Shown: positions 1 to 64,000, counted from the first letter of the stretch. The stretch is DNA of 64,000 nt from an uncultured Solirubrobacterales bacterium (GCA_963797835.1 CAWCRN010000026.1:208310-272309), one strand, 5' to 3'. The notes: generated from the sequence alone by a model not told the origin. A program made the numbers and translations.

Positions 1-41
1 TGTTACCCCGTTTGGGGTAGTTGTGAGCGAAACATTGCAAG

Positions 42-57
42 TGTGATCGCTGTCACA
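42..57. promoter_or_regulatory. CRP/FNR-family operator-like palindrome TGTGA-N6-TCACA
   Basis: Exact TGTGAtcgctgTCACA. The arms extend to 6+6 bp (41-58). It lies about 210 nt upstream of the Rpf-like CDS. Confidence 0.5.
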
Positions 58-269
58 CATATTCGCCTCACCGCCTGCCACCATGCTCCGCTCACTCCCC
101 CGCCAGGTGCCGCCGATCGGCACCCCGGCCTCGGACGAGGCTGAGCCGGCGGGGGTTTCGAGCGACCGGCCCAAGACGCCGGCGAGACACCGGGACCGAG
201 CCGCCACGAGCGTGCCCGCGCCCCCGGCGCCGCCGTGCCTGGCCGCCGAGCCGGAGGTTCACGAAAGCC

Positions 270-764
270 ATGTCCCACCGAACCAAGCTGCTCTCGACCG
301 CCGCCGCCACGCTGCTGGCCGGCGCCTTCACCGCCGGGGCCACCGGCGCCCTCGCCGACGACGGCAAGCCATCCCGCGCGGGGAAGGCCGAGCTGAAGGT
401 GCTCGAGCGCCCGGCCGAGCGCCTCGAGCGGTCGATCGACGTCCACGAGGAGATCCGGGCCAAGATCGAGCGCCGCAGGCAGGCGCGCCGCGAGGCTCGG
501 GAGCCCGACTTCAAGCCCCCCGAGAGCTTCGGCGTGTCGTCCTCGACCCTCGAGGCGATCGCCGGCTGCGAGTCCGGCGGCGACCCGGCAGCCGTCTCCG
601 CCGACGGCACCTACCGCGGCAAGTACCAGTTCGACTCCGGGACCTGGGCCTCGATGGGCGGCAGCGGCGACCCCGCCGCCGCGCCCGAGGCCGAGCAGGA
701 CATGCGCGCGGCGATGCTGTACTCCCAGTCCGGCTCGAGCCCCTGGCCCATCTGCGGCGCCTAA
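270..764 (+). CDS. secreted Rpf/transglycosylase-like muralytic protein
   Basis: 164 aa. N-terminal signal peptide (LLSTAAATLLAGAFTAGATGALA). C-terminal GCESGG...YRGKYQFDSGTW...PWPICG motifs match the Rpf-type transglycosylase-like domain. Confidence 0.8.
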   Translation: MSHRTKLLSTAAATLLAGAFTAGATGALADDGKPSRAGKAELKVLERPAERLERSIDVHEEIRAKIERRRQARREAREPDFKPPESFGVSSSTLEAIAGCESGGDPAAVSADGTYRGKYQFDSGTWASMGGSGDPAAAPEAEQDMRAAMLYSQSGSSPWPICGA

Positions 765-798
765 CCCAGCGCGTCTCTACGGCGGCGTAGGGCGTCGC

Positions 799-1515
799 CT
801 AGTCGCCGTCGGCGCTGTCGCCGAGCAGGGCCCGGCGGAAGACCTTCTTCTCCTCGTCGAACAGGAACCCCCAGAGGTGCCGGCGCTCGAGCAGCGTCCT
901 CCGCTTGGTCTCGATCACCGCGTCCCGCGGGAGGGCGGCCACCCGCTCCGCCAGCTCGAGCCCCCGGCGGACGACGTCACCCTCGGTGACCTCGCGCACG
1001 ATCGCGAGCTTCTTGGCCTCGGGCGCCGTGACCGTCCTGCCCGTCAGGCAGAGCTCCTGTGCGACGGTGGCGGGGAGCACGGCGCGGGCTGCCGCGTAGC
1101 TGGGCGGGATCCCCTGCGGCAGCTCGGGGTATCCGAAGACCGCCTGCTTCGAGGCGATCCGCAGGTCGCAGAGGAGCGCGAGGGCGAAGCCGCCCGCGAG
1201 GGCCGGGCCGTTGACCGCCGCCACCACCGGCCGCGAGCACTGGCCCACCGCATCGAAGGCCAGGGTGCTGGTCTCGACGAGCCGCTTGCGGTGCGCCATG
1301 TCACCGCCGAACTGGCTCGTGTCCATGCCCGAGCAGAACGCCGAGCCCTCTCCGGTCAGCACCACGCACCCGATCTTCTCGTCGGACGAGAGCCCGGCGA
1401 AGGCCTCGGCCAGCTCCGCCCGCAGCTCGATCGAGAGCGCGTTGCGCTTCTCGGGGCGCCGCAGGGTCACCAGGGCGACCTGTCCATCCCGATCGGTCGA
1501 GACCGTGCCTGCCAC
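799..1515 (-). CDS. enoyl-CoA hydratase/isomerase family protein
   Basis: Crotonase motifs VALVTLRRPEKRNAL and GEGSAFCSGMD. ORF 799-1755 was trimmed to the GTG at 1515 because the upstream 80 codons are Arg/Pro-rich and look non-coding. Confidence 0.85.
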   Translation of the reverse strand: MAGTVSTDRDGQVALVTLRRPEKRNALSIELRAELAEAFAGLSSDEKIGCVVLTGEGSAFCSGMDTSQFGGDMAHRKRLVETSTLAFDAVGQCSRPVVAAVNGPALAGGFALALLCDLRIASKQAVFGYPELPQGIPPSYAAARAVLPATVAQELCLTGRTVTAPEAKKLAIVREVTEGDVVRRGLELAERVAALPRDAVIETKRRTLLERRHLWGFLFDEEKKVFRRALLGDSADGD

Positions 1516-1826
1516 GGCGGCGATCGTAGATGGAGTCCGCGCGGGGCGCGTCAGGCAGCTCGGCGCTGGGCCGGCCCCTGACCGTTCGGCGGCGCACCGG
1601 CCCGCGCGATCCGGAGCTCGCCGGCGGCGTCGGCTTCCACCAGCGCGGGCTGGAACCTGCCGGATCTGCTCGGTCAGGCAATCGGGGCAGGAGCACTCAG
1701 GGCGGGTGAGCCCGGTGCGTGGGCAACTAGACATGACCGATCTCCCCGTCGGCATTTCGCAGGGCCGACACTAGAGCCGCCGCCGGGCGGAAAATCTCGC
1801 TCCGCCCGGCCTGCGAGACTCGTCCT

Positions 1827-2705
1827 GTGGCCGACCGCGAACTCGAGGCGGAGGAGCTGACCGGTGGCGCCGAGGCGCAGGTCGCCGCGGGCCCCGGCGA
1901 GCTCGGCCGCAAGCCCGCCGAGGCGATCTCGGGGGCGGCCGTACGGGCTCCCACCCGGGGCAACCGGCGGCTCGAGGCGCTGCTCGACGGGGTAAACGCC
2001 GACCCTGAGGTCCGGGCGTGGTGGCACATGGCCCAGGTCACGTCCGAGCGGCTCGGGATGTCGGACCACTCCTGGGTCCACGTCCAGATCGTCCTCAACA
2101 TCGCCCTGCGCCTCCTTCGCCTGCTCGTCAAGGCGGGGGTCGAGCCCGCACTCGTCTCCGACCACGGCATGCGCGATCGCGACTCGGAGGTGGTCGTTGC
2201 GGGCGGCGCACTCCTCCACGACGTCGGGATGTCGATCCACCGCGCCGACCACGAGGCGTTCAGCCTCTTCCTCGCCGAGCGCAAGCTGCGGGAGTTGCTC
2301 GACGAGGTCTACTCGGAGCCGGAGCGGACCGTCGTGGTCTCCGAGGCGCTGCACACGATCATCGGGCACCGCCGCCGCGGCGAGCCCTACACGGTCGAGG
2401 CGGGCGTGGTGCGCGTCGCAGACGCCCTCGACATGGCCCAGGGCCGCTCGCGGCTGCCGGTCGAAGCCGGCAGGATGGGGATCCACTCGATCTCCGCGGC
2501 CGCGGTGGACGAGGTGAACATCTCCGCCGGTGAGGAGAGGGCCGTGCGGATCGAGATCCTGATGAACAACTCCGCCGGGATCTTCCAGGTCGACGACCTG
2601 CTCGCGACGAAGCTGCGCGGGACCCCGCTGGAGCAGCACGTGGAGGTGGTCGCCTCGATCGAAGGCGAGACCGAGAAACGCCTGCTGACCGAGTTCCGGA
2701 TCTAG
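1827..2705 (+). CDS. HD-domain metal-dependent phosphohydrolase
   Basis: 292-aa ORF with a GTG start. HD region ALLHDVGMSIHRADHE, with a later VRVADALD. Confidence 0.7.
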   Translation: MADRELEAEELTGGAEAQVAAGPGELGRKPAEAISGAAVRAPTRGNRRLEALLDGVNADPEVRAWWHMAQVTSERLGMSDHSWVHVQIVLNIALRLLRLLVKAGVEPALVSDHGMRDRDSEVVVAGGALLHDVGMSIHRADHEAFSLFLAERKLRELLDEVYSEPERTVVVSEALHTIIGHRRRGEPYTVEAGVVRVADALDMAQGRSRLPVEAGRMGIHSISAAAVDEVNISAGEERAVRIEILMNNSAGIFQVDDLLATKLRGTPLEQHVEVVASIEGETEKRLLTEFRI

Positions 2706-3518
2706 ACGCCGGCTCCCTCGCCCCCGCGGCCCTCGCCGCCGGCGAAGCGCGCCGCACCAAGGACCCCGGTGATGACCGAGTCGCGGCCCAGGCGCGCCTC
2801 GAGGGCGAGCGCGTCGTCCAGCGACAGGCCGGCGCCCTCGATCGCCGCGCGCCGGTCCGAGAGCATCGTCGTCTGCGGGAACGCGGCGAGCCCCTCGGCG
2901 ATCTCCAGGGCCCGCTCGACGTGAGCCTCCTCGGCGACCACCTCGTTCACCAGCCCCCAGGAGTGCGCCTCGGAGGCTTCGATGATCCGCCCGGTCAGGA
3001 TCAGCTCCAGCGCGCGACCCATCCCGACGACGCGGGGGAGCCGCTGGGTGCCACCGTCGATCAGCGGCACTCCCCACCGGCGCTCGGGGTAACCAAGCCG
3101 CCCGCTCTCCGTCGCGATACGCAGGTCGCACCAGAGCGCCAACTCGAGCCCGCCGGCCAGACACCAGCCCGAGATCGCCGCGATCGTCGGCTTCGTCGCC
3201 GTCAGCCGGGTGAACCCCATCGGCCCGTCCGGCACGGCGTCGAGCCACTCGTCCACGGCCGCCGCGGGGTCGTCGCCCTCGAACTGGGCCCCGCGCTCGG
3301 CGACCGCCTTCAGATCGGCGCCGGCGCAGAACGCCTCGGGCCCGTCGCCCGTGACTATCAGGACGCGCGCCTCGTCGTCCGCCTCGAAGCTCCGGTAGCC
3401 GTCGAGGAGCTCGGCGGCGGTCGCCGTGTCCACGGCGTTTCGGCGCTCGCGGCGGGTGATGGTCAGGATCGCGGCGGCGCCGAGGCGCTCGTAGCTCGTG
3501 TTGGCCATGGCCGGGACT
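2702..3518 (-). CDS. enoyl-CoA hydratase/isomerase family protein
   Basis: ATG at 3518 (MANTSYERLG). Motifs ILTITRRERRNAV, GDGPEAFCAGADL and GGLELALWCD. The rest of the 463-aa ORF looks non-coding. Confidence 0.85.
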
Positions 3519-3625
3519 CTAGGGCGGCCATCCGCCCAACCTCGATAATGAGGTGATGCTCCATGGCGGGAGAGCCTCACTGTGCGCCCTGATCGCGGCG
3601 CTCGCGGCCGTGCGCGCTTCCCGCG

Positions 3626-4843
3626 GTGGCCGCTGCCGAGCGGCCCGCCAGCCACGCCCTCGGCCTCTGGACGCCGACCGCGTTCGACACCTGCCCCGCG
3701 GCGCTGCACGACAGCTACTCGGTCGTCGGGCCCGACGGCAAGCGCTACCCCACGTGGCATCCACCCCGGGTGATCGACCCGGCCACCGGCGAGCGCTGCA
3801 GCTTCGGTCACGAACATGGGCGCAACCCGGCGCGCTCGGATCTGCGCGAGTGGATCGCGCGCCACCTGGCCGGAGCAGGAAGGCGCCAGGCCGGGATCCC
3901 CTTCGGGATCGCCAACGAGGCACTCGACGCCTACGCCGCCGCAAACCCGGGCACCCCAGCGCGCCACGAGGACCACGTCGGGCACAAGATCGAGTGGCAG
4001 AACGACGTCGAGCTCGAGCGCTCCAGCGGGGGCGGCCAGACGCACATCGGCGTGACCTGCGACCTGCTGACCAAGCTCCACCAGGGGTCGCACTCAACCG
4101 ACGCCCTCGGCAACAACGTCCACGAGCTGCTCTACGCCGTCCGCTGCGACGACGGCACCCGCCTGCTTGCTACCAAGCTCGTCACCTTCGGGGAGCCCAA
4201 TGAGTTCGTGCGCGCCTGCGACAAGGAGACGGTGGTGGGGGCGGGGACCTCCCACGCCTACCCGGCGGGCACCGGGGTGCGGTTCATCCCGGACCGCGCC
4301 TGCATCGAGAACCACGTCCTCGTCGGCAGCGGGCAGTACTCGCAGTTCTCCCGCGGGCTCTACGAGGACTGGCTCTCGGCGAACTACCTGCGCACCGCCG
4401 AGGGCGAGGAGATCGCCTACTTCGACCCCCATTTCGCGGTCTTCAACCCCAGTCGCTACGGCTACGAGGGCGGCGCGATCGGCCGCGTGATCGACGTCTG
4501 CTGGGAGGAGACACCCGGCGGCGATGCGGCGCGCGGGGGCGCCTGCGGCGACGCCACCGGGCAGGGCACGATCGAGACGCCGCTGCCGTTCGACTCGCCC
4601 GCCTCGCCGTTCAACGGCGCCCATCGCGAGGTCTACTTCAACCAGACCACGGTCCGGAACGAGGGCGGCCCCAAGCGCTGGTGGACCGATCCCTACGGCG
4701 GCAACGCCTCGACCCAGCCGTTCCCCGGGGCCGTGTGCCAACTCGTCTCGGCAACGGACAACTCGTCGCGGCCGACGCTCGAGTCGCAGGCCTTCGGCGC
4801 CGACCGCCCCTACGGCGGCCGCGGCGTCCACGCCCCGAACTAA
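3626..4843 (+). CDS. hypothetical Cys/His-rich protein, probably exported
   Basis: 405-aa ORF with 9 Cys and motifs FGHEHGRNP and HEDHVGHKIEW. I recognise no family. A signal-peptide-like segment lies in the adjacent frame at 3553-3621. Confidence 0.6.
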   Translation: MAAAERPASHALGLWTPTAFDTCPAALHDSYSVVGPDGKRYPTWHPPRVIDPATGERCSFGHEHGRNPARSDLREWIARHLAGAGRRQAGIPFGIANEALDAYAAANPGTPARHEDHVGHKIEWQNDVELERSSGGGQTHIGVTCDLLTKLHQGSHSTDALGNNVHELLYAVRCDDGTRLLATKLVTFGEPNEFVRACDKETVVGAGTSHAYPAGTGVRFIPDRACIENHVLVGSGQYSQFSRGLYEDWLSANYLRTAEGEEIAYFDPHFAVFNPSRYGYEGGAIGRVIDVCWEETPGGDAARGGACGDATGQGTIETPLPFDSPASPFNGAHREVYFNQTTVRNEGGPKRWWTDPYGGNASTQPFPGAVCQLVSATDNSSRPTLESQAFGADRPYGGRGVHAPN

Positions 4844-4866
4844 TCCCGCCGGGATAGTTTTCATCG

Positions 4867-6648
4867 ATGATCGAGGGCCAGGTCGTGCTGATCGCGGGTG
4901 CGCTGATGGCGCTCGCGCTGGTGGCCTCGTTCGTCGCCTCCCGCATCCGCGTGCCCGGCCTCGTGCTCTTCCTCGCGCTCGGGATGCTCGTCGGCTCCGA
5001 CGGATTCGGCTGGATCGACTTCTCGGATTACGTGCTGGCCCGCGACGTGGGCGTCCTGGCCATCGCTTTGATCATCTTCGAGGGGGGACTGGCCGCCGGC
5101 TTCTCGGAGATCCGCCCGGTCCTCCGCCCGGCGGTTGCGCTTGCGGTGCTCGGGACCATCGCGACCGCCGTGATCACCGGGCTCGCGGCGGCCTGGTTGT
5201 TGGACCTGTCGACCCTCGAGGGCATGCTCCTGGGCTCGATCGTGGCCTCCACCGACGCCGCCGCGATCTTCGCGGTGTTGCGCGGCTCGACCCTGCGGCG
5301 GCGGCTCGCCCGGACCCTGGAGGGGGAGGCGGGCTTCAACGACCCGGTGGCGGCGCTGCTCGTGATCGGATTCATCGACTGGATCCAGCAGCCGGACTAC
5401 GGCGTCCTCGACATGGCCGGGCTCCTGGTGGTGGAGCTGGCGATCGGCCTCGCGGCCGGCCTCGCCGTGGGCAAGGCCGCGGTGTGGGCGCTCCGCCGGG
5501 TTCAGCTCGCCTCGCCGGGGTTGTATCCGGTGGCTTCCATCACGGCGGCCGCGCTCGCGTTCGGGATCGCCGAGGTCGTGCACGGGTCCGGCTTCCTGGC
5601 CGTCTACCTCACCGGCCTCGTCCTCGGGTCGGCCCGGATCCCGGCGAAGCGCTCGATCGTGACGTTCCATGAGGGGCTCGCCTGGGTGGCGCAGCTGATC
5701 ACTTTCCTCACGCTCGGCCTGCTCGTGTTCCCCTCGGCCCTCGACGACGTCGCCCTGGAGGGCACGATCCTCGCCCTCGTCCTGATCTTCGTCGCCCGCC
5801 CCGTCGCCACCTACCTCGCGACCATCGGGTCCGGGTTCACCCTCGGCGAGCGAACGGCCCTCGGGTGGGCCGGCCTACGCGGCGCCATCCCGGTGGTGTT
5901 CGCGACGTTCCCCGTGATCGCCGGCGTGGGCGAGAGCACCGAGATCTTCAACATCGTCTTCTTCGCGGTCCTGCTCTCGACGCTGCTTCAGGGCACGACG
6001 TTCGAGTACGTCGCGCGCGCGCTGCGGGTCACCACGAGCCGCCCGGCGCTGCCGCGGCCGCTGACCGAGACCGGGACGATCCGGGCCCTCGGCGCCGAGG
6101 TGGTCGAATACCCGGTTGCGCCCGACGACGCGGCGGTCGGCGCACGTGTCCGCGACCTCGGGCTGCCCCGGGACGCCGTGGTCAACGTGATCGTTCGCAA
6201 CGACCGGGCGCTGCTGCCGCGGGGCTCCACCCGCCTCGAGGCCGGGGATCGTCTGCACATGGTCATCAGCCAGGATGTGGCCGGTGGGCTCGAGTCGCTG
6301 CTGGACCGCTGGCATCACGGGCCCGTGGGGCCGGCGCCGCGCGGACGGCCCCGGCTGCGCGGCGGGCTGCCCGTCTACACCGTCCGCCGCTGGGAGGATC
6401 GCGACGGCGATCCCGGCCATCCGCGCGCGATCGCCGGCGTGCCCGTCGTCGACCACCTGCGCTCGCGCCACGACGTTCCCGGCGCCCTGGTCGCGCTCGA
6501 CGACGGCCGCTACGGGGTCAGCGGCCCGCTCCTCGCGGTTGGCAGCGCAACGCAGCTCCAGGCGCACGCGCGAAAGCGCCTGGGGCTCGCCGAGACCGAC
6601 GCCGAGCGGGCGTGGTGGCAGGAGGTGATCGGGGCGCTGGCGGTTTAG
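4867..6648 (+). CDS. K+/H+ (cation/proton) antiporter, CPA1/NhaP2-type with C-terminal RCK_C domain
   Basis: 593 aa. Multi-TM N-terminal exchanger domain. Cytoplasmic TrkA-C-like segment (VVEYPVAPDDAAVGARVRDLGLPRDAVVNVIVRND). Confidence 0.85.
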   Translation: MIEGQVVLIAGALMALALVASFVASRIRVPGLVLFLALGMLVGSDGFGWIDFSDYVLARDVGVLAIALIIFEGGLAAGFSEIRPVLRPAVALAVLGTIATAVITGLAAAWLLDLSTLEGMLLGSIVASTDAAAIFAVLRGSTLRRRLARTLEGEAGFNDPVAALLVIGFIDWIQQPDYGVLDMAGLLVVELAIGLAAGLAVGKAAVWALRRVQLASPGLYPVASITAAALAFGIAEVVHGSGFLAVYLTGLVLGSARIPAKRSIVTFHEGLAWVAQLITFLTLGLLVFPSALDDVALEGTILALVLIFVARPVATYLATIGSGFTLGERTALGWAGLRGAIPVVFATFPVIAGVGESTEIFNIVFFAVLLSTLLQGTTFEYVARALRVTTSRPALPRPLTETGTIRALGAEVVEYPVAPDDAAVGARVRDLGLPRDAVVNVIVRNDRALLPRGSTRLEAGDRLHMVISQDVAGGLESLLDRWHHGPVGPAPRGRPRLRGGLPVYTVRRWEDRDGDPGHPRAIAGVPVVDHLRSRHDVPGALVALDDGRYGVSGPLLAVGSATQLQAHARKRLGLAETDAERAWWQEVIGALAV

Positions 6649-6800
6649 GGGGAGTCCGGAGGCCGGGCCATCGATTGGACCATTGAGGGTGCTATGACAC
6701 CCCGAATCGTCCAGTCGGCGTCGGGCAGCCCCAAACGCACTCCCTCAGTGATACGTCCCGCCGTCCCGCCCGACGGACGACCCCGTCCCGGCACTGGCCC

Positions 6801-8174
6801 TCAGGCCGGCGGGATGTTCTGGTTCGAGCGGAAGAGGTTGCCCGGGTCGTAGTCGGCCTTGACCTCCCGCAGCCGGTCCCACGTGGCGCCGGGGTAGGCC
6901 GCCCGTACGCGGTCGGGACCCACTTCGCCGAGGAAGTTGACGTACGCGCCGGCGTTGTCCTGGCGCAGCTCACCCCCGAACTCATCGACCCACGCCTGGC
7001 GGGCGGCCTTGTCCTCGGGGTCCTCGTAGAACGCGACGACGTTCGCCATGGTGCGGGCGCCGCGGTGCGCGTATGCCGTCGCGTCTGCTGGGACGCGGTC
7101 GATCGCGCCGCCGAGGGGCCGGAACTGTGCGACCTGCATCGGGGCGTCCGACGACTCGAGGCGCTCGAGCACGTGCTCGGCAAGGTCGCGGTCGATTTCA
7201 CCGGTGAACAGAGTGTGGATAGCCACGGTCGGGTGGTAGTCCTCCTGCTCCGGGGGGTAGATCTCCGGGTACGGAATCGGCGCGACCATGTCGGCGATGG
7301 GCTCAGCCAGCGAGCGCAGCGGAGCCAGCGTCGGCTCGGCGTCCTCGGGGGAGCCCGCGAAGCAGACCAACGCCATCACGACCAGCTCGCCGTGACGCTC
7401 CGCAGGCACGAACGGCATCGGCGGAGCGGGCATCACGTTGACGATCGCCGAGAACTCCTCCGGCGCCGCGTCCGCCTGCGCCAGGAACGAGCTCAGCACC
7501 TCGGGGGTGGCCGGAAGCATCAGCATCCCCCCGACGACCGTAGGGACCTCGTGCAGGCGGAACCGGAAGCGTGTGGCCACCCCGAAGTTGCCGCCGCCGC
7601 CCCGGATCGCCCAGAACAGATCCGGGTCGCTCTCCGCGTCGACCTCGAGCACCCGTCCGTCTGCCGTGACTACTTCGGCGGCGGTCAGGCCGTCGATCGT
7701 GAGCCCCTGCAGACGGCTGAGGTAGCCGACGCCGCCTCCGAGTGTGATGCCGCCGATCCCGACCGTGGCGGCGTCGCCGAAGCCGGTGGCCAAACCGTGC
7801 TCGCCGGCCGCGTCCGTGTACTCGCCGGCGGTGAGCCCGGTCTGCGCCCAGGCGGTCCGTTCCTCGGCATCGATCTCGATCCCACGCATCGCGCGCAGGT
7901 CGAGGACCACCCCGTCGTCCAGGACGCCGTGCCCCGCGCCGCTGTGGCCTCCGCTCCGAACGGCGAGCTCGAGCCCTTCGTCGCGGACGAACGAGACGAC
8001 CTGGGCGACCTCGGAGGAGGTCTCGGGCCTGACGATCGCGGCCGGCCACCGGTCGAACCCGCCCGGGAAGACGGCTCGCGCCTCGTCATAGGGGGCATCG
8101 CCTGGGCCGATCACCCGGCCGTCAAGGTCGCCGCGAAGCTTCGCGGCGACGGGCGTGTCAGTAGTGGTGGGCAT
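6801..8174 (-). CDS. FAD-binding oxidoreductase (PCMH/BBE-like)
   Basis: 457 aa. FAD_binding_4 motif RSGGHSGAGHG. C-terminal BBE-like ADYDPGNLFRSNQNI. Confidence 0.85.
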   Translation of the reverse strand: MPTTTDTPVAAKLRGDLDGRVIGPGDAPYDEARAVFPGGFDRWPAAIVRPETSSEVAQVVSFVRDEGLELAVRSGGHSGAGHGVLDDGVVLDLRAMRGIEIDAEERTAWAQTGLTAGEYTDAAGEHGLATGFGDAATVGIGGITLGGGVGYLSRLQGLTIDGLTAAEVVTADGRVLEVDAESDPDLFWAIRGGGGNFGVATRFRFRLHEVPTVVGGMLMLPATPEVLSSFLAQADAAPEEFSAIVNVMPAPPMPFVPAERHGELVVMALVCFAGSPEDAEPTLAPLRSLAEPIADMVAPIPYPEIYPPEQEDYHPTVAIHTLFTGEIDRDLAEHVLERLESSDAPMQVAQFRPLGGAIDRVPADATAYAHRGARTMANVVAFYEDPEDKAARQAWVDEFGGELRQDNAGAYVNFLGEVGPDRVRAAYPGATWDRLREVKADYDPGNLFRSNQNIPPA

Positions 8175-8299
8175 CAGGGCACCTCGTCTCGTCGCTCACT
8201 TTGGGGACGGCTGAACAGGGTCCAACGTGACGAGCTACGCATCAATGGGGTTCTCCCCCCGACGTGGGGGCGGGTACCCGTACCAGGTGGGCAAGGCGC

Positions 8300-8554
8300 C
8301 TACGGCCTGTGCAACCGCTCGAGCTCCTCGCGCATCCGCTCCTTACGGCCCTCGAGCCGGCCCTGCCAGAGCGAGAGCACGATCACCAGGACCGTGAAGA
8401 AGATCATCACGCCGAAAGCGAAGAAGGTGACGACCTTGTCGTCGGTCCGGCCCCAGAGGCCGACGCCGTCGGCCGCCATCGCGCCGGGCGCAGCGACCAG
8501 GAGGGCGCCGAGCGCCAGGACCAGGGAGAGGTAGAGCGCGGGGGCTCGGTTCAC
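8300..8554 (-). CDS. small two-TM membrane protein (hypothetical)
   Basis: ORF 8300-8818 was trimmed to the GTG at 8554, because the longer form overlaps uppP. Two hydrophobic helices and a charged tail. Confidence 0.4.
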   Translation of the reverse strand: MNRAPALYLSLVLALGALLVAAPGAMAADGVGLWGRTDDKVVTFFAFGVMIFFTVLVIVLSLWQGRLEGRKERMREELERLHRP

Positions 8555-8600
8555 GGTTGAAACTCTACCGCCCGCCGCCGGCGCGGCGGCGTCGCGCCGA

Positions 8601-9419
8601 TCAGCTGATGGTGCCGGTGGCGGCCAGGGCGATGACCAGGATCCCGAGCGGTATCCGGTAGGCCACGAAGATGTCCAGGGTGTGGTTGGCGAGGTAGCGC
8701 AGCAGCCATGCGATCGCGGCGTAGCCCGACAGGAACGCCACGACCGTGGCGATGATGGTCGCCGCGACCGAGGCGTTGTCGCCCTCGCCGCCGATCTCGC
8801 GCAGCTCGAAGAGCCCACTGAGCACGACCGCCGGCACCGAGAGCAGGAACGAATAGCGAGCGGCCGCCGCGCGGTCGAACCCGCAGAAGAGTCCGGCCGA
8901 GATCGTCGAGCCCGACCGCGAGACGCCCGGGATCAGCGCCAGCGCCTGCGCGAACCCGATGAACAGGCCGTCGCGGCCGTTCAGCTCGGTCAGCTCACGG
9001 GTGTGACGGCCGACGTGCTCGGCCAGCAACATCACGAACGAGAACAGGATCAGGGCGGAGCCGATCAGGTAGAGGTCCCTCGCCCCGGACTCGATCTGGT
9101 CGCTGAACGCGAATCCGAAGATCGCGATCGGGATCGTGCCGAGGGCGATGAACCAGCCCAGCTTGGCCTCGTGGGAGCGCTGGCGCCACGGGACCCGAAG
9201 CTCGTGGAAGAAGGCGCGGGCGATCTGCACCAGGTCGCGGCGGAAGTAGAAGAGCACCGCCGCCATCGTCCCGAGCTGGATCACGGCGGTGAACGCTGCG
9301 CCCGGATCCTCCCAGCCCAGCAATGCGGGCACCACGCGTAGGTGGCCGCTCGACGAGATCGGCAGGAACTCGGTCAGCCCCTGGACGAGGCCGAGGACGA
9401 TGGCCTCGATGGCGCTCAC
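8601..9419 (-). CDS. uppP: undecaprenyl-diphosphate phosphatase
   Basis: 272 aa. BacA/UppP signature EFLPISSSGHL. Polytopic membrane profile. Confidence 0.9.
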   Translation of the reverse strand: MSAIEAIVLGLVQGLTEFLPISSSGHLRVVPALLGWEDPGAAFTAVIQLGTMAAVLFYFRRDLVQIARAFFHELRVPWRQRSHEAKLGWFIALGTIPIAIFGFAFSDQIESGARDLYLIGSALILFSFVMLLAEHVGRHTRELTELNGRDGLFIGFAQALALIPGVSRSGSTISAGLFCGFDRAAAARYSFLLSVPAVVLSGLFELREIGGEGDNASVAATIIATVVAFLSGYAAIAWLLRYLANHTLDIFVAYRIPLGILVIALAATGTIS

Positions 9420-9457
9420 GCCGGGATGAGGCTACCGCGAGGCGTGGCGCCGGGCTC

Positions 9458-9706
9458 TTAGAGCAGGGGCCCGTCGCCGGCGACCAGCAGCAGGCCCACC
9501 GCCACGCCCGCGAGCGCCGCCACCAGGCCGGCGGCGCCCACCGCCGCCCAGGCGCCCGCGGCCAGCTCGCGCCCCTCGTCGCGGAGCTCGGAGGCCCGGA
9601 TCAATCCCCGGACGCCGATCGCGAACGTGAGCGTCACGCCCAGCCCGGCGACAAGCGCTGCGGCCACGGATTCTCCGATCGGGGCCCAGTCCACTGTCGC
9701 AAGCAT
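9458..9706 (-). CDS. small membrane protein (hypothetical)
   Basis: Ala/Gly/Leu-rich TM segments. Start chosen at the internal ATG (MLATVDW). Weak support. Confidence 0.3.
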   Translation of the reverse strand: MLATVDWAPIGESVAAALVAGLGVTLTFAIGVRGLIRASELRDEGRELAAGAWAAVGAAGLVAALAGVAVGLLLVAGDGPLL

Positions 9707-9872
9707 CGTCTCGGTTGAGTGCCCGCCCGACGGGAGTGACCGGTCCCCGCCGCCGTGGGGACCGGTCATTCCCTTGAAGATGAGCGCGCGACCCGGGGCA
9801 GGGAGTGAGGTCGCGCGCCGCACGAGAGAGGATCTCGTGGGCCGGAACTCTCATTCACGCATGCCGCGGGGG

Positions 9873-9911
9873 CGTGAAGATCCGGGTACGCACCTGTGAA
9901 ACTTCTGTGAA
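9873..9911 (-). promoter_or_regulatory. PhoP-box-like array (4 hexamers phased at 11 nt)
   Basis: Minus strand: TTCACA-N5-TTCACA-N5-GTACCC-N5-TTCACG. It lies 62-100 nt upstream of the response-regulator gene. Confidence 0.45.
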
Positions 9912-9972
9912 CAGGCACGAACCACGCGTCCAGGGTCACTACGATGCGGGTGCTCCGCGCCTGGGGGCAGGC

Positions 9973-10785
9973 ATGAACGCACAGCCCGGAACAGTTCGCC
10001 TTGCCGTGATCGACACCGATTCCGGCTTCCTCCGCGTCCTGACGCGGCGCTTCGAGGCCGCGGGCTGGGAGTACCGCGTGCTCGCCGGGGCCGCGCCCGC
10101 CGACGAGCTCGTGGCGATGAAGCTGAACGCCCTCGTCGTCGACCTGTCCGTTCTTGGCCCGGACGGATGGGGCTTCCTCGAGCAGGTCTCCGGGATGCTG
10201 CCCGGCCTGGGGATCGTCGTCTGCACCCAGGACTCGACGGTGGCGCAGCGCGTTCGCGGCCTGCGGCTCGGCGCCGATGACTGGGTCTCGAAGCCGGCGC
10301 ATCCGGAGGAGGTTGCCGCGCGCGTCGAGGCCGTGGTTCGCCGCCGCAAGCGCAGCCAGCCCCAGGCAGACGCCGGCCCGCTGGTCGCCGGCGAGCTCGA
10401 GATCCGACCAGACCAGTTTCAGGCGTTCGTCTCGGGGCGCAGCCTGGGCCTCACCCGCCGCGAGTTCGAGCTGCTCCAGGTGCTCGCCGACGGCCAGGGG
10501 CGGGTTATCGAGCGCGAGGACCTCTACCAGCGCGTGTGGGGATATGCGATGGCCCACGGCGACCGCTCGGTCGACGTGTTCGTGCGGAAGCTCCGCGCCA
10601 AGCTCCAGAAGGACTCGCCGTCGTGGACCTATATCCACACCCACTTCGGGGTCGGCTATCGCTTCGAGCCCGAGGCGACATCCGGGGAGGCCGAGCTCGT
10701 GCCCGCGTCGGGAGCGGAGGCGGAGGACGAGCCGGCGACGGAGCAGGCCGAACAGTCCGGCGAGGCTGCGGCCACCGGGGTCTGA
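9973..10785 (+). CDS. OmpR/PhoB-family response regulator (orphan, PhoP-like by context)
   Basis: Receiver domain (VIDTDSG, phospho-Asp context LVVDLS, conserved T and SKP). Winged-helix trans_reg_C (VDVFVRKLRAKL...HTHFGVGYRF). No adjacent kinase. Confidence 0.85.
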   Translation: MNAQPGTVRLAVIDTDSGFLRVLTRRFEAAGWEYRVLAGAAPADELVAMKLNALVVDLSVLGPDGWGFLEQVSGMLPGLGIVVCTQDSTVAQRVRGLRLGADDWVSKPAHPEEVAARVEAVVRRRKRSQPQADAGPLVAGELEIRPDQFQAFVSGRSLGLTRREFELLQVLADGQGRVIEREDLYQRVWGYAMAHGDRSVDVFVRKLRAKLQKDSPSWTYIHTHFGVGYRFEPEATSGEAELVPASGAEAEDEPATEQAEQSGEAAATGV

Positions 10786-10816
10786 GCTACCCCGTACGGG
10801 TCGGTTTGCCTCCCCG

Positions 10817-10833
10817 TTCACATCCTTTTCACA
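10817..10833 (+). promoter_or_regulatory. PhoP-box-like direct repeat TTCACA-N5-TTCACA
   Basis: Exact repeat 118 nt upstream of the pstS start. A third TTCACA lies at 10933-10938. Confidence 0.5.
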
Positions 10834-10950
10834 ATTTCGCCACTAGGGCGTAACAGGTCAACCCGCCCTCGCCGCGAGGCTTCCGCGGCCATACGAACGT
10901 CTTGATCGAGGGGCAGCGCTCTCTGCTGCCCGTTCACAGAGGGAGAAATA

Positions 10951-11940
10951 GTGAGAAACAGGAACCTTTTGGTCGCTCTTGGAGCTTCCGTCGTGCTCTC
11001 GCTCGGCGTCGCCGCGTGCGGTGACGACGACGACGAGACCACCGCGGATGGCGGTACCGACGCGGGCTCCGTGCCCGCCGGAGACATCGCGATGGACGGC
11101 TCGAGCACCGTGCAGCCGTTCGCCGAGGCAGCGGCGGAGCTCTTCAACGGGGAGAACCCCGACGTGAACATCAGTGTGGCCGCGGCCGGGACCGGCGGCG
11201 GCTTCGAGAAGTTCTGCGCCGGCGAGACCGACATCTCCAACGCATCGCGTCCGATCGACCCGAAGGAGGAGGTCCCCCTCTGCGAGAAGGACGGGATCAC
11301 CTACACCGAGATCCAGGTCGCGAACGACGGCATCGCCGTGGTCACGAACCCGGCGGTGGAGATCTCCTGTCTCACGACCGACCAGCTCGCCGAGCTGTGG
11401 ACCGACGACAAGGTCACCAACCTCGCCGACCTGGGTGACGACGCCGACACCGGCGAGCCGCTCCCCGACGTCGAGGTCAGCCTCTACGGGCCGGGCACCG
11501 ACTCCGGGACGTTCGACTACTTCACCGACGTGATCAACGGTGAGGAGGGCGTCAGCCGCGAGGACTACCAGCCGTCCGAGGACGACAACCAGCTCGTCCA
11601 GGGCGTCGCCGGCGACGATGCGGCGTTGGGCTACTTCGGCTTCTCGTACTACGAGCAGAACGCCGACCAGCTCAACCTCGTCTCGGTCGACGGCGGCGAC
11701 GGCTGCGTCGAGCCCTCGAGCGAGACGATCCAGTCCGGCGAGTACACGCCGCTGTCGCGGCCACTGTTCATGTACCCGAACAACGAGAAGCTGACGGACG
11801 ACAGCCTTCCCGTCGCCGGGTTCATGGAGTACGTGGTCGGCAACGCCGACTCGATCGCCGAGGCGGCCCTGATCGTCCCGATGGACGACACCCAGGCATC
11901 GGACGCCCAGGCGGCCCTCGACGAGGGGCTCGGCTCGTAG
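10951..11940 (+). CDS. pstS: phosphate ABC transporter substrate-binding lipoprotein
   Basis: Lipobox [14 protein letters not shown] motif. PBP2 PstS-like. First gene of the pstSCAB order. Confidence 0.9.
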
Positions 11941-11979
11941 GCCAGACCAGAGCCGGCTTCAAAGCCAAGCAAAGTAGCG

Positions 11980-12922
11980 GTGGAAGCCGGCACACACGTG
12001 ACAGGCGCGACGCCGGGAGGGCTTGGCCCTCTCGGCGTCAAGCGCCGCCGCTGGGGCGAGGAGGTCATCCGTGCCCTCCTGTTCCTCGCGGCCGCGATCT
12101 CGGTCCTGACCACCGTCGGGATCCTGGTCGCCCTCCTGGCGGAGTCGATCCCGTTCTTCCAGGAGGTGGGGACCAGGTTCTTCACCGACGACAACTGGAC
12201 CCCTCTGTTCGCCGACCCGCAGTTCGGGATCTGGCCGCTCCTGAACGGCACCTTCCTGATCACTGGAATCGCGATCCTGGTCGCGGTGCCGCTCGGCTTG
12301 GGCGCGGCGATCTACCTGTCCGAGTACGCCTCGCCGCGACGTGCGCAAGACCGTGAAGCCCATCCTCGAGGTGCTCGTGGGCGTGCCGACGGTGGTCTTC
12401 GGCTACTTCGCGCTCGCCTTCGTCACGCCCGAGATCCTCCAGGCGGTCGGGATCGACGTCCAGATCTACAACGCGCTGTCGGCCGGCCTCGTGATGGGGA
12501 TCATGATCGTCCCCACCATCGCCTCGATCTCCGAGGACGCGATGCGCGCGGTGCCCCAGGGTCTGCGGGAGGGCGCCTACGGGATGGGCGCGACCAAGCG
12601 ACAGGTCGCGACGCGCGTGGTCTTCCCGGCGGCGATCTCCGGGATCGTGGCCTCGATCGTGCTCGGCGTCTCTCGCGGCGTCGGCGAGACGATGATCGTG
12701 CTGCTGGCCGCGGGCCTTCAGCCCAACACCGGGATCAACCCGCTCGAGGGGTACGCGACGATCACCACCTTCATGGGGGCGGCCGCCGACGGCGACAACC
12801 CCGCGGGCTCGATCGGCTACGAGTCGATCTTCGCCTGCGGCCTGATCCTGTTCGCGCTGACGCTGGTCATGAACATGATCGCGATCCGCTTCGTTCGCAG
12901 GTACCGGGAGGTGTACGAGTGA
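11980..12922 (+). pseudogene. pstC: phosphate ABC transporter permease PstC, one net +1 frame break (or sequencing error)
   Basis: Frame 1 reads ...AIYLSEYASPR up to about 12339. The conserved continuation VRKTVKPILEVLVGVPTVVFG...EAA loop runs in frame 2 from 12341 to 12922. Confidence 0.85.
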
Positions 12923-13842
12923 CCCCTCCGCCTCCTCCACCGTCGGCCGACGCCGCCACGGTCCGGATGCCGGGGACGCAGTTCGTCCGCGAACGCTCGA
13001 CCCGCCTCAAGGAGCTGGGGTTCGCGGTCCTCCTGTTGACGGCGCTCGGCATCGCGCTGCTAGTGCTGGTCGTGCTCCTGGTGGACGTTGCGATCGAGGG
13101 CGCCGGCAGCCTCAGCGGCGAGTTCCTCACCGGGACCCCGTCGCGGGTGGACCCGGCGAGCTCCGGCATCGCGCCCGCGATCATGGGGACGCTATGGCTG
13201 ATGCTCGTCTGCGCCGCGTTCATCATCCCGGTGGGCGTCGCCAGCTCCGTCTATCTGGAGGAGTACGCCGACCGCGAGAACCGCTTCGCACGTTTCGTCG
13301 AGGTCAACATCCAGAACCTCGCGGCGGTGCCGTCGATCGTCTACGGCGTGCTCGGCCTCGCCTTCCTGGTCCGCGGCCCGCTCAGCCTCGGAAACGTGGT
13401 CCTGGCCGGCGGGCTGACGCTCGGCCTGCTGGTGCTGCCGGTGGTGATCGTCGCCGGGCGCGAGGCGATCCGCGCCGTCCCGCCCTCGATCCGTGAGGGT
13501 TCGATGGCGCTTGGGGCGACCCAGTGGCAGACGATCTGGAAGCAGGTGCTGCCGGCGGCGATCCCCGGGATCGCGACCGGGACGATCCTCGCGCTGTCTC
13601 GTGCGATCGGGGAGACGGCACCCCTCATCGTGGTCGGAGCGATCGCGTTCGCGACCACCGCCGACACCGGCCTACTCCAGGAGTTCTCGGCGCTGCCGAT
13701 CCAGATCTTCGGTTGGACCGCCGATCCCCAGGAGGAGTTCAAGTCGCTCGCTGCCGCAGCGATCATCGTCTTGATGGCGATCCTGCTGAGCATGAACGCG
13801 ATCGCGATCTGGCTACGAAATCGCTACGAACAGAAGTGGTAG
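12919..13842 (+). CDS. pstA: phosphate ABC transporter permease PstA
   Basis: The GTG at 12919 overlaps the pstC stop (GTGA). Conserved SIREGSMALGATQWQT loop. It is the second half of the 620-aa read-through ORF. Confidence 0.9.
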   Translation: MTPPPPPPSADAATVRMPGTQFVRERSTRLKELGFAVLLLTALGIALLVLVVLLVDVAIEGAGSLSGEFLTGTPSRVDPASSGIAPAIMGTLWLMLVCAAFIIPVGVASSVYLEEYADRENRFARFVEVNIQNLAAVPSIVYGVLGLAFLVRGPLSLGNVVLAGGLTLGLLVLPVVIVAGREAIRAVPPSIREGSMALGATQWQTIWKQVLPAAIPGIATGTILALSRAIGETAPLIVVGAIAFATTADTGLLQEFSALPIQIFGWTADPQEEFKSLAAAAIIVLMAILLSMNAIAIWLRNRYEQKW

Positions 13843-14752
13843 GTGAGTAATGTGGAACGCACCGTGACCGACCCCGAGCAGACGAAGCCCGAGTCCGAAC
13901 GCGAGACGCACGGGTTCGACCTGAGCGAGACCGTGGCCGAGACCCACCCAAGGGGGGCCGAGGGGTTGTCGAGGGAGCCGATCTTCGAGCTGAAGGACGT
14001 CAGCGTCCGCTACGACGGCAACCTCGCCGTCGACGACGTCAGCGCCGACTTCTACCGCAACCAGATCACGGCCCTGATCGGGCCGTCCGGCTGCGGCAAG
14101 TCGACCCTGATCCGCTGCCTCAACCGCATGAACGACCTGATCCCGGCCGCGAGCGTCGACGGCGAGATCATCTACCACGGCCAGAACCTCTACGACGGAC
14201 AACGTCGACCCGGTCGAGGTGCGCAAGCGGATCGGCATGGTCTTCCAGAAGCCGAACCCGTTCCCGAAGTCGATCTACGACAACATCGCCTTCGGTCCCC
14301 GCATCCTCGGGATGGAGGGCGACATGGACGAGATCGTCGAGCGGGCACTGCGCGGCGCGGCCCTCTGGGACGAGGTGAAGGACCGGCTCGAGGACAATGC
14401 CTTCGGGATGTCGGGCGGCCAGCAGCAGCGCCTCTGCATCGCGCGCTGCATGGCGGTCAACCCCGACGTGATCCTGATGGACGAGCCATGCTCGGCCCTC
14501 GACCCGATCTCAACCGGGAAGATCGAGGACCTGATGATGGAGCTCAAGGAGCGCTTCTCGATCGTCATCGTCACGCACAACATGCAGCAGGCGGCGCGCG
14601 TCTCGGACATGACCGCGTTCCTGATCGTCGAGCTGGACTCGACCGAGAAGAACCGCTGGGGCCGGATCATCGAGTACGACGTGACCGAGAAGATCTTCAC
14701 GAACCCCTCCGACAAGCGCACCGAGGACTACGTGTCCGGGAAGGTGGGCTGA
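13843..14752 (+). pseudogene. pstB: phosphate ABC transporter ATPase PstB, one net +1 frame break (or sequencing error)
   Basis: Walker A GPSGCGKST in frame 1 up to ...YHGQNLYDG (about 14197). [22 protein letters not shown]...LSGGQQQRL...ILMDEP continues in frame 2. Confidence 0.85.
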
Positions 14753-15459
14753 TGCCGACCGAGACTCGCATCGCCTATCAGGAAGAGCTCCAGAAGCTGG
14801 AGGCGCACGCGCTCGAGGGCCTCGACATCGTGGTCGCCTCGATCGACCGCACGAACGAGGCCGTCCAGCACCAGGATGTCGAGCTCGCGGAGCTCGTGAT
14901 CGCGTCCGACGACGTGATCGACGGCCGCTACCTCGAGGTCCACCAGTCGATTCTCACCCTGCTCGCCACCCAGGCGCCCGTGGCATCCGATCTGCGGCTG
15001 ATCGCGGCCCTCCTGCACGTGATGAAGTGCATGGAGCGCATAGGCGACCAATGCGTGAACATCGCCAAGCTGATCCCGATCGCCGGCCACGAGCCGCCAG
15101 CCGACGAGCAGATGCTGAGCGACATCCTGACGATGGGCACGGCCGTGCGCGAGCAGGTCCGCCAGTCGAAGCGGGCGTTCGAGAACCGCGACGTCGAACT
15201 CGCCCGCGACCTCGTCCGCCAGGACGACGTGGTCGACAACCTCAACCGCGAATGCTTCCGGCGCGCGATTCAGATCGGCGACTCCGAGGACCGCCGCGAG
15301 TGGGCGATGACGATGATGCTGATCGCCCGCGCGATCGAGCGCATCGGCGACAACTCGGTGGACGTCGGCGAGCAGGTCGCGTTCCTTGTCACCGGCCTCT
15401 TCCGGGAGTTCGAGGACGCCTCGCACCCCAGCGAGGGCCTCGGCCAGATCCCGGCGTAG
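14752..15459 (+). CDS. phoU: phosphate signalling complex protein PhoU
   Basis: The ATG overlaps the pstB stop. Two PhoU repeats (DDVIDGRYLEVHQ..., DDVVDNLNRECFR...). Confidence 0.9.
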   Translation: MPTETRIAYQEELQKLEAHALEGLDIVVASIDRTNEAVQHQDVELAELVIASDDVIDGRYLEVHQSILTLLATQAPVASDLRLIAALLHVMKCMERIGDQCVNIAKLIPIAGHEPPADEQMLSDILTMGTAVREQVRQSKRAFENRDVELARDLVRQDDVVDNLNRECFRRAIQIGDSEDRREWAMTMMLIARAIERIGDNSVDVGEQVAFLVTGLFREFEDASHPSEGLGQIPA

Positions 15460-15468
15460 GCCCGAGCG

Positions 15469-16368
15469 CTACGAGCCGGGCGCGACCGCCCGCCGCAGCG
15501 AGGCCAGCGCCTCGGCGGCGCGGGGCCGGAACGGCGGGTGGATCTCGAGCACCAGCGGGGCGCGGTGGGCAGCCAGGCGGGACGCCAGGCGCTCCCAGGG
15601 CAGGGTGCCGCGGCCGGGGGGCAGGTGGAGGTCCAGCTTCAACGGGTCGACGCCCAGCGCGGTGGGCCCGCCGGCCCGCCGGGCGCCCAGGTTGTCGTGG
15701 AGGTGGAACATGCAGGTGACGTCGAGGACCGGCTCGACCAGCCGCTCGATCGAGGTCCGCCTCTGGTCCGCCGTGACGTGGGCGTGCCCGAGGTCGAGGC
15801 ACAGGCCCACCCGGTCGGAACCGATCCGGTTGGCCAGCCCGCGCAGGCTCATCGGGTTCGCGGAGAGCATCTCGGGGCCCGGGTAGACGGGCGCGAGGTT
15901 CTCGATCGCGATCGTGACTCCCAGGCGCTCGGCGCGGCCGGCGAGCGCCGTCAGGGAGCGCGACTCGCACCGCAGCCGATCCTCGCCAGCCGGAGCGTCG
16001 GGCAGCGCCAGGGCGTGGTAGACGACGAACTCGGCTCCGATCTCGGCGGCGTAGCCGAGCAGCCCCTCGAAGGCCCGATCACCGTCGCGGCTGCCGGCGC
16101 GCAGGCCCTGGGGGGAGTGGACGACGCATCCGAGCCCCGTCGTCGCGAGCGCCTCGCCGAGTGCCCCGCCGTGGCGTGTGCACGCGCGCGGGTCTGCCAG
16201 CACCGAGGCGGGCGGTGCGTGAACCTGGGTCCAGGCGAACCCTGCCGCCTCCAGGCTCTTGAGAAGCGGCGCCGACGCCCACCAGTCCTGGGGAACGGTG
16301 AGCCCGGCGCGCCCGGCGAGGGCGTCGCGGCGCTGAGAGCGATCCTGGGTCGCCTCTGCGACGGGCAT
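15469..16368 (-). CDS. sugar phosphate isomerase/epimerase (xylose-isomerase-like TIM barrel)
   Basis: 299 aa. VTIAIENL, LCLDLGHAH and HLHDN metal-site motifs typical of the AP_endonuc_2 fold. Confidence 0.8.
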   Translation of the reverse strand: MPVAEATQDRSQRRDALAGRAGLTVPQDWWASAPLLKSLEAAGFAWTQVHAPPASVLADPRACTRHGGALGEALATTGLGCVVHSPQGLRAGSRDGDRAFEGLLGYAAEIGAEFVVYHALALPDAPAGEDRLRCESRSLTALAGRAERLGVTIAIENLAPVYPGPEMLSANPMSLRGLANRIGSDRVGLCLDLGHAHVTADQRRTSIERLVEPVLDVTCMFHLHDNLGARRAGGPTALGVDPLKLDLHLPPGRGTLPWERLASRLAAHRAPLVLEIHPPFRPRAAEALASLRRAVAPGS

Positions 16369-16402
16369 GCACGGCGAAGGTAGGCCCGCCCCGAGGCGAT
16401 CC

Positions 16403-16441
16403 GGTGAAGTCCCCGTAAAGTCCGTGTAAACGCGGTGTTAC
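16403..16441 (-). promoter_or_regulatory. PhoP-box-like array (4 hexamers phased at 11 nt)
   Basis: Minus strand: GTAACA-N5-TTTACA-N5-TTTACG-N5-TTCACC. It lies 35-73 nt upstream of the isomerase start and 63-101 nt upstream of ppx. Confidence 0.45.
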
Positions 16442-16503
16442 CGGGCTTCCTGCGCCATTGAGCGCATCCGCCTGTTCTGCCAAGATCGAACCCTGGGTCT
16501 TTC

Positions 16504-17409
16504 ATGCTCTGCGCCGCGATCGACATAGGCTCGAACACGACCCGGGTGCTCGTCGCCGAGCCCGAGGACGGGCAGCTCCGAACGGTGATGGAGCAGCGCG
16601 CCTACACGCGGATAGGCAAGGACTCGAAGCAGGACGGGGCGATCTCGGCGCCAAAGGTGGCCGAGGTGGCGGAGGTCGTGTCGACGCAGGTCCGCCTCGC
16701 CGAGGAGCTGGGCGCGAAGGCGATCCGAACCGTGGCCACCGCGGCCATCCGCGAGGCGACCAACACGGACGAGGTGGCCACGGAGATCGGCCGCGTGGCC
16801 GGGGTCGACGTCGAGGTGCTGAGCGAGGAGGAGGAGGGCCGGCTCGCCTTCATCGGCGCGACGAAGACGCTGGGGCATCCGGTCGAGGGGGAGGTCGCGG
16901 TCGTCGACGTCGGCGGGGGCTCCTCGGAGATCGTGTTCGGCACGGTCGCGGGAGGGGTCAGCCTGGTCCGGTCGTTCAAGATCGGATCCGGCCAGCTCAC
17001 CGAGGACCACGTGACCCAGGATCCCCCCTCCGCCTCGGAGATCCGGGCGCTGCGCGACGCGATCGCCGACGCTTTCGCGGAGGTCGAGGTCGAGCGGCCC
17101 GAGCAGGCGGTGGCCGTCGGCGGCAGCGCCACCTCGCTGCGCAAGCTGGTGGGGGCGGTGCTCGAGTACGAGACCTTGGAGCGGGGGGTCCGGGTGCTGA
17201 GCGGCGACCCGATCGCCGACGTCGCGCGCCGCTTCGAGCTGGACCCGCGCCGGGTGCAGATGCTCCCGGCCGGCGTGCTGCTGCTTGAGAAGCTCTCCGA
17301 GCTGTTGGGCCAGCCGCTCCAGATCGGCAAGGGCGGGTTGCGCGAGGGCGTGATCCTCACGCTGCTCAACGGCGCCGCCAACGGCGCTCACACGGCCATA
17401 GCGGCGTAG
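16504..17409 (+). CDS. ppx: Ppx/GppA-family exopolyphosphatase (short form)
   Basis: 301 aa. N-terminal AAIDIGSNTTRVLV ASKHA-fold motif. Confidence 0.85.
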   Translation: MLCAAIDIGSNTTRVLVAEPEDGQLRTVMEQRAYTRIGKDSKQDGAISAPKVAEVAEVVSTQVRLAEELGAKAIRTVATAAIREATNTDEVATEIGRVAGVDVEVLSEEEEGRLAFIGATKTLGHPVEGEVAVVDVGGGSSEIVFGTVAGGVSLVRSFKIGSGQLTEDHVTQDPPSASEIRALRDAIADAFAEVEVERPEQAVAVGGSATSLRKLVGAVLEYETLERGVRVLSGDPIADVARRFELDPRRVQMLPAGVLLLEKLSELLGQPLQIGKGGLREGVILTLLNGAANGAHTAIAA

Positions 17410-17595
17410 CGCCCACGGGGCCGCACCGAGGGAGAGCGAGCCGGGCGTTTGCGGATTGAGTGAGCGATTGACCACCTATACGGTGGTGAACCCTGCACTC
17501 ATCGACGGAAGCCGTCGACGCTTCCCCTACCCAGCCCATGGCGGTCTGCGGACGAGCGTTCACGGTTGCGCCCTCGGTGGTTACCCTCACTCCTC

Positions 17596-18147
17596 ATGGC
17601 GAGGGCGAGACCTATTCCCGACCTTTCGGCTGAGGAGCCCATGTCACTGGGGGCGGCCCGGATCCTTGCGGTCCGCACCGAGGAGCTGCTCGAGCACTCG
17701 CGCGACGTGCTCGACCTGGGCGACATCGAGCGCTTGCACTCGATGCGGGTGGCGACCCGTCGGCTTCGGGCCGCGCTCGAGGTGTTCGAGGCGTGCTTCC
17801 CCCGTAAGACCCACCGGACGGTGCTCGGTGAGGTGAAGGAGCTGGCGGATGCCCTGGGGGAGCGGCGCGACCGCGATGTCGCGATCGGCTTCCTGAGCTC
17901 CTTCTCCGAGCAGCTCTCGGCGCCGGACCGGCGCGGCATCTCCAGCCTCGTGGTGACCCTGCAGCTCGAGCAGGCCGACGCCAACGAGGCGTTGCGCCCC
18001 TACGTCGCCCGCGAGCGGGTGGAGAGCCTGTGCGAGCGCCTGCGCGAGCTGGCGGAGGACGCCCGTGCGACCGAGGGGCCGACGGAGGCGAGCGTCGAGG
18101 ACCTGTTCGCCGACTCGGCCGGGAACGGGGCGGGGGCGATCGGATGA
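17596..18147 (+). CDS. CHAD-domain protein (first of a coupled pair)
   Basis: CHAD signature LHSMRVATRRLRAALEVFEACFP. The start is uncertain (ATG 17596 or ATG 17641). Confidence 0.7.
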   Translation: MARARPIPDLSAEEPMSLGAARILAVRTEELLEHSRDVLDLGDIERLHSMRVATRRLRAALEVFEACFPRKTHRTVLGEVKELADALGERRDRDVAIGFLSSFSEQLSAPDRRGISSLVVTLQLEQADANEALRPYVARERVESLCERLRELAEDARATEGPTEASVEDLFADSAGNGAGAIG

Positions 18148-18854
18148 AGGCCAAGCGGGTCAAGAAGCTCGATCCCGCAGCGCCGCTCGCCGAGAACGCT
18201 GCCCGCATCGTGCGCGTGCGGCTGGGCGAGCTGCGGGGGTTCGCGCCCGAGGCGCTCGAGCCACGGAGCTCCCGCGCTCAGCACGACATGAGGATCGCCG
18301 CCAAGCGCATCCGCTACGTGCTGGAGGCGACGGAGCTGTGCTTTGGCACCTCGGGGCCCACGGCGCGCCGCCGTGCCCGCGACCTGCAGGGCGTGCTGGG
18401 CGACCTGCACGACTGCGACGTGATGCTGCCGCGGGTCGAGCGCCACCTGGCCGAGCTGCGCGAGCTGGACGCCGATGCCGTTCGCGCCCACGCCGGCGAC
18501 GCTCCTGACCTCGACGCCGAACTGGCTGCACGCGCGCCGCATCGCACCGCCTACCGCGGCCTCGACGTCCTCAGCGTCTACCTCGGCGCGCGCCGGAAGC
18601 TGCTCTTCGACCGCTTCGCCGAGCTCTGGGTCGACCTCGACCGCAGAGGGGTCTGGGATGCCCTGGACCGCTCGGCAACGCGGGTGCTGCGCGAGGCCAA
18701 GGAGCGCCGGCGGGCCGCCGAGCGCGCCGCCGAGGCAGAGCGTGAGCTCGCCGAGGCCGAACGGGCCGAGCGCGAGGCGGCCGAGCGCGCCCGTCAGGCC
18801 GCGGCCGAGCTGGCCGAGGCCGAGCGGGCCCGGCGGGGCGGCGCGCTACCCTGA
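18144..18854 (+). CDS. CHAD-domain protein with charged coiled-coil tail (second of pair)
   Basis: The ATG at 18144 overlaps the upstream stop (ATGA). Signature QHDMRIAAKRIRYVLEATELCFG. C-terminal ERRRAAERAAEAERELAEAER repeat region. Confidence 0.7.
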   Translation: MKAKRVKKLDPAAPLAENAARIVRVRLGELRGFAPEALEPRSSRAQHDMRIAAKRIRYVLEATELCFGTSGPTARRRARDLQGVLGDLHDCDVMLPRVERHLAELRELDADAVRAHAGDAPDLDAELAARAPHRTAYRGLDVLSVYLGARRKLLFDRFAELWVDLDRRGVWDALDRSATRVLREAKERRRAAERAAEAERELAEAERAEREAAERARQAAAELAEAERARRGGALP

Positions 18855-18861
18855 TCCTCCT

Positions 18862-20343
18862 ATGAGGCGGACCGGCTTCGGCAGGGGCTTGGCGGCGATG
18901 GTCGCCGCGATGGCGCTCGCCGCCGTGGGGCTCCTTGCACCCGCCGCACACGCGGGCGTCGACACCACAGGCTCCCAGGGACTCGGCGATTCCTTCTTCC
19001 CGAAGTCCGGAAACGGCGGCTACAACGTCGAGCAGTACACCGTTGTCCTTCGCTACGACCCGGAGTCGAACCGGTTCCTCGGCGGCACGCGAACGCTCAT
19101 CGGCGCCGACGTCACACAGCCGGACGGGCTGACCCGGTTCAACCTCGACTACCGCGGCCCCGCGATCCGCAAGGTGAAGGTCGATGGTGAGGTGGCCTCC
19201 TTCTCGCGCAAGGGGCAGGAGCTGAGGATCGAGCCGGACTCGCTGCTCCCCCCGGGTGCGGACTTCCTGGTCGACGTGATCTACAGGGGTAAGCCCAAGC
19301 CCACGCGCGACCCAGACGGATCGGTCGATGGCTGGGTGCCCACCTCCGACGGAGCCGTCGTGGTCGGCGAGCCACGGGGCAACCCCACGTGGTTCCCGTC
19401 GAACGACCACCCCTCCGACAAGGCGCTGATCGAGGTCTCGGTCGAGGTCCCCAAGCCCTACAAGGCTGTCTCCAACGGCACCCTGGAGGACGTCTTCGAC
19501 CTCGGCGACACGCGCGAGTTCCGCTGGTCGAGCGACGACCCGATGGCCACCTACCTGGCGACGGCGACGGTCGGGAAGTTCGACACCGAGGAGGTCATCG
19601 ACCCGCCCGGGAGCACCAGCTACTCCTACGTCGCGGTCGACAAGCGCTTCACCGGCGACGGCGCGATCGACCGCAACCTCGAGATCATCGACCACTTCGA
19701 CGAGACCCTCGGCCCGTACCCGTACGACGAGACCGGCGGGATCGTCGACACCGCCCCCTCAGTGGACTTCGCCCTCGAGACCCAGACCCGCCCGATCTAC
19801 CCGGGGCCGCCAGGGGACGTCCTCGTGGCGCACGAGCTGGCGCACCAGTGGTTCGGCAACGAGATCACTTTGGCCGACTGGTCGGAGATCTGGCTGAACG
19901 AGGGCTTCGCGACCTGGGCCGAGTGGTGGTGGGAGGCAGCTGACGGAGGCCCGACGATGGGAGAACGCCTCGTTGACTTTTGCGCCTTCGGGCCCTTCAA
20001 CCCCCCGCCGGGGGACGTCCCGGGCCCTGAGCAGATGTTCTTCGACAGCGTCTATGAGCGCGGCGGCGCGGCGCTCGAGGCCCTGCGGGAGCTGATCGGC
20101 GATACCGAGTTCTTCGCCATCCTCGCGACCTGGACCGCCCAGGACCCGTACGGCTCGGTCACCACCGACGAGCTCGAGGATCTCGTCAAGGACACGTCGA
20201 GCGTCCCCGAGCAGGACATCGAGGACCACTTCGACGACTGGGTCTTCGAGGACGGCAAGCCCCAGGGCTGTTCGGCACCGAGATCCCGCTCAGCCGAGCT
20301 CGACGCCGCGTTCGGCGTACCGGAGCTCTCGCTTCGGCGCTGA
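18862..20343 (+). CDS. secreted M1-family zinc metallopeptidase (aminopeptidase N-like)
   Basis: Signal peptide MRRTGFGRGLAAMVAAMALAAVGLLAPAAHA. HELAHQWFG-x18-E (WLNEGF) zinc site. Confidence 0.85.
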   Translation: MRRTGFGRGLAAMVAAMALAAVGLLAPAAHAGVDTTGSQGLGDSFFPKSGNGGYNVEQYTVVLRYDPESNRFLGGTRTLIGADVTQPDGLTRFNLDYRGPAIRKVKVDGEVASFSRKGQELRIEPDSLLPPGADFLVDVIYRGKPKPTRDPDGSVDGWVPTSDGAVVVGEPRGNPTWFPSNDHPSDKALIEVSVEVPKPYKAVSNGTLEDVFDLGDTREFRWSSDDPMATYLATATVGKFDTEEVIDPPGSTSYSYVAVDKRFTGDGAIDRNLEIIDHFDETLGPYPYDETGGIVDTAPSVDFALETQTRPIYPGPPGDVLVAHELAHQWFGNEITLADWSEIWLNEGFATWAEWWWEAADGGPTMGERLVDFCAFGPFNPPPGDVPGPEQMFFDSVYERGGAALEALRELIGDTEFFAILATWTAQDPYGSVTTDELEDLVKDTSSVPEQDIEDHFDDWVFEDGKPQGCSAPRSRSAELDAAFGVPELSLRR

Positions 20344-22561
20344 GCACGACCACTCGCCCTCGATCCAGCTGACCGTCGTGCCGTCCGCCAGGCGCGCCTT
20401 GGCCCGCCCGCCGGCCGGCTGGCCCCAAAGCGTCGCCTCCAGGGGGCGCTCCGCCTCGGGGGTGTCGCCCAGCCCCCGCGCCACGTGCCCGGCGGGGTGC
20501 GTGACGACGATCGAGCCGCGGCGAACCCAGACCGGGATCCTGTCCCGCGGCGCGGCGGCTGTCAGCTCGTGGCCGCCCGCGACGGGCTCGCCAGTCCAGA
20601 AGTCGAGCCACTGGCCCCTCGGCAGGTGGACGGACCGATCGAGCGCGCCCTCCTCCAGGACCGGCGCCACCCACAGCGCCGGGCCAAAGCCGTAGGCGTC
20701 GGCGATCTCCCAGCCGCGGGGATCGGAGGGATCGGTCAGGCAGAGCGGGCGGACGATGGGAAGCCCGCTGCGTTCGCACGTTGCGGCGGAGGCACGGATG
20801 TAGGGGACGAGGCGCTCGTGCAGCAGCACGTAGTCGCGGTAGGTCGCGAGCGTGCCGTCGTCGTAGCGCCACGCCTCCTGCGCGAAGCGGCCGTGGGCCT
20901 GCATCAGCGGCGTGAAGCATCCGAACTGAACCCAGCGCAGCAGGAGCTCGCGCGGGCAGCGCTCGACCAGGAGCTTGCCGAGGTAGCCGCCCACGTCGTG
21001 GGACCAGTTGGAGAAGCCGCTGGCGGCCGCCGTGAGCGTCGCCGCCACCAGCGTCCTAAGCGACCAGAAGTCCGACGCCTGGTCGCCGCCCCACAGCAGG
21101 CCCGTGGCCTGCTGGCCGGTCCAGCCGCAGCGCCCGAACAGGACGCCCGCGCCCGGGTGGACCTCGTCCAGCACCTCCTGCATGGTCTCGCGGTAGAGGC
21201 GCCCGTAGTCCCAGGCCAGCTCGGCGCCGGTGCGTCCGTCGGCGAAGCGCGAGTCGGGCGGGAAGTAGTAGCCCTCGCCGTCGTCGGCCTTGATCCCCTC
21301 GACCCCCATCTCCAGCACGCCGCGCGCCTGCGCCTTCCACCAGCGCCGGGCGGCGGCCGAGGTGAAGTCGATCGGCGAGCCCGTGCCCATCCACCAGCGC
21401 GCGACGAACGGGTCGCCGCCGGGCACGCGGACGAGGTGCCCGCTGATCGCCGCCTCGGAGTAGTTCGAGGCCGGCTGGCGGTGAAGGCTCTCCGACTGGG
21501 CGTCGCGGGGGTACTGGCCGTCGGCCGACTCGAGGTTCGTCCACGGCGTCACCCAGACCACCGTCCGAACGCCCTCGGCCCGCATCCTGCGGATCATCCC
21601 CTCGGGGTCGGGGAACTGGTAGGGGTTGAAGCGCCAGGTGTTGTACTGGGTCTCCCAGGGCGAGTCGATCACGATGGCGTCCAGCGGAAGCGAGTGCTCC
21701 TCGTAGCCGTCGAAGTCCTCCTCGACGTCGCGCTGGTGCTCGTAGATGTCGCGGCTCTTCCAGTGGCCGTACGCCCACTCCGGGAGGACGGGCGGAATGC
21801 CGGTGAGGCGCAGGAACCGGCGCAACCGCCCGGCCGGGGTGGGGTCGCACAGCAGGTGCAGGCGAAGCGGCCCCGCGTCGGCACGCTGGGAGACCGCGAT
21901 CGGCTCACCCAGGTCGAACTGGAGCCCCGGCCCGTCGGTCTGCGCCCAGACGGCGGTCCCGGCGCTCGACAGGACCCAGGGCATGGGCGAGTAGTCGCCC
22001 TGGGGGATGCCGCCCTCCTCGAGCAGGTCCGGCGGGCAATCGGGCCCCGTGTATCGGCGGTCGGCCCCCAGCGTGACGTGCCTGCCGGTCTGGTCGAAGC
22101 GCTCGCCATGTCGCGCTCCGAGCCCCGTCAGGTGCTCCGCCGGGTGCGCACGCCAGGTGGCGTCGAGGCGGTAGGCATCGGCCGCGCGCAGCTCGGCGAG
22201 AACGCGTTCGCGGCCCGGCAGGGAGACCCGCAGCTCGAACGATCGTCCTCCCTCCAGCTCGCCCGCGACGGTCGCGATCCCCTCGGAGAGCTCCAGCAGT
22301 TCGGCCGAGGCCGGCTCCTCGAGGGGCCCGGCATCGTCCTCCTCGGGGATCACCCCCTCCGAGAGCTGGATGAAGCGATCGGCGCCGGTTCCGCCCCGGG
22401 CGCCGAAGCGCATGTCCTCGATCAGAGCGACCCCGCCGCGGCTCGAGCCGCAGGCGCAGCGGATCGAGGCGCACCTCCACCCCCAGCTCACCGCGGCGGA
22501 GCTCGACGGCCCCGGCTTGATTGCGGGTCTCGACCACATCCGCTTCCAGCCTGGTGGCCAC
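20290..22561 (-). pseudogene. glycoside hydrolase family 31, one net +1 frame break near the N-terminus (or sequencing error)
   Basis: Main frame carries GH31 motifs (VIDSPWETQYNTWRF, VEGIKADDGEG, WGGDQASDF). The N-terminal beta-domain (ATRLEADVVETRNQAGAVELRRGELGVEVRLDPLRLRLEPRRG) lies in another frame and joins at about 22445. Confidence 0.8.
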
Positions 22562-22616
22562 CAGCGCAGCATGCGTGGCGTGGGCACGCGGCGGGTTGCG
22601 ATCCGGTGAACCGGTG

Positions 22617-22655
22617 TTCACCGACCATTCACCCCTGATTTGCAGGTCGTTTACG
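22617..22655 (+). promoter_or_regulatory. PhoP-box-like array (4 hexamers phased at 11 nt)
   Basis: TTCACC-N5-TTCACC-N5-TTTGCA-N5-TTTACG, ending 61 nt upstream of the PHP::GT4 start. An inverted GGTGAA lies at 22605-22610. Confidence 0.45.
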
Positions 22656-22715
22656 TCTCGGCGCTCGCCGCAGGGCACGCTGTGGGCGACAAGTGAATCC
22701 AATGGGAGGACACCG

Positions 22716-25050
22716 ATGACCTCACCGACGACCACCCGGGTCGACATGCACTGCCACTCCACCGCCTCCGAGCTCGGCAAGCTCGGAATCCAGCGCAGCA
22801 TGGGGCTGCCGGAGTGCGCCACCCCTCCTGCGGAGGTGTACGAGCTCGCGAAGTCGCGCGGGATGGACTTCGTCACGATCACCGACCACGACACGATCGC
22901 CGGCTGTCTGGAGATCGTCGAGCGGCCCGACGTCTTCGTCTCCGAGGAGCTCACCACGTGGTTCAAGGACGAGCCGCAGGCGGTCCACGTGCTCTGTTAC
23001 GGCATCACTCCCTCCGACCACGAGTTCCTCCAGGCCCACGCCCGCGACCTCGAGACCTGCGCCGCCTACCTCCACGAGCGCGAGATCACCTGCGCGCTCG
23101 CGCATCCCTTCTTCCACGTCGAGGCTCCGCTCGAGGCGCGCCACCGCCGCCGCCTGGCCGAGCTGTTCGGCGTCTGGGAGGTCCGCAACGGGTCGCGGGC
23201 ACGCGAGCTGAACATGCCGGCCGCGCTCTACATCGACACGCACGGAGGCACCGGCATCGCTGGCTCCGACGACCACGCCGGCGTCGACATCGGCCGCACC
23301 TGGACGGAGACTCCGTCCGCGTCGACGCCGGAAGAGTTTCTGGCCCACATCGGGCGGGGAGAGGCCACCGCCCGCGGCGACCAGGGCTCGGCCGCCAAGT
23401 GGGCGCACACCGCGCTCGCGCTGGCCAGCCGGGCGCTGACGGCCGGGGGCGGCGAGGGTGGCGAGCCGATCGTCCTCGGCCCCCAGCACGTGATGATGCT
23501 GGCCGAGCGCGTCGTGGCCGACGGCGAGGAGCGCGGCGGCGAGGACGGCGGCGACCTCGGCCCTGCGGAGGGCCGGGCTCTGCTGCGCGCCTGGCTCGAG
23601 TCCGTGGGGCTCGACGGCCAGAACTGCCCCGACGGGATCGTCGCCTACATGAAGGCCAACGGGTTCAGCCACGCCGATCTCTACCGGCGCGCGAGGCGCA
23701 TCCATGAGAAGCGCCTCGCCGAGGCAACCGAGCGGCTCACCCACGCCGCAACGGCGGGTGAGGGGTACGGCGAGGCGGCCAAGGCGCTGTTCGACGCCTG
23801 CCTCCCAGCCGTGCCGTACGTGCCCTCGACCGCGATCCTCGCCAACGAGAAGGCGAAGCTGACCGCTCGCGAGGGCGAGCCGCGCAGGGTTGGCCTGATC
23901 GTCGACGCGGCAGGCTCCATGCACGGCGTCACCCACACCGTCGAGCGCATCCGCGAGCTCGGCGTGCCGGGCTACGACGTCGAGGTGATCGGAACCGATC
24001 CGCGCGTCGACCGCCGCCTCCCGGCCGTCGCCGAGGTGGACGTCCCCTATTACGCCGGGCTCCGGGTCGGCGTGCCGAGCGTGCCGGGGCTGGTCGAGAC
24101 GATCGCCGACGGCCGCTACGAGCTGCTGCACCTGGTCTCGCCCGGGCCCGGCGGGCATCGGGGCCGCCGTTGCGGCGCGGATCGGCGGCACGCCGATCTG
24201 CGGGAGCTACCACACCGAGCTGGCCGCCTACGCTGGGGTCCGCGCCGCTGATCCGCGGATCGAGGCGGGGATGCGGATGGCGCTCTCGGTGTTCTACGGC
24301 CAGTGCGAGGTCGTGCTGTCCCCCAGCCCGGCCTCCGATCGTTCGCTTGCCGCGCTCGGCATCCAGCCCGAGCGAATCGGCCGCTGGGCCCGCGGCGTCG
24401 ACATCGCCCTGTACGAGGGCGCCCGCCGCGACCCCGGTGCCTTCCCGGGAGAGGTCAAGGTGCTCTACGCGGGTCGCCTGACCAAGGAGAAGGGCTCCGA
24501 TCTCTCGACCGAGTCCTTCATTCGGGCGCACGAGCGCGATCCGCGCCTGCACCTGCTGCTGGCCGGCGGCGGGCCCGAGGAGGACGAGCTGCGCGCTCGC
24601 CTGGGCGCCCGCGCCACCTTCCTCGGCTGGCTCGATCGCAGCGAGCTCGCGACCGCCTACGCGAGCGCCGACATCTTCCTCTTCTGCTCGCAGACCGACA
24701 CCTACGGCCAGGTGATCGCCGAAGCGCAGGCGAGCGGCCTGCCGGTCGTCGCCGTCGACGAGGGCGGCCCCGCCTCGCTGATTCAAGACCGTCAGACCGG
24801 CTGGCTCTGCGAGCCCGACGCGAACATCATCGCGGCCGCGGTCGCGCAGCTCGCCGCCTCGTCCTTCCTGCGCGAGCGGATGTCGCGCGCCGCGATCGAG
24901 TCGGTCCGGGGCCGCACCTGGGAGGTCGCGATGGAGCAGCTCGCCCAGGGCTACGACCGCGCCCTCGGCGGCGGCGAGCCCGCCAGCCGCAAGCCCTGGG
25001 AGCGAGCGCCGCGCACGGGCGCGCCCGCGCCGCTGGTCCACGCGGCCTGA
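22716..25050 (+). pseudogene. PHP-domain phosphoesterase fused to GT4 glycosyltransferase, one net +1 frame break (or sequencing error)
   Basis: RBS GGGAGGA followed by ATG 22716. PHP motifs MHCHS, ITDHD, AHPF and GSDDHAG. GT4 part: ...LHLVSPGP|AGIGAAVAARIGGTPICGSYHTE (frame change about 24150), KGSDL, EAQASGLPVVAVDEGG. Confidence 0.8.
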
Positions 25051-25066
25051 AGGACCTCGCCCGCGG

Positions 25067-25083
25067 TTCACACCCGCTTGACC
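25067..25083 (+). promoter_or_regulatory. possible PhoP-box pair TTCACA-N5-TTGACC (or a -35 element)
   Basis: Lies 32 nt upstream of the ppk1 start. The second hexamer is degenerate. Confidence 0.3.
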
Positions 25084-25114
25084 CACCGGGTCGGTCGAGG
25101 GTTAGCATGGATGC

Positions 25115-27310
25115 TTGGAGAAGTCCTTGGAGACCAGTGAGACAGACGCGATAACGACCGGCACGGTCAGCGGCACGGGGAACGGCGCCGGCCTCACTGG
25201 GCGGGAGCAGGCGTCGCCTGACCTGGAGGACCCGTCGCTCTACTTCAACCGCGAGCTGTCCTGGCTCGATTTCAACGACCGGGTGCTCCAGCTCGCGGAG
25301 GACCGGTCGGTGCCGCTCCTGGAGCGCGTCAAGTTCTGCGCGATCTGGGAGTCGAACCTCGACGAGTTCTACATGGTGCGGGTGGCGAACCTCCAGGACC
25401 AGGTCGAGGCGGGCGTGGACGCCCGGGGTGCCGACGGGCTGAGCGCGGCGGAGCAGCTGCATGCGATCCGCCGGCAGGTGATCGGCCAGCGTGAGCGCAT
25501 CGAGCGCTGCTGGACCGGCGAGCTGAAGCCCGCGCTGGCCGAGCACGGGATCCGGCTGATCGCGCCGGCCGACGCCGACGCCGCGCTCGTGGGCGACCTC
25601 GAGCGCCTCTTCCGGGCGCAGGTCTTCCCGGCGCTTACGCCGCTCGTGATCGGCCTCGGGCGGCCGTTCCCCTACATCTCGAACCTCTCGCTCAGCCTCG
25701 GCGTGCTCCTGCGCGACCCCGACCAGGACGTCGAGGTGCTGGCGCGCGTCAAGGTGCCGAAGGAGCTCCTCGGCCGCTTCCTCCGAGTGAACGGCGACGA
25801 GACCACGATGGTCCCGCTCGAGGACCTGATCGCCGCCAACCTGGAGAGCCTGTTCCCGGGGATGGAGGTCCTCGACCACTCCTTCTTCCGGGTCACCCGC
25901 GACACGGACTACGACGTCTCCGACGAGGCGGACGACCTGATGGAGGCCGTCGAGGAGGAGCTTCGCCGCCGCCGCTTCGGTGAGGTGGTGCGCCTCGAGG
26001 TGGAGCGCGGGATGAGCCCCCGCCTGCGCGAGCCGCTGGTGTCGGCGCTCGGGATCAAGGACGACGAGGTCGACGAGTTCGACGGCCCGCTCGACCTCTC
26101 CGACCTGTGGGCGATCCACGGGCTCAAGGGCTTCTCCGACCTGCGCGACCCGCCCCACACCGGCGTCACGCAGCCGCGCCTGGTCGGCGAGGACGGCAAG
26201 GACCCCGACGTCTTCGCCGCGATGCGCGAGGGCGACATCCTCGTCCACCACCCCTACGACTCGTTCACGACCTCGGTCGATCGGTTCGTAAAGCAGGCAG
26301 TCGCCGACCCGGACGTGCTCGCGATCAAGCAGACCGTGTACCGGACCAGCTCCGACTCGCCCCTGGTTCCGGGGCTGATCGAGGCCGCCGAGCGCGGCAA
26401 GCAGGCCGTGTGCATGGTGGAGCTGAAGGCGCGATTCGACGAGAGCGCGAACATCAAGTGGGCGAAGAAGCTGGAGCAGGCGGGCGTGCACGTCGTCTAC
26501 GGCATCCCGTCGCTGAAGACCCACTGCAAGTGCGTGCTGGTCGTCCGCCGCGAGGGCGACGGCGTCCGCCACTACGTGCACATCGGGACCGGCAACTACA
26601 ACCCGAAGACGGCGCGCATCTACACCGACGTTGGCCTGTTCACGGCCGACCCGGACATCGGCTCCGACGTCGCCGAGATGTTCAACTACCTGACCGGGTA
26701 CGCGAGGCCTCGGAGCTATCGCAAGGTCAAGGTGGCCCCGTTCAATCTGAAGGAGACGATCCTGGAGGAGATCGAGAGGACGATCGCCTCGCACTCGCCG
26801 TCCCAGCCCGCCCGTATCCGGCTGAAGATGAACTCGCTGCTCGACGCGAAGTCGATCCGCGCCCTCTACCGCGCGTCGCAGGCCGGGGTGGAGGTCGAGC
26901 TGAACGTTCGCGGGATCTGCGCCCTGCGGCCCGAGGTGCCGGGCGTGTCGGAGAACATCGCCGTGACCTCCGTGGTCGGGCGCTTCCTCGAGCACTCGAG
27001 GATCTACTCCTTCGAGCGCCCCGGCGAGGACGAGAGCATCTACTTCGGCTCGGCCGACCTGATGCCGCGGAACCTCTACAACCGGGTGGAGCTGCTCGTT
27101 CCCATCGAGGACGCAAGGGTGCGCGCCGACCTCCTGGACGTCCTCGACCGCTCGCTCGCCGACAACACCAACGCCTGGGAGCTCCGCGCCGACGGCAGCT
27201 GGGAGCGCCGCCGCCCGGACGGCGATCCGCGCAACGTCCAGCGCCAGCTGATCGAGCGCCACGCGGCCCGCGTCTCGGAATCCGCGACGCTCGAGACCGT
27301 CAAGCGCTGA
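25115..27310 (+). CDS. ppk: polyphosphate kinase 1
   Basis: 731 aa. N-terminal YFNRELSWLDFNDRVL, middle and two PLD-like C-terminal domains. The TTG start is approximate. Confidence 0.9.
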   Translation: MEKSLETSETDAITTGTVSGTGNGAGLTGREQASPDLEDPSLYFNRELSWLDFNDRVLQLAEDRSVPLLERVKFCAIWESNLDEFYMVRVANLQDQVEAGVDARGADGLSAAEQLHAIRRQVIGQRERIERCWTGELKPALAEHGIRLIAPADADAALVGDLERLFRAQVFPALTPLVIGLGRPFPYISNLSLSLGVLLRDPDQDVEVLARVKVPKELLGRFLRVNGDETTMVPLEDLIAANLESLFPGMEVLDHSFFRVTRDTDYDVSDEADDLMEAVEEELRRRRFGEVVRLEVERGMSPRLREPLVSALGIKDDEVDEFDGPLDLSDLWAIHGLKGFSDLRDPPHTGVTQPRLVGEDGKDPDVFAAMREGDILVHHPYDSFTTSVDRFVKQAVADPDVLAIKQTVYRTSSDSPLVPGLIEAAERGKQAVCMVELKARFDESANIKWAKKLEQAGVHVVYGIPSLKTHCKCVLVVRREGDGVRHYVHIGTGNYNPKTARIYTDVGLFTADPDIGSDVAEMFNYLTGYARPRSYRKVKVAPFNLKETILEEIERTIASHSPSQPARIRLKMNSLLDAKSIRALYRASQAGVEVELNVRGICALRPEVPGVSENIAVTSVVGRFLEHSRIYSFERPGEDESIYFGSADLMPRNLYNRVELLVPIEDARVRADLLDVLDRSLADNTNAWELRADGSWERRRPDGDPRNVQRQLIERHAARVSESATLETVKR

Positions 27311-27351
27311 GCGCAGCGGTGCCCCGCCGGGCCCGGGCGTACGATCGATCC

Positions 27352-28440
27352 GTGCCCGTAAGGAGGGTGATCGCCCACCTCGACATGGACGCGTTCTTCG
27401 TGGCGGTCGAGCTGCTGCGCCGGCCCGAGCTGCGAGGCAAGCCCGTGGTGGTGGCCGGCTCCGGCCCGCGGGCGGTGGTCACGACCGCCTCGTACGAGGC
27501 CCGGCCGTTCGGGGTCGGCTCGGCGATGCCGGCCGCCGTGGCGCGCAGGCGATGCCCCGACGCGGTCTTCATCCCGACTGACCACGCCTACTACCGGGCC
27601 AAGTCCGGGGAGGTGGGCGAGATCGTGGCCGAGCTGGACCGCCCGGGGGAATGGACGTCGCTGGACGAGGTCTACCTGGACCTGACCGGCGTCGACTACC
27701 CGATCGAGGAGATGAGCGGGCTGGTGCGCAGGATCCGCGAGGAGCTGGGCCTCGATGCCTCGGTCGGGATCGGGCCCAACAAGCTCGTCGCGAAGGTGGC
27801 CTCCGACGCCGAGAAGCCGCGCGGGTTCGTGGTGCTCACGCGCGAGCAGGCGGCCGAGCGCTTCGCGCCCGAGTCGCCGCGGCTCCTACCCGGGATCGGC
27901 CCGAAGACGGCGGCGCGGCTGGAGGGCTACGGGGTGCGGACGATCGGCACGCTCCAGCGCTGCACCCTCGGAGGCCTGCGCGAGCGCTTCGGTGAGCGCC
28001 AGGGCCACTACCTCCACGACCTCGCTCACTTTCGCCACGACTCGCCGGTCACGACCGACCGGGTCGCGAAGTCGCGCTCGGTCGAGTCCACATTCGACCG
28101 CGACGTGGCCGACCTGCCCGAGATGGAGCGGATCCTGCGCGAGCAGGCCGAGCGGCTCGCCGAAACGCTGGCCAAGCGCGGGATCCGCGGCCGCACCGTG
28201 GCGATCAAGGTCCGCCATGACGACTTCAGCACCCTCACCCGCGCCCGCACGATCCCCGAGCACACGAACGACGCGGCAACGATCGCGGACGTGGCCGTCG
28301 AGTTGCTGCGTGAGAACCGGCCCGAGCGGCCCGTGCGCCTCCTCGGTGTCCGCCTGGCCGGCTTCGAGGACGCGGAGGCGCCGCCGCGCGCGGGCGACGA
28401 GCCTCAGACAGCGCTCGCCCTGGACGCGACCGCGCGATGA
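27352..28440 (+). CDS. dinB: DNA polymerase IV (Y-family)
   Basis: GTG 27352. IAHLDMDAFFVAVE, SLDEVYLD and GIGPNKLVAKVAS motifs. It is the second half of the ORF 26107-28440. Confidence 0.9.
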   Translation: MPVRRVIAHLDMDAFFVAVELLRRPELRGKPVVVAGSGPRAVVTTASYEARPFGVGSAMPAAVARRRCPDAVFIPTDHAYYRAKSGEVGEIVAELDRPGEWTSLDEVYLDLTGVDYPIEEMSGLVRRIREELGLDASVGIGPNKLVAKVASDAEKPRGFVVLTREQAAERFAPESPRLLPGIGPKTAARLEGYGVRTIGTLQRCTLGGLRERFGERQGHYLHDLAHFRHDSPVTTDRVAKSRSVESTFDRDVADLPEMERILREQAERLAETLAKRGIRGRTVAIKVRHDDFSTLTRARTIPEHTNDAATIADVAVELLRENRPERPVRLLGVRLAGFEDAEAPPRAGDEPQTALALDATAR

Positions 28441-28625
28441 GCGACCGCGAGTCGGCGATCGATCGCGAGCGGGCCGCGTGCCGGAGCAAGCGCCGCTTCC
28501 CCAACCGCCGTGAGGCCGAGGAGGCCGCCTACCGGATCCGCCTCGAGGGGACCGAGCTGGACGTCTATGAGTGCATCTGGTGCCGGGGTTGGCATCTGAC
28601 CAGTCGGGGTGGCGGGACCGGCTAG
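28437..28625 (+). CDS. small Cys/His protein coupled to dinB (hypothetical)
   Basis: 62 aa. The ATG overlaps the dinB stop (ATGA). Contains C-x30-CIWC-x3-H (YECIWCRGWHL). Confidence 0.5.
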   Translation: MSDRESAIDRERAACRSKRRFPNRREAEEAAYRIRLEGTELDVYECIWCRGWHLTSRGGGTG

Positions 28626-28705
28626 GGCTCCGGCCGTCAAGTAGTGCGCGAGGCGGCGCGGTTCACGGTTATCACTGAGGAAGTGAGGTCGAGGGGCTCC
28701 AGCTC

Positions 28706-28750
28706 CGATTGGCGTCTTAAGCCCGCATAGCGGGCTTAACTCGCCAATCG
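28706..28750. terminator. 45-nt near-perfect palindrome / bidirectional terminator-like hairpin
   Basis: CGATTGGCG-tc-TTAAGCCCGC-ata-GCGGGCTTAA-ct-CGCCAATCG (9+10 bp stems). It lies between convergent genes. There is no U-tract. Confidence 0.4.
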
Positions 28751-28820
28751 CTGCCGAAACCCCCGGCCACCCTCCCTCGGTGCCCAGGGCGGCCGGCGGA
28801 CGATCGGCCCCGCCGGCGCC

Positions 28821-29880
28821 CTACTCCCCCAGCGCCAGCGCCAACTCGCGGATCGCCGGGGCGTAGCGGTGGGTGAGTCCGCCGTGACCGCCCTCGAAGA
28901 GCTCGAGGGTGTGGTCGATGCCCAGCGTCGTGAGCTCGTCGGAGAAGGCCTGGGCGCCCAGGTCCAGGAAGTACTCGTCGGAGCGCCCGGCCTCGATCAG
29001 GATCCGGCGCATCGAGCGCAGCTCATCGGCATGGTCGGGGGCCATGCGCACCGGGTCGAGCGCGAGCCAGCGCGCCCACACCTCGTCGATGATGCGCCCC
29101 GTCTCGACCTCGAACGGCAGCAGGGCCTTGCCGGGCGCGTCCGGGTCGGGCGTGTAGCAGGCGGCGTAGCCGTACATCTCGAGTGCGGTCTCCGAAGCGC
29201 TCCAGGTGAACGGGTCGGCCTCGGCGAGCGCGCTGGAAGAAGACGTCGTAGGAGCTCTCGAAGTCGTCGCGCAGGGTCCGCGCCACCTCTCCGAAGTTCC
29301 GCGCGTAGCAGAGCTCGAACAGCGCGTCCCCGGCGTGCGAGGCGAGGGCCCCGAACACGCCCGGGCGCATCATCGGGACGACCATCGCGCCGTAGCCGCC
29401 CGAGGACTTGCCCGCGATCCCGCGCCCGCCGGCCTCAGCGATCGTGGGGTAGGCGGAGTCCACGAACGGCACCACCTCGTCGCACAGATAGGACTGGTAC
29501 GGACCGGTGCTGGTGGAGTCGAGGAACTGCGAGCCGCCAAAGGAGGTCCAGGCGTCGACCAGGACCACGATCGCGTCGGGGCAATCGCCGGCGGCGAACA
29601 TCGCGTCGAGGCGCTCGACGAACGTGAGCTGGAACGGCTCGCGGTTGGCCCAGCGGTCGACCTGGCCGGTATAGCCCTGGATCACGTAGACGGCGGGCAG
29701 CGCCCTGGGGTGGTCGGGCTCTATTCCGGGCGGCCGGTAGACCCACAGCGGGCGCCGGGCGGGATCGCCGAGCGGGTTGGAGGCGAGCAGGTCGGACTCG
29801 ACCACCAGCCGGTCGAGGCTGCCCGAGAGCGGACGCTCCCAGGGACCCCCGGCGGGCCCGTCCGCCAACCGTAGGGTCAC
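28821..29880 (-). pseudogene. esterase-family serine hydrolase (PF00756-like), one net +1 frame break (or sequencing error)
   Basis: The GTG at 29880 overlaps the mmsA stop. GKSSGGYGA nucleophile elbow. ...SYDVFFQR | ALAEADPFTWSASETALEMYGYAAC joins two frames at about 29225. Confidence 0.75.
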
Positions 29881-31355
29881 GTCCAGCGCGAGGTGACGAC
29901 CTTCTTGCGCGTGTAGAACTCGACCGCGTCGGCGCCGTTCGCGTGCAGGTCGCCGTCGATGGAGTCCTTCCAGCCGGAGAACGGGAACCAGGCGACCGGG
30001 GCGGCCACGCCGACGTTCACCCCCAGCATGCCGGCCTCCACGCTCGCCCTGTACGTGCGCGCCGCGCCGCCGGACGTGGTGAAGATCGAGCCGGCGTTGC
30101 CGTAGCGCGACCCGTTGACGAACTCGAGCGCTTCGTCGAGGTCGCCGGCGCGGACGATGGTGAGCATCGGGCCGAACAGCTCCTCGCGCGCGATCTCCGA
30201 CTCGTGGTCGGAGGTCTCGACGATCGTGGGGGCGAGCATCGTCCCCGCCGGGCCCGCGTCGGCGTCGCGCCCGTCCAGGACGAGCTCGTCGCCGCCGGCG
30301 ACCGCACGCTCGACCGCGTCCGCGACGCGCTCGCGCGCCTCGGGGCCGACGAGCGGGCAGACGTCGGTGGACGCGTCCGCGCCCGGGCCGACGTTGAGCG
30401 CCGCTGCGGCATCGGCGAGGGCGGCGCGCACCTCGTCCTGGCGCTCGCGGTCGCCCACCAGCACGGCGACCGAGCCGGCCAGGCAGCGCTGTCCGGCGGC
30501 GCCGAAGGCGGTGCTCATGATCGCGGGGACGGTGACGTCCAGGTCCGCGTCGGGCATGACCACCAGCGAGTTCTTCGCGCCGCCCAGCGCCTGGTAGCGC
30601 TTGCCGGTGGCGGCCGAGCGCTCGGCGATGTACCGGGCCGTCGAGGCCTGGCCGACGAACGAGATCGCGTTGATCCCCTCGTGGTCGAGCAGGCCGTTGA
30701 CGGCGTCGTGAGCCCCGTGGAGCAGGTTGCACACGCCGGCGGGGATCTCGTCGATCTCGTCGATCAGCTCGAAGATGCGCTCGGACGGGCGCGGGTCGCG
30801 CTCGGAGGGCTTCAGGATGAACGTGTTGCCGCACGCGATCGCGTAGGGAAGGAACCAGAGGGGGATCATCGCCGGGAAGTTGAACGGCGTGATCGCCGCG
30901 ACCACTCCCACGGGCTGGCGGACCATCTCCACGTCCACGCCGCCGGCCACACCCTCCAGGTTCTCGCCCTTCAGCAGGTGCGGGATGGCGGTCGCGGCCT
31001 CGGTCGACTCGATGCCGCGCAGCACCTCGCCGCGCGCGTCGTCGATGGCCTTGCCCATGTCGGCGGTGACCAGCTCCGCGATCTCGTCCTGGTGCTCCCA
31101 CAGCGCGGCGCGGAGGGCCATCACCGCGCGGGCGCGCTTCTGCGGCGGGACCGCCGCCCAGGCGGGCTGCGCCTCGCGCGCGGCTGCCACGACGGCATCC
31201 ACCTCCGCCGCTGCCGAGAGCGGGACCCGGGCGGCCACCTCCCCGGTGGCGGGGTCGATGTCGTCGATCGAATCGAGCCCGTCCGTCGGGCGCCACCGGC
31301 CCCCGGCGTAGTTGGCGAGGATGCGGGTCGCTGCGGGTGCGGCTGTGGGCTTCAT
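29877..31355 (-). CDS. mmsA: CoA-acylating methylmalonate-semialdehyde dehydrogenase
   Basis: ATG 31355 (MKPTAAP). FNFPAMIPLW, catalytic GQRCLA, C-terminal WFPFSGWKDSIDGDLHANG...FYTRKKVVTSRW. Confidence 0.85.
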   Translation of the reverse strand: MKPTAAPAATRILANYAGGRWRPTDGLDSIDDIDPATGEVAARVPLSAAAEVDAVVAAAREAQPAWAAVPPQKRARAVMALRAALWEHQDEIAELVTADMGKAIDDARGEVLRGIESTEAATAIPHLLKGENLEGVAGGVDVEMVRQPVGVVAAITPFNFPAMIPLWFLPYAIACGNTFILKPSERDPRPSERIFELIDEIDEIPAGVCNLLHGAHDAVNGLLDHEGINAISFVGQASTARYIAERSAATGKRYQALGGAKNSLVVMPDADLDVTVPAIMSTAFGAAGQRCLAGSVAVLVGDRERQDEVRAALADAAAALNVGPGADASTDVCPLVGPEARERVADAVERAVAGGDELVLDGRDADAGPAGTMLAPTIVETSDHESEIAREELFGPMLTIVRAGDLDEALEFVNGSRYGNAGSIFTTSGGAARTYRASVEAGMLGVNVGVAAPVAWFPFSGWKDSIDGDLHANGADAVEFYTRKKVVTSRWT

Positions 31356-32861
31356 GCTCCTACTCCGTCGTGGGGTGTCTGGATCTTCGAGTACTCCGAG
31401 TACGGGTACCACCATTCCTTCGGCGCGATCTCCGTCTCGATGTGGACGTGCTTGGTCTCCAGGAAGGCTTCGAGCCCCTCGCGGCCCAGCTCCCGGCCCA
31501 GTCCGGACTGCTTGTAGCCGCCGAAGGGCCCGGCGTCGTTGTCGGTCAACGGGTCGTTGAACCAGACGGTCCCGGCCTTGAGCTCGCGCATGCACCGGAG
31601 CACGTTCTGCAGGTCGCCCGTGTAGACGTTGGCCCCGAGGCCGAACCTGGTCGAGTTCGCGAGCTCGATCGCCTCGTCGAGCGAGCTCACCCGGACGATC
31701 GGAGCGACGGGCCCGAAGGTCTCCTCGCGCAGCAGGTCGGTGTCGGCGGGCGCGCCGGTCACCACCGCAGGCTCGAAGAAGTGCCCGCGCTCGTGGCCGC
31801 CGCTGCCGCCGCCCACGACCACCTCGGCCCCGGCCGCGACGGCGCGCTCGAGCTGGTCGGCGACCTTCTGGCGCTGGGAGGCCGAGACCATCGGCCCGAC
31901 GTCGGTGTCGGGCGCGGTAGGGTCGCCCACCCGCAGGCCGCCCGCCAGCTCGGCGAATCTCGCGAGGTAGTCGTCGTAGACGTCCTCCATGACGTAGAAG
32001 CGCTCGGCCGAGGTGCAGACCTGGCCGGCGTTCAGGAACGCCGCCCAGACGCCCCCGCGCGCAGCCACGTCGAGCTTCTCGGCGACGTCGGAGCAGACGA
32101 TGAACGGGTCCTTGCCGCCCATCTCGAGGTTGATGCGCGCCACCCGGTCGGCGGCGGCAGCGGCGATTCGCTTCCCCGTCTCCACCGACCCTGTGAACGC
32201 AATGCAGGCGATCCGCTCGTCCGCCGACGATCGCCGCGCCCACGTCGCCGGCTCCCGCCAGCAGGTTGACGACACCGTCCGGGAGGTGGTCGAAGCACGG
32301 GCCCAGGGCCAGCGTGGAGAGCGGGGTCAGCTCCGACGGCTTGCAGACGGTCGCGTTCCCCGCCGCCAGCGCGGGAGCCAGCTTCCACGCCAGAAGCAGC
32401 AGCGGGTAGTTCCAGGGGACGATGCAGCCCACCGGCCCGACCGGGTCCTTGACCACCAGGGCGAGCTGGGTGGACTCGATGGACGGGATCACCCGCCCAG
32501 CGGAATCGCGGCCGATCTCCGCGTAGTAGTCGAACGCTGCGGCGGTCCAGCTGACCTCGTCGCGGTTCTCGATCAGCGGCTTGCCCCCCTCGGCGGTCAT
32601 CACCCCGGCGAGCTCGTCGGTCGCGGCACGCAGCCTGGTGGCGACCTCGTGCAGCATCTCGGCGCGCTCCACCGCCGGCGTTCGCTCCCAGCCGCGCTGC
32701 GCCTCGGCTGCCGCGGCGACCGCGGCGCCGACCTGCTCGGGCGAGGCGGAGCCCAAGGTGGCGACGGTCTCCTCGGTCGCCGGGTTCTCGACCGCGAGCG
32801 GTTCACCGTCCCCGGGGACCCGCTCGCCGCCGATCTGCAGTCGCGTCTCCAACTCCTCCAT
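31352..32861 (-). pseudogene. NAD(P)-dependent aldehyde dehydrogenase, one net +1 frame break (or sequencing error)
   Basis: N-part ...VPWNYPLLL...LLAGAGDVGAAIV | ADERIACIAFTGSVETGKRI...LEMGGKDP...GQVCTSAERF joins at about 32225. The stop overlaps the mmsA ATG. Confidence 0.8.
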
Positions 32862-32902
32862 GCGCCGATGCTACCGAGGGCAAAAATGCGAGACTTCGCG
32901 CG

Positions 32903-33307
32903 ATGGCAGAGGAATGGCGAGTCGAGGTTGAACTGGGCGAGGAGGGCCACGGCCTCTCGCTCGGCGAGCGGCTGCGCTCGCTGGACCTCGACGACGAGGC
33001 TCGGGAGCGCCTCGGTGGCGACGTCATCGTCACCCGCGACGGGTCCCGGATCTTCCTCTACACCTCGTCGCAGGAGGCAGCGAACGAGGCAGTCGGCGTG
33101 GTCGAGCGGCTGCTGGAGTCGGAGGGGATCGAGGGCGAGGTTTCGGTCACGCACTGGGATCCCGGTGACCACGCCTGGGAGGACATCTCACGCGCGGCCG
33201 CCGCGCACATCGACGAGGGCCATCCGGAGGAGCGTGCTCCAGGGGTGCCGTTCCTGGTCTTCCTCGAGTCGCACAAGCCCCAGATCCTGCGGGACCTCGG
33301 GATCTAG
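32903..33307 (+). CDS. hypothetical acidic protein
   Basis: 134-aa ORF with coding-like composition, divergent from the aldehyde dehydrogenase operon. No family recognised. Confidence 0.5.
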   Translation: MAEEWRVEVELGEEGHGLSLGERLRSLDLDDEARERLGGDVIVTRDGSRIFLYTSSQEAANEAVGVVERLLESEGIEGEVSVTHWDPGDHAWEDISRAAAAHIDEGHPEERAPGVPFLVFLESHKPQILRDLGI

Positions 33308-33314
33308 CGCCCGC

Positions 33315-33689
33315 CTATGCGGGGTCCGGCGAGACGCCGCCGCGCAGGGCCGCCAGGGCGTCGTCCCGGGAATCCGTCAAGCCCATCGCCTGGTCGAGCC
33401 CGGTCAGCTCGAGGAGCTTCCGGACCTGGCTTTCCGGGCAGCAGACGGCGAACCCCCGTCCGCCGTTGACCGCGACGCGTTCGCGCGCTGAGACGAATGC
33501 GGCGAGCCCGCTCGAGTCGATGAACTCGCAGGCCGAAAGGTCGAGGAGCAGCGACTCGGCGCGGTCGTCCACGACCGGGTCGAGCTTCAGCCGCAGCGCC
33601 GGCACGGTGGCCTGGTCGAGCTCACCGACGACGCGCAGAGCAACTACGCCGTCGCCGAGCTCGTCGATCTCGGCTAGGAAGGGAGGCAT
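33315..33689 (-). CDS. STAS-domain anti-sigma-factor antagonist
   Basis: 124 aa. LLLDLSACEFIDSSGLAAF phospho-Ser region typical of the SpoIIAA/RsbV family. Confidence 0.8.
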   Translation of the reverse strand: MPPFLAEIDELGDGVVALRVVGELDQATVPALRLKLDPVVDDRAESLLLDLSACEFIDSSGLAAFVSARERVAVNGGRGFAVCCPESQVRKLLELTGLDQAMGLTDSRDDALAALRGGVSPDPA

Positions 33690-33778
33690 GGGTGGACTGC
33701 GATGTTAGAGCCTGCCGTTTCGTCCACGGCGCCTTGCCAAGCGAGCGGCGGGCGTCTAGCCTCGGGGCGGGACACCCG

Positions 33779-36211
33779 ATGAGAGAGAAGCTCGGCCACC
33801 TATTCGCCCGGATCGCGGCCAGGGCGTCGGCGATCCAGCGAAACGACGCGCTGGGGGCCGTCGCCGGCTTCGCGATGCTGGCTCTCCTCCTCGCCGGCGA
33901 CATCGTCCTCGGTGAGGACGTCAACCTGATCGGGACCCTGATCGTCGTACCGTTCGTCACGGCGCTCTGGGCGGGGACGGTGGTCACGGCCCTGGTCGCC
34001 CTGGCGGCCCTGGCAGCCGCCGCGGCGAGCGGACTGTGGAACATGAACTTCGGGGCGGCCGACTACGACGCCCGTCTCATAGTCCTCGTCCTGGGCGGCC
34101 TGCTGGCCGTCGCGAGCGCCTGGGCGCGCGAGCGAGCCCGCGTCGGGGCCCGGCGCCTCGAGTTGCTCGACGACGTCGGCGCGATCGCCGACGGCTCGCT
34201 GCCGCTGGCGCAGACGCTCGAGCGGGTGATGCAGGTGATCGTCCCGGCGTTCGCAGACTTCTGCATGGTCGACGCGATCCACAGCCACCGGGTCATGCGG
34301 TCCGCCGTGTGCGTGCAGGGCAGGCCCGACGGCGAGGATCGCCGGATGGAGAAGCACCTCGCGGGACGCGAGCCAAGCCTCCCGGCTTGGATGGTGCGCC
34401 CGCAGGCGCCGTTCCCGCGCCAGCCTCGTTTCATCCCCCGCTTCAACGACGTGGACATCCAGCGGCTCGCACACGGGCCGGACGATCTCGAGTGGCTGCG
34501 GGGCCTGGGACTGCGCTCGTCCATCACCGTCGCGATGCTTGCCCGCGACCGCATGCTGGGCGCCCTGACCCTCAGCACCGCCTGGTCGGGCCGCCGCTAC
34601 TCGCTCCACGACGTGCGATTTGCCCAGGCGCTCGCGAGCCGCGTCGCGCTGGCGCTGGACAACGCGGGACTCTTCTCGGACCTCGAGAGCGTGGAGCGAC
34701 GGATGGACAACGTGATGTCGATCCTCGACGAGGCCGTCGTCATCCACGACTCGGACGGAGAGCTCGTATTCGCCAACCCGGCGGCCGCTCGAATGATGGG
34801 GTTCGACTCCGCGCAGGAGGGAGGCCCTGGCCCCACCTCGACGCCAACAGCCGCGATTCGCGACAGGTTCGTGATTCGCTCCGAGGACGGGACGACCCTG
34901 CCGCCCGAGCTCCTGGTCGGCCGCCGCGCCCTCGCCGGAGAGTCGACGGAGCCGCTCGTGCTGCGTGTCTCCCCCCGCGAGGGAGGCCGGGAGCGTTGGC
35001 TGATCACGAGGGCGAAGCCGATCCTGGGCCCGGAGGGCAAGGCCCTTTACTCGGTGACGGCGATCGAGGACGTGACGGCGGTGAAGCGAGCCGAGTACGC
35101 GCAGCGGCTGCTCGCCCGGGCAGGGGAGCTGCTGGCGACGTCGAGCGACCCGGACGCGATGCTGAGCGGGCTGGCCGACCTGATGACGCCGGAGTTCTCC
35201 GACTCCTGCATCCACGTCGAGCCGGGGGTCACGCCGCCTCCACCGGGCGACGACTCACGATCCGTGATCGTGGCGCCCATGAACGTGGGCGACCAGTCGT
35301 TCGGGGCGCTCGTGTTCGCCAACGGCCCCGAGGGACGCGAGTTCGACGCCGATGACGAGGCGCTGGCCTTCGAGCTGGCCCGCCGCGCCGCGGCGACGCT
35401 GGAGGTCGGCCGGCAGGCGGCCGAGCGGGCCGAGATCGCCCGGGTACTCCAGGAGGGCCTGAAGCCGCCGGCCCTACCTCACATGCCCGGCTGGGAGACC
35501 GCGGCGATCTACCTGCCGGCAGGCGAGCTGAACGCGGTTGGCGGCGACTTCTACGACGCCTTCGAGGTCGCCGACGGCTGGATGGTGACCGTGGGCGACG
35601 TCGTCGGGCGCGGGGCTGCCGCGGCCTCGCTGACGGCACTCGCACGACACACGATCCGCACCGCCGGCCTGTTGACGGGGGATCCGCGGCGGGCCCTGGA
35701 GCTGCTCGACGCCGAGCTTCGCGACCGCGGAGAGACGGCCCTGTGCACCGCCGCGATCATGGTCCTCCCGCGCGAGCCCGAGGATCCCGCCGGGGTCACC
35801 TTCGTCTCGGCCGGGCATCCCCTGCCGCTTCTCCTGCGCGATGGTGAGGTCGAGGAGGTTGGGACCCCGGGCCCCTTGCTCGGCGCCTTCGAGGGGGCGT
35901 CGTGGCAGCCGGAGAAGCTGATGCTCGAAGCAGGCGACCAGCTGGTCCTCTTCACGGATGGCGTGACCGAGGCGCGCGGGCGAGAGGATCGGTTCGGCGA
36001 GGGACGACTGCGGGCCGAGCTTGCCGGGGCCGAGGGGCCGCTTGCCGCTGTCCGCAGGATCACGCGAGCCCTGGATGGATTTCTGGGCGGCGAGGCCGAT
36101 GACGACGTCGCCGTGGTCGCGGTCCGCCGGCAGGTGCTGCCGCGGTTGGAGCCCGGCGCCGCGCTCCGCGGGCCCGCCGCGGCCTCGCGCACGGCCCCGT
36201 CGTCTGCCTGA
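33779..36211 (+). CDS. membrane-anchored GAF/PAS sensor PP2C (SpoIIE/RsbU-type) phosphatase
   Basis: N-terminal TM helices, GAF and PAS-like segments. C-terminal GGDFYDAFEV...VGDVVGRG...LVLFTDGVTEAR PP2C motifs. Confidence 0.85.
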   Translation: MREKLGHLFARIAARASAIQRNDALGAVAGFAMLALLLAGDIVLGEDVNLIGTLIVVPFVTALWAGTVVTALVALAALAAAAASGLWNMNFGAADYDARLIVLVLGGLLAVASAWARERARVGARRLELLDDVGAIADGSLPLAQTLERVMQVIVPAFADFCMVDAIHSHRVMRSAVCVQGRPDGEDRRMEKHLAGREPSLPAWMVRPQAPFPRQPRFIPRFNDVDIQRLAHGPDDLEWLRGLGLRSSITVAMLARDRMLGALTLSTAWSGRRYSLHDVRFAQALASRVALALDNAGLFSDLESVERRMDNVMSILDEAVVIHDSDGELVFANPAAARMMGFDSAQEGGPGPTSTPTAAIRDRFVIRSEDGTTLPPELLVGRRALAGESTEPLVLRVSPREGGRERWLITRAKPILGPEGKALYSVTAIEDVTAVKRAEYAQRLLARAGELLATSSDPDAMLSGLADLMTPEFSDSCIHVEPGVTPPPPGDDSRSVIVAPMNVGDQSFGALVFANGPEGREFDADDEALAFELARRAAATLEVGRQAAERAEIARVLQEGLKPPALPHMPGWETAAIYLPAGELNAVGGDFYDAFEVADGWMVTVGDVVGRGAAAASLTALARHTIRTAGLLTGDPRRALELLDAELRDRGETALCTAAIMVLPREPEDPAGVTFVSAGHPLPLLLRDGEVEEVGTPGPLLGAFEGASWQPEKLMLEAGDQLVLFTDGVTEARGREDRFGEGRLRAELAGAEGPLAAVRRITRALDGFLGGEADDDVAVVAVRRQVLPRLEPGAALRGPAAASRTAPSSA

Positions 36212-36239
36212 GGACCGGCTTCCGTAGTGTTGAAGGCGC

Positions 36240-36650
36240 TTGCCGCCTCGCTCGCATGCCGTCATACGACAGGCCTACGCGGCGTTCGCCACGCGCGACG
36301 TCGCGACGCTGTGCGATCTCTCCCATGACGACGTGGAGGTGCGCACGATGACGGCCCTCCTCGCCGGCCGCAAGGAGCCGTACCGGGGCCACGAGGGAAT
36401 CGCGCAATACGTCGACGACGTCGGCCGTGTCTGGGACGAGCTCGAGCTCGACCCGGTCGAGTTCCACGAGCTGGAGTCGGGAGGGCTGCTCGTGTTCGGC
36501 AGGGTGCGCGCGCGCCGCGGGTCGATGCGGGTGGACTCCGCCAACGCATGGCTCTGGCACCTCCGGGACGGGAAGGTGGCGCTGGTCGAGGTCTTCGGCG
36601 ATCCCGGCGACGCCGCCGCCCTCGTCCGCGCGCGAAAGGAATCCGGCTAG
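36240..36650 (+). CDS. SnoaL/NTF2-like small protein
   Basis: 136 aa. VIRQAYAAFATRDVATL...WLWHLRDGKVALVEVF pattern typical of the NTF2 fold. TTG start is uncertain. Confidence 0.6.
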   Translation: MPPRSHAVIRQAYAAFATRDVATLCDLSHDDVEVRTMTALLAGRKEPYRGHEGIAQYVDDVGRVWDELELDPVEFHELESGGLLVFGRVRARRGSMRVDSANAWLWHLRDGKVALVEVFGDPGDAAALVRARKESG

Positions 36651-37072
36651 CCGGCGCCCGTTGCCTGGGTAAGCTCGGCGGGGTCTGCGATGTGCAGGTA
36701 GGCGCCCGCGCCGATCGTCTCGAACAGCGCCTCGACGGGGCCGGAGCCACGGATCACGAGGCGAAGCGGCTCGGTGCCCGCCTGCTCGCGCCGCTCGTGC
36801 ACGCCGAGGATCACGGCCAGCCCCGAGGAGTCGAGGAACTCCAGCCCGCGAAGGTCCAGCACCAGCGGTTCCGAGTCGGAGTCGACCGCCTCGTCCAGGC
36901 TCGAGCGAAGGCGCGGCGCGGTGAAGACGTCCAGCTCGCCGCCGAGAGCGAGCCAGACGACGCCGTCGCGACGGCTTGCGCGGGTCGAAAAGGTCTCCGC
37001 GGCAGCCAGGTCAGACCTCTGAAGCGGCTCGCCGAAACCCTCAGAGTCGGTCACCCGCCGACCATACCCCAA
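36647..37072 (-). CDS. STAS-domain anti-sigma-factor antagonist
   Basis: LVLDLRGLEFLDSSGLAVIL motif. The start is TTG 37072 or GTG 37054. Confidence 0.75.
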   Translation of the reverse strand: MGYGRRVTDSEGFGEPLQRSDLAAAETFSTRASRRDGVVWLALGGELDVFTAPRLRSSLDEAVDSDSEPLVLDLRGLEFLDSSGLAVILGVHERREQAGTEPLRLVIRGSGPVEALFETIGAGAYLHIADPAELTQATGAG

Positions 37073-37130
37073 GCGGGGCGCCCCGAAACGATTTCCGCCG
37101 CGACGCGGGCGGCCGAGGCGAGGCTAGGGG

Positions 37131-37956
37131 CTAGGGGGCCACCGCCGCCATGCGCTCGGCCCGGCGCTGCTGCCAGATCACCAGGGCGATCGCAAGGACC
37201 GTGACCGCGAAGAGGATGCGTCGCCAGCACGTTCACCTGGACCGGGATCCCGCGCAGTGCGACGCCGAAGACGTAGAGCGGGAAGGTCACCGTGGTCCCC
37301 GAGTTGAAGTTCGAGATCACGAAGTCGTCGATCGAGAGCGCGAAGGCGAGGAAGCCCGCCGGCCACGACGCCCGGGCGCGATCAGCGGCAGGGTCACGAG
37401 CCGGAAGGTCGTCGCACGCGGCCGGCGCCGAGGTCGCGGCCGCCTCTTCGAGTCGAGCGGTCGAACCCGATCAGCCGCGAGCGCACCACGACGACGACGA
37501 AGCTGATCGAGAACATCACGTGGGCGATGAGCAGGGTGTTGAAGCCCAGGCGGGACGCGTAGACGAGGAACATCGAGAGCAGCGCGGCGCCGATCACGAC
37601 CTCGGGCGTGGCCATCGGGAAGTCACGATCAGCAGGTTCGCCGCCCTGCGGCCGCGGAACTCGTGGCGGACCAGCGCGAGCGCCATCAGCGGTCCCGATC
37701 GCGGTGGCGACAGCGTCGCCAGGGCGGCCAGCTCGAGGACGGTGATCAGCGCGTCGTTCAGCGCCGTCGATCGTCGAACGCGTGCTTCCAGTACTCGAGC
37801 GTGAAGCCGTCTCCAGGCCGAAGGTGAAGCTTCCCCTCCGGTGTGTCGCCGAAGGAGAAGACGGCGATCACGGCGATCGGGATCAGCATGTAGGCGACGG
37901 CGAGTCCGGCGAAGATCACCAGCGCGTTGCGCTTGAGCCACGCCCAGGCTCGCCAT
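37131..37956 (-). pseudogene. PotC-like polyamine ABC permease, many frame changes
   Basis: Conserved fragments are spread over all three frames: WLKRNALVIFAGLAVAYMLIPIAVIAVFSF, ALNDALITVLELAALATL, PMATPEVVIGAALLSMF...IAHVMFSISF, LEEAA, RDLGAGR, ATTFRLVTLPLIAPG, LAFALSIDDFVISNFNSGTT, ILFAVTVLAIALVIWQQRR. Confidence 0.75.
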
Positions 37957-38858
37957 CAAGCGTCGTCTCCTCCGCCTCGTCGCCCATGAACGCCTCGGTC
38001 CCGGCGCAGCTGATGTAGATCAGGACCAGTGACCAGGATCGACCGCCATCATCATGAACGAGAGCGCCGCCGCCTCCGGGTAGTCGCGCTCGACCAGGTA
38101 GAGCGACTGGATCACGTTGCCGATCATCGCCTGGTCCGGCGCCGCCGAGGAGGGCGGCGTTGACGTAGTCGCCCGAACGCGGGGATGAAGGTGAGCAGGA
38201 CGCCCGCGACGATCCCCGGGGCTGTCAGCGGCAGCGTCACCTTGCGGAACGCGGTCGCCGCGGAGGCGTAGAGGTCCTTCGCCGCCTCGATCAGGCTGCG
38301 GTCGAGCTGCTCCAGGCTGGCGTAGATCGGCAGGATCATGAACGGCAGGAAGTTGTAGGTGAGCCCCGCGATCACCGCCCCCGCGGTCGTCGAGCACCCT
38401 GCCGTCTTCGGGGACCAGGCCGAGCACTGGAGGACGTCTGACGACTGGGCTCGTCGTCGCTGAGGATCGTCTTCCAGGCGATCGTCCGGATCAGGTAGGT
38501 GGTGAAGAACGGCGCCACGACCGCGAACAGCAGGACCAGGCGCCAGCGTCGGCTCACCTTGAAGGCGATCGCGTAGGCGAGCGGGTAGGCGATCAGGAGC
38601 GCCAGCAGGGTGGCCGCGATCCCGGCGTAGAGAACGTGCGGAGGATGCTGGTCGAACCGCGACCTCGAGCGCGTCGGGGAAGTTGGACCACTCCCAGGTG
38701 AAGGCGAAGCCGCCGCTGGCAGCGAGCCCGAGCGCAGCGCCAGTCTCGCCCATGAAGTACATGGGCACGACGAAGAAGAGGACCAGCCAGATCAGGCCCG
38801 GCCCGAGCAGGCCAGTACGGGACGAGCCGCCGGCTCCGGATGGCTCAGTGCGCCTCAC
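37956..38858 (-). pseudogene. PotB-like polyamine ABC permease, many frame changes
   Basis: Fragments [130 protein letters not shown] and [32 protein letters not shown] lie in successive frames. Confidence 0.75.
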
Positions 38859-40013
38859 CTCTGTCCAGATACGAGGCGGTCAGCCCGTCGTCAACTCGCC
38901 TGGTGATCTCCGTCGACCTGCTGCTCGACGGAGGGGTCGGCACGCCTGCGGCGTGCAGTCGGCCGTGAACTCGGCGTCGGGGAAGATCAGCGGGTTCTTG
39001 GCGAGCTCCGGGTCGCCCTCCTGCTCGAAGCACCTCCTTGACCCCGTCGACCGGGGTCACGTAGTTGACGTACTCGGCGATATCGGCCTGTACCTCGGGC
39101 TCGTAGACGTAGTCCATGAACGCCAGCGCCGCGGCCGGGTTCGGCGCGCCGACCGGGATCACCATGTTGTCCGACCACAGGCTGCAGCCCTCGGTCGGGC
39201 ATCAGCCACTCGGTGTTCGGGTCGTCGGCCAGATGCAGGAGCCGTCGCCCGACCAGCCGACGGCGGCGACGTGTTGCCGCTGGTGATGTCCTCGGTGTAG
39301 TCGTTGCCGGTGAAGCGCGGATCTGCCCGGACTCGAGCCGCTGCGCCGATCTTGTCGATCGCGGCCATCCAGTCCTCGGTCGGTGGCCTCGCGCGGGGTC
39401 GACGCCGTCGGTCTTCATGACCAGGGTGACGTCGTCGCGCATCTCGTCGAGCAGCGTGACACTGGCCCTCGTACTTGGGGTCGAACAGGTCGTTGATCGA
39501 GTCGATGTCGGGCGCCTCGGTCCTTGTCCGACCAGATCCCGGTCATCCCGCTCTGCCAGGGGACGGAGAATTCGCGGTCCGGGTCGAGCGTCGGGCTCGC
39601 GAGATCCGGGACGGATGTTCTCGAAGACGTCGGGAGGTCCGAGTGGTCGAGCTTCTGCAGGTAGCCGAGGTCGTACATATGCTTGGCCATCCAGTCGGTG
39701 ACGACGAAGATGCTGCGCTCGCCCGACTCGCCCTGCGTCCAGCAGCGGCTGGATCTTCCCGAAGAACTCGAAGTTGTCGTTGATGTCCTCGATGTACTCG
39801 ACGTCGACGCCGGTCGCTCCGGTGAACTGGGCGAGCGAGTCGTCCTGTCGCCGCCGGGTCGACGTAGAGCGGCCAGTTCGAGATCACCGAGCTCGCCCTC
39901 GACCGGTCGCCGCCGCTGCCGCCTTCTCGGACGTTCGCCGGCCGTCGCTGCCGCAGGCGCCGACCGAGTGCCGCCACGCAGCGAGCCAGCGCCAGCCGGG
40001 CCGGCGCGCTCAT
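38845..40013 (-). pseudogene. PotD/PotF-like polyamine-binding protein, many frame changes
   Basis: Fragments ISNWPLYVDP, IFVVTDWMAKHMYDLGYLQKLDHSDLP, DPDREFSVPWQSGMTGI and MVIPVGAPNPAAALAFMDYVYEPEVQADIAEYVNYVTPVDGVKEVL lie in different frames. The ends are approximate. Confidence 0.7.
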
Positions 40014-40071
40014 GGTCGTTGGGCTGGTTGCGCTTCATTGGCCCTCCTGGGGGGTTGGCTGTGGGTCGTCG

Positions 40072-41224
40072 TCAGGTCTCGGACTCGCGGACGAGATGGA
40101 TGTGCTCGGGCGCCCAGCTCAGCTGACCGGCGCGCCGCCGCCGGGGAGGCGGGCGCGCTCGGCCTCGTCGGCGTTCGGGACGAGGACGGTCATCCTCACG
40201 TCGCCCTGGAGACGGACGACGATCTGCGTCGCGGTGCCGAGGAAGACGGAGGCCTCGACCACGCCGTCGACGCGTGGGCCAGTTCCCGTTGCCGTCGCCT
40301 GTTGGCGTCGATCAGGAGCTTCTCGGGCCGCACGACGGCGTGGCAGCGCTCGCCCTGGCGCAGAGCCATTGCGGTCGGCCTCGACCTCGACGCCGCTGTC
40401 GAGCTCGCACCGCTGGCACGCCCGTTCGTCGCTTGGCTGACCACGCCCGGCATCAGGTTGGAGACGCCGATGAATCCCGCGACGAACGTGGTGGTGGGCC
40501 GCTCGTAGACGGCCTCCGGTGGCGCCACCTGCTCGATCCGGCCCTGGTTCATGACCGCGATCCGGTCCGACATCGTGAGCGCCTCCTCCTGGTCGTGCGT
40601 CACGTAGACGAACGTGATCCCGACGTCGCGCTGGATCCGCTTCAGCTCGATCTGGAGGCCCTTGCGCAGCTTCAGGTCGAGGGCGCCGAGGGGCTCGTCG
40701 AGGAGCAGGACCTTGGGCCGGTTCACGATCGCCCGCGCCAGCGCCACGCGCTGCTGCTGGCCGCCGGAGAGCTGGCTGGGCCGGCGGTTCGCCTCGCGGG
40801 CCAGCCCGACCCGCTCGAGCTCCTCCGCGACCCTGCCCTTGGTCTCGTCGCCGGCGACCTTCTGGCGGCGCAGGCCGAAGGCCACGTTGTCGGCCACGCT
40901 CAGGTGCGGGAACAGCGCGTAGCTCTGGAAGACGGTGTTGGTCGGGCGCTGGTGGGCGGGCAGGCCGGCGACGTCCTCGCCGTCGATCAGGACGCGCCCG
41001 GAGGTGGGGTCCTCGAACCCGGCGATCATCCGCAGCGTGGTCGTCTTGCCGCAGCCGGACGGGCCGAGCAGGGTGAAGAACTCGCCGCTCGCGATATCGA
41101 GGTCGAGCGAGCGAACTGCCTCGAAGTCGCCAAAGCTCTTGGAAACCTGCTCGAGGCGCACGCTGGGCTCGGAGCCTTGGGCCCCGGGTCCCCGGTCCTC
41201 GACGGTCGGGGTCGCGCTGGTCAA
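40072..41224 (-). pseudogene. PotA-like polyamine ABC ATPase; N-terminal 270 aa intact, C-terminal domain has 4 or more frame changes
   Basis: Walker [24 protein letters not shown] and LLLDEP are intact. Below about 40420 the fragments [68 protein letters not shown] and LSWAPEHIHLVRESET alternate frames. Confidence 0.8.
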
Positions 41225-41376
41225 CCCTCGCTCCTCACCCTGTTGGTCGCATCGTACAAGACTTCGGTGGTAGTCTGACCTCCGGCGTCGGTGTCGGGCT
41301 GTATCCCGGTGGGTACGGCTTGTACGGAACGTCGATAGCGGCCCATTTTCGGGGGATTCGGAGGAGGAGAGGCAGA

Positions 41377-42760
41377 ATGGCCACCACCGCGACCACCGCA
41401 GAGACCAGGACGACTCCGGGCCTGCAGGACCTGGCCAAGCGCCATCTCTGGATGCACTTCACGCGGATGGGCGCGTTCGCCGATGCGGACGTGCCGATCA
41501 TCGTCCGCGGCGAGGGGCCGTACGTCTATGACGAGCATGGGAACCGCTACCTGGACGGGCTCTCGGGCCTCTTCTGCTCCAACGCGGGCCACGGCCGCAC
41601 CGAGCTGGGCGAGGCCGGCGCGCGCCAGGTCGAGGAGCTCGACTTCGTCACGCTCTGGAGCTACGCACACCCACGGGCGATCGAGCTCGCCGAGCGGATC
41701 GCGAGCCTGACGCCCGGCGACCTCAACCGGGTCTTCTTCACCTCGGGCGGCTCCGAGGCCGTCGAGTCGGCGATCAAGCTGGCTCGCGCGTATCACCTCC
41801 GCACGGGCAACCCGCGAAAGACGAAGCTCATCACCCGCGAGATCGCGTACCACGGGACCACGCTCGGGGCGCTTGTCCGCGACCGGGATCCCGGCGCTGC
41901 GGACCGACTTCGAGCCGCTCGTGCCGGGCGGCAACCACGTCCCGAACACGAACTCCTACCGCTGGCCCGAGGGCCGCGACCCGCTGTGGGCGGCGGACAA
42001 GATCGAGGAGAAGATCCTCTTCGAGGGCCCCTCCACCGTCGCCGCGGTGATCCTCGAGCCCCTCCAGAACGCGGGCGGCTGCATCCCGCCGCAGGAGGGC
42101 TACTTCCAGCGCGTGCGCGAGATCTGCGACCGCCATGACGTCCTGCTGATCTCCGACGAGGTGATCTGCTCGTGGGGACGGCTGGGTCACTACTTCGGGT
42201 GCGACCGCTACGGGTACGTGCCCGACCTGATCACGACGGCGAAGGCGCTCACCTCGGCCTACGCGCCGATGGGCGCGCTGATCGCCTCCGACCGCGTCGC
42301 CGAGCCGTTCATGCACGGCACCGAGATGTTCACCCACGGCTTCACCTTCGCCGGGCATCCCGTCGCGGCCGCGATCGCGCTTGCCAACCTGGACGTGTTC
42401 GAGCGCGAGGACCTGTGTGGCCAGGTACTGGCCAACGAGGGCGAGCTGCGCACGATGCTGGAGGGCCTGCGCGACATCCCCATCGTCGGCGACGTCCGCG
42501 GCGCGGGCTACTTCCACGCGATCGAGTTGGTCAAGGACCAGGAGACGAAGGAGGGGTTCTCCGACGAGGAGTCCGAGGACCTGCTGCGCGGCTTCCTCTC
42601 CGGCGAGCTCTACCGCCGCGGGCTGATCTGCCGGGCCGACGATCGCGGCGACCCCGTGATCCAGCTGGCGCCGCCCCTGATCTGCGACTCGGAGCATTTC
42701 GAGGAGATCGAGGCCGTGCTCCGCCCGGTCCTGACAGAAGCCGCCGAGCGCCTCGGCTGA
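41377..42760 (+). pseudogene. class-III (omega) aminotransferase, putrescine/GABA-type, one net +1 frame break (or sequencing error)
   Basis: RBS GGAGGAGGAGA followed by ATG 41377. ...REIAYHGTTLGAL | SATGIPALRTDFEPL joins at about 41875. Contains DEVICSWGRLG and TTAKALTSAYAPMG (PLP-Lys region). Confidence 0.85.
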
Positions 42761-42783
42761 GGCGCGATCGGGGTGATCGCCTG

Positions 42784-44346
42784 ATGCTCACGGTCGGCGG
42801 TCTCGCCAAGGGGTGCGGGCTGGAGCTCGCCGCCGGCGCCGAGGGCGCCGACCGCGAGATCCGCTGGGTTCACATCACCGAGCTGGAGGACCCGACCCGG
42901 TGGCTCTCGGGTGGCGAGCTGCTGTTGACGACCGGGATCCAGCTCACCACGCCGACCCGCCAGCGCCGCTTCGTGGAGCTGCTCGACGGAAACGACCTCG
43001 CCGGCCTGGGCTTCGGCACCGGCTTCTCGGCGAAGAAGCTGCCGAAGGCCCTGGTGGACGAGGCGGCAGCCCGCGGCATGCCCCTGTTCGAGGTCCCGTA
43101 CGAGATGCCTTTCATCGCGATCACCGAGTTCGCGTTCGGGAAGCTGGTGAACGAGCAGTACGACGTGCTCCAGCGCGCGGGCCAGGTGCACGAGCGCCTC
43201 GAGCGCCTGGTCCTTCAGGGCGACGGGCTGGCGCAGGTGCTCGAGTCGATCGCGGCGGCGGTCGGGGGCGCCGCCCTGGTCCTCGACGCCGGCGGGGCAG
43301 AGCTCGCCCGGCACCCGGAGGGCGGCGGGCCAACGCCCACGTTGACCGAGTCGGTCGCCGCCGAGGTGTCGGGCCGCGATGGCTCCGGGCAGGTCGCGTT
43401 CTTCGCGCCGTCGGCGCCGGAGCTGGCCGACCGGGCGCTGGCGGTGCCCGTCTCGGGGCGCCGCGACGCCTCGCCGTTCGCCTGGCTTCTGGTGGTCTCC
43501 GAAAACGGGGCGCTGGGCCCGTTCGAGCGGCTGATCGCGCGGCAGGCCGCGATGGTCGTGGGGCTCGAGCTGATGCGTGAGCGGGTGGTGCGCGAGACGG
43601 AGCGCCGGCTCGCCGGCGACCTCCTCGCCGAGGCGCTCAGCGGGCGCCTGGACACGGAGGACGCGCTGGGCCGGCTGCGGCCATTCGGGATCGAGGCGGA
43701 GGCCGCGGTGCTGGTGTTCGAGTTGGACGATCCGCCGGCCGCCGAGGGCGACCTCGAGGCGGGCCTGGCCGAGCTGGGCGCATCGGGCCTCGTGGCCACC
43801 ACATCCGCCGCGGGGCGGCCGCTGCTGTGCGCGGTCGTGGCGGGCTCGGGCGGCGAGCCACTGGAGACCGCCGAAGCCCTGCGGGCATCGCTGCTCGCCC
43901 GGCACGGCTCGGTGCGGGCGGCGGTATCGCGACCGGTGGGCGTCGGCTCGCTGCGGCGGGCGTTCCACGAGGCGCGCTGCGCGCTCGAGGCCACTTCGCT
44001 CGCCAACGGCGACGCCCCCGACGTCGCCTCCCATGACGACCTCGGCGCGTTCACCCTGTTGCTGGCGCTCCAGGACGACGACGCGCTGCGCGCCTACAGC
44101 GACGGCCTCCTCGAGCCGATCGAGCGCACCGAGGGCGAGTACGGCGGCGAGCTCCTGCGCTCGCTCGAGGCGTTCATCGAGAACAACGGCAACTGGGAGC
44201 GGGCGGCGCGGCGCCTCTACTGCCACCGGCACACGCTGCGCTACCGGATCCGCAAGGTCGAGGAGTTGACCGGCCGCGACATGTCGCGCGCGACGGACCG
44301 GATCGAGCTGTGGCTCGCGCTGCGCGCCAGGGAGCTCGTGCGATGA
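42784..44346 (+). CDS. PucR-family transcriptional regulator
   Basis: ATG 42784. N-terminal PucR-like sensor. C-terminal HTH NWERAARRLYCHRHTLRYRIRKVEELTG. Confidence 0.85.
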   Translation: MLTVGGLAKGCGLELAAGAEGADREIRWVHITELEDPTRWLSGGELLLTTGIQLTTPTRQRRFVELLDGNDLAGLGFGTGFSAKKLPKALVDEAAARGMPLFEVPYEMPFIAITEFAFGKLVNEQYDVLQRAGQVHERLERLVLQGDGLAQVLESIAAAVGGAALVLDAGGAELARHPEGGGPTPTLTESVAAEVSGRDGSGQVAFFAPSAPELADRALAVPVSGRRDASPFAWLLVVSENGALGPFERLIARQAAMVVGLELMRERVVRETERRLAGDLLAEALSGRLDTEDALGRLRPFGIEAEAAVLVFELDDPPAAEGDLEAGLAELGASGLVATTSAAGRPLLCAVVAGSGGEPLETAEALRASLLARHGSVRAAVSRPVGVGSLRRAFHEARCALEATSLANGDAPDVASHDDLGAFTLLLALQDDDALRAYSDGLLEPIERTEGEYGGELLRSLEAFIENNGNWERAARRLYCHRHTLRYRIRKVEELTGRDMSRATDRIELWLALRARELVR

Positions 44347-45440
44347 GGGTCGCCGTCCTAGGGGCCGGCGGCACGATCGCCCCGGCCATCGTCCGCGACC
44401 TCGCCGAGTCCGACGAGGTCTCCGAGCTCGTCCTGCTCGATCTCGACGCGGAGCGCGCGGGCGCCGTGGCCGAAGCCCACGGCGGCGGGAAGGCGACGGC
44501 CGCGCGGGTCGACGCCCGGGAGCCCGGGTCGCTGCCCGGCGCGCTGGCGGGCTGCGAGGCGCTGGTCAACTCGGCGTCGTACCGCATCAACCTCGACGCG
44601 ATGGGCGCCTGCCTCGAGGCCCGGTGCCACTACATCGACCTGGGCGGGCTCTACTGGATGACCGGGCGGCAGCTCGAGCTCTCGGCGGACTTCGAGGGCG
44701 CCGGCCTCATCGCGATGCTGGGCGTCGGCTCCGCTCCCGGCAAGACGAACCTCATGGCCAGGGTGGCCGCCGAGCGCCTCGGGGGCACGGCCGACGAGGT
44801 ACGGGTCTCCGCGGCGGGCCGGGACCTCGATCCCCCCGAGGGCTTCAGCATCCCCTACGCGCTTCGCACCCTGATCGACGAGCTGACGATGGCGCCGATC
44901 GTCCTGCGCGACGGCGAGCCGGCGGAGGTCCAGCCGATGCGCGACGGCGGGACGGTGGACTTCGGCGACCCGATCGGCGAGGGCGAGACGATCTACACCC
45001 TGCACTCGGAGATGCGGACCTTCGGCTCCAGCTTCGGCTGCCGCGACGGCAGCTTCCGCCTCTCGCTCTCCCCGGCGGCGCTCGAGCGCCTGCGCGACTT
45101 GGTGGACGCCTCCGACGAGGAGGTCGAGGCCGCCGCCCATGAGGCCGTGCCGCAGTCGCCGAAGACCGTCTCGGTCCATCTGATCGAGGCCTCGCGCGAC
45201 GGGCAGCTCGCCCGGGTCCGCGCCGTGACCCGCCCGCACGAGCGCTGGGGGCTTGGCGGGGGAATCGTCTCGACGGCGGCGCCGGCCGCGGCGGCGGTGC
45301 GGCTGCTGGCACGGGGCTCGATCGAGGCAAGGGGAGCGCTGCCCCCCGAGGGCTGCATCGATCCCGAGGAGATGTTCGCCGAGCTGGAAGGGCGCGGCGC
45401 CACCTTCGAGGTGGATGTGAGTGAAGGAGCGCTGGCTTGA
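44343..45440 (+). CDS. saccharopine dehydrogenase-like NAD(P)-binding protein
   Basis: The ATG overlaps the PucR stop (ATGA). Rossmann motif MRVAVLGAGGTIAPAI. GVGSAPGKTN. Confidence 0.8.
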   Translation: MRVAVLGAGGTIAPAIVRDLAESDEVSELVLLDLDAERAGAVAEAHGGGKATAARVDAREPGSLPGALAGCEALVNSASYRINLDAMGACLEARCHYIDLGGLYWMTGRQLELSADFEGAGLIAMLGVGSAPGKTNLMARVAAERLGGTADEVRVSAAGRDLDPPEGFSIPYALRTLIDELTMAPIVLRDGEPAEVQPMRDGGTVDFGDPIGEGETIYTLHSEMRTFGSSFGCRDGSFRLSLSPAALERLRDLVDASDEEVEAAAHEAVPQSPKTVSVHLIEASRDGQLARVRAVTRPHERWGLGGGIVSTAAPAAAAVRLLARGSIEARGALPPEGCIDPEEMFAELEGRGATFEVDVSEGALA

Positions 45441-46635
45441 AGGTAGGAGTCCCGACCGAGATCAAGACCGACGAGTACCGCGTCGCGCTCACGCCCGGTC
45501 GGCGCCCGTGAGCTGGCCGAGCACGGCCACGAGGTCCTGGTCCAGAAGGGCGCGGGCGAGGGGAGCGCCGTCAGCGACGCCGACTTCGAGGCGCAGGGGG
45601 CCCGCATCGTGCCGGGGGCCGAGGACGTCTGGGGCGAGGCCGACATGGTCCTGAAGGTGAAGGAGCCGCAGATGCCAGAGGTGGCGATGCTGCGGTCCGA
45701 GACCACGCTCTTCACCTACCTGCACCTCGCGCCCGACCCGGAGCTGACGCGCGCGCTGGCCGAGACGAACGCCATCTGCGTGGCCTACGAGACGGTCGAG
45801 GACCGCCACGGGCGGCTGCCGCTCCTGGCCCCGATGAGCGAGATCGCCGGGAGGATCGCCACCCAGGCGGGGGCCTTCATGCTCGAGAAGCCGCTGGGCG
45901 GGCGCGGGATCCTGCTGGGCGGGGTCCCCGGGGTGGCGCCCGCGAACGTGATGGTGATCGGCGGCGGTGCGGTGGGCATGAACGCCGCCTTCATCGCGAT
46001 CGGGATGGAGGCCGACGTCTTCGTCTACGACGTCTCGATCGACAAGCTCCGCGAGCTGGACATCGCCTTCGGCGGGCGCGCCTCCACGGTGTTCTCCTCC
46101 ACGCTCTCGATCGAGGAGCGCCTGCCGTCAATCGACCTCGTGATCGGCGGGGTGCTGGTCCACGGCGCGAAGGCGCCGCGCGTGATCACCCGCGACCAGC
46201 TCGGGCTGATGAAGCCCAGCGCGGTGCTCGTGGACGTCGCGATCGACCAGGGCGGGTGCTTCGAGACCTCGAAGCCCACGACCCACTCCGACCCCGTCTA
46301 CGAGGTCGACGGGATCATCCACTACTGCGTCGCGAACATGCCCGGCGCGGTCCCGATCACCTCCACCTACGCCCTCACGAACGCGACCCTGCCCTACGTG
46401 CTCGCGGTGGCCGACAACGGCATCGTCGAGGCCGCGAAGCGCGACCCCGGCCTGAAGCTGGGGATCAACGTCGCCCGCGGCCAGGTGACGCACGCGGCCG
46501 TCGCGGAGGGCGTCGGCATGGACTACCTCACCCCCGAGGAGGTCCTCGGCATCGAGCCGCTCCCGGCCAACGGCGCTGCAGGGGTCGGACGGAGCGGGCG
46601 CGACGGCCGCGAGCGCCAAGCAGGGCGCCCACTAG
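45437..46635 (+). pseudogene. ald: alanine dehydrogenase, one net +1 frame break near codon 20; the 3' end is probably also shifted
   Basis: TTG 45437 gives LKVGVPTEIKTDEYRVALTP, then frame +1 gives VGARELAEHGHEVLVQKGAG... (break about 45495). VMVIGGGAVGMNAA Rossmann motif. As sequenced, the ORF runs on to 46784. Confidence 0.8.
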
Positions 46636-46648
46636 GTCACGGCCGGAG

Positions 46649-48019
46649 CTACTTCACCACGCGGATCAGCTTCTTGTTCACGAACTCCTCGATGCCGTAC
46701 TTGCCGAGCTCGCGGCCGAAGCCCGATCGCTTGACGCCGCCGAACGGCAGCTCGGCGCCGTCTTGGCCCACGCCGTTGACGTAGACCATCCCGGTGTCGA
46801 GGCCGTCCGCCACGCGCTGGGCCTGTTCCGGATCGTTCGAGAAGACGTACGAGCCGAGCCCGAACGGCGTGTCGTTCGCCAACTCGATCGCCTCCTCCTC
46901 GGAGCCGACGCGGTAGACGCTCGCGACCGGGCCGAAGAACTCCTCCCGGTAGGCATCGTTCTCCGGCGTGATCCCGGTGAGCACGGTGCTGGAGAAGTAG
47001 TTGTCCTTCCTGTCGCCGCCGGCGACGACCTGCGCGCCCTGGGCGACAGCACGCTCGACCTGATCCTCCAGCGTTTCCGCGGCAGAGGCGGACGAGAGCG
47101 GCCCCATCTCGGCGTCCTCGGACGTCGGGTCGGACGGCTCGGCCGCGGCCATCTTGGCCTTGAACTTCTCGAGGAAGTCGTCGTAGATCTCGTCGGCGAC
47201 GATGAACCGCTTCGCCGCGTTGCAGGACTGGCCGGTGTTGTCGAGGCGGCCTGCGACCGCGGCGTCCACGGCCTCGTCCAGGTCGTCGGCCCCGAGGAGG
47301 ACGAACGGATCCGAGCCACCGAGCTCCAGGACGACCTTCTTCAGGTTGCGACCGGCGATCTCGGCGACCGCGGCCCCGGCCCGCTCGGAGCCGGTCAGTG
47401 AGACGCCCCGGACCCGCGGATCCTCGATCACCTTCTCGATCTGATCGTTTGTTGCGAGGATCGTCTGGTAGGCGCCGTCGGGGAAGCCGGCGTCCTTGTG
47501 AATCGTCTGGATCGCCAGCGCCGACTCCGGGCACTGGTGCGCCGGCTTCAGCAGGATCGGGTTGCCCACGACGAGGTTGGGGCCGGCGAACCGGGCCACC
47601 TGGTAGTAGGGAAAGTTCCAGGGCATGATCCCCAGCAGTGGGCCGACCGACGAGCGCCGGATCAGCGCCGTGCCGTCACCCGCGAGCAGCTCGATCGACT
47701 CGTCCTTGAGGAGGTCCTCCCCGTTGTCGGCGTAGAAGCCGTAGATGGCTTCGCAGAAGTCCACCTCGCCGAGGGCCTGCTCCATCGGCTTGCCCATCTC
47801 CCGCACGGCGATCTCAGCCAGCTCCTCCCTCCGCTCGGCATGAAGCTCGGACACCTTCTTGACCAGCGCTGCCCGCTCGGAGACCGAGGTCTTCAACGCC
47901 CAGTTCCGGTGGGCGTCCTCCGCCGCCGCGATCGCTGCCACGAGCTCCTCGTCGGAGATCTCCGGATACTCCTCGACGGTCTCTCCGGTTGCCGGGTTGA
48001 CGACTGAGTACTTGCTCAT
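46649..48019 (-). CDS. gabD: NAD(P)-dependent succinate-semialdehyde dehydrogenase
   Basis: 456 aa and intact. MPWNFPYYQ, LELGGSDP, GQSCNAAKRF. Confidence 0.85.
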   Translation of the reverse strand: MSKYSVVNPATGETVEEYPEISDEELVAAIAAAEDAHRNWALKTSVSERAALVKKVSELHAERREELAEIAVREMGKPMEQALGEVDFCEAIYGFYADNGEDLLKDESIELLAGDGTALIRRSSVGPLLGIMPWNFPYYQVARFAGPNLVVGNPILLKPAHQCPESALAIQTIHKDAGFPDGAYQTILATNDQIEKVIEDPRVRGVSLTGSERAGAAVAEIAGRNLKKVVLELGGSDPFVLLGADDLDEAVDAAVAGRLDNTGQSCNAAKRFIVADEIYDDFLEKFKAKMAAAEPSDPTSEDAEMGPLSSASAAETLEDQVERAVAQGAQVVAGGDRKDNYFSSTVLTGITPENDAYREEFFGPVASVYRVGSEEEAIELANDTPFGLGSYVFSNDPEQAQRVADGLDTGMVYVNGVGQDGAELPFGGVKRSGFGRELGKYGIEEFVNKKLIRVVK

Positions 48020-48121
48020 CTACTGCACTCCTCTTGCGGTCGCATGGCGTTCTTGCCGATTGCCTGATCCCCGCTTTAGGCTACCCGTGTCCGCCCGAAG
48101 CCGTAGCGAGCCGCCGCACCC

Positions 48122-48928
48122 TCAGTCCTCGGCGCCCAGCAGGAGGCCGAGCTGCCGGGACTGGGCCACGAGGGTTCCGTCGGGCGCCCACAGCTCGCCG
48201 TCCTCCTCGAAGAAGCCGTCGCGCACCTGGCGCGTGCGGAAGCGGCCGAGCAGAAGCGCGTCGTCGATGGGTAGCGGCGAGCGGAAGTGCACGGTGAGGT
48301 CGATCGTCGGCGCCGGCGCCAGTGCCCGGAGCCGCGGCCAGGGCGCGGGAAACCAGGCGTCGGCGAGGAGGGCGACCGCGAGCGCGTCAACCGGCCGCTC
48401 CTCCAGCAGCCCCAGCCAGCCGCCCACCTCGGCCCTGTCCGCGCCCGAGAAGGCCCGGTCGCCGAAGCGCGGGTGCATCGTCAGCTGCCCCATGAACGGC
48501 GGTGGGCCACCCTCCCGCGGCGGGCCGCCCCCGAGCGGCTCGCGGCCCTCCGGGGGCTCCACGTCCGGCATCGGCGCCTCGTCGTCGAACAGCGGGCCCT
48601 CCCATGGCTTCGAGTAGGCGGCGAGCGCGAGCCCGAGCAGCTCGCCGTCCTGCTCGAGGCGGGCGGAGACGGTACTGAGCGAGCGGCCCTCCCGCTCGAC
48701 GGTTGTCCGCACCGTTACCGGTCCCTGTTGGGGCACCCGCAGGAAGTGCATCGTCGCGGAGCGCGCCTGGCGGCCGGGATCCTCCACCGCGAGCTCCATG
48801 CCGCGGAGCACGATCGCCATGACGTAGCCGCCGAGCGGGCCACGGGGCGTCTGCCAGCCGTCGGCGATCGCGCCTTCCCAGACGCCATCGGCGGCCGGCC
48901 GAAGCCCGGTGTCCTCGTCGAAGCTCAA
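48122..48928 (-). CDS. acyl-CoA thioesterase (TesB-like double hotdog)
   Basis: 268 aa. Layout GPLGGYVMAIVLRG...TIDLTVHFRSPLP...DGELWAPDGTLVAQSRQL. Confidence 0.65.
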   Translation of the reverse strand: MSFDEDTGLRPAADGVWEGAIADGWQTPRGPLGGYVMAIVLRGMELAVEDPGRQARSATMHFLRVPQQGPVTVRTTVEREGRSLSTVSARLEQDGELLGLALAAYSKPWEGPLFDDEAPMPDVEPPEGREPLGGGPPREGGPPPFMGQLTMHPRFGDRAFSGADRAEVGGWLGLLEERPVDALAVALLADAWFPAPWPRLRALAPAPTIDLTVHFRSPLPIDDALLLGRFRTRQVRDGFFEEDGELWAPDGTLVAQSRQLGLLLGAED

Positions 48929-49012
48929 GGGCCGCGCACCCTACTCACGGGCGCCTCGCGCGTGATGCGAAACGGGCTGGGAGCGCTGGGTCGTGCGCTG
49001 AGCCCGTGTTCC

Positions 49013-50731
49013 TCAGGCGCCGGCCCGGACCCGCAGGCGCCGGCGCAGCGCGCCGCCGCGGCGGTCGCGGAGGATCCGCTTCGCCGCGTTGTGCCCCGCG
49101 GCGGCCATCACGCCGCCGCCGGGATGCGTGCCGGCCCCGCACAGGTAGAGGCCGTTCACGGGCGTCGAGTAGTGCGACAGCTCGGGGATGGGGCGCATGA
49201 ACGCCATCTGGTCGAGGCCCTGCTCGCCCTGGAAGATCGAGCCTCCCTGGAGGCCGAAGATCCGCTCGATGTCCGGCGGCGCCAGGACCTCGCGCTCGAC
49301 GATCGCGTCCGGCACGTTGGGCGCGTAGCGGGCGAGGTGCTCGACGCACGCGTCGCCGTAGCGCTCGCGGTCGCCCTCCGCCCAGTCGGCCTCGTCGTGC
49401 GGGCCGTACTGGGTGAACATCGTCATCACGTAGCGACCGTCGTCGGTGAGGGTGGAATCGATCGACGACGGCAGCTCCGCCTCGACGTAGGGGTTCGCCG
49501 CCGGGCGCCCGGCGAGCGCGTCCTGCCAGGCCGCCTCGAGGTAGTCGACCGAGGGGCAGAGGTTGACGCCGGTGCGGTGCAGCATCTCCTGCGTCGCCGC
49601 GTCCACGCCCTCGTACTTCGGCGGCTCGGCGAGGACCATGTTGATCTTCACCGAGCCCCCGCGGGTGCGGTAGCGGCGCATGTGGTCCGCGACCTCGGTG
49701 GGGAACTCGTCGCCGCCGACGAGGTCCAGAACGGTCGTCTTGGGGTGGGCGCCCGAGGCGACGATCGGCGCCCGCAGCTCCTCGCCGTCCGCGAGGGTGA
49801 CCCCGACGACGCGGCCGTCGCGGACGTCGACGCGAGCCACCTCGGCGCCGGTGCGGATCGTGGCTCCGGCGGACTCGGCCGAGCGGGCGATCGCGTTCGA
49901 GATCGCACCCATCCCACCGATCACCTGGCCCCAGGCGCCCGGGACGCCATCGAGCTCCCCGAGGGCGTGGTGAAGCAGGTTGTAGGCAGTGCCCGGCGTG
50001 CGCGGGCCGGCCCAGACGCCCACGACGCCGCTTGAGGCGAGCGAGCCCTTTAACGCGTCGGTCTCGAAGTGGTCGTCCAGCAGGTCGCCGACCGACATGG
50101 TGAAGATGCGGACCAGGTCGTGGACGTCGCGGCGGCCGAGCCCGGAGGCGCGGGCGCCCTCGCGCAGGAGGGACAGGAGGTCGGCGGGGTGCTTCGAGCC
50201 GAGCGCCGGGGGCTCGCGAAGGAGCATGGGGCGCAGGAAGTCGCCGGCCCTCACCAGCAGCTCCTCGAAACCGGCATAGGCCTCCGCGTCCGCCTTCGAG
50301 AAGGGGGCGATCGAGGCCTGGGTGCGGGCGGTCTCGTCGAAGAAGAAGATCGACCCGTCGGGCGTCAGCGCGGCGTAGGCCGGGTCGAGCGGCACGGCGC
50401 GGTAGCCGAAGTCGCGCAGGCGCAGATCCTCGACGATCTTGGGCTGAAGCATCGAGACCACGTAGGAGGCGCGCGAGACGCGGGCGCCGGGCCAGACCTC
50501 TTCGGTCACGCATGCGCCGCCGAGGATGTCGCGGCGCTCGAGCACGCACACGTCGAGGCCGGCGCGGGCCAGGTAGGCGGCGGTGGTCAGGCCGTTGTGG
50601 CCGCCGCCGACGACGATCGCGTCGAAGTCGCGCCGGGGGCGCGGGGCGGCGCCGCTGGTGCCGTGTCCGTTCGCGCTGCGGGTCGTGTGCTGGGGCGTGG
50701 TCGCGTCCAGTGCGGGCGTCGTCTCAGTCAT
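49013..50731 (-). CDS. phytoene-desaturase-family NAD(P)/FAD-dependent oxidoreductase
   Basis: 572 aa. Dinucleotide motif FDAIVVGGGHNGLTTAAYLARAG. C-terminal LYLCGAGTHPGGGV. Confidence 0.8.
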   Translation of the reverse strand: MTETTPALDATTPQHTTRSANGHGTSGAAPRPRRDFDAIVVGGGHNGLTTAAYLARAGLDVCVLERRDILGGACVTEEVWPGARVSRASYVVSMLQPKIVEDLRLRDFGYRAVPLDPAYAALTPDGSIFFFDETARTQASIAPFSKADAEAYAGFEELLVRAGDFLRPMLLREPPALGSKHPADLLSLLREGARASGLGRRDVHDLVRIFTMSVGDLLDDHFETDALKGSLASSGVVGVWAGPRTPGTAYNLLHHALGELDGVPGAWGQVIGGMGAISNAIARSAESAGATIRTGAEVARVDVRDGRVVGVTLADGEELRAPIVASGAHPKTTVLDLVGGDEFPTEVADHMRRYRTRGGSVKINMVLAEPPKYEGVDAATQEMLHRTGVNLCPSVDYLEAAWQDALAGRPAANPYVEAELPSSIDSTLTDDGRYVMTMFTQYGPHDEADWAEGDRERYGDACVEHLARYAPNVPDAIVEREVLAPPDIERIFGLQGGSIFQGEQGLDQMAFMRPIPELSHYSTPVNGLYLCGAGTHPGGGVMAAAGHNAAKRILRDRRGGALRRRLRVRAGA

Positions 50732-50775
50732 GGCTCTCTCCGGGTCGGTGAGGAAGGTAGGCTACCACAAAAGCT

Positions 50776-50793
50776 CAATTGACTACAAAGTCA
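50776..50793 (+). promoter_or_regulatory. 18-bp operator-like motif CAATTGACTACAAAGTCA (copy 1)
   Basis: Identical to 55488-55505. Contains TTGACT-ACAA-AGTCAA. Lies 45 nt upstream of the oxidoreductase start. Confidence 0.5.
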
Positions 50794-50814
50794 ACAACGC
50801 ACGGCACAGGCACG

Positions 50815-50859
50815 GCTGTCCTGGATAGCCCACACGGTGGGTGGGTAGGGCAGGACAGC
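50815..50859 (-). terminator. hairpin downstream of the acyl-CoA operon
   Basis: GCTGTCCTG ... CAGGACAGC (9-bp stem) enclosing an inner CCCAC-acg-GTGGG. Begins 17 nt after the 3-hydroxyacyl-CoA dehydrogenase stop. Confidence 0.4.
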
Positions 50860-50875
50860 TCCCTCTGCGGGGGTG

Positions 50876-51733
50876 TCAGTCGTACTCGTAGAAGCCGCGT
50901 CCGGTCTTGCGGCCGTGGTGGCCGGAGACGACGAGGCGCTTCAGCAGCGGCGGCGGCGCGTACTCGGGGCGCTTGAACTCCTCATACAGGGAGTCGCAGA
51001 CCGCGTAGAGGACGTCGAGGCCGATGAAGTCGGCCAGCTCGAGCGGGCCCATCGGGTGGCCGCAGCCGAGGCGCATCCCCTCATCGATCGCCTCGCGGGT
51101 CGCGAAACCGTCCTCGTACATCCGAACCCCGGCCATCAGGTACGGGACGAGGAGCATGTTGACGATGAAGCCCGAGCGGTCCTTGGTGCGGATCGGGCGC
51201 TTGCCGATGCGCTCGGCGAACGCCTCGGCCCGCTCGACCACCTCGGGCGCCGTGTCGATCGCCACCACGACCTCGACCAGCTTCATCACCGGGACCGGGC
51301 TGAAGAAGTGGAGGCCGAGGACGCGCTCGCGGTGATCGCTCCAGGAGGCGAGCTCGGCGATTGGTATCGATGACGTGTTGGACGCGATGAGCGCGGCGGG
51401 ATCCAGCAGCCCCGACAGGCGCTCGAACACCTCGCCCTTCACGTGAGCGTCCTCCACGACCGCCTCGATCACGAGCTCGCGGTCCCGGAAGCGCTCGAGG
51501 TCGGTGGTCCACTCGATGCGAGCTCGCAAGGCCTCTCCGTCGGCCTCCTCGAGCTTGCCCGTTTCGATCGCGCGAGCGACCGAGGCCTCCAGCCGCTCGC
51601 GGGAGCGATCCAGCGCCACCTGCTCGGGCTCGTGGAGGAGGACGTCGATCCCGGCGCGGGCCGTGGTCTCGGCGATCCCGGTGCCCATGAACCCCGCGCC
51701 GACGATGCCCACGCGTTCGACTGCCCCCCTCAT
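50876..51733 (-). CDS. 3-hydroxyacyl/3-hydroxybutyryl-CoA dehydrogenase
   Basis: The ATG at 51733 overlaps the upstream stop. VGIVGAGFMGTGIA Rossmann motif. SNTSSI. C-terminal GRKTGRGFYEY. Confidence 0.85.
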   Translation of the reverse strand: MRGAVERVGIVGAGFMGTGIAETTARAGIDVLLHEPEQVALDRSRERLEASVARAIETGKLEEADGEALRARIEWTTDLERFRDRELVIEAVVEDAHVKGEVFERLSGLLDPAALIASNTSSIPIAELASWSDHRERVLGLHFFSPVPVMKLVEVVVAIDTAPEVVERAEAFAERIGKRPIRTKDRSGFIVNMLLVPYLMAGVRMYEDGFATREAIDEGMRLGCGHPMGPLELADFIGLDVLYAVCDSLYEEFKRPEYAPPPLLKRLVVSGHHGRKTGRGFYEYD

Positions 51734-53820
51734 CGAGAGCGGGCCAGGGCGTCGAGGGCGACGGCGCCGTCGGGCCGCGCGACGACCGGGTTCAGCTCCA
51801 GCAGGCCGAGGCCCTCGTCGAGCAGAAGCGTCCCGCAGGCCGCGCCCAGCCGGGCGAGGGCGCCGAGGTCGACCGGTTCCGCGCCACGGGCGCCTGTGAG
51901 AAGTGGGGCGCCGCGCAGCGAGCGGAGCGCGAGCTCGACCCTCTCCGCACTTGCGGGCAGCGGCACGACCGCGACGTCGTCGAGGGTCTCGGTCCACACG
52001 CCCCCCAGGGCGAGCACCAGTGCCGGCACAACGCCGTCGGCCCGGGCGGCGATCAGCAGCTCCACCCCCGCCGGCACCATCCGCTCGACCAGGAGCTCGG
52101 CGCCGTCGGCGGCCGGCAGCTCGCGCAGCCGCGACCAGGCCTCTCGGAGCTCGCCCTCCTCGGCGAGGTCCAGGGCCAGCGCGCCGGCGTCAGACTTGTG
52201 CTGGACACCCGGCCCGGTGAGCTTGAGCGCCACGGGCCAGCCCACCTCCGTGGCGGCGCGGACCGCGTCGCCGGCGTCCCGCGCCACGCGCCCCGCCGGG
52301 ACCTCGATACCAGCACCGCGCAGCAGCTCCTTTGCCTCGGCCTCACCCACCCAGCCGTTGCCGGACAGCGGTCGGCCCTTCGCCGTCAGCGCCGCCGCCG
52401 CGATCTCGCGCAGCCGGTCGGGATCTCCCGGGGCGGCCCGGAGCGCCCGGGCGCAGACCAGGGCGGTGCGCAGGCCGGCGACGAACGGGAACCCACGCTC
52501 GGCCAGCGCCAGCGCGACCCCCTCGTCGTTCAGGTCGGGGAGCGTTGCGGCGAGGATCGCGCTGCATTCGGTGGGCTCGGCGCCGGCGACCAGCGCGTCG
52601 CGCACGGCCGCCCACGACGCCGCCGGCCCGGGCGGCAGGTCGGGGGGCTGGTCGAATAACAGCAGGAGCTGGTCGATCGCAGGGTCCTCGCCGACGGCGG
52701 TCACGATCCGGCTGAGGCGCTCGGGCTCGTCCCAGATCATCGCGGTCCAGTCGAGCGGGTTCGCCACCGTGGCGGTCTCGGGGAGGAGGTCGTCGAGACG
52801 CTCGCGCGTTGAGTCCGCGAACGCCGGCAGGTCGATGCCCAGGAGCTCCGCCTGGTCGGCCGCGATGCCGGAGTCGCCGCCGGAGCAGGTGAGGACGGCA
52901 AGCCCGCCGCGGCGGCGTGGGCGGGCCCGGGGCGCTGCCAGCGAGCGCGCCAGCTCCAGCAGCGTGTGCGGGTCCTCGGCCCAGGCGGCCCCCGCCTCCT
53001 CCACCAGGGCCCGGAAGACCCGCTGGTCGCCGGCGAGCGCGCCGGTGTGGGCGGCGGCCGCCTGCGCCCCCGCCTGCGAGGCGCCCACCTTCAGCACCGC
53101 GATGCCCACCCCGCGTCCGGCGGCGACCGCGAGCGCCTCCGCGAGCCTCACCCCGTCGCCGTCGCCCTCGCAGAAGAGCGCGATCGAGCGCACCCCGTCC
53201 AACTCTGCCACCGCCTCGAGCCAGTCGCTGGCGTCGCAGACGGCCTGGTTGCCCGTCGAGACGAGGGTGTGCCAGCCGATGCCCCGGCGGGAGTTGAGCG
53301 CGTTGACGGCGAGGTTGCCGCTCTGGGACACCATCGCGACCGGCCCGGGAGCCACGGCGCTGTGGGCATCCCCCCACATGGGCGCCCCCGCCGCGATCGC
53401 CGCGATGCCGTTGCCGTTCGGCCCGCACACGGGGAAGCCGCCGCGCAGCGCGACCTCGCGCAGTTCGCGCTCGAGCCTGCGGCCGGACTCCATCTCGCCG
53501 AACCCGGCCGAGAGCACGATCGCGCCGCCACAGCCGCGCTCGATCGCGTCGCCGACCACGCCCGGCACTCCCGCGGCCGGGATCGCGAAGACCACCGCGT
53601 CCACGGGCTCGGGCAGGTCGAGCACCGAGGGGACGCACGGAAGTCCGTGGACCTCGGCGCGCTTCGGGTTGACGCCCCAGACCGCGCCGTCGAACCCGGC
53701 TGCGGCAAGGTTTCGGATGACCCGGTCGCCGTACGAGTCGGGGCGGTCGTTGGCGCCGACGACCGCGATCGACCGGGGCTTGAGCAGAGGCCTCAGGTCC
53801 ACGCCGCCGCCTCCCAGCAC
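51730..53820 (-). CDS. ADP-forming acyl-CoA synthetase (acetate--CoA ligase family; CoA-binding + ATP-grasp)
   Basis: 696 aa. PRSIAVVGANDRPDSYG CoA-binding motif. GPNGNGI. C-terminal ATP-grasp segment. Confidence 0.8.
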   Translation of the reverse strand: MLGGGGVDLRPLLKPRSIAVVGANDRPDSYGDRVIRNLAAAGFDGAVWGVNPKRAEVHGLPCVPSVLDLPEPVDAVVFAIPAAGVPGVVGDAIERGCGGAIVLSAGFGEMESGRRLERELREVALRGGFPVCGPNGNGIAAIAAGAPMWGDAHSAVAPGPVAMVSQSGNLAVNALNSRRGIGWHTLVSTGNQAVCDASDWLEAVAELDGVRSIALFCEGDGDGVRLAEALAVAAGRGVGIAVLKVGASQAGAQAAAAHTGALAGDQRVFRALVEEAGAAWAEDPHTLLELARSLAAPRARPRRRGGLAVLTCSGGDSGIAADQAELLGIDLPAFADSTRERLDDLLPETATVANPLDWTAMIWDEPERLSRIVTAVGEDPAIDQLLLLFDQPPDLPPGPAASWAAVRDALVAGAEPTECSAILAATLPDLNDEGVALALAERGFPFVAGLRTALVCARALRAAPGDPDRLREIAAAALTAKGRPLSGNGWVGEAEAKELLRGAGIEVPAGRVARDAGDAVRAATEVGWPVALKLTGPGVQHKSDAGALALDLAEEGELREAWSRLRELPAADGAELLVERMVPAGVELLIAARADGVVPALVLALGGVWTETLDDVAVVPLPASAERVELALRSLRGAPLLTGARGAEPVDLGALARLGAACGTLLLDEGLGLLELNPVVARPDGAVALDALARSR

Positions 53821-53877
53821 CGAACGTCCCGCGCTTTATCCCAGAGAACGCCTTCCGGGACGTTCGCGACCATTGGG

Positions 53878-55137
53878 CTAGTGGAGGATCGCCTCGACGC
53901 CGCGCCGCTCGAGCCCGCGGGCGACGATCAGCCGCTGGATCTCGGACGTGCCCTCCCAGATGCGGTCGACCCGCACCTCGCGCAGGAGCCGTTCGGCCAC
54001 GTTCGAGCGCATGTAGCCACGGCCGCCGAACGCCTGCACGCAGCGGTCGGCGCAGCGCCACGCGGCCTCGCTCACGAACAGCTTCGCCATCGAGGCCTTG
54101 TGGTGCACGATCTTGGGGTCGGCGCCGGCGTCCACCAGGGCGGCGACGTTCATCGCCAGCAGGCGGCCGGCGGCCGCGTCGGCGGCGGAGTCGGCGAGCG
54201 GGAACGAGACGCCCTGGTAGTCGTAGATCCGGTTGCCGCCCTGCTCGCGGCCCGTGGCCCAGGCCACGGTCTCCTCGAGCAGGCGCCACATCGCGCCGAC
54301 GCCGCGTGCGGCGATCGCGAGCCGCTCCTCGGTGAACCACAGCCGCTGCATGTCGTTGCCGGCGCCGATGTCGCCGATCACGGCGTCCTCGGCAACCTCG
54401 ACGTCGCGGAACGCGATCGTGGGATGGCCCTCCGGGTAGTTGTGCGTAAAGCCCGGATCGTCGATGTAGTCCACGCCGGGTGCGTCGGAGGGCACGGCGA
54501 ACAGCGTCGGGAGCCGGTCGGAGCCGTCGATCACCTCCGCCATCACGATCAGCACCTGGGCGACGTCGCCGGAGGTCACGAACCACTTCTCGCCGTTGAT
54601 CCGGTAGCCCCCATCGGTGCGCTCGGCGGTGGTCTCGATCAGCGAGGGGTCGGAGCCGGCCTCGCGCTCGGTCACCGCGTAGGCGTCCTTGAGGTTCCCT
54701 GCGATCGCCGGGCGCAGGTAGCGGTCGCGCTGCTCGGGCGATGCGTGGTCCCAGACGTTGTAGGCGTTGGGGATATGCCAGTAGATGCCGTTGCTCGAGC
54801 GGCCGAACTGCTCCTCGACGAGCGCCCACTCGGTACGGGTCCAGCCCTGCCCGCCGTACTCGGGGGAGTGGAGCCCGCCGTTCAGCCGCGCCGCGATCGC
54901 GGCCTCCTTGATCCGGTCGATCGCCTCCTGCGGCAGGCGGCCATGGAGGCGCTCGGCCTCCTCCTCGAGCGGGACCAGCTCGGTGTCGACGAAGTCGCGC
55001 GCCCGCTGTTGCAGTTCCGCCTGCTCCGCCGTCAATTCCCCATGAGGGGTCTGACCCCCCGCGGGCTCGGTGGGGGTCTGACCCCCGTTGGTTGCGGCGG
55101 GGGTCTGACCCCGTTGCGCGATGGGTGCGTCGGTCAT
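53878..55137 (-). CDS. acyl-CoA dehydrogenase
   Basis: 419 aa. YAVTEREAGSDP, GEKWFVTSG, C-terminal IWEGTSEIQRLIVAR. Confidence 0.9.
   Translation of the reverse strand: MTDAPIAQRGQTPAATNGGQTPTEPAGGQTPHGELTAEQAELQQRARDFVDTELVPLEEEAERLHGRLPQEAIDRIKEAAIAARLNGGLHSPEYGGQGWTRTEWALVEEQFGRSSNGIYWHIPNAYNVWDHASPEQRDRYLRPAIAGNLKDAYAVTEREAGSDPSLIETTAERTDGGYRINGEKWFVTSGDVAQVLIVMAEVIDGSDRLPTLFAVPSDAPGVDYIDDPGFTHNYPEGHPTIAFRDVEVAEDAVIGDIGAGNDMQRLWFTEERLAIAARGVGAMWRLLEETVAWATGREQGGNRIYDYQGVSFPLADSAADAAAGRLLAMNVAALVDAGADPKIVHHKASMAKLFVSEAAWRCADRCVQAFGGRGYMRSNVAERLLREVRVDRIWEGTSEIQRLIVARGLERRGVEAILH
55046..55112. repeat. 3 x 27-bp tandem repeat with palindromic core GGGGTCTGACCCC
   Basis: Cores at 55046-55058, 55072-55086 and 55099-55112. 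They encode GQTPAATNG / GQTPTEPAG / GQTPHGE in the acyl-CoA dehydrogenase N-terminus. Confidence 0.7.
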
Positions 55138-55490
55138 CGGCCTCTGCCTCCCCTGCCGCCGCGGCCCCGGGCGGTGATCCCGAGCGCGAGGGCGTCGTGG
55201 TTTTCAAGGACTTCGAGGGCGGCCTCGCGCGCGGCGAGCGCGTCGGCGTCGCCCGATTCCGCCGCGGCGGCAAGGCTCCGCGCCTCGGCCAGCCAGCGCT
55301 CGTAGGCGCGGCGGCCGCTGCGGGTGATCACCCGCTCGGCGCGTTCGCGCTCGGCGGCGATCGCGGCGGCATCGGCCTCGCCGCCGGCCCGCAGCGCCGC
55401 GAGCGCCGCGGGCAGTTCACCCTCGGGCTCCGGCGTGATCGAAAGCCATTGTCCGCGCTCCGTCTTCACAGCCGATACGATATCATGCAA
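55134..55490 (-). CDS. hypothetical Ala/Glu-rich protein, first gene of the acyl-CoA operon
   Basis: The stop overlaps the acyl-CoA dehydrogenase ATG (ATGA). The start is uncertain (TTG 55490 or GTG 55469). Confidence 0.45.
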   Translation of the reverse strand: MHDIVSAVKTERGQWLSITPEPEGELPAALAALRAGGEADAAAIAAERERAERVITRSGRRAYERWLAEARSLAAAAESGDADALAAREAALEVLENHDALALGITARGRGGRGGRGR

Positions 55491-55505
55491 TTGACTACAA
55501 AGTCA
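55488..55505 (+). promoter_or_regulatory. 18-bp operator-like motif CAATTGACTACAAAGTCA (copy 2)
   Basis: Identical to 50776-50793. Lies in the short divergent region between the acyl-CoA operon and the Rieske genes. Confidence 0.5.
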
Positions 55506-55536
55506 GCCCGCCGTCGGAGAAAGAGAGAACACGGCC

Positions 55537-56705
55537 ATGCCCCAGGCAGTCGCAACCGAAGCCATCCGGGACCCCGAGCCCACCGCCGACGGCATTCCCG
55601 AGGGGCCGATCGGGCCCGCCCTGAGCGCCCGCTACTACACCGATCCACTGGTCCTCCAGCGCGAGCTGAACACGATCTTCCAGCGCACCTGGCAGTACGC
55701 CGGGCATGTGGGCGACCTTCCCGAGGCCGGCAGCTACCTGACCGCCTACGCGGGCGACCAGCCCGTCCTCGTCCTGCACGGTGACGACGGCGAGATCCGA
55801 GCCTTTCGCAACGTGTGCCGCCATCGCGGCTCAGAGCTTCTCACGGGGCACGGGCGCTCAAAGAAGGCGATCCGCTGCCGCTACCACGGCTGGACCTACG
55901 ACGCCACCGACGGGCGCCTTCTCGGAGTCCCCGAGCACCGCAGCTTCGCCGACCTCGACAAGCCGAGCCTCGGGCTGATGCCCGCCCGCGTCGAGACGCT
56001 CGCCGGACTCCTGTTCGTGAATCTGGACCCCGACGCGCCCTCGCTGGCCGAGGCGACCGGCGACCTCGGCGCTCGCCTCGAGCGTTACGGCCTGGCGGAC
56101 CTGGTGCGCATCAAGGGCTTCGGCGAGACGCGCCAGCCGGCCAACTGGAAGATCGTCGCCGAGAACTATCTCGAGGGCTACCACGTCCCGATCGCCCACC
56201 CCGGGCTGATGCGCCTGCTCGACTACAAGCGCTACCGGGCCGAGGTCCACGAAGGCTGGTCCTGGTTCGAGGCGCCGATGCGCGACGACGCCCTCGGCCA
56301 ACCGCGGCGAGCGCCTCTACCAGCGCCTCGTCCGCCCGATGCCGGGCCTGGCCGGACGAGGACCGCCGCGTCTGGCGCTATGCATTCGTGTATCCCAACA
56401 CCACGATCGACCTCCATCCCGACCAGGTGAACGTCTGGCAGATGCTCCCCTCCGGCGTCGATGAGACGCGGGACGTCTGGGGCGTGTTCGGCCCGCACCG
56501 CGGCTCGCCGCTCGGCCGGCTCGCACAGAGGCTCAACCAGCGCTTCAACACGCTCGTCCTCGACGAGGACATCGACCTGGTCGCGGCGGTGCAGCGCGGC
56601 GTGCGCACGCGCGGCTACGAGCCCGGGCCGCTGGCGCCGAAGGAGAAGGCCGTGGGCTGGTTCGCGGGGCGGATCCGGGCCGAGCTGGGAGAGCTGCCGC
56701 AGTGA
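55537..56705 (+). pseudogene. Rieske [2Fe-2S] oxygenase alpha-subunit-like protein, two successive net +1 frame breaks (or sequencing errors)
   Basis: CRHRGSELLTGHGRSKKAIRCRYHGW Rieske motif. NYLEGYHVPIAHP Fe site. FEAPMRDD | SANRGERLYQRLVRPMPGL | PDEDRRVWRYAFVYPNTTIDLHPDQ uses frames 1, 2 and 0 (breaks about 56290 and 56350). Confidence 0.8.
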
Positions 56706-57871
56706 GCTCCAACGGCTCCGTCCCGGCCCTGGACCTCGATCGCGCCGAGCTCGAGGCCACGATCCAGCCGCTCGAGCGGGCCAGCATGCTGCCGCCGCGC
56801 TCGTTCACCGACGGCGCGGTCCTCGGCTGGGAGCTGGAGCACCTCTTCCGCGGGGGATGGATCTGCGCCGGCCACACCTCCGCCCTCGCCGAGCCAGGCG
56901 CCTACCTGATGCGCCAGATCGGGGACGAGAGCGTCTTCGTGATCGCCGGCAAGGACGGCGAGTCCCGCGGGTTCTTCAACGTCTGCCGCCACCGCGGAGC
57001 CCGCATCTTCGAGGAGGCCGAAGGGGCGGTGAGGGGGCGGATCCGCTGCCCCTACCACGCCTGGTCCTACGACTTCGATGGCAGCCTGCTGGGCACCCGT
57101 CATACCGAGGGCCTCGAGGACTTCGATCCCGGGTGCTACGGCCTCACCCCCATCGCGACCGAGGTGGTGGGCGGGCTGGTCATGGTCAACCTGTCGGAGA
57201 CCCCGGCACCGGCCGGGGGTCACGTGGGCGAGCTGGCCCCGTGGCTCGAGCGCTATGGCCTCCGCCGACTCGAGCCTGCCGGCAGGCGCGACTACGAGGT
57301 CGCCGCCAACTGGAAGGCGATCGCCGAGAACTACAACGAGTGCCTGCACTGCCCCGGCGTCCACCCGGAGCTGAACGCGCTCTCCGACTACTCGAGCGGC
57401 GCCCCGGTGGCAGGCGCGGGCGCCTGGTGCGGGGGCTCGATGACGCTCAACGACGGGGCGGAGACCATGGGCCGCGGCGGCGGTCACGACGGCGCCCGGC
57501 CGCCGATCGCCGGCCTTCCCGAGGACGAGTTCCGCCACGTCTACTACTTCGCCCTGTTCCCGAACGCGCTGGTCTCGCTGCACCGCGACTACGTGATGCT
57601 GCACACCCTCTGGCCACGAGAGCCCGGGCTGACCGACGTGATCTGCGAGTGGCTCTTCGAGCCGGAGACGATCGCGGCGCCGGGATTCGACCCGGCCGAC
57701 GCGATCGAGTTCTGGGATCAGGTCAACCGGGAGGACTGGCACGTGTGCGAGCTGGCACAGAAGGGCGTGGGCTCGCGCGGGTACAGCGCGGGGCGCTACT
57801 CGACGCACGAGGGCGACGTCCACGCGTTCGATGTGATGGTCGCCCAGCGTTACCTCGAGGCGGTGCGATGA
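56702..57871 (+). CDS. Rieske [2Fe-2S] oxygenase alpha-subunit-like protein
   Basis: The GTG overlaps the upstream stop. CRHRGARIFEEAEGAVRGRIRCPYHAW. NYNECLHCPGVHPEL mononuclear-iron motif. 389 aa and intact. Confidence 0.85.
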   Translation: MSSNGSVPALDLDRAELEATIQPLERASMLPPRSFTDGAVLGWELEHLFRGGWICAGHTSALAEPGAYLMRQIGDESVFVIAGKDGESRGFFNVCRHRGARIFEEAEGAVRGRIRCPYHAWSYDFDGSLLGTRHTEGLEDFDPGCYGLTPIATEVVGGLVMVNLSETPAPAGGHVGELAPWLERYGLRRLEPAGRRDYEVAANWKAIAENYNECLHCPGVHPELNALSDYSSGAPVAGAGAWCGGSMTLNDGAETMGRGGGHDGARPPIAGLPEDEFRHVYYFALFPNALVSLHRDYVMLHTLWPREPGLTDVICEWLFEPETIAAPGFDPADAIEFWDQVNREDWHVCELAQKGVGSRGYSAGRYSTHEGDVHAFDVMVAQRYLEAVR

Positions 57872-57907
57872 GCGATATCGCGGCTCAGGACGCGTAGGGG
57901 CGGCGCC

Positions 57908-58540
57908 GTGGCCACCACCGCGCGGGCGGAGGACACGCACGACCGCATCCTCGAGGCGGCCGTCGAGCTGATCGCCAGCGAGGGCATCGACGACGTCCGG
58001 ATAGCCCGGGTCGCCACCCGCGCGGGCGTCTCGACCGCGCTCGTCCACCACTACTTCTCCACGCGCGAGGACCTGCTCGAGCAGGCGCTCCTGCGCTCGT
58101 TCAAGCTCGCCGCAGAGGAGCGCTTCGGCGAGGACGCGAGCGCCGACGCCGCCGGCGCGAGCGCCGCCGGCGCCCTGGCCCGCGCCATCCGCACCTCGCT
58201 GCCCGAGCCCGGGGAGCCCGAGCGCGAGTGGGTGCTGTGGGTGGAGCTCTGGCTTCGGGCCGTCCGAGACCCCGAGCTCCAGCCGGTCGCCGTGGCCCTC
58301 TACGAGCGTTACCGGGTCTGGCTGGCCGCGGTCGTCCGCGCCGGCGTCGAGAGCGGCGAGTTCGAGCTAGTCGACCCCGAGGAGACGGCCGACCACGCGA
58401 TGGCCCTGCTCGACGGCTTCGGCCTGCGCGCCCTGCTCGGCGACCCGCACATGGATCTCGCCCGCGCGCGCCGCACGATCGCCGAGCTCCTGGCGCCGCG
58501 GCTCGGGATCGAGCCCGAGCTGCTGATGGACCGCGAGTAG
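57908..58540 (+). CDS. TetR/AcrR-family transcriptional regulator
   Basis: N-terminal HTH RILEAAVELIASEGIDDVRIARVATRAGVSTALVHHYFSTRE. Confidence 0.85.
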   Translation: MATTARAEDTHDRILEAAVELIASEGIDDVRIARVATRAGVSTALVHHYFSTREDLLEQALLRSFKLAAEERFGEDASADAAGASAAGALARAIRTSLPEPGEPEREWVLWVELWLRAVRDPELQPVAVALYERYRVWLAAVVRAGVESGEFELVDPEETADHAMALLDGFGLRALLGDPHMDLARARRTIAELLAPRLGIEPELLMDRE

Positions 58541-58604
58541 CGCATCGCGCTCGAACGTTGGACAGACCGGCGTTTGCGTGAGCGGGCCAGGCCCGGTAGG
58601 TTTT

Positions 58605-58620
58605 CTGAACGGCGGTTCAG
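58605..58620. promoter_or_regulatory. palindrome CTGAAC-GGCG-GTTCAG (TetR-operator-like)
   Basis: 6-4-6 palindrome 40 nt upstream of the second TetR gene. An extra GTTCAG half-site lies at 58632-58637. RBS AAGGAGG at 58641-58647. Confidence 0.4.
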
Positions 58621-58659
58621 CTTTAGGCCGCGTTCAGGGCAAGGAGGCACAGTCGGGCG

Positions 58660-59274
58660 ATGAGCCCTCGGCCGCAGGTCGACCACATCCGCAAGCCGCA
58701 GATCATCAGCGCGGCGGCGGAGGTGATCGCAAAGCGCGGGGTCGACGGGACTCGTATCGCCGATATCGCCGCCGCCGCCGGGACCAGCTCGTCCGCGGTG
58801 CTCTACTGGTTCGACTCTCGCGACGAGCTGCTCGCGGAGGCGCTGACCTTCGCCGAGGACTCGTTCTACGAGGCGCTCGGCGCCCGGCTCGCCGAGTTGG
58901 AGGACCCGCGCGACCGCCTCGTTGCGCTGATCGACTCGGCGGTCGGCGGCGAGGACTGGGTGCTGTGGATCGAGCTCTGGACGCGCTCGCTGCGCGATCG
59001 CGCGCTGGCCTCGGCGCGCCAGCGCCTCGACGACCGCTGGCGGGCTGAGATCCTGGCCATCCTCAACGCCGGGCTCGCCTACGGCACGTTCGAGGTCGCC
59101 GACACCGAGCGCGCGATGCTGGAGCTGGCGGCCGTGATCGACGGACTGGCCGTGCAGGTCGCGCTGGGCGACGGCTCGGTCACACCCACGGTGATGCGCG
59201 AGATCTGTATCCAAGCCGCCGAGAGGCTCCTGGCCGTGAGGCTGAACCCGCGAGTAACGGGGATCGCGGCATGA
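58660..59274 (+). CDS. TetR/AcrR-family transcriptional regulator
   Basis: HTH IISAAAEVIAKRGVDGTRIADIAAAAGTSSSAVLYWFDSRDE. The stop overlaps the start of the binding-protein gene. Confidence 0.85.
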   Translation: MSPRPQVDHIRKPQIISAAAEVIAKRGVDGTRIADIAAAAGTSSSAVLYWFDSRDELLAEALTFAEDSFYEALGARLAELEDPRDRLVALIDSAVGGEDWVLWIELWTRSLRDRALASARQRLDDRWRAEILAILNAGLAYGTFEVADTERAMLELAAVIDGLAVQVALGDGSVTPTVMREICIQAAERLLAVRLNPRVTGIAA

Positions 59275-60383
59275 GCCTCTCGCGACGGGAGCTGCTCCAG
59301 CGCGGCGCGGCCGGCGGGCTGGCCCTCTCGGGCCTGGGCGGGCTGGCAGGGTGCACCGTCTCGCGCGAGGTGGACAAGTCGGGCGCGAACCGCGTCGTTA
59401 CCCCCGAGATCGACGGCGACCTGCTGATCTACAACTGGGCCCAGTACATGGACCCCGGGCTCAAGAAGGGCTTCTCCGAGAAGTACGGGGTCGAGGTGAG
59501 CGAGGTCAACTTCGACAACCTCGAGGCGATGGTCGTGAAGCTCCGCGCCGGGGGACAGTACGACCTGATCTGGCCATCGACCGAGTACGTCGCCCGCCTC
59601 GCGGCCGAGGGCCTGCTGTTGCAGTTCGACCGCGACAAGCTCAAGAACTCCGACAACATCTCGCCCTTCTACGACAGCCCGTGGTGGGACCCGAACAACG
59701 AGTACGGCGTGCCCTACGCCTACTACACGACCGGCATCGCCTGGCGCGACGACGTGGTCAGCGACATGACGGGCTCGTGGAACGACCTGCTCAACCCTGG
59801 CGGCGAGGGCCGGATGTTCATCCTCGACGACTTCCAGGAGGCACTCGGCGAGGCGAACCTGATCAACGGCTTCGACCTGAACACCCCCGATGCCGGCGAG
59901 CTCGAGACCTCGAAGGAGACGCTGCTGGCGCAGAAGGAGAACGCCCGCGGGTTCTCCACGAACTCGGTCCAGAACCTGGCCTCGGGCACCGCGGTCCTCC
60001 ACCAGGCGTGGAACGGCGATCTAATGAACGTCCGCCGCCAGGTGGACAACCCCGAGAACTTCAAGTACGAGACCTGCAAGGAGGGCGTGCCGGTGGGTAC
60101 CGACCTGATGGCGATCCCGGTCACCGCCCGCAGCCCCGGTACCGCGATGCTGTTCATGGATTGGGTCATCACCCCGGAGAACGCAATCCAGAACGTGAGG
60201 TGGAACGGCTACCCGCAGCCGGTCGAGGGTGGGCAGCAGGCTTTCGACCAGCTCGCGAGGGAGGAGCCCTCGATCGCCGTCGACCTCGAGGCGCTCGAGG
60301 ACACGGCGCTCGAATACCGCCTCGACGACCCGGCGGCGCGCCAGCTCTGGACCGAGGTCTTCACCGAGGTCAAGGCCGCCTAG
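59271..60383 (+). CDS. potD: polyamine (spermidine/putrescine-type) ABC substrate-binding lipoprotein
   Basis: Tat-like RRELLQRG plus lipobox LAGC. IYNWAQYMDP motif. 370 aa and intact. Confidence 0.85.
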   Translation: MSLSRRELLQRGAAGGLALSGLGGLAGCTVSREVDKSGANRVVTPEIDGDLLIYNWAQYMDPGLKKGFSEKYGVEVSEVNFDNLEAMVVKLRAGGQYDLIWPSTEYVARLAAEGLLLQFDRDKLKNSDNISPFYDSPWWDPNNEYGVPYAYYTTGIAWRDDVVSDMTGSWNDLLNPGGEGRMFILDDFQEALGEANLINGFDLNTPDAGELETSKETLLAQKENARGFSTNSVQNLASGTAVLHQAWNGDLMNVRRQVDNPENFKYETCKEGVPVGTDLMAIPVTARSPGTAMLFMDWVITPENAIQNVRWNGYPQPVEGGQQAFDQLAREEPSIAVDLEALEDTALEYRLDDPAARQLWTEVFTEVKAA

Positions 60384-60404
60384 CGCGATGAGGACGCCTC
60401 AGGG

Positions 60405-61256
60405 ATGACGGCCTCCGGCTTCTGGGCGCGGTTCCTGGTGCCCGGCGCCGTCTGGCTGCTGCTGCTGTTCCTGATCCCCCTCGTCCTCGTCCTCGCGCTG
60501 TCGTTCGGGTACGTCGACGACCTCGGCCGTGCCGTCTACTCGTTCGAGCTGGACAACTACGCGGACGCGTTCGACCCCACCTACATCCCGGTGCTCCTGC
60601 GCTCGGTGCTCTACGCGTTCGCGACGACAGCGCTCTGCCTGGTGATCGGATACCCGGTCGCCTACTACATCGCTCGCTACGGGGGGAAGTACCGCAACGC
60701 GCTGATCGCGCTGCTGGTGCTGCCGTTCTTCGTCAACTACCTCGTCCGCACCTACGCCTGGGTCGCCCTGCTCGCCGACGAGGGCCTCGTGAACAACGCC
60801 ATCGTCGACCTCGGGCTCCGGAACGAGGGGATCCAGATGATCAACACGCCGTGGGCGGTGATCGGCGGCCTCACCTACGGCTACCTCGTGTTCATGATCC
60901 TGCCGGTCTACGGCTCGCTCGAGCGCCTCGACAAGTCGGTGATCGAAGCGGGCAAGGACCTCTACGGCACCCCGTGGGCCACGTTCCGCCACGTGACCCT
61001 GCCTCAGACCAAGCAGGGGATCCTGGCCGGGTCCGTGCTGGTGTTCCTGCCTGCGGTCGGCGACTTCGTCGCCGCCCAGCTCCTCGGCGGGCCCGACACC
61101 TACATGGTCGGCAACCTCATCCAGGACCAGTTCTTCACCGCGAACAACTGGCCGTTCGGAGCGGCCCTGACGGTGGTGATGATGCTGTTCCTCTCGGTCT
61201 GGATGGTGATGTATCTGCGCTCAGCGGCGCGCGACGTGAAGGAGGCCCCCGCGTGA
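60405..61256 (+). CDS. potB: polyamine ABC transporter permease
   Basis: 283 aa. EAA-loop region LERLDKSVIEAGKDLYGTPWATFRHVTLP. Confidence 0.85.
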   Translation: MTASGFWARFLVPGAVWLLLLFLIPLVLVLALSFGYVDDLGRAVYSFELDNYADAFDPTYIPVLLRSVLYAFATTALCLVIGYPVAYYIARYGGKYRNALIALLVLPFFVNYLVRTYAWVALLADEGLVNNAIVDLGLRNEGIQMINTPWAVIGGLTYGYLVFMILPVYGSLERLDKSVIEAGKDLYGTPWATFRHVTLPQTKQGILAGSVLVFLPAVGDFVAAQLLGGPDTYMVGNLIQDQFFTANNWPFGAALTVVMMLFLSVWMVMYLRSAARDVKEAPA

Positions 61257-62077
61257 GCCCGGCGTTCGACAAGCCGCGGTTCCTGCGCGTCTTCACGGCC
61301 GGCGTCTACTTCTTCCTCTTCGCCCCGATCATCGTCGTGATCCTGTTCTCGTTCAACTCGATCAAGTCGCTGGTCTCCTTCGACGGCTTCTCGCTGACCT
61401 GGTACGAGGCGTTCCTCGACAACCCGGAGCTCCGCGAGTCGCTGTTCGCGTCGCTGGAGATCGCGCTGCTGACGATGCTGGCGGCCACCGTGATCGGGAC
61501 GGCGCTCGCCATCGGGCTGGTCCGCTCCAGGACGCGCTGGGCACCCGGCGCCAACGTGCTGATGCTGGTGCCCCTGGTCACGCCCGAGATCGTCGCCGGG
61601 ATCTCGGCGCTGTTGATCTTCTCCCAGCTCGGGATCCAGCTCAGCTTCTGGACGATCGTGCTCGCCCACATCACCTTCTCGATCTCCTACGTGACGATCG
61701 TCGTCCGCGCGCGCATGGCCGCGATCTCCGACGAGGTCGAGGAGGCCGCGATGGACCTCGGCGCCACGCGCTGGCAGTCGGTGCGGCTGGTCCTGGTGCC
61801 GGCGCTGTGGCCCGCGGTGCTCGCAGCCGGACTGCTCGTCTTCGCGTTCTCGTTCGACGACTTCGTGCTCTCGTTCTTCACGACCGGCGAGGATCTGCAG
61901 CCGCTGCCGGTACGGATCTGGTCGGCGATCCGGTTCGGGCTCGACCCGACGATCAACGCGATCGGGACGCTGATGATGGTCGTGTCGCTTACCGCGATCG
62001 GGCTGGCGGTGATCCTGCCGCGGCTGTTCGGCAAGCGCGAGAGCGGGTTGAAGGTGCTGACCGCACAGGAGGGATAG
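61253..62077 (+). CDS. potC: polyamine ABC transporter permease
   Basis: The GTG at 61253 overlaps the potB stop. EEAAMDLGATRWQSVRLVLVP loop. Confidence 0.85.
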   Translation: MSPAFDKPRFLRVFTAGVYFFLFAPIIVVILFSFNSIKSLVSFDGFSLTWYEAFLDNPELRESLFASLEIALLTMLAATVIGTALAIGLVRSRTRWAPGANVLMLVPLVTPEIVAGISALLIFSQLGIQLSFWTIVLAHITFSISYVTIVVRARMAAISDEVEEAAMDLGATRWQSVRLVLVPALWPAVLAAGLLVFAFSFDDFVLSFFTTGEDLQPLPVRIWSAIRFGLDPTINAIGTLMMVVSLTAIGLAVILPRLFGKRESGLKVLTAQEG

Positions 62078-62083
62078 GACGAG

Positions 62084-63148
62084 ATGGACGCCATCCGGCT
62101 GGAGAACGTGACGAAGCGCTTCGGCGACTTCGTTGCCGTGGACGATGTGACCCTGGCGATCCCCGAGGGCGAGTTCTTCTCGCTGCTGGGGCCGTCGGGC
62201 TGCGGCAAGACGACGACGCTGCGCATGCTCGCCGGGTTCGAGGTCCCGACGGAGGGCCACATCCTGCTTCAGGGCGAGGCCGTCGAGAACGTGCCGCCGT
62301 ACGAGCGGGACACGAACATGGTCTTCCAGAGCTACGCGCTGTTCGACCATCTCAACGTGGAGGACAACGTCGCCTTCGGACTGAGGCGCCGCAAGGTCCC
62401 GAAGGACGAGGTCCGCGAGCGGGTGGCGGCGTCGCTGGAGCTGGTGGGCTTGGAGAAGCGGGCAGGCGCGCGCTCGGACGAGCTGTCGGGCGGCCAGCGC
62501 CAGCGAGTCGCGCTCGCCCGCGCTCTGGTCAACCGGCCCAAGGTCCTGCTCCTCGACGAACCGCTGGGCGCGCTCGACCTCAAGCTCCGGCGCCAGATGC
62601 AGGTCGAGTTGAAGCAGATCCAGCGGGAGGTGGGGATCACCTTCGTGTTCGTGACGCACGACCAGGAGGAGGCGCTCTCGATGTCGGACCGGATCGCGGT
62701 CATGACCGAGGGGCGGGTGGCGCAGTGCGGGCCGCCGGAGGAGGTCTACGAGAACCCGGCCGAGCAGTTCGTTGCCGGGTTCATCGGGATCTCGAACCTG
62801 ATCCAGGGCACCGCCGAGGACGCCACCACCGTGCGTATTGCCAACGGCACCAGGCTGAACGTGCCGCTGCCCAGCGACTGCACGCCCGGCGACCAGGTGA
62901 ACCTCTCCATCCGGCCCGAGAAGATCGCGGTCGACGAGCTCGAGGAGGGGATGGTGAGCCTCGACGGCACCGTGGAGGCGCGCGTCTACCTGGGCATCAC
63001 GACCCAGGTCACGGTGAGCATCGGCAACGGCTCACGACTCGTCGCGCTCGAGCAGGCGACGTATCGGTCCAGCGCCCACGACCGCTGGGAGCCGGGCTCC
63101 CGCGTGAAGCTGGGATGGCACCCCGAGCACGCGCTGGTCCTGCGTTGA
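62084..63148 (+). CDS. potA: polyamine ABC transporter ATP-binding protein
   Basis: [33 protein letters not shown]-like C-terminus. 354 aa and intact. Confidence 0.9.
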   Translation: MDAIRLENVTKRFGDFVAVDDVTLAIPEGEFFSLLGPSGCGKTTTLRMLAGFEVPTEGHILLQGEAVENVPPYERDTNMVFQSYALFDHLNVEDNVAFGLRRRKVPKDEVRERVAASLELVGLEKRAGARSDELSGGQRQRVALARALVNRPKVLLLDEPLGALDLKLRRQMQVELKQIQREVGITFVFVTHDQEEALSMSDRIAVMTEGRVAQCGPPEEVYENPAEQFVAGFIGISNLIQGTAEDATTVRIANGTRLNVPLPSDCTPGDQVNLSIRPEKIAVDELEEGMVSLDGTVEARVYLGITTQVTVSIGNGSRLVALEQATYRSSAHDRWEPGSRVKLGWHPEHALVLR

Positions 63149-63156
63149 GGGACGCC

Positions 63157-64000
63157 TCAGCTGCGGCGCGCGGCGACACCGGTGATCGTCTGCGCGACTA
63201 CCGCCGCGGCCGTGAGGGCGCCAGCATCTGCGGTGCCCCAGCCGGCCGGCACGGTCTCGACCACGTCACCGCCGAGCAGGTCGAGCTCCTCGGCCAGGCG
63301 ACGGACTCCGGCCAGCAGCTCGCGCGGCTCGAGGCCCCCGGCCTCCGGCGTCCCGGTGCGGGGCGCGTAGGCCGGATCCAGGACGTCGATGTCCACGCTC
63401 AGGTACGTCGGGCCCGGTCCGACGGTTGCGATCGCGGTGGCGACGACCTCGTCGATGCCCTGGCGCCTCACGTCCTCGGCGGTGTGGTGGGCGATCCCCT
63501 GCTCGGCCTGCCACGTGAACACGTCTTGGTCCGGCCAGTAGCCGCGCAGGCCGATCTGGACGTAGCGAGCCGGGTCCACGTGGCCGTCGAGGACGAGGGA
63601 GCGCATCATCGTGCCGTGGTTGTCGGTGTGCTGCGTAGACGTCCGGGCGCAGTGTCGGTGTGGGAGTCGAAGTGGACGAGTCCGATCGCGCCATGCTGCG
63701 CAGCGCAGGCACGCAGTGCGGGCCCCGTGATCGAGTGGTCGCCGCCAAGCACGTACGGGATCGCCCGTGCGGCGACGACCTGCCCCACGGTCGCCTCGAT
63801 CGCCGCCCGGGACGCATCCGCCTCGAACGGCACGACTGGCACGTCGCCGAAGTCGATCAGCCGCAGGCGATCGTCCGGATCGACGCCGGTCCCTACCTCG
63901 GGGCCGATCGGCCGGCTCGCGACGCGGATCGCCCTCGGCCCGTCGCGGCTTCCCACGCGGTCGCTGGCCAGCCCGTCGAACGGGGCGCCAACGATCGCGA
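63157..64000 (-). pseudogene. agmatinase/ureohydrolase-family protein, 5'-partial at the window edge, two net +1 frame breaks (or sequencing errors)
   Basis: IVGAPFDGLASDRVGSRDGPRAIR..GGDHSITGP..HFDSHTDT | PDVYAA | QHTDNHGTMMRSLV...SVDIDVLDPAYAP uses three frames (breaks about 63647 and 63633). Confidence 0.8.

What the first reader, a model, noticed from the sequence alone, without database searches (positions are those of the whole stretch)
22716..25050. PHP phosphoesterase fused to a GT4 glycosyltransferase: candidate one-polypeptide phosphate-sparing remodelling enzyme
A roughly 777-aa protein combines an N-terminal PHP metal-phosphoesterase (MHCHS, ITDHD, AHPF, GSDDHAG), a helical linker and a C-terminal GT4 glycosyltransferase (E-x7-E region EAQASGLPVVAVDEGG). 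It is preceded by a PhoP-box-like array and followed by ppk1. GT4 enzymes often work with a dedicated phosphatase or phosphodiesterase. Examples are the sucrose-phosphate synthase/phosphatase pair, MshA plus the unidentified MshA2 phosphatase, and the Pho-regulated PlcP-Agt pair that swaps phospholipids for glycolipids. A fused, Pho-controlled version would be a compact analogue of such two-step systems. I know of no characterised PHP::GT4 enzyme. In this sequence the ORF carries one extra base at about 24150.
Basis: inference. Interest (0 to 1): 0.7.

Follow-up and report, generated by a model that had tools for sequence, protein, structure and literature searches.

The report
Phosphate-regulated PHP phosphoesterase–glycosyltransferase fusion gene
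A real, widely conserved but uncharacterised two-enzyme fusion (a metal phosphoesterase joined to a sugar transferase) sits in a phosphate/polyphosphate gene cluster behind a conserved phosphate-starvation control site, and most likely helps the cell swap phosphate-containing membrane lipids for sugar lipids when phosphate is scarce.

Summary
Window 22716-25050 encodes a 777-aa protein once one extra base within 24140-24151 is removed. It has an N-terminal PHP phosphoesterase with nine conserved candidate metal ligands, a helical domain with no known relative, and a C-terminal GT4 glycosyltransferase.

The frameshift is probably a sequence error. At least three other conserved genes in the window carry similar single-base frame breaks, and 75 of 80 orthologues read straight through.

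The fusion is not rare. More than 120 intact homologues at 65-82% identity were found, 385 or more genome loci, and distant fusions at 26-36% overall identity, one from outside Actinomycetota. One genome carries it split into two adjacent genes.

In Solirubrobacterales it lies in a pstSCAB-phoU-ppx-CHAD-[PHP-GT4]-ppk1 cluster. An 11-nt-phased GTTCAC repeat lies upstream of it in 74 of 80 relatives and upstream of pstS in 11 of 11. It is rare or absent upstream of ppx, CHAD and ppk1.

In other lineages, relatives neighbour GDPD, UDP-glucose dehydrogenase, an MGDG-synthase-like gene, a GT21 gene and OlsA/B-like genes.

Best reading, at confidence about 0.4: a PlcP-Agt-like phosphate-sparing glycolipid system built on a non-homologous PHP enzyme. 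The biochemistry is untested.

The parts
22616..22659 (+). PHO-box-like array: four 11-nt direct repeat units (GTTCACCGACC, ATTCACCCCTG, ATTTGCAGGTC, GTTTACGTCTC), 57-100 nt upstream of the start codon. An inverted GGTGAAC half-site lies at 22605-22611.
   Evidence: Sequence. Best match in the window to GTTCACCnnnnGTTCACC, with 1 mismatch. An equivalent array lies on the same strand, mostly 60-110 nt upstream of the orthologue, in 74/80 related loci, against 6% of random 270-nt windows. Controls: pstS 11/11, ppx 0/43, CHAD 0/21, ppk1 2/47. The Streptomyces Pho box is defined as two or more GTTCACCC repeats at 11-nt phase (PMC7244524).
22716..25050 (+). PHP-helical-GT4 fusion gene, 777 aa after removal of one extra base
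   Evidence: Full-length collinear homologues of 750-830 aa at 65-82% identity.
24140..24151 (+). Interval that contains the single extra base (frame 0 to frame +1), most simply an extra G at 24150/24151
   Evidence: Deleting any base in 24140-24151 restores the invariant SPGPAG[IV]GAA. 75 orthologue ORFs give split HSPs on the window at exactly this point.
22734..23378 (+). PHP-fold metal phosphoesterase domain (aa 7-221). Candidate ligands: H12, H14, E33, H58, E78, H91, H130, D185, H187.
   Evidence: Pfam PHP_C 24.9 bits (cut-off 21.3). NCBIfam CehA/McbA metallohydrolase 33.9 bits, below its cut-off of 80. AF2 pLDDT 90.7. Foldseek: RNase AM PHP domain 7ug9 at E 3e-8, then TM0559, BAD_1165, Cv1693 and the Pol III alpha PHP domain. 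Ligand conservation. E33 aligns with the SDG Asp of COG0613 proteins.
23391..23864 (+). All-helical bridging domain (aa 226-383) that ends in a conserved hydrophobic L-P-x-x-P-Y segment around P367
   Evidence: AF2 helices. No PDB fold match. P367 is invariant. The segment is the hydropathy maximum in most members, with KD19 between 1.2 and 1.85. The natural gene split in L093 falls inside this domain.
23883..24978 (+). GT4 (GT-B, retaining-type) glycosyltransferase domain (aa about 390-754). Key residues: H499-T500, G586-R587...K592, D661-x7-E669.
   Evidence: Pfam. PDB profile hits: MshA 3c4q at E 1e-41, SPS Tll1590, BshA, PimB' and PimA. Foldseek: MshA at E 4e-17, TM 0.73.
25115..27310 (+). 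ppk1 (polyphosphate kinase 1), probably co-transcribed with the fusion gene
   Evidence: All four PPK domains in Pfam. It lies immediately downstream on the same strand in 47/80 loci. Only 2/47 relatives have a Pho-type repeat of their own upstream of it. The window has a weak one at 25066-25083.
16462..18147 (+). ppx (Ppx/GppA, 16462-17409) and a CHAD-domain gene (17464-18147). In most relatives these are the immediate upstream neighbours of the fusion gene.
   Evidence: Pfam. Synteny: ppx in 44/80 loci and CHAD in 21/80 loci.
9784..15432 (+). Pho core: OmpR-type response regulator (9784-10785), PHO box (10816-10838), pstS (10906-11940), pstC/pstA (about 12022-13900, frameshift near 12343), pstB (about 13960-14752, frameshift near 14200), phoU (14752-15432)
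   Evidence: Pfam. PHO box. Frameshifts.
18901..22587 (.). M1 peptidase (18901-20343, +) and GH31 glycosidase (20290-22587, -). These are lineage-specific insertions between CHAD and the fusion gene and are probably not part of the system.
   Evidence: Pfam. GH31 occurs in only 13/80 loci and the M1 peptidase in 4/80.

Best explanation
The gene encodes a bifunctional cytoplasmic or membrane-peripheral enzyme of the phosphate-starvation (Pho) regulon. It acts as a functional analogue of the PlcP-Agt lipid-renovation pair.

**Proposed sequence of events.**
1. Under phosphate limitation, an OmpR-family PhoP-type regulator binds the 11-nt GTTCAC direct repeats 57-100 nt upstream. It activates transcription of the fusion gene and probably of ppk1 behind it.
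2. The N-terminal PHP domain uses a bi- or trinuclear metal centre (H12, H14, E33, H58, E78, H91, H130, D185, H187). It cleaves a phosphoester of a membrane phospholipid, either phospholipase-C-type or phosphatidate-phosphatase-type. This frees phosphorus and leaves diacylglycerol.
3. The C-terminal GT4 domain transfers a sugar from an NDP-sugar onto that diacylglycerol. The product is a phosphorus-free glycolipid.
4. The helical domain holds the two catalytic domains together. Its hydrophobic LPxxPY segment may dock the enzyme on the membrane.

**Shown here.** Domain architecture, ligand conservation, fold, family size, synteny and conservation of the regulatory repeats.

**Inferred.** Regulation by PhoP, co-transcription with ppk1, both substrates, the order of the two reactions and membrane association.
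For: **Pho control.**
- The repeat array matches the actinobacterial Pho box (definition in PMC7244524).
- It is conserved upstream of orthologues in 74/80 genomes, against a 6% background.
- The same motif lies upstream of pstS in 11/11 loci. It is found upstream of ppx in 0/43, CHAD in 0/21 and ppk1 in 2/47.

**Genomic setting.**
- The window carries response regulator-pstSCAB-phoU-ppx-CHAD-[fusion]-ppk1.
- Relatives continue with PhoU_div and Pit after ppk1.

**Functional unity of the two halves.**
- The fusion is kept down to 26-36% overall identity in other lineages, one of them outside Actinomycetota.
- One genome has it split into adjacent genes. The break lies inside the linker, and the pieces are 49% identical to a fused homologue.
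- AF2 gives a single compact model with pTM 0.88.

**Lipid and phosphate-sparing context in unrelated lineages.**
- GDPD + second GT4 + UDP-glucose dehydrogenase (L085).
- An overlapping MGDG-synthase-like gene plus an alpha/beta hydrolase (L090).
- A standalone PHP homologue in ppk1 | PHP-ppx-RR-HK-PlsC-type acyltransferase-FeeM/OlsB-like-PhoU-GT21 (L092).
- PHP-ppx-RR-HK-PhoU...PAP2, phosphate porin (L095).
- Fatty-acid desaturase | PHP-GT4-PagL (L093).
- From established knowledge: GT4, the MGDG-synthase family and GT21 all include diacylglycerol glycosyltransferases.

**GT4 detail.** The first position of the (E/D)x7E motif is Asp (D661). The same is reported for the DAG-dependent GT4 GTcp/Agt clade, in contrast to Glu316 of MshA (PMC8231724).

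**PHP active site.** The full ligand set is under purifying selection across the family.
Against: - No experiment of any kind supports the proposal.
- No PHP-family enzyme is known to me to act as a phospholipase C or phosphatidate phosphatase. The nearest solved relatives act on RNA or nucleotides (RNase AM, the pAp phosphatase Cv1693).
- The GT4 domain's closest solved relatives are MshA, SPS and BshA, which use soluble acceptors, ahead of PimA. The best NCBIfam hit, GlcNAc-phosphatidylglycerol synthase, is far below its cut-off (101 against 480 bits).
- There is no transmembrane helix. The hydrophobic segment is borderline and could simply be buried core.
- Five of the distant contexts were uninformative (L081, L083, L086, L087, L088).
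- Association with ppk1 and ppx in two phyla could point to polyphosphate rather than lipids.
- I could not compare the domain directly with Agt or PlcP sequences.
Confidence: 0.4

Rival explanations
1. Synthase-phosphatase logic, as in SPS/SPP, MshA/MshA2, GgpPS and TPS/TPP. The GT4 domain glycosylates a phosphorylated soluble acceptor such as a sugar phosphate, inositol phosphate or glycerol/glycerate phosphate. The PHP domain then removes the phosphate from the product, giving a free glycoside (a compatible solute or cofactor precursor).
For: - The closest solved GT4 relatives are MshA (E 1e-41), sucrose-phosphate synthase Tll1590 and BshA.
- From established knowledge, fused glycoside-phosphate synthase/phosphatase enzymes are a well-known pattern.
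- Many distant fusions stand alone in variable contexts, as expected for a self-contained two-step pathway.
Against: - It is not an MshA or SPS equivalog: 71 bits against 462.5, and 33 against 576.
- Of MshA's Ins-P phosphate ligands K78, Y110, T134 and R154 (residue list from my memory of Vetting et al. 2008), only the generic H-T motif is kept.
- No conserved extra basic residue appears in the acceptor (N-terminal) half of the GT domain.
- Standalone PHP homologues occur without any GT4, inside Pho/ppx operons. A dedicated product phosphatase would not explain this.
- There is no obvious reason for strict Pho control of solute synthesis.
Confidence: 0.15
2. Polyphosphate-linked enzyme. The PHP domain acts on polyphosphate, pyrophosphate or the nucleoside diphosphate released by the transferase. 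It could work as an endo- or short-chain polyphosphatase, a pyrophosphatase or an NDPase. It would function with Ppx, CHAD and PPK1, and the GT4 part would make a glucan or glycoconjugate tied to the carbon/phosphorus storage balance.
For: - The gene lies between ppx-CHAD and ppk1 in most Solirubrobacterales.
- In Acidobacteriota-type contigs the standalone PHP homologue overlaps the start of ppx and sits divergent from, or near, ppk1. The association therefore recurs in two phyla.
- From my own knowledge, PHP domains of DNA polymerases have been reported to hydrolyse pyrophosphate.
- A GH31 glycosidase is adjacent in 13/80 loci.
Against: - ppk1, ppx, pst and phoU are all Pho-regulon genes, so clustering may reflect shared regulation only.
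- None of the eight distant fused contexts carries polyphosphate genes.
- No known role links a GT4 enzyme to polyphosphate.
- GH31 is a minority neighbour.
Confidence: 0.15
3. Cell-wall polymer switch of the teichoic to teichuronic type. The enzyme would take part in replacing a phosphate-rich anionic wall polymer with a uronic-acid polymer under phosphate starvation. The PHP domain would cleave a phosphodiester or lipid-linked precursor, and the GT4 domain would act as a Tua-like transferase.
For: - L085 has GDPD + PHP-GT4 + a second GT4 + UDP-glucose dehydrogenase, reminiscent of glpQ plus tuaC/tuaD.
- There is a weak TuaC hit of 38 bits.
- A second GT4 lies directly downstream in 7/80 Solirubrobacterales loci.
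Against: - The protein has no signal peptide or transmembrane segment, whereas wall teichoic acid breakdown is extracytoplasmic.
- The cluster lacks a polyprenyl-phosphate transferase, flippase or polymerase gene.
- The same neighbours (GDPD, Ugd, GT4) fit glucuronosyl-diacylglycerol synthesis equally well.
- Neighbours that point to lipids (MGDG synthase-like, GT21, OlsAB-like) do not fit a wall polymer.
Confidence: 0.08
4. In this particular genome the gene is a true pseudogene inactivated by a +1 insertion, or it uses programmed frameshifting.
For: As given, the sequence has no intact ORF. Frame 0 terminates at 24249-24251.
Against: - Both halves keep strong coding signatures and 65-82% identity to intact homologues, with no other lesion.
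- Three other conserved genes within about 20 kb carry the same type of single-base frame break: pstC near 12343, pstB near 14200 and an aldehyde dehydrogenase near 32230. None is in a homopolymer. This points to sequence error.
- The frameshift is not conserved, since orthologues give single in-frame alignments. That argues against programmed frameshifting.
Confidence: 0.1

Closest known systems
PlcP-Agt lipid-renovation system (SAR11, roseobacters, Sinorhizobium/Agrobacterium, Pseudomonas aeruginosa; PMC4796936, PMC8231724, PMC8528852)
   Same: - A phosphate-starvation-controlled pairing of a metal-dependent phosphoesterase with a GT4 glycosyltransferase, encoded together.
- The GT4 has Asp at the first position of the (E/D)x7E motif, as reported for GTcp/Agt.
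- Relatives neighbour UDP-glucose dehydrogenase, GDPD, and ornithine-lipid-like and other glycolipid transferase genes.
   Different: - The phosphoesterase here has a PHP (beta/alpha)7-barrel. PlcP is a calcineurin-like metallophosphoesterase, so the two are not homologous.
- The two activities are fused through a roughly 160-aa helical domain instead of being separate genes.
- The GT4 part was not shown to belong to the Agt clade, because no Agt sequence was available to compare.
- Substrates and products are unknown.
COG0613 / TrpH-type PHP phosphoesterases (RNase AM/YciV 7ug9 and 9etk, Cv1693 2yb1, BAD_1165 3e0f, TM0559 2anu)
   Same: Same fold (Foldseek E 3e-8 to 6e-5). The H-x-H, D-H, E, H, H and D-x-H metal-binding motifs are shared, and JGI annotates relatives as 'predicted metal-dependent phosphoesterase'.
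   Different: - Sequence similarity is marginal: E 0.026 for the single sequence and 4e-5 for the profile.
- There is a roughly 15-residue insertion between H-x-H and the third motif-I ligand, which is Glu (P-E-C/S) instead of the Asp of S-D-G.
- The domain carries its own helical extension and is fused to GT4.
- Known members act on nucleotides or RNA, not on lipids.
MshA (D-inositol-3-phosphate GlcNAc transferase) and the unidentified MshA2 phosphatase
   Same: It is the best solved-structure match for the GT4 domain (E 1e-41; TM 0.73). A fused phosphatase would fit the missing MshA2 step in principle.
   Different: It scores 71 bits against the equivalog cut-off of 462.5. The Ins-P phosphate ligands K78, Y110 and R154 are not conserved. 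The Pho/polyP context is unrelated to mycothiol genes.
Fused glycoside-phosphate synthase/phosphatases (SPS-SPP, TPS-TPP, GgpPS, MpgS/MpgP fusions)
   Same: One polypeptide combines a GT-B glycosyltransferase with a phosphohydrolase. In GgpPS the phosphatase is also N-terminal (own knowledge).
   Different: Those phosphatases are HAD-superfamily enzymes, not PHP. Their products are osmolytes that are not under Pho control. The TIGR02472 SPS model scores 33 bits against 576.

Membership tests
PHP superfamily (Pfam clan PHP: PF02811, PF13263) | Distorted (beta/alpha)7-barrel fold | tested here: met
   The AF2 model of the window's own N-terminal 394 aa has pLDDT 90.7. Foldseek matches include the RNase AM PHP domain at E 3e-8 (TMt 0.65), TM0559, BVU_3505, BAD_1165, Cv1693 and the Pol III alpha PHP domain.
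PHP superfamily (Pfam clan PHP: PF02811, PF13263) | Conserved His/Asp/Glu metal ligands in the four to five PHP motifs | tested here: met
   H12, H14, D57/H58, E78, H91, H130, D185 and H187 are invariant or at least 90% conserved in alignments that reach 26-36% overall identity. E33 aligns with the ligand Asp of the SDG motif in 3e0f and 2yb1.
PHP superfamily (Pfam clan PHP: PF02811, PF13263) | Score above curated HMM thresholds | tested here: inconclusive
   PF13263 PHP_C scores 24.9 bits, above its cut-off of 21.3. PF02811 gives no hit at E <= 0.01 for the window protein, and scores 19.9 against 26.4 for relative P0238. NCBIfam CehA/McbA scores 33.9 against 80.
PHP superfamily (Pfam clan PHP: PF02811, PF13263) | Metal-dependent phosphoester hydrolysis | not testable with these tools
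   This needs an enzyme assay.
CAZy GT4 (retaining GT-B glycosyltransferases) | Pfam GT4 N-terminal and Glycos_transf_1 C-terminal domains above gathering score | tested here: met
   PF13439 scores 61.3 bits (cut-off 28.5) and PF00534 scores 102.6 bits (cut-off 26.4).
CAZy GT4 (retaining GT-B glycosyltransferases) | GT-B two-Rossmann fold | tested here: met
   AF2 pLDDT 89.6 and pTM 0.88. Foldseek matches MshA at E 4e-17 with TMt 0.73, and also BshA, PimA, HepE, GlgM and PglA.
CAZy GT4 (retaining GT-B glycosyltransferases) | (E/D)x7E motif, donor-phosphate R/K pair and the N-domain His | tested here: met
   D661-x7-E669, with E669 invariant. G586-R587...E591-K592 is present. H499-T500 aligns with MshA H133-T134.
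MshA (TIGR03449 equivalog) | Equivalog HMM score at or above 462.5 bits | tested here: not met
   71.1 bits, covering the C-terminal half only.
MshA (TIGR03449 equivalog) | Inositol-phosphate phosphate-binding residues K78, Y110, T134 and R154 (list from memory of Vetting et al. 2008) | tested here: not met
   In the profile alignment to 3c4q, K78 falls in an insertion, Y110 aligns to S/T475, and R154 aligns to a non-conserved position. Only T134 (= T500) is kept.
PlcP-Agt phosphate-sparing lipid renovation | Pho-regulon control | tested here: inconclusive
   In silico only. The PHO-box array is conserved in 74/80 orthologous promoters, with clean positive and negative controls. There are no expression or binding data.
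PlcP-Agt phosphate-sparing lipid renovation | The phosphoesterase is a PlcP-type (calcineurin-like) metallophosphoesterase | tested here: not met
   The domain has a PHP fold. Any relationship would be analogy, not homology.
PlcP-Agt phosphate-sparing lipid renovation | The GT4 belongs to the DAG-dependent Agt/GTcp clade | not tested
   No Agt or GTcp sequence was obtainable with these tools. The only point of contact is the shared Asp at the first motif position.
PlcP-Agt phosphate-sparing lipid renovation | Phospholipid to DAG to glycosyl-DAG chemistry | not testable with these tools
   This needs assays and lipidomics.
Sucrose-phosphate synthase / HAD phosphatase type fusions | SPS equivalog score and a HAD-type phosphatase domain | tested here: not met
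   TIGR02472 scores 33 bits against 576. The phosphatase domain is PHP, not HAD.

The most novel reading that the evidence does not exclude
The PHP module defines a new, phylogenetically broad class of Pho-regulon phosphoesterase. It occurs fused to GT4, split from it, or standalone and translationally coupled to ppx.

In its most novel form the module is not a lipid enzyme. Instead it is a polyphosphate/pyrophosphate-linked hydrolase that couples polyphosphate turnover directly to glycosyl transfer. It could do so by hydrolysing short-chain polyP, or the NDP leaving group, to drive and phosphate-balance the GT4 reaction. That would be a previously unrecognised enzymatic link between polyP metabolism and glycoconjugate synthesis.
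Probability: 0.12. Interest if true: 0.8.

Novelty: new variant of a known kind. Interest (0 to 1): 0.6.

Why it matters
**Scale of the family.** The family is large and entirely uncharacterised. A search with the N-terminal PHP and helical part alone finds 1157 cluster representatives at E < 1e-10. The family occurs fused, split and standalone. Named relatives come from Thermoleophilia, Ca. Sabulitectum, Thermoanaerobaculia/Acidobacteriota, Verrucomicrobiota, a planctomycete family and Desulfobacteraceae.

**If the proposed function is right.**
- It would be a second, non-homologous solution to the phospholipid-to-glycolipid switch that lowers the cellular phosphorus quota. So far that switch is known from PlcP-Agt in Proteobacteria.
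- It would name the enzymes for the switch in abundant soil Actinomycetota (Solirubrobacterales) and possibly Acidobacteriota.
- It would add a new substrate class to PHP phosphoesterases.

**What stands regardless of substrate.** The clean, order-wide PHO-box footprint defines a new core Pho-regulon member and a probable PHP-GT4-ppk1 operon.

**Testability.** It is directly testable, because cultured strains carry the gene (Conexibacter sp. CPCC 205762, Solirubrobacter deserti CPCC 204708).

Tried and rejected
- **Programmed frameshift or real pseudogene.** Rejected as the primary reading. The break is unique to this window, and three other conserved genes nearby have the same kind of lesion.
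- **MshA-MshA2 Rosetta stone.** Rejected on the HMM score and the acceptor-ligand test.
- **Extra inserted domain in Solirubrobacteraceae.** Matches of 3.1-3.3 kb in L047, L059, L060, L064 and L079 suggested one. The extra length comes from additional weaker GT4 matches in the same locus. In L047, L059 and L060 this is a separate second GT4 gene directly downstream. In L064 and L079 the second match found with the fusion protein lies upstream on the other strand. A search with the L079 downstream GT4 later found one downstream in those two loci as well.
- **Sigma-70 promoter and intrinsic terminator scan of 22400-25300.** Nothing usable was found.
- **Sequence search of the N-terminal half against PDB.** Only marginal hits appeared. 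Fold comparison was needed.
- **ORF clustering of the 80 loci.** The clustering was polluted by high-GC3 antisense shadow ORFs. It was used only to pick conserved downstream genes, which were then verified by Pfam.
- **Literature searches.** Searches for PHP + GT4 fusions, PHP in Pho regulons or polyphosphate, and Solirubrobacter polar lipids returned nothing relevant.
- **Distant gene contexts.** L081/L082, L083/L084, L086, L087 and L088/L089 gave no functional hint.
- **Hydropathy of the LPxxPY segment.** Borderline. It is kept only as a weak hint of membrane contact.


Full report
**1. What is in the sequence**

The window is about 71% G+C. A strong Shine-Dalgarno sequence (GGGAGG, 22704-22709) precedes ATG 22716.

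- This frame runs to about 24150 and then hits a stop at 24249-24251.
- The homologous protein continues in the +1 frame to TGA 25048-25050.
- Removing any single base in 24140-24151 yields a 777-aa protein whose junction reads HLVSPGPAGIGAA.
- In 16 intact homologues this stretch is continuous and SPGPAG is invariant.
- The simplest lesion is an extra G at 24150/24151: CCC GGC GGG instead of CCC GCG GGC.

**2. The frameshift is probably an error, not biology**

I translated ORFs from 80 related genomes and aligned them back on the window.

- 75 of them split into two collinear HSPs in different frames at about 24150.
- The same test exposed frame breaks in pstC (about 12343), pstB (about 14200) and an aldehyde dehydrogenase (about 32230, minus strand).
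- At pstC and pstB the lesion reads as a single inserted base. The aldehyde-dehydrogenase break was located but not resolved to a base.
- None of the breaks lies in a homopolymer.
- Orthologues read through in one frame.

Four hits of the same kind in conserved genes within 20 kb argue for sequence or assembly error. They argue against pseudogenisation and against programmed frameshifting. Only the reads can settle this.

**3. Domain anatomy**

*Sequence models.*
- Pfam finds Glyco_transf_4 (405-564) and Glycos_transf_1 (570-727) well above threshold, and PHP_C (165-216) just above threshold.
- NCBIfam gives a sub-threshold CehA/McbA metallohydrolase match over residues 8-217.
- NCBIfam gives only weak, non-equivalog GT4 matches. 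The best is GlcNAc-phosphatidylglycerol synthase at 101 bits against a cut-off of 480. MshA scores 71 against 462.

*Structure prediction.*
- AlphaFold2 on a close intact homologue gives one compact, confident model (pLDDT 89.6, pTM 0.88).
- It has a beta/alpha barrel (7-221), an all-helical domain (226-383) and a GT-B fold (390-754).
- The window's own N-terminal 394 aa fold with pLDDT 90.7.

*Fold comparison.*
- Foldseek places the barrel with PHP phosphoesterases: the RNase AM PHP domain at E 3e-8, then TM0559, BVU_3505, BAD_1165, Cv1693 and Pol III alpha.
- It places the C-terminal part with GT4 enzymes: MshA at E 4e-17, then BshA, PimA, HepE, GlgM and PglA.
- The helical domain has no solved relative.

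*Conserved residues.* Alignments reach 26-36% overall identity. In them H12, H14, D57/H58, E78, H91, H130, D185 and H187 stay invariant or nearly so. A profile alignment to COG0613 structures puts the family's conserved P-E-(C/S) Glu33 on the ligand Asp of their S-D-G motif. A full set of nine candidate ligands is therefore present.

*GT4 half.* H499-T500, G586-R587...K592 and D661-x7-E669 are conserved.

**4. How common is the architecture**

- A word-indexed search found more than 120 intact proteins of 750-830 aa at 65-82% identity. JGI labels them 'glycosyltransferase involved in cell wall biosynthesis/predicted metal-dependent phosphoesterase', and NCBI simply 'glycosyltransferase'.
- A scan of one genome per GTDB species returned at least 385 loci. 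The best 80 are Solirubrobacterales or other Thermoleophilia, or MAGs labelled only Actinomycetota, Actinomycetes or 'uncultured bacterium'. They include Conexibacter, Solirubrobacter deserti, Baekduia and Paraconexibacteraceae.
- An exhaustive HMMER search with the N-terminal 394 aa found 1157 representatives at E < 1e-10. The long, distant ones (38-46% identity over the PHP part) are all PHP-GT4 fusions. One is from Ca. Sabulitectum.
- A PHP-only profile additionally recovers standalone PHP-plus-helical-tail proteins of 250-460 aa. Their sources are Thermoanaerobaculia/Acidobacteriota, Verrucomicrobiota, Tepidisphaeraceae and Desulfobacteraceae.
- In one 1.2-Mb contig the architecture is split into adjacent genes: PHP of 331 aa, a 39-nt gap, then GT4 of 494 aa. 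The second gene is 49% identical to residues 351-802 of a fused homologue, and this span includes the hydrophobic linker segment. The break therefore lies inside the helical domain.

Fusion, fission and a confident single-body model together say that the two enzymes work as a unit.

**5. Genomic setting and regulation**

*Window gene order.* The region reads as follows:
- OmpR-type response regulator (9784-10785);
- pstS, pstC/A, pstB and phoU (to 15432);
- a sugar-phosphate-isomerase-like gene (minus strand);
- ppx (16462-17409) and a CHAD gene (17464-18147);
- M1 peptidase and GH31 (minus strand);
- the fusion gene, then ppk1.

*Synteny in 80 relatives.* The counts are ppk1 directly downstream on the same strand in 47, ppx upstream in 44, pstB in 43, CHAD in 21 and GH31 in only 13. 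After ppk1 many relatives continue with PhoU_div and a PHO4/Pit transporter. Seven relatives have a second GT4 directly downstream instead.

*The regulatory array.*
- The array at 22616-22659 has four 11-nt units, the first two being GTTCACCGACC and ATTCACCCCTG. This matches the actinobacterial Pho box: at least two GTTCACCC repeats at 11-nt phase (PMC7244524).
- It is the best such site in the window. pstS carries GTTCACATCCTTTTCACA at 10816-10833.
- In 74/80 related loci a phased GTTCAC repeat lies on the coding strand upstream of the fusion gene, mostly 60-110 nt from the start. The background is 6% of random 270-nt windows.
- With the same scanner, pstS is positive in 11/11, ppx in 0/43, CHAD in 0/21, GH31 in 2/13 and ppk1 in 2/47.

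The fusion gene, and not its neighbours, thus carries a conserved PhoP-type site. Given the short intergenic gap, ppk1 is probably transcribed from it.

**6. Clues to function from distant contexts**

*Eight contexts of distant fusions.*
- L085: ABC/SBP - GDPD - PHP-GT4 - GT4 - hypothetical - UDP-glucose 6-dehydrogenase.
- L090: alpha/beta hydrolase | PHP-GT4 overlapping an MGDG-synthase-family gene.
- L091: a divergent GT4 plus DUF2334.
- The other five were uninformative.

*Four contexts of non-fused homologues.*
- L092 (standalone; protein named Thermoanaerobaculia by NCBI): ppk1 | PHP overlapping ppx - OmpR RR - PAS kinase - PlsC-type acyltransferase - FeeM/OlsB-like - PhoU - GT21.
- L095 (standalone): ppk1 ... 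PHP overlapping ppx - RR - kinase - PhoU - LMW phosphatase - PAP2 - phosphate porin.
- L093 (the split form): fatty-acid desaturase | PHP - GT4 - PagL.
- L094 (standalone; Desulfobacteraceae): an alkaline-phosphatase fragment lies nearby.

*Two themes recur.* The first is Pho regulon and polyphosphate. The second is enzymes that make phosphorus-free lipids or turn over phospholipids. The glycosyltransferase families that accompany the PHP module are GT4, the MGDG-synthase family and GT21. From established knowledge, all three include diacylglycerol glycosyltransferases. UDP-glucose dehydrogenase supplies the donor for glucuronosyl-diacylglycerol, a typical phosphate-starvation lipid (PMC8231724). 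That lipid is also strongly induced in phosphate-starved M. tuberculosis (PMC12722247).

**7. Most likely mechanism**

Under phosphate limitation a PhoP-type regulator activates the gene. The PHP domain hydrolyses a phospholipid-derived phosphoester, of phospholipase-C or phosphatidate-phosphatase type, to give diacylglycerol. The GT4 domain glycosylates that diacylglycerol from an NDP-sugar. The helical domain joins the two and may contact the membrane through the conserved hydrophobic LPxxPY segment, which is the hydropathy maximum in most members.

This is the logic of the PlcP-Agt pair (PMC4796936, PMC8231724, PMC8528852), carried out by a non-homologous phosphoesterase fused to the transferase. 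I put it at about 0.4.

The regulatory and architectural parts are well supported. Every chemical step is inference, and no PHP enzyme is known to me to act on lipids.

**8. Rivals**

- **(a) Synthase-phosphatase logic on a soluble phosphorylated acceptor (0.15).** It is favoured by the MshA, SPS and BshA structural neighbours. It is weakened by three things: failure of the MshA and SPS equivalog models, loss of MshA's phosphate ligands, and standalone PHP genes in Pho/ppx operons.
- **(b) A polyphosphate, pyrophosphate or NDP-directed hydrolase coupled to glycosyl transfer (0.15).** It is favoured by the ppx and ppk1 adjacency in two phyla. It is weakened because distant fusions lack polyP genes.
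- **(c) A teichoic-to-teichuronic-type wall switch (0.08).**
- **(d) A genuine pseudogene in this genome (0.1).** This is independent of function.

**9. Comparison with the known, and novelty**

- *Membership.* PHP superfamily: fold and ligands met, Pfam PF02811 threshold not met. GT4: all tested features met. MshA, SPS and PlcP homology: tested and not met.
- *What it works like.* The best analogy is PlcP-Agt.
- *Literature.* No paper in the searchable library describes a PHP-GT4 enzyme.
- *Rating.* The architecture is already in databases under generic names, so the finding is not a new fold or a categorically new system. I rate it a new variant of a known kind. It is a large uncharacterised family with a sharply defined, testable regulatory and functional hypothesis.
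- *Interest.* 0.6.

Noticed in passing
window about 12343 (pstC), about 14200 (pstB), about 32230 (aldehyde dehydrogenase, minus strand): Three more frame breaks in conserved genes. At pstC and pstB the lesion reads as a single inserted base, and none lies in a homopolymer. They were detected because orthologous proteins align in two collinear pieces in different frames. This suggests the window carries scattered indel errors, or was altered.
   Followed up: partly
window 10816-10838 and 9895-9912 (minus strand): A canonical two-unit PHO box (GTTCACATCCT TTTCACAATTT) lies in front of pstS. A second one (GTTCACAGAAG TTTCACA) lies near the 5' end of the OmpR-type response-regulator ORF, which may mark autoregulation of a phoP-like gene or a divergent promoter.
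   Followed up: partly
window 25066-25083: A weak PHO-like repeat (GTTCACACCCG CTTGACC) lies in the 64-nt gap between the fusion gene and ppk1. It is not conserved in relatives (2/47), so ppk1 is more likely read through from the fusion gene's promoter.
   Followed up: yes
L092 7001-9609 and L095 7001-9603 (L092 protein named Thermoanaerobaculia by NCBI; L095 unnamed): A standalone homologue of the PHP module overlaps the start codon of a Ppx/GppA-HD gene. It sits beside ppk1, a two-component system and phoU. In L092 it is also beside PlsC-type and FeeM/OlsB-like acyltransferases and a GT21 gene. This looks like a compact phosphate-starvation cluster for polyP and P-free lipids.
   Followed up: partly
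L093 7001-9519: A natural split of the fusion into two adjacent genes, with the break inside the helical linker. It is flanked by a fatty-acid desaturase and a PagL lipid A deacylase.
   Followed up: yes
window 18901-22587: An M1 aminopeptidase and a divergently oriented GH31 glycosidase are inserted between the CHAD gene and the fusion gene. Most relatives lack them at this position (GH31 in 13/80, M1 in 4/80).
   Followed up: partly
L011, L025, L047, L059, L060, L064, L079, directly downstream of the fusion gene: A second, separate GT4 gene of about 385 aa lies directly downstream of the fusion gene in seven relatives, mostly Solirubrobacteraceae and Paraconexibacteraceae. No ppk1 was detected in six of these seven loci. 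A similar pair occurs in the distant locus L085.
   Followed up: partly
window 58627-59274 and 59049-60383 (+): Two high-GC3 ORFs on the same strand overlap by about 225 nt in different frames. This may be yet another frameshifted gene.
   Followed up: no
window 8601-9431 (minus strand): An undecaprenyl-diphosphate phosphatase gene (BacA/UppP) lies just upstream of the response regulator and pst cluster.
   Followed up: no
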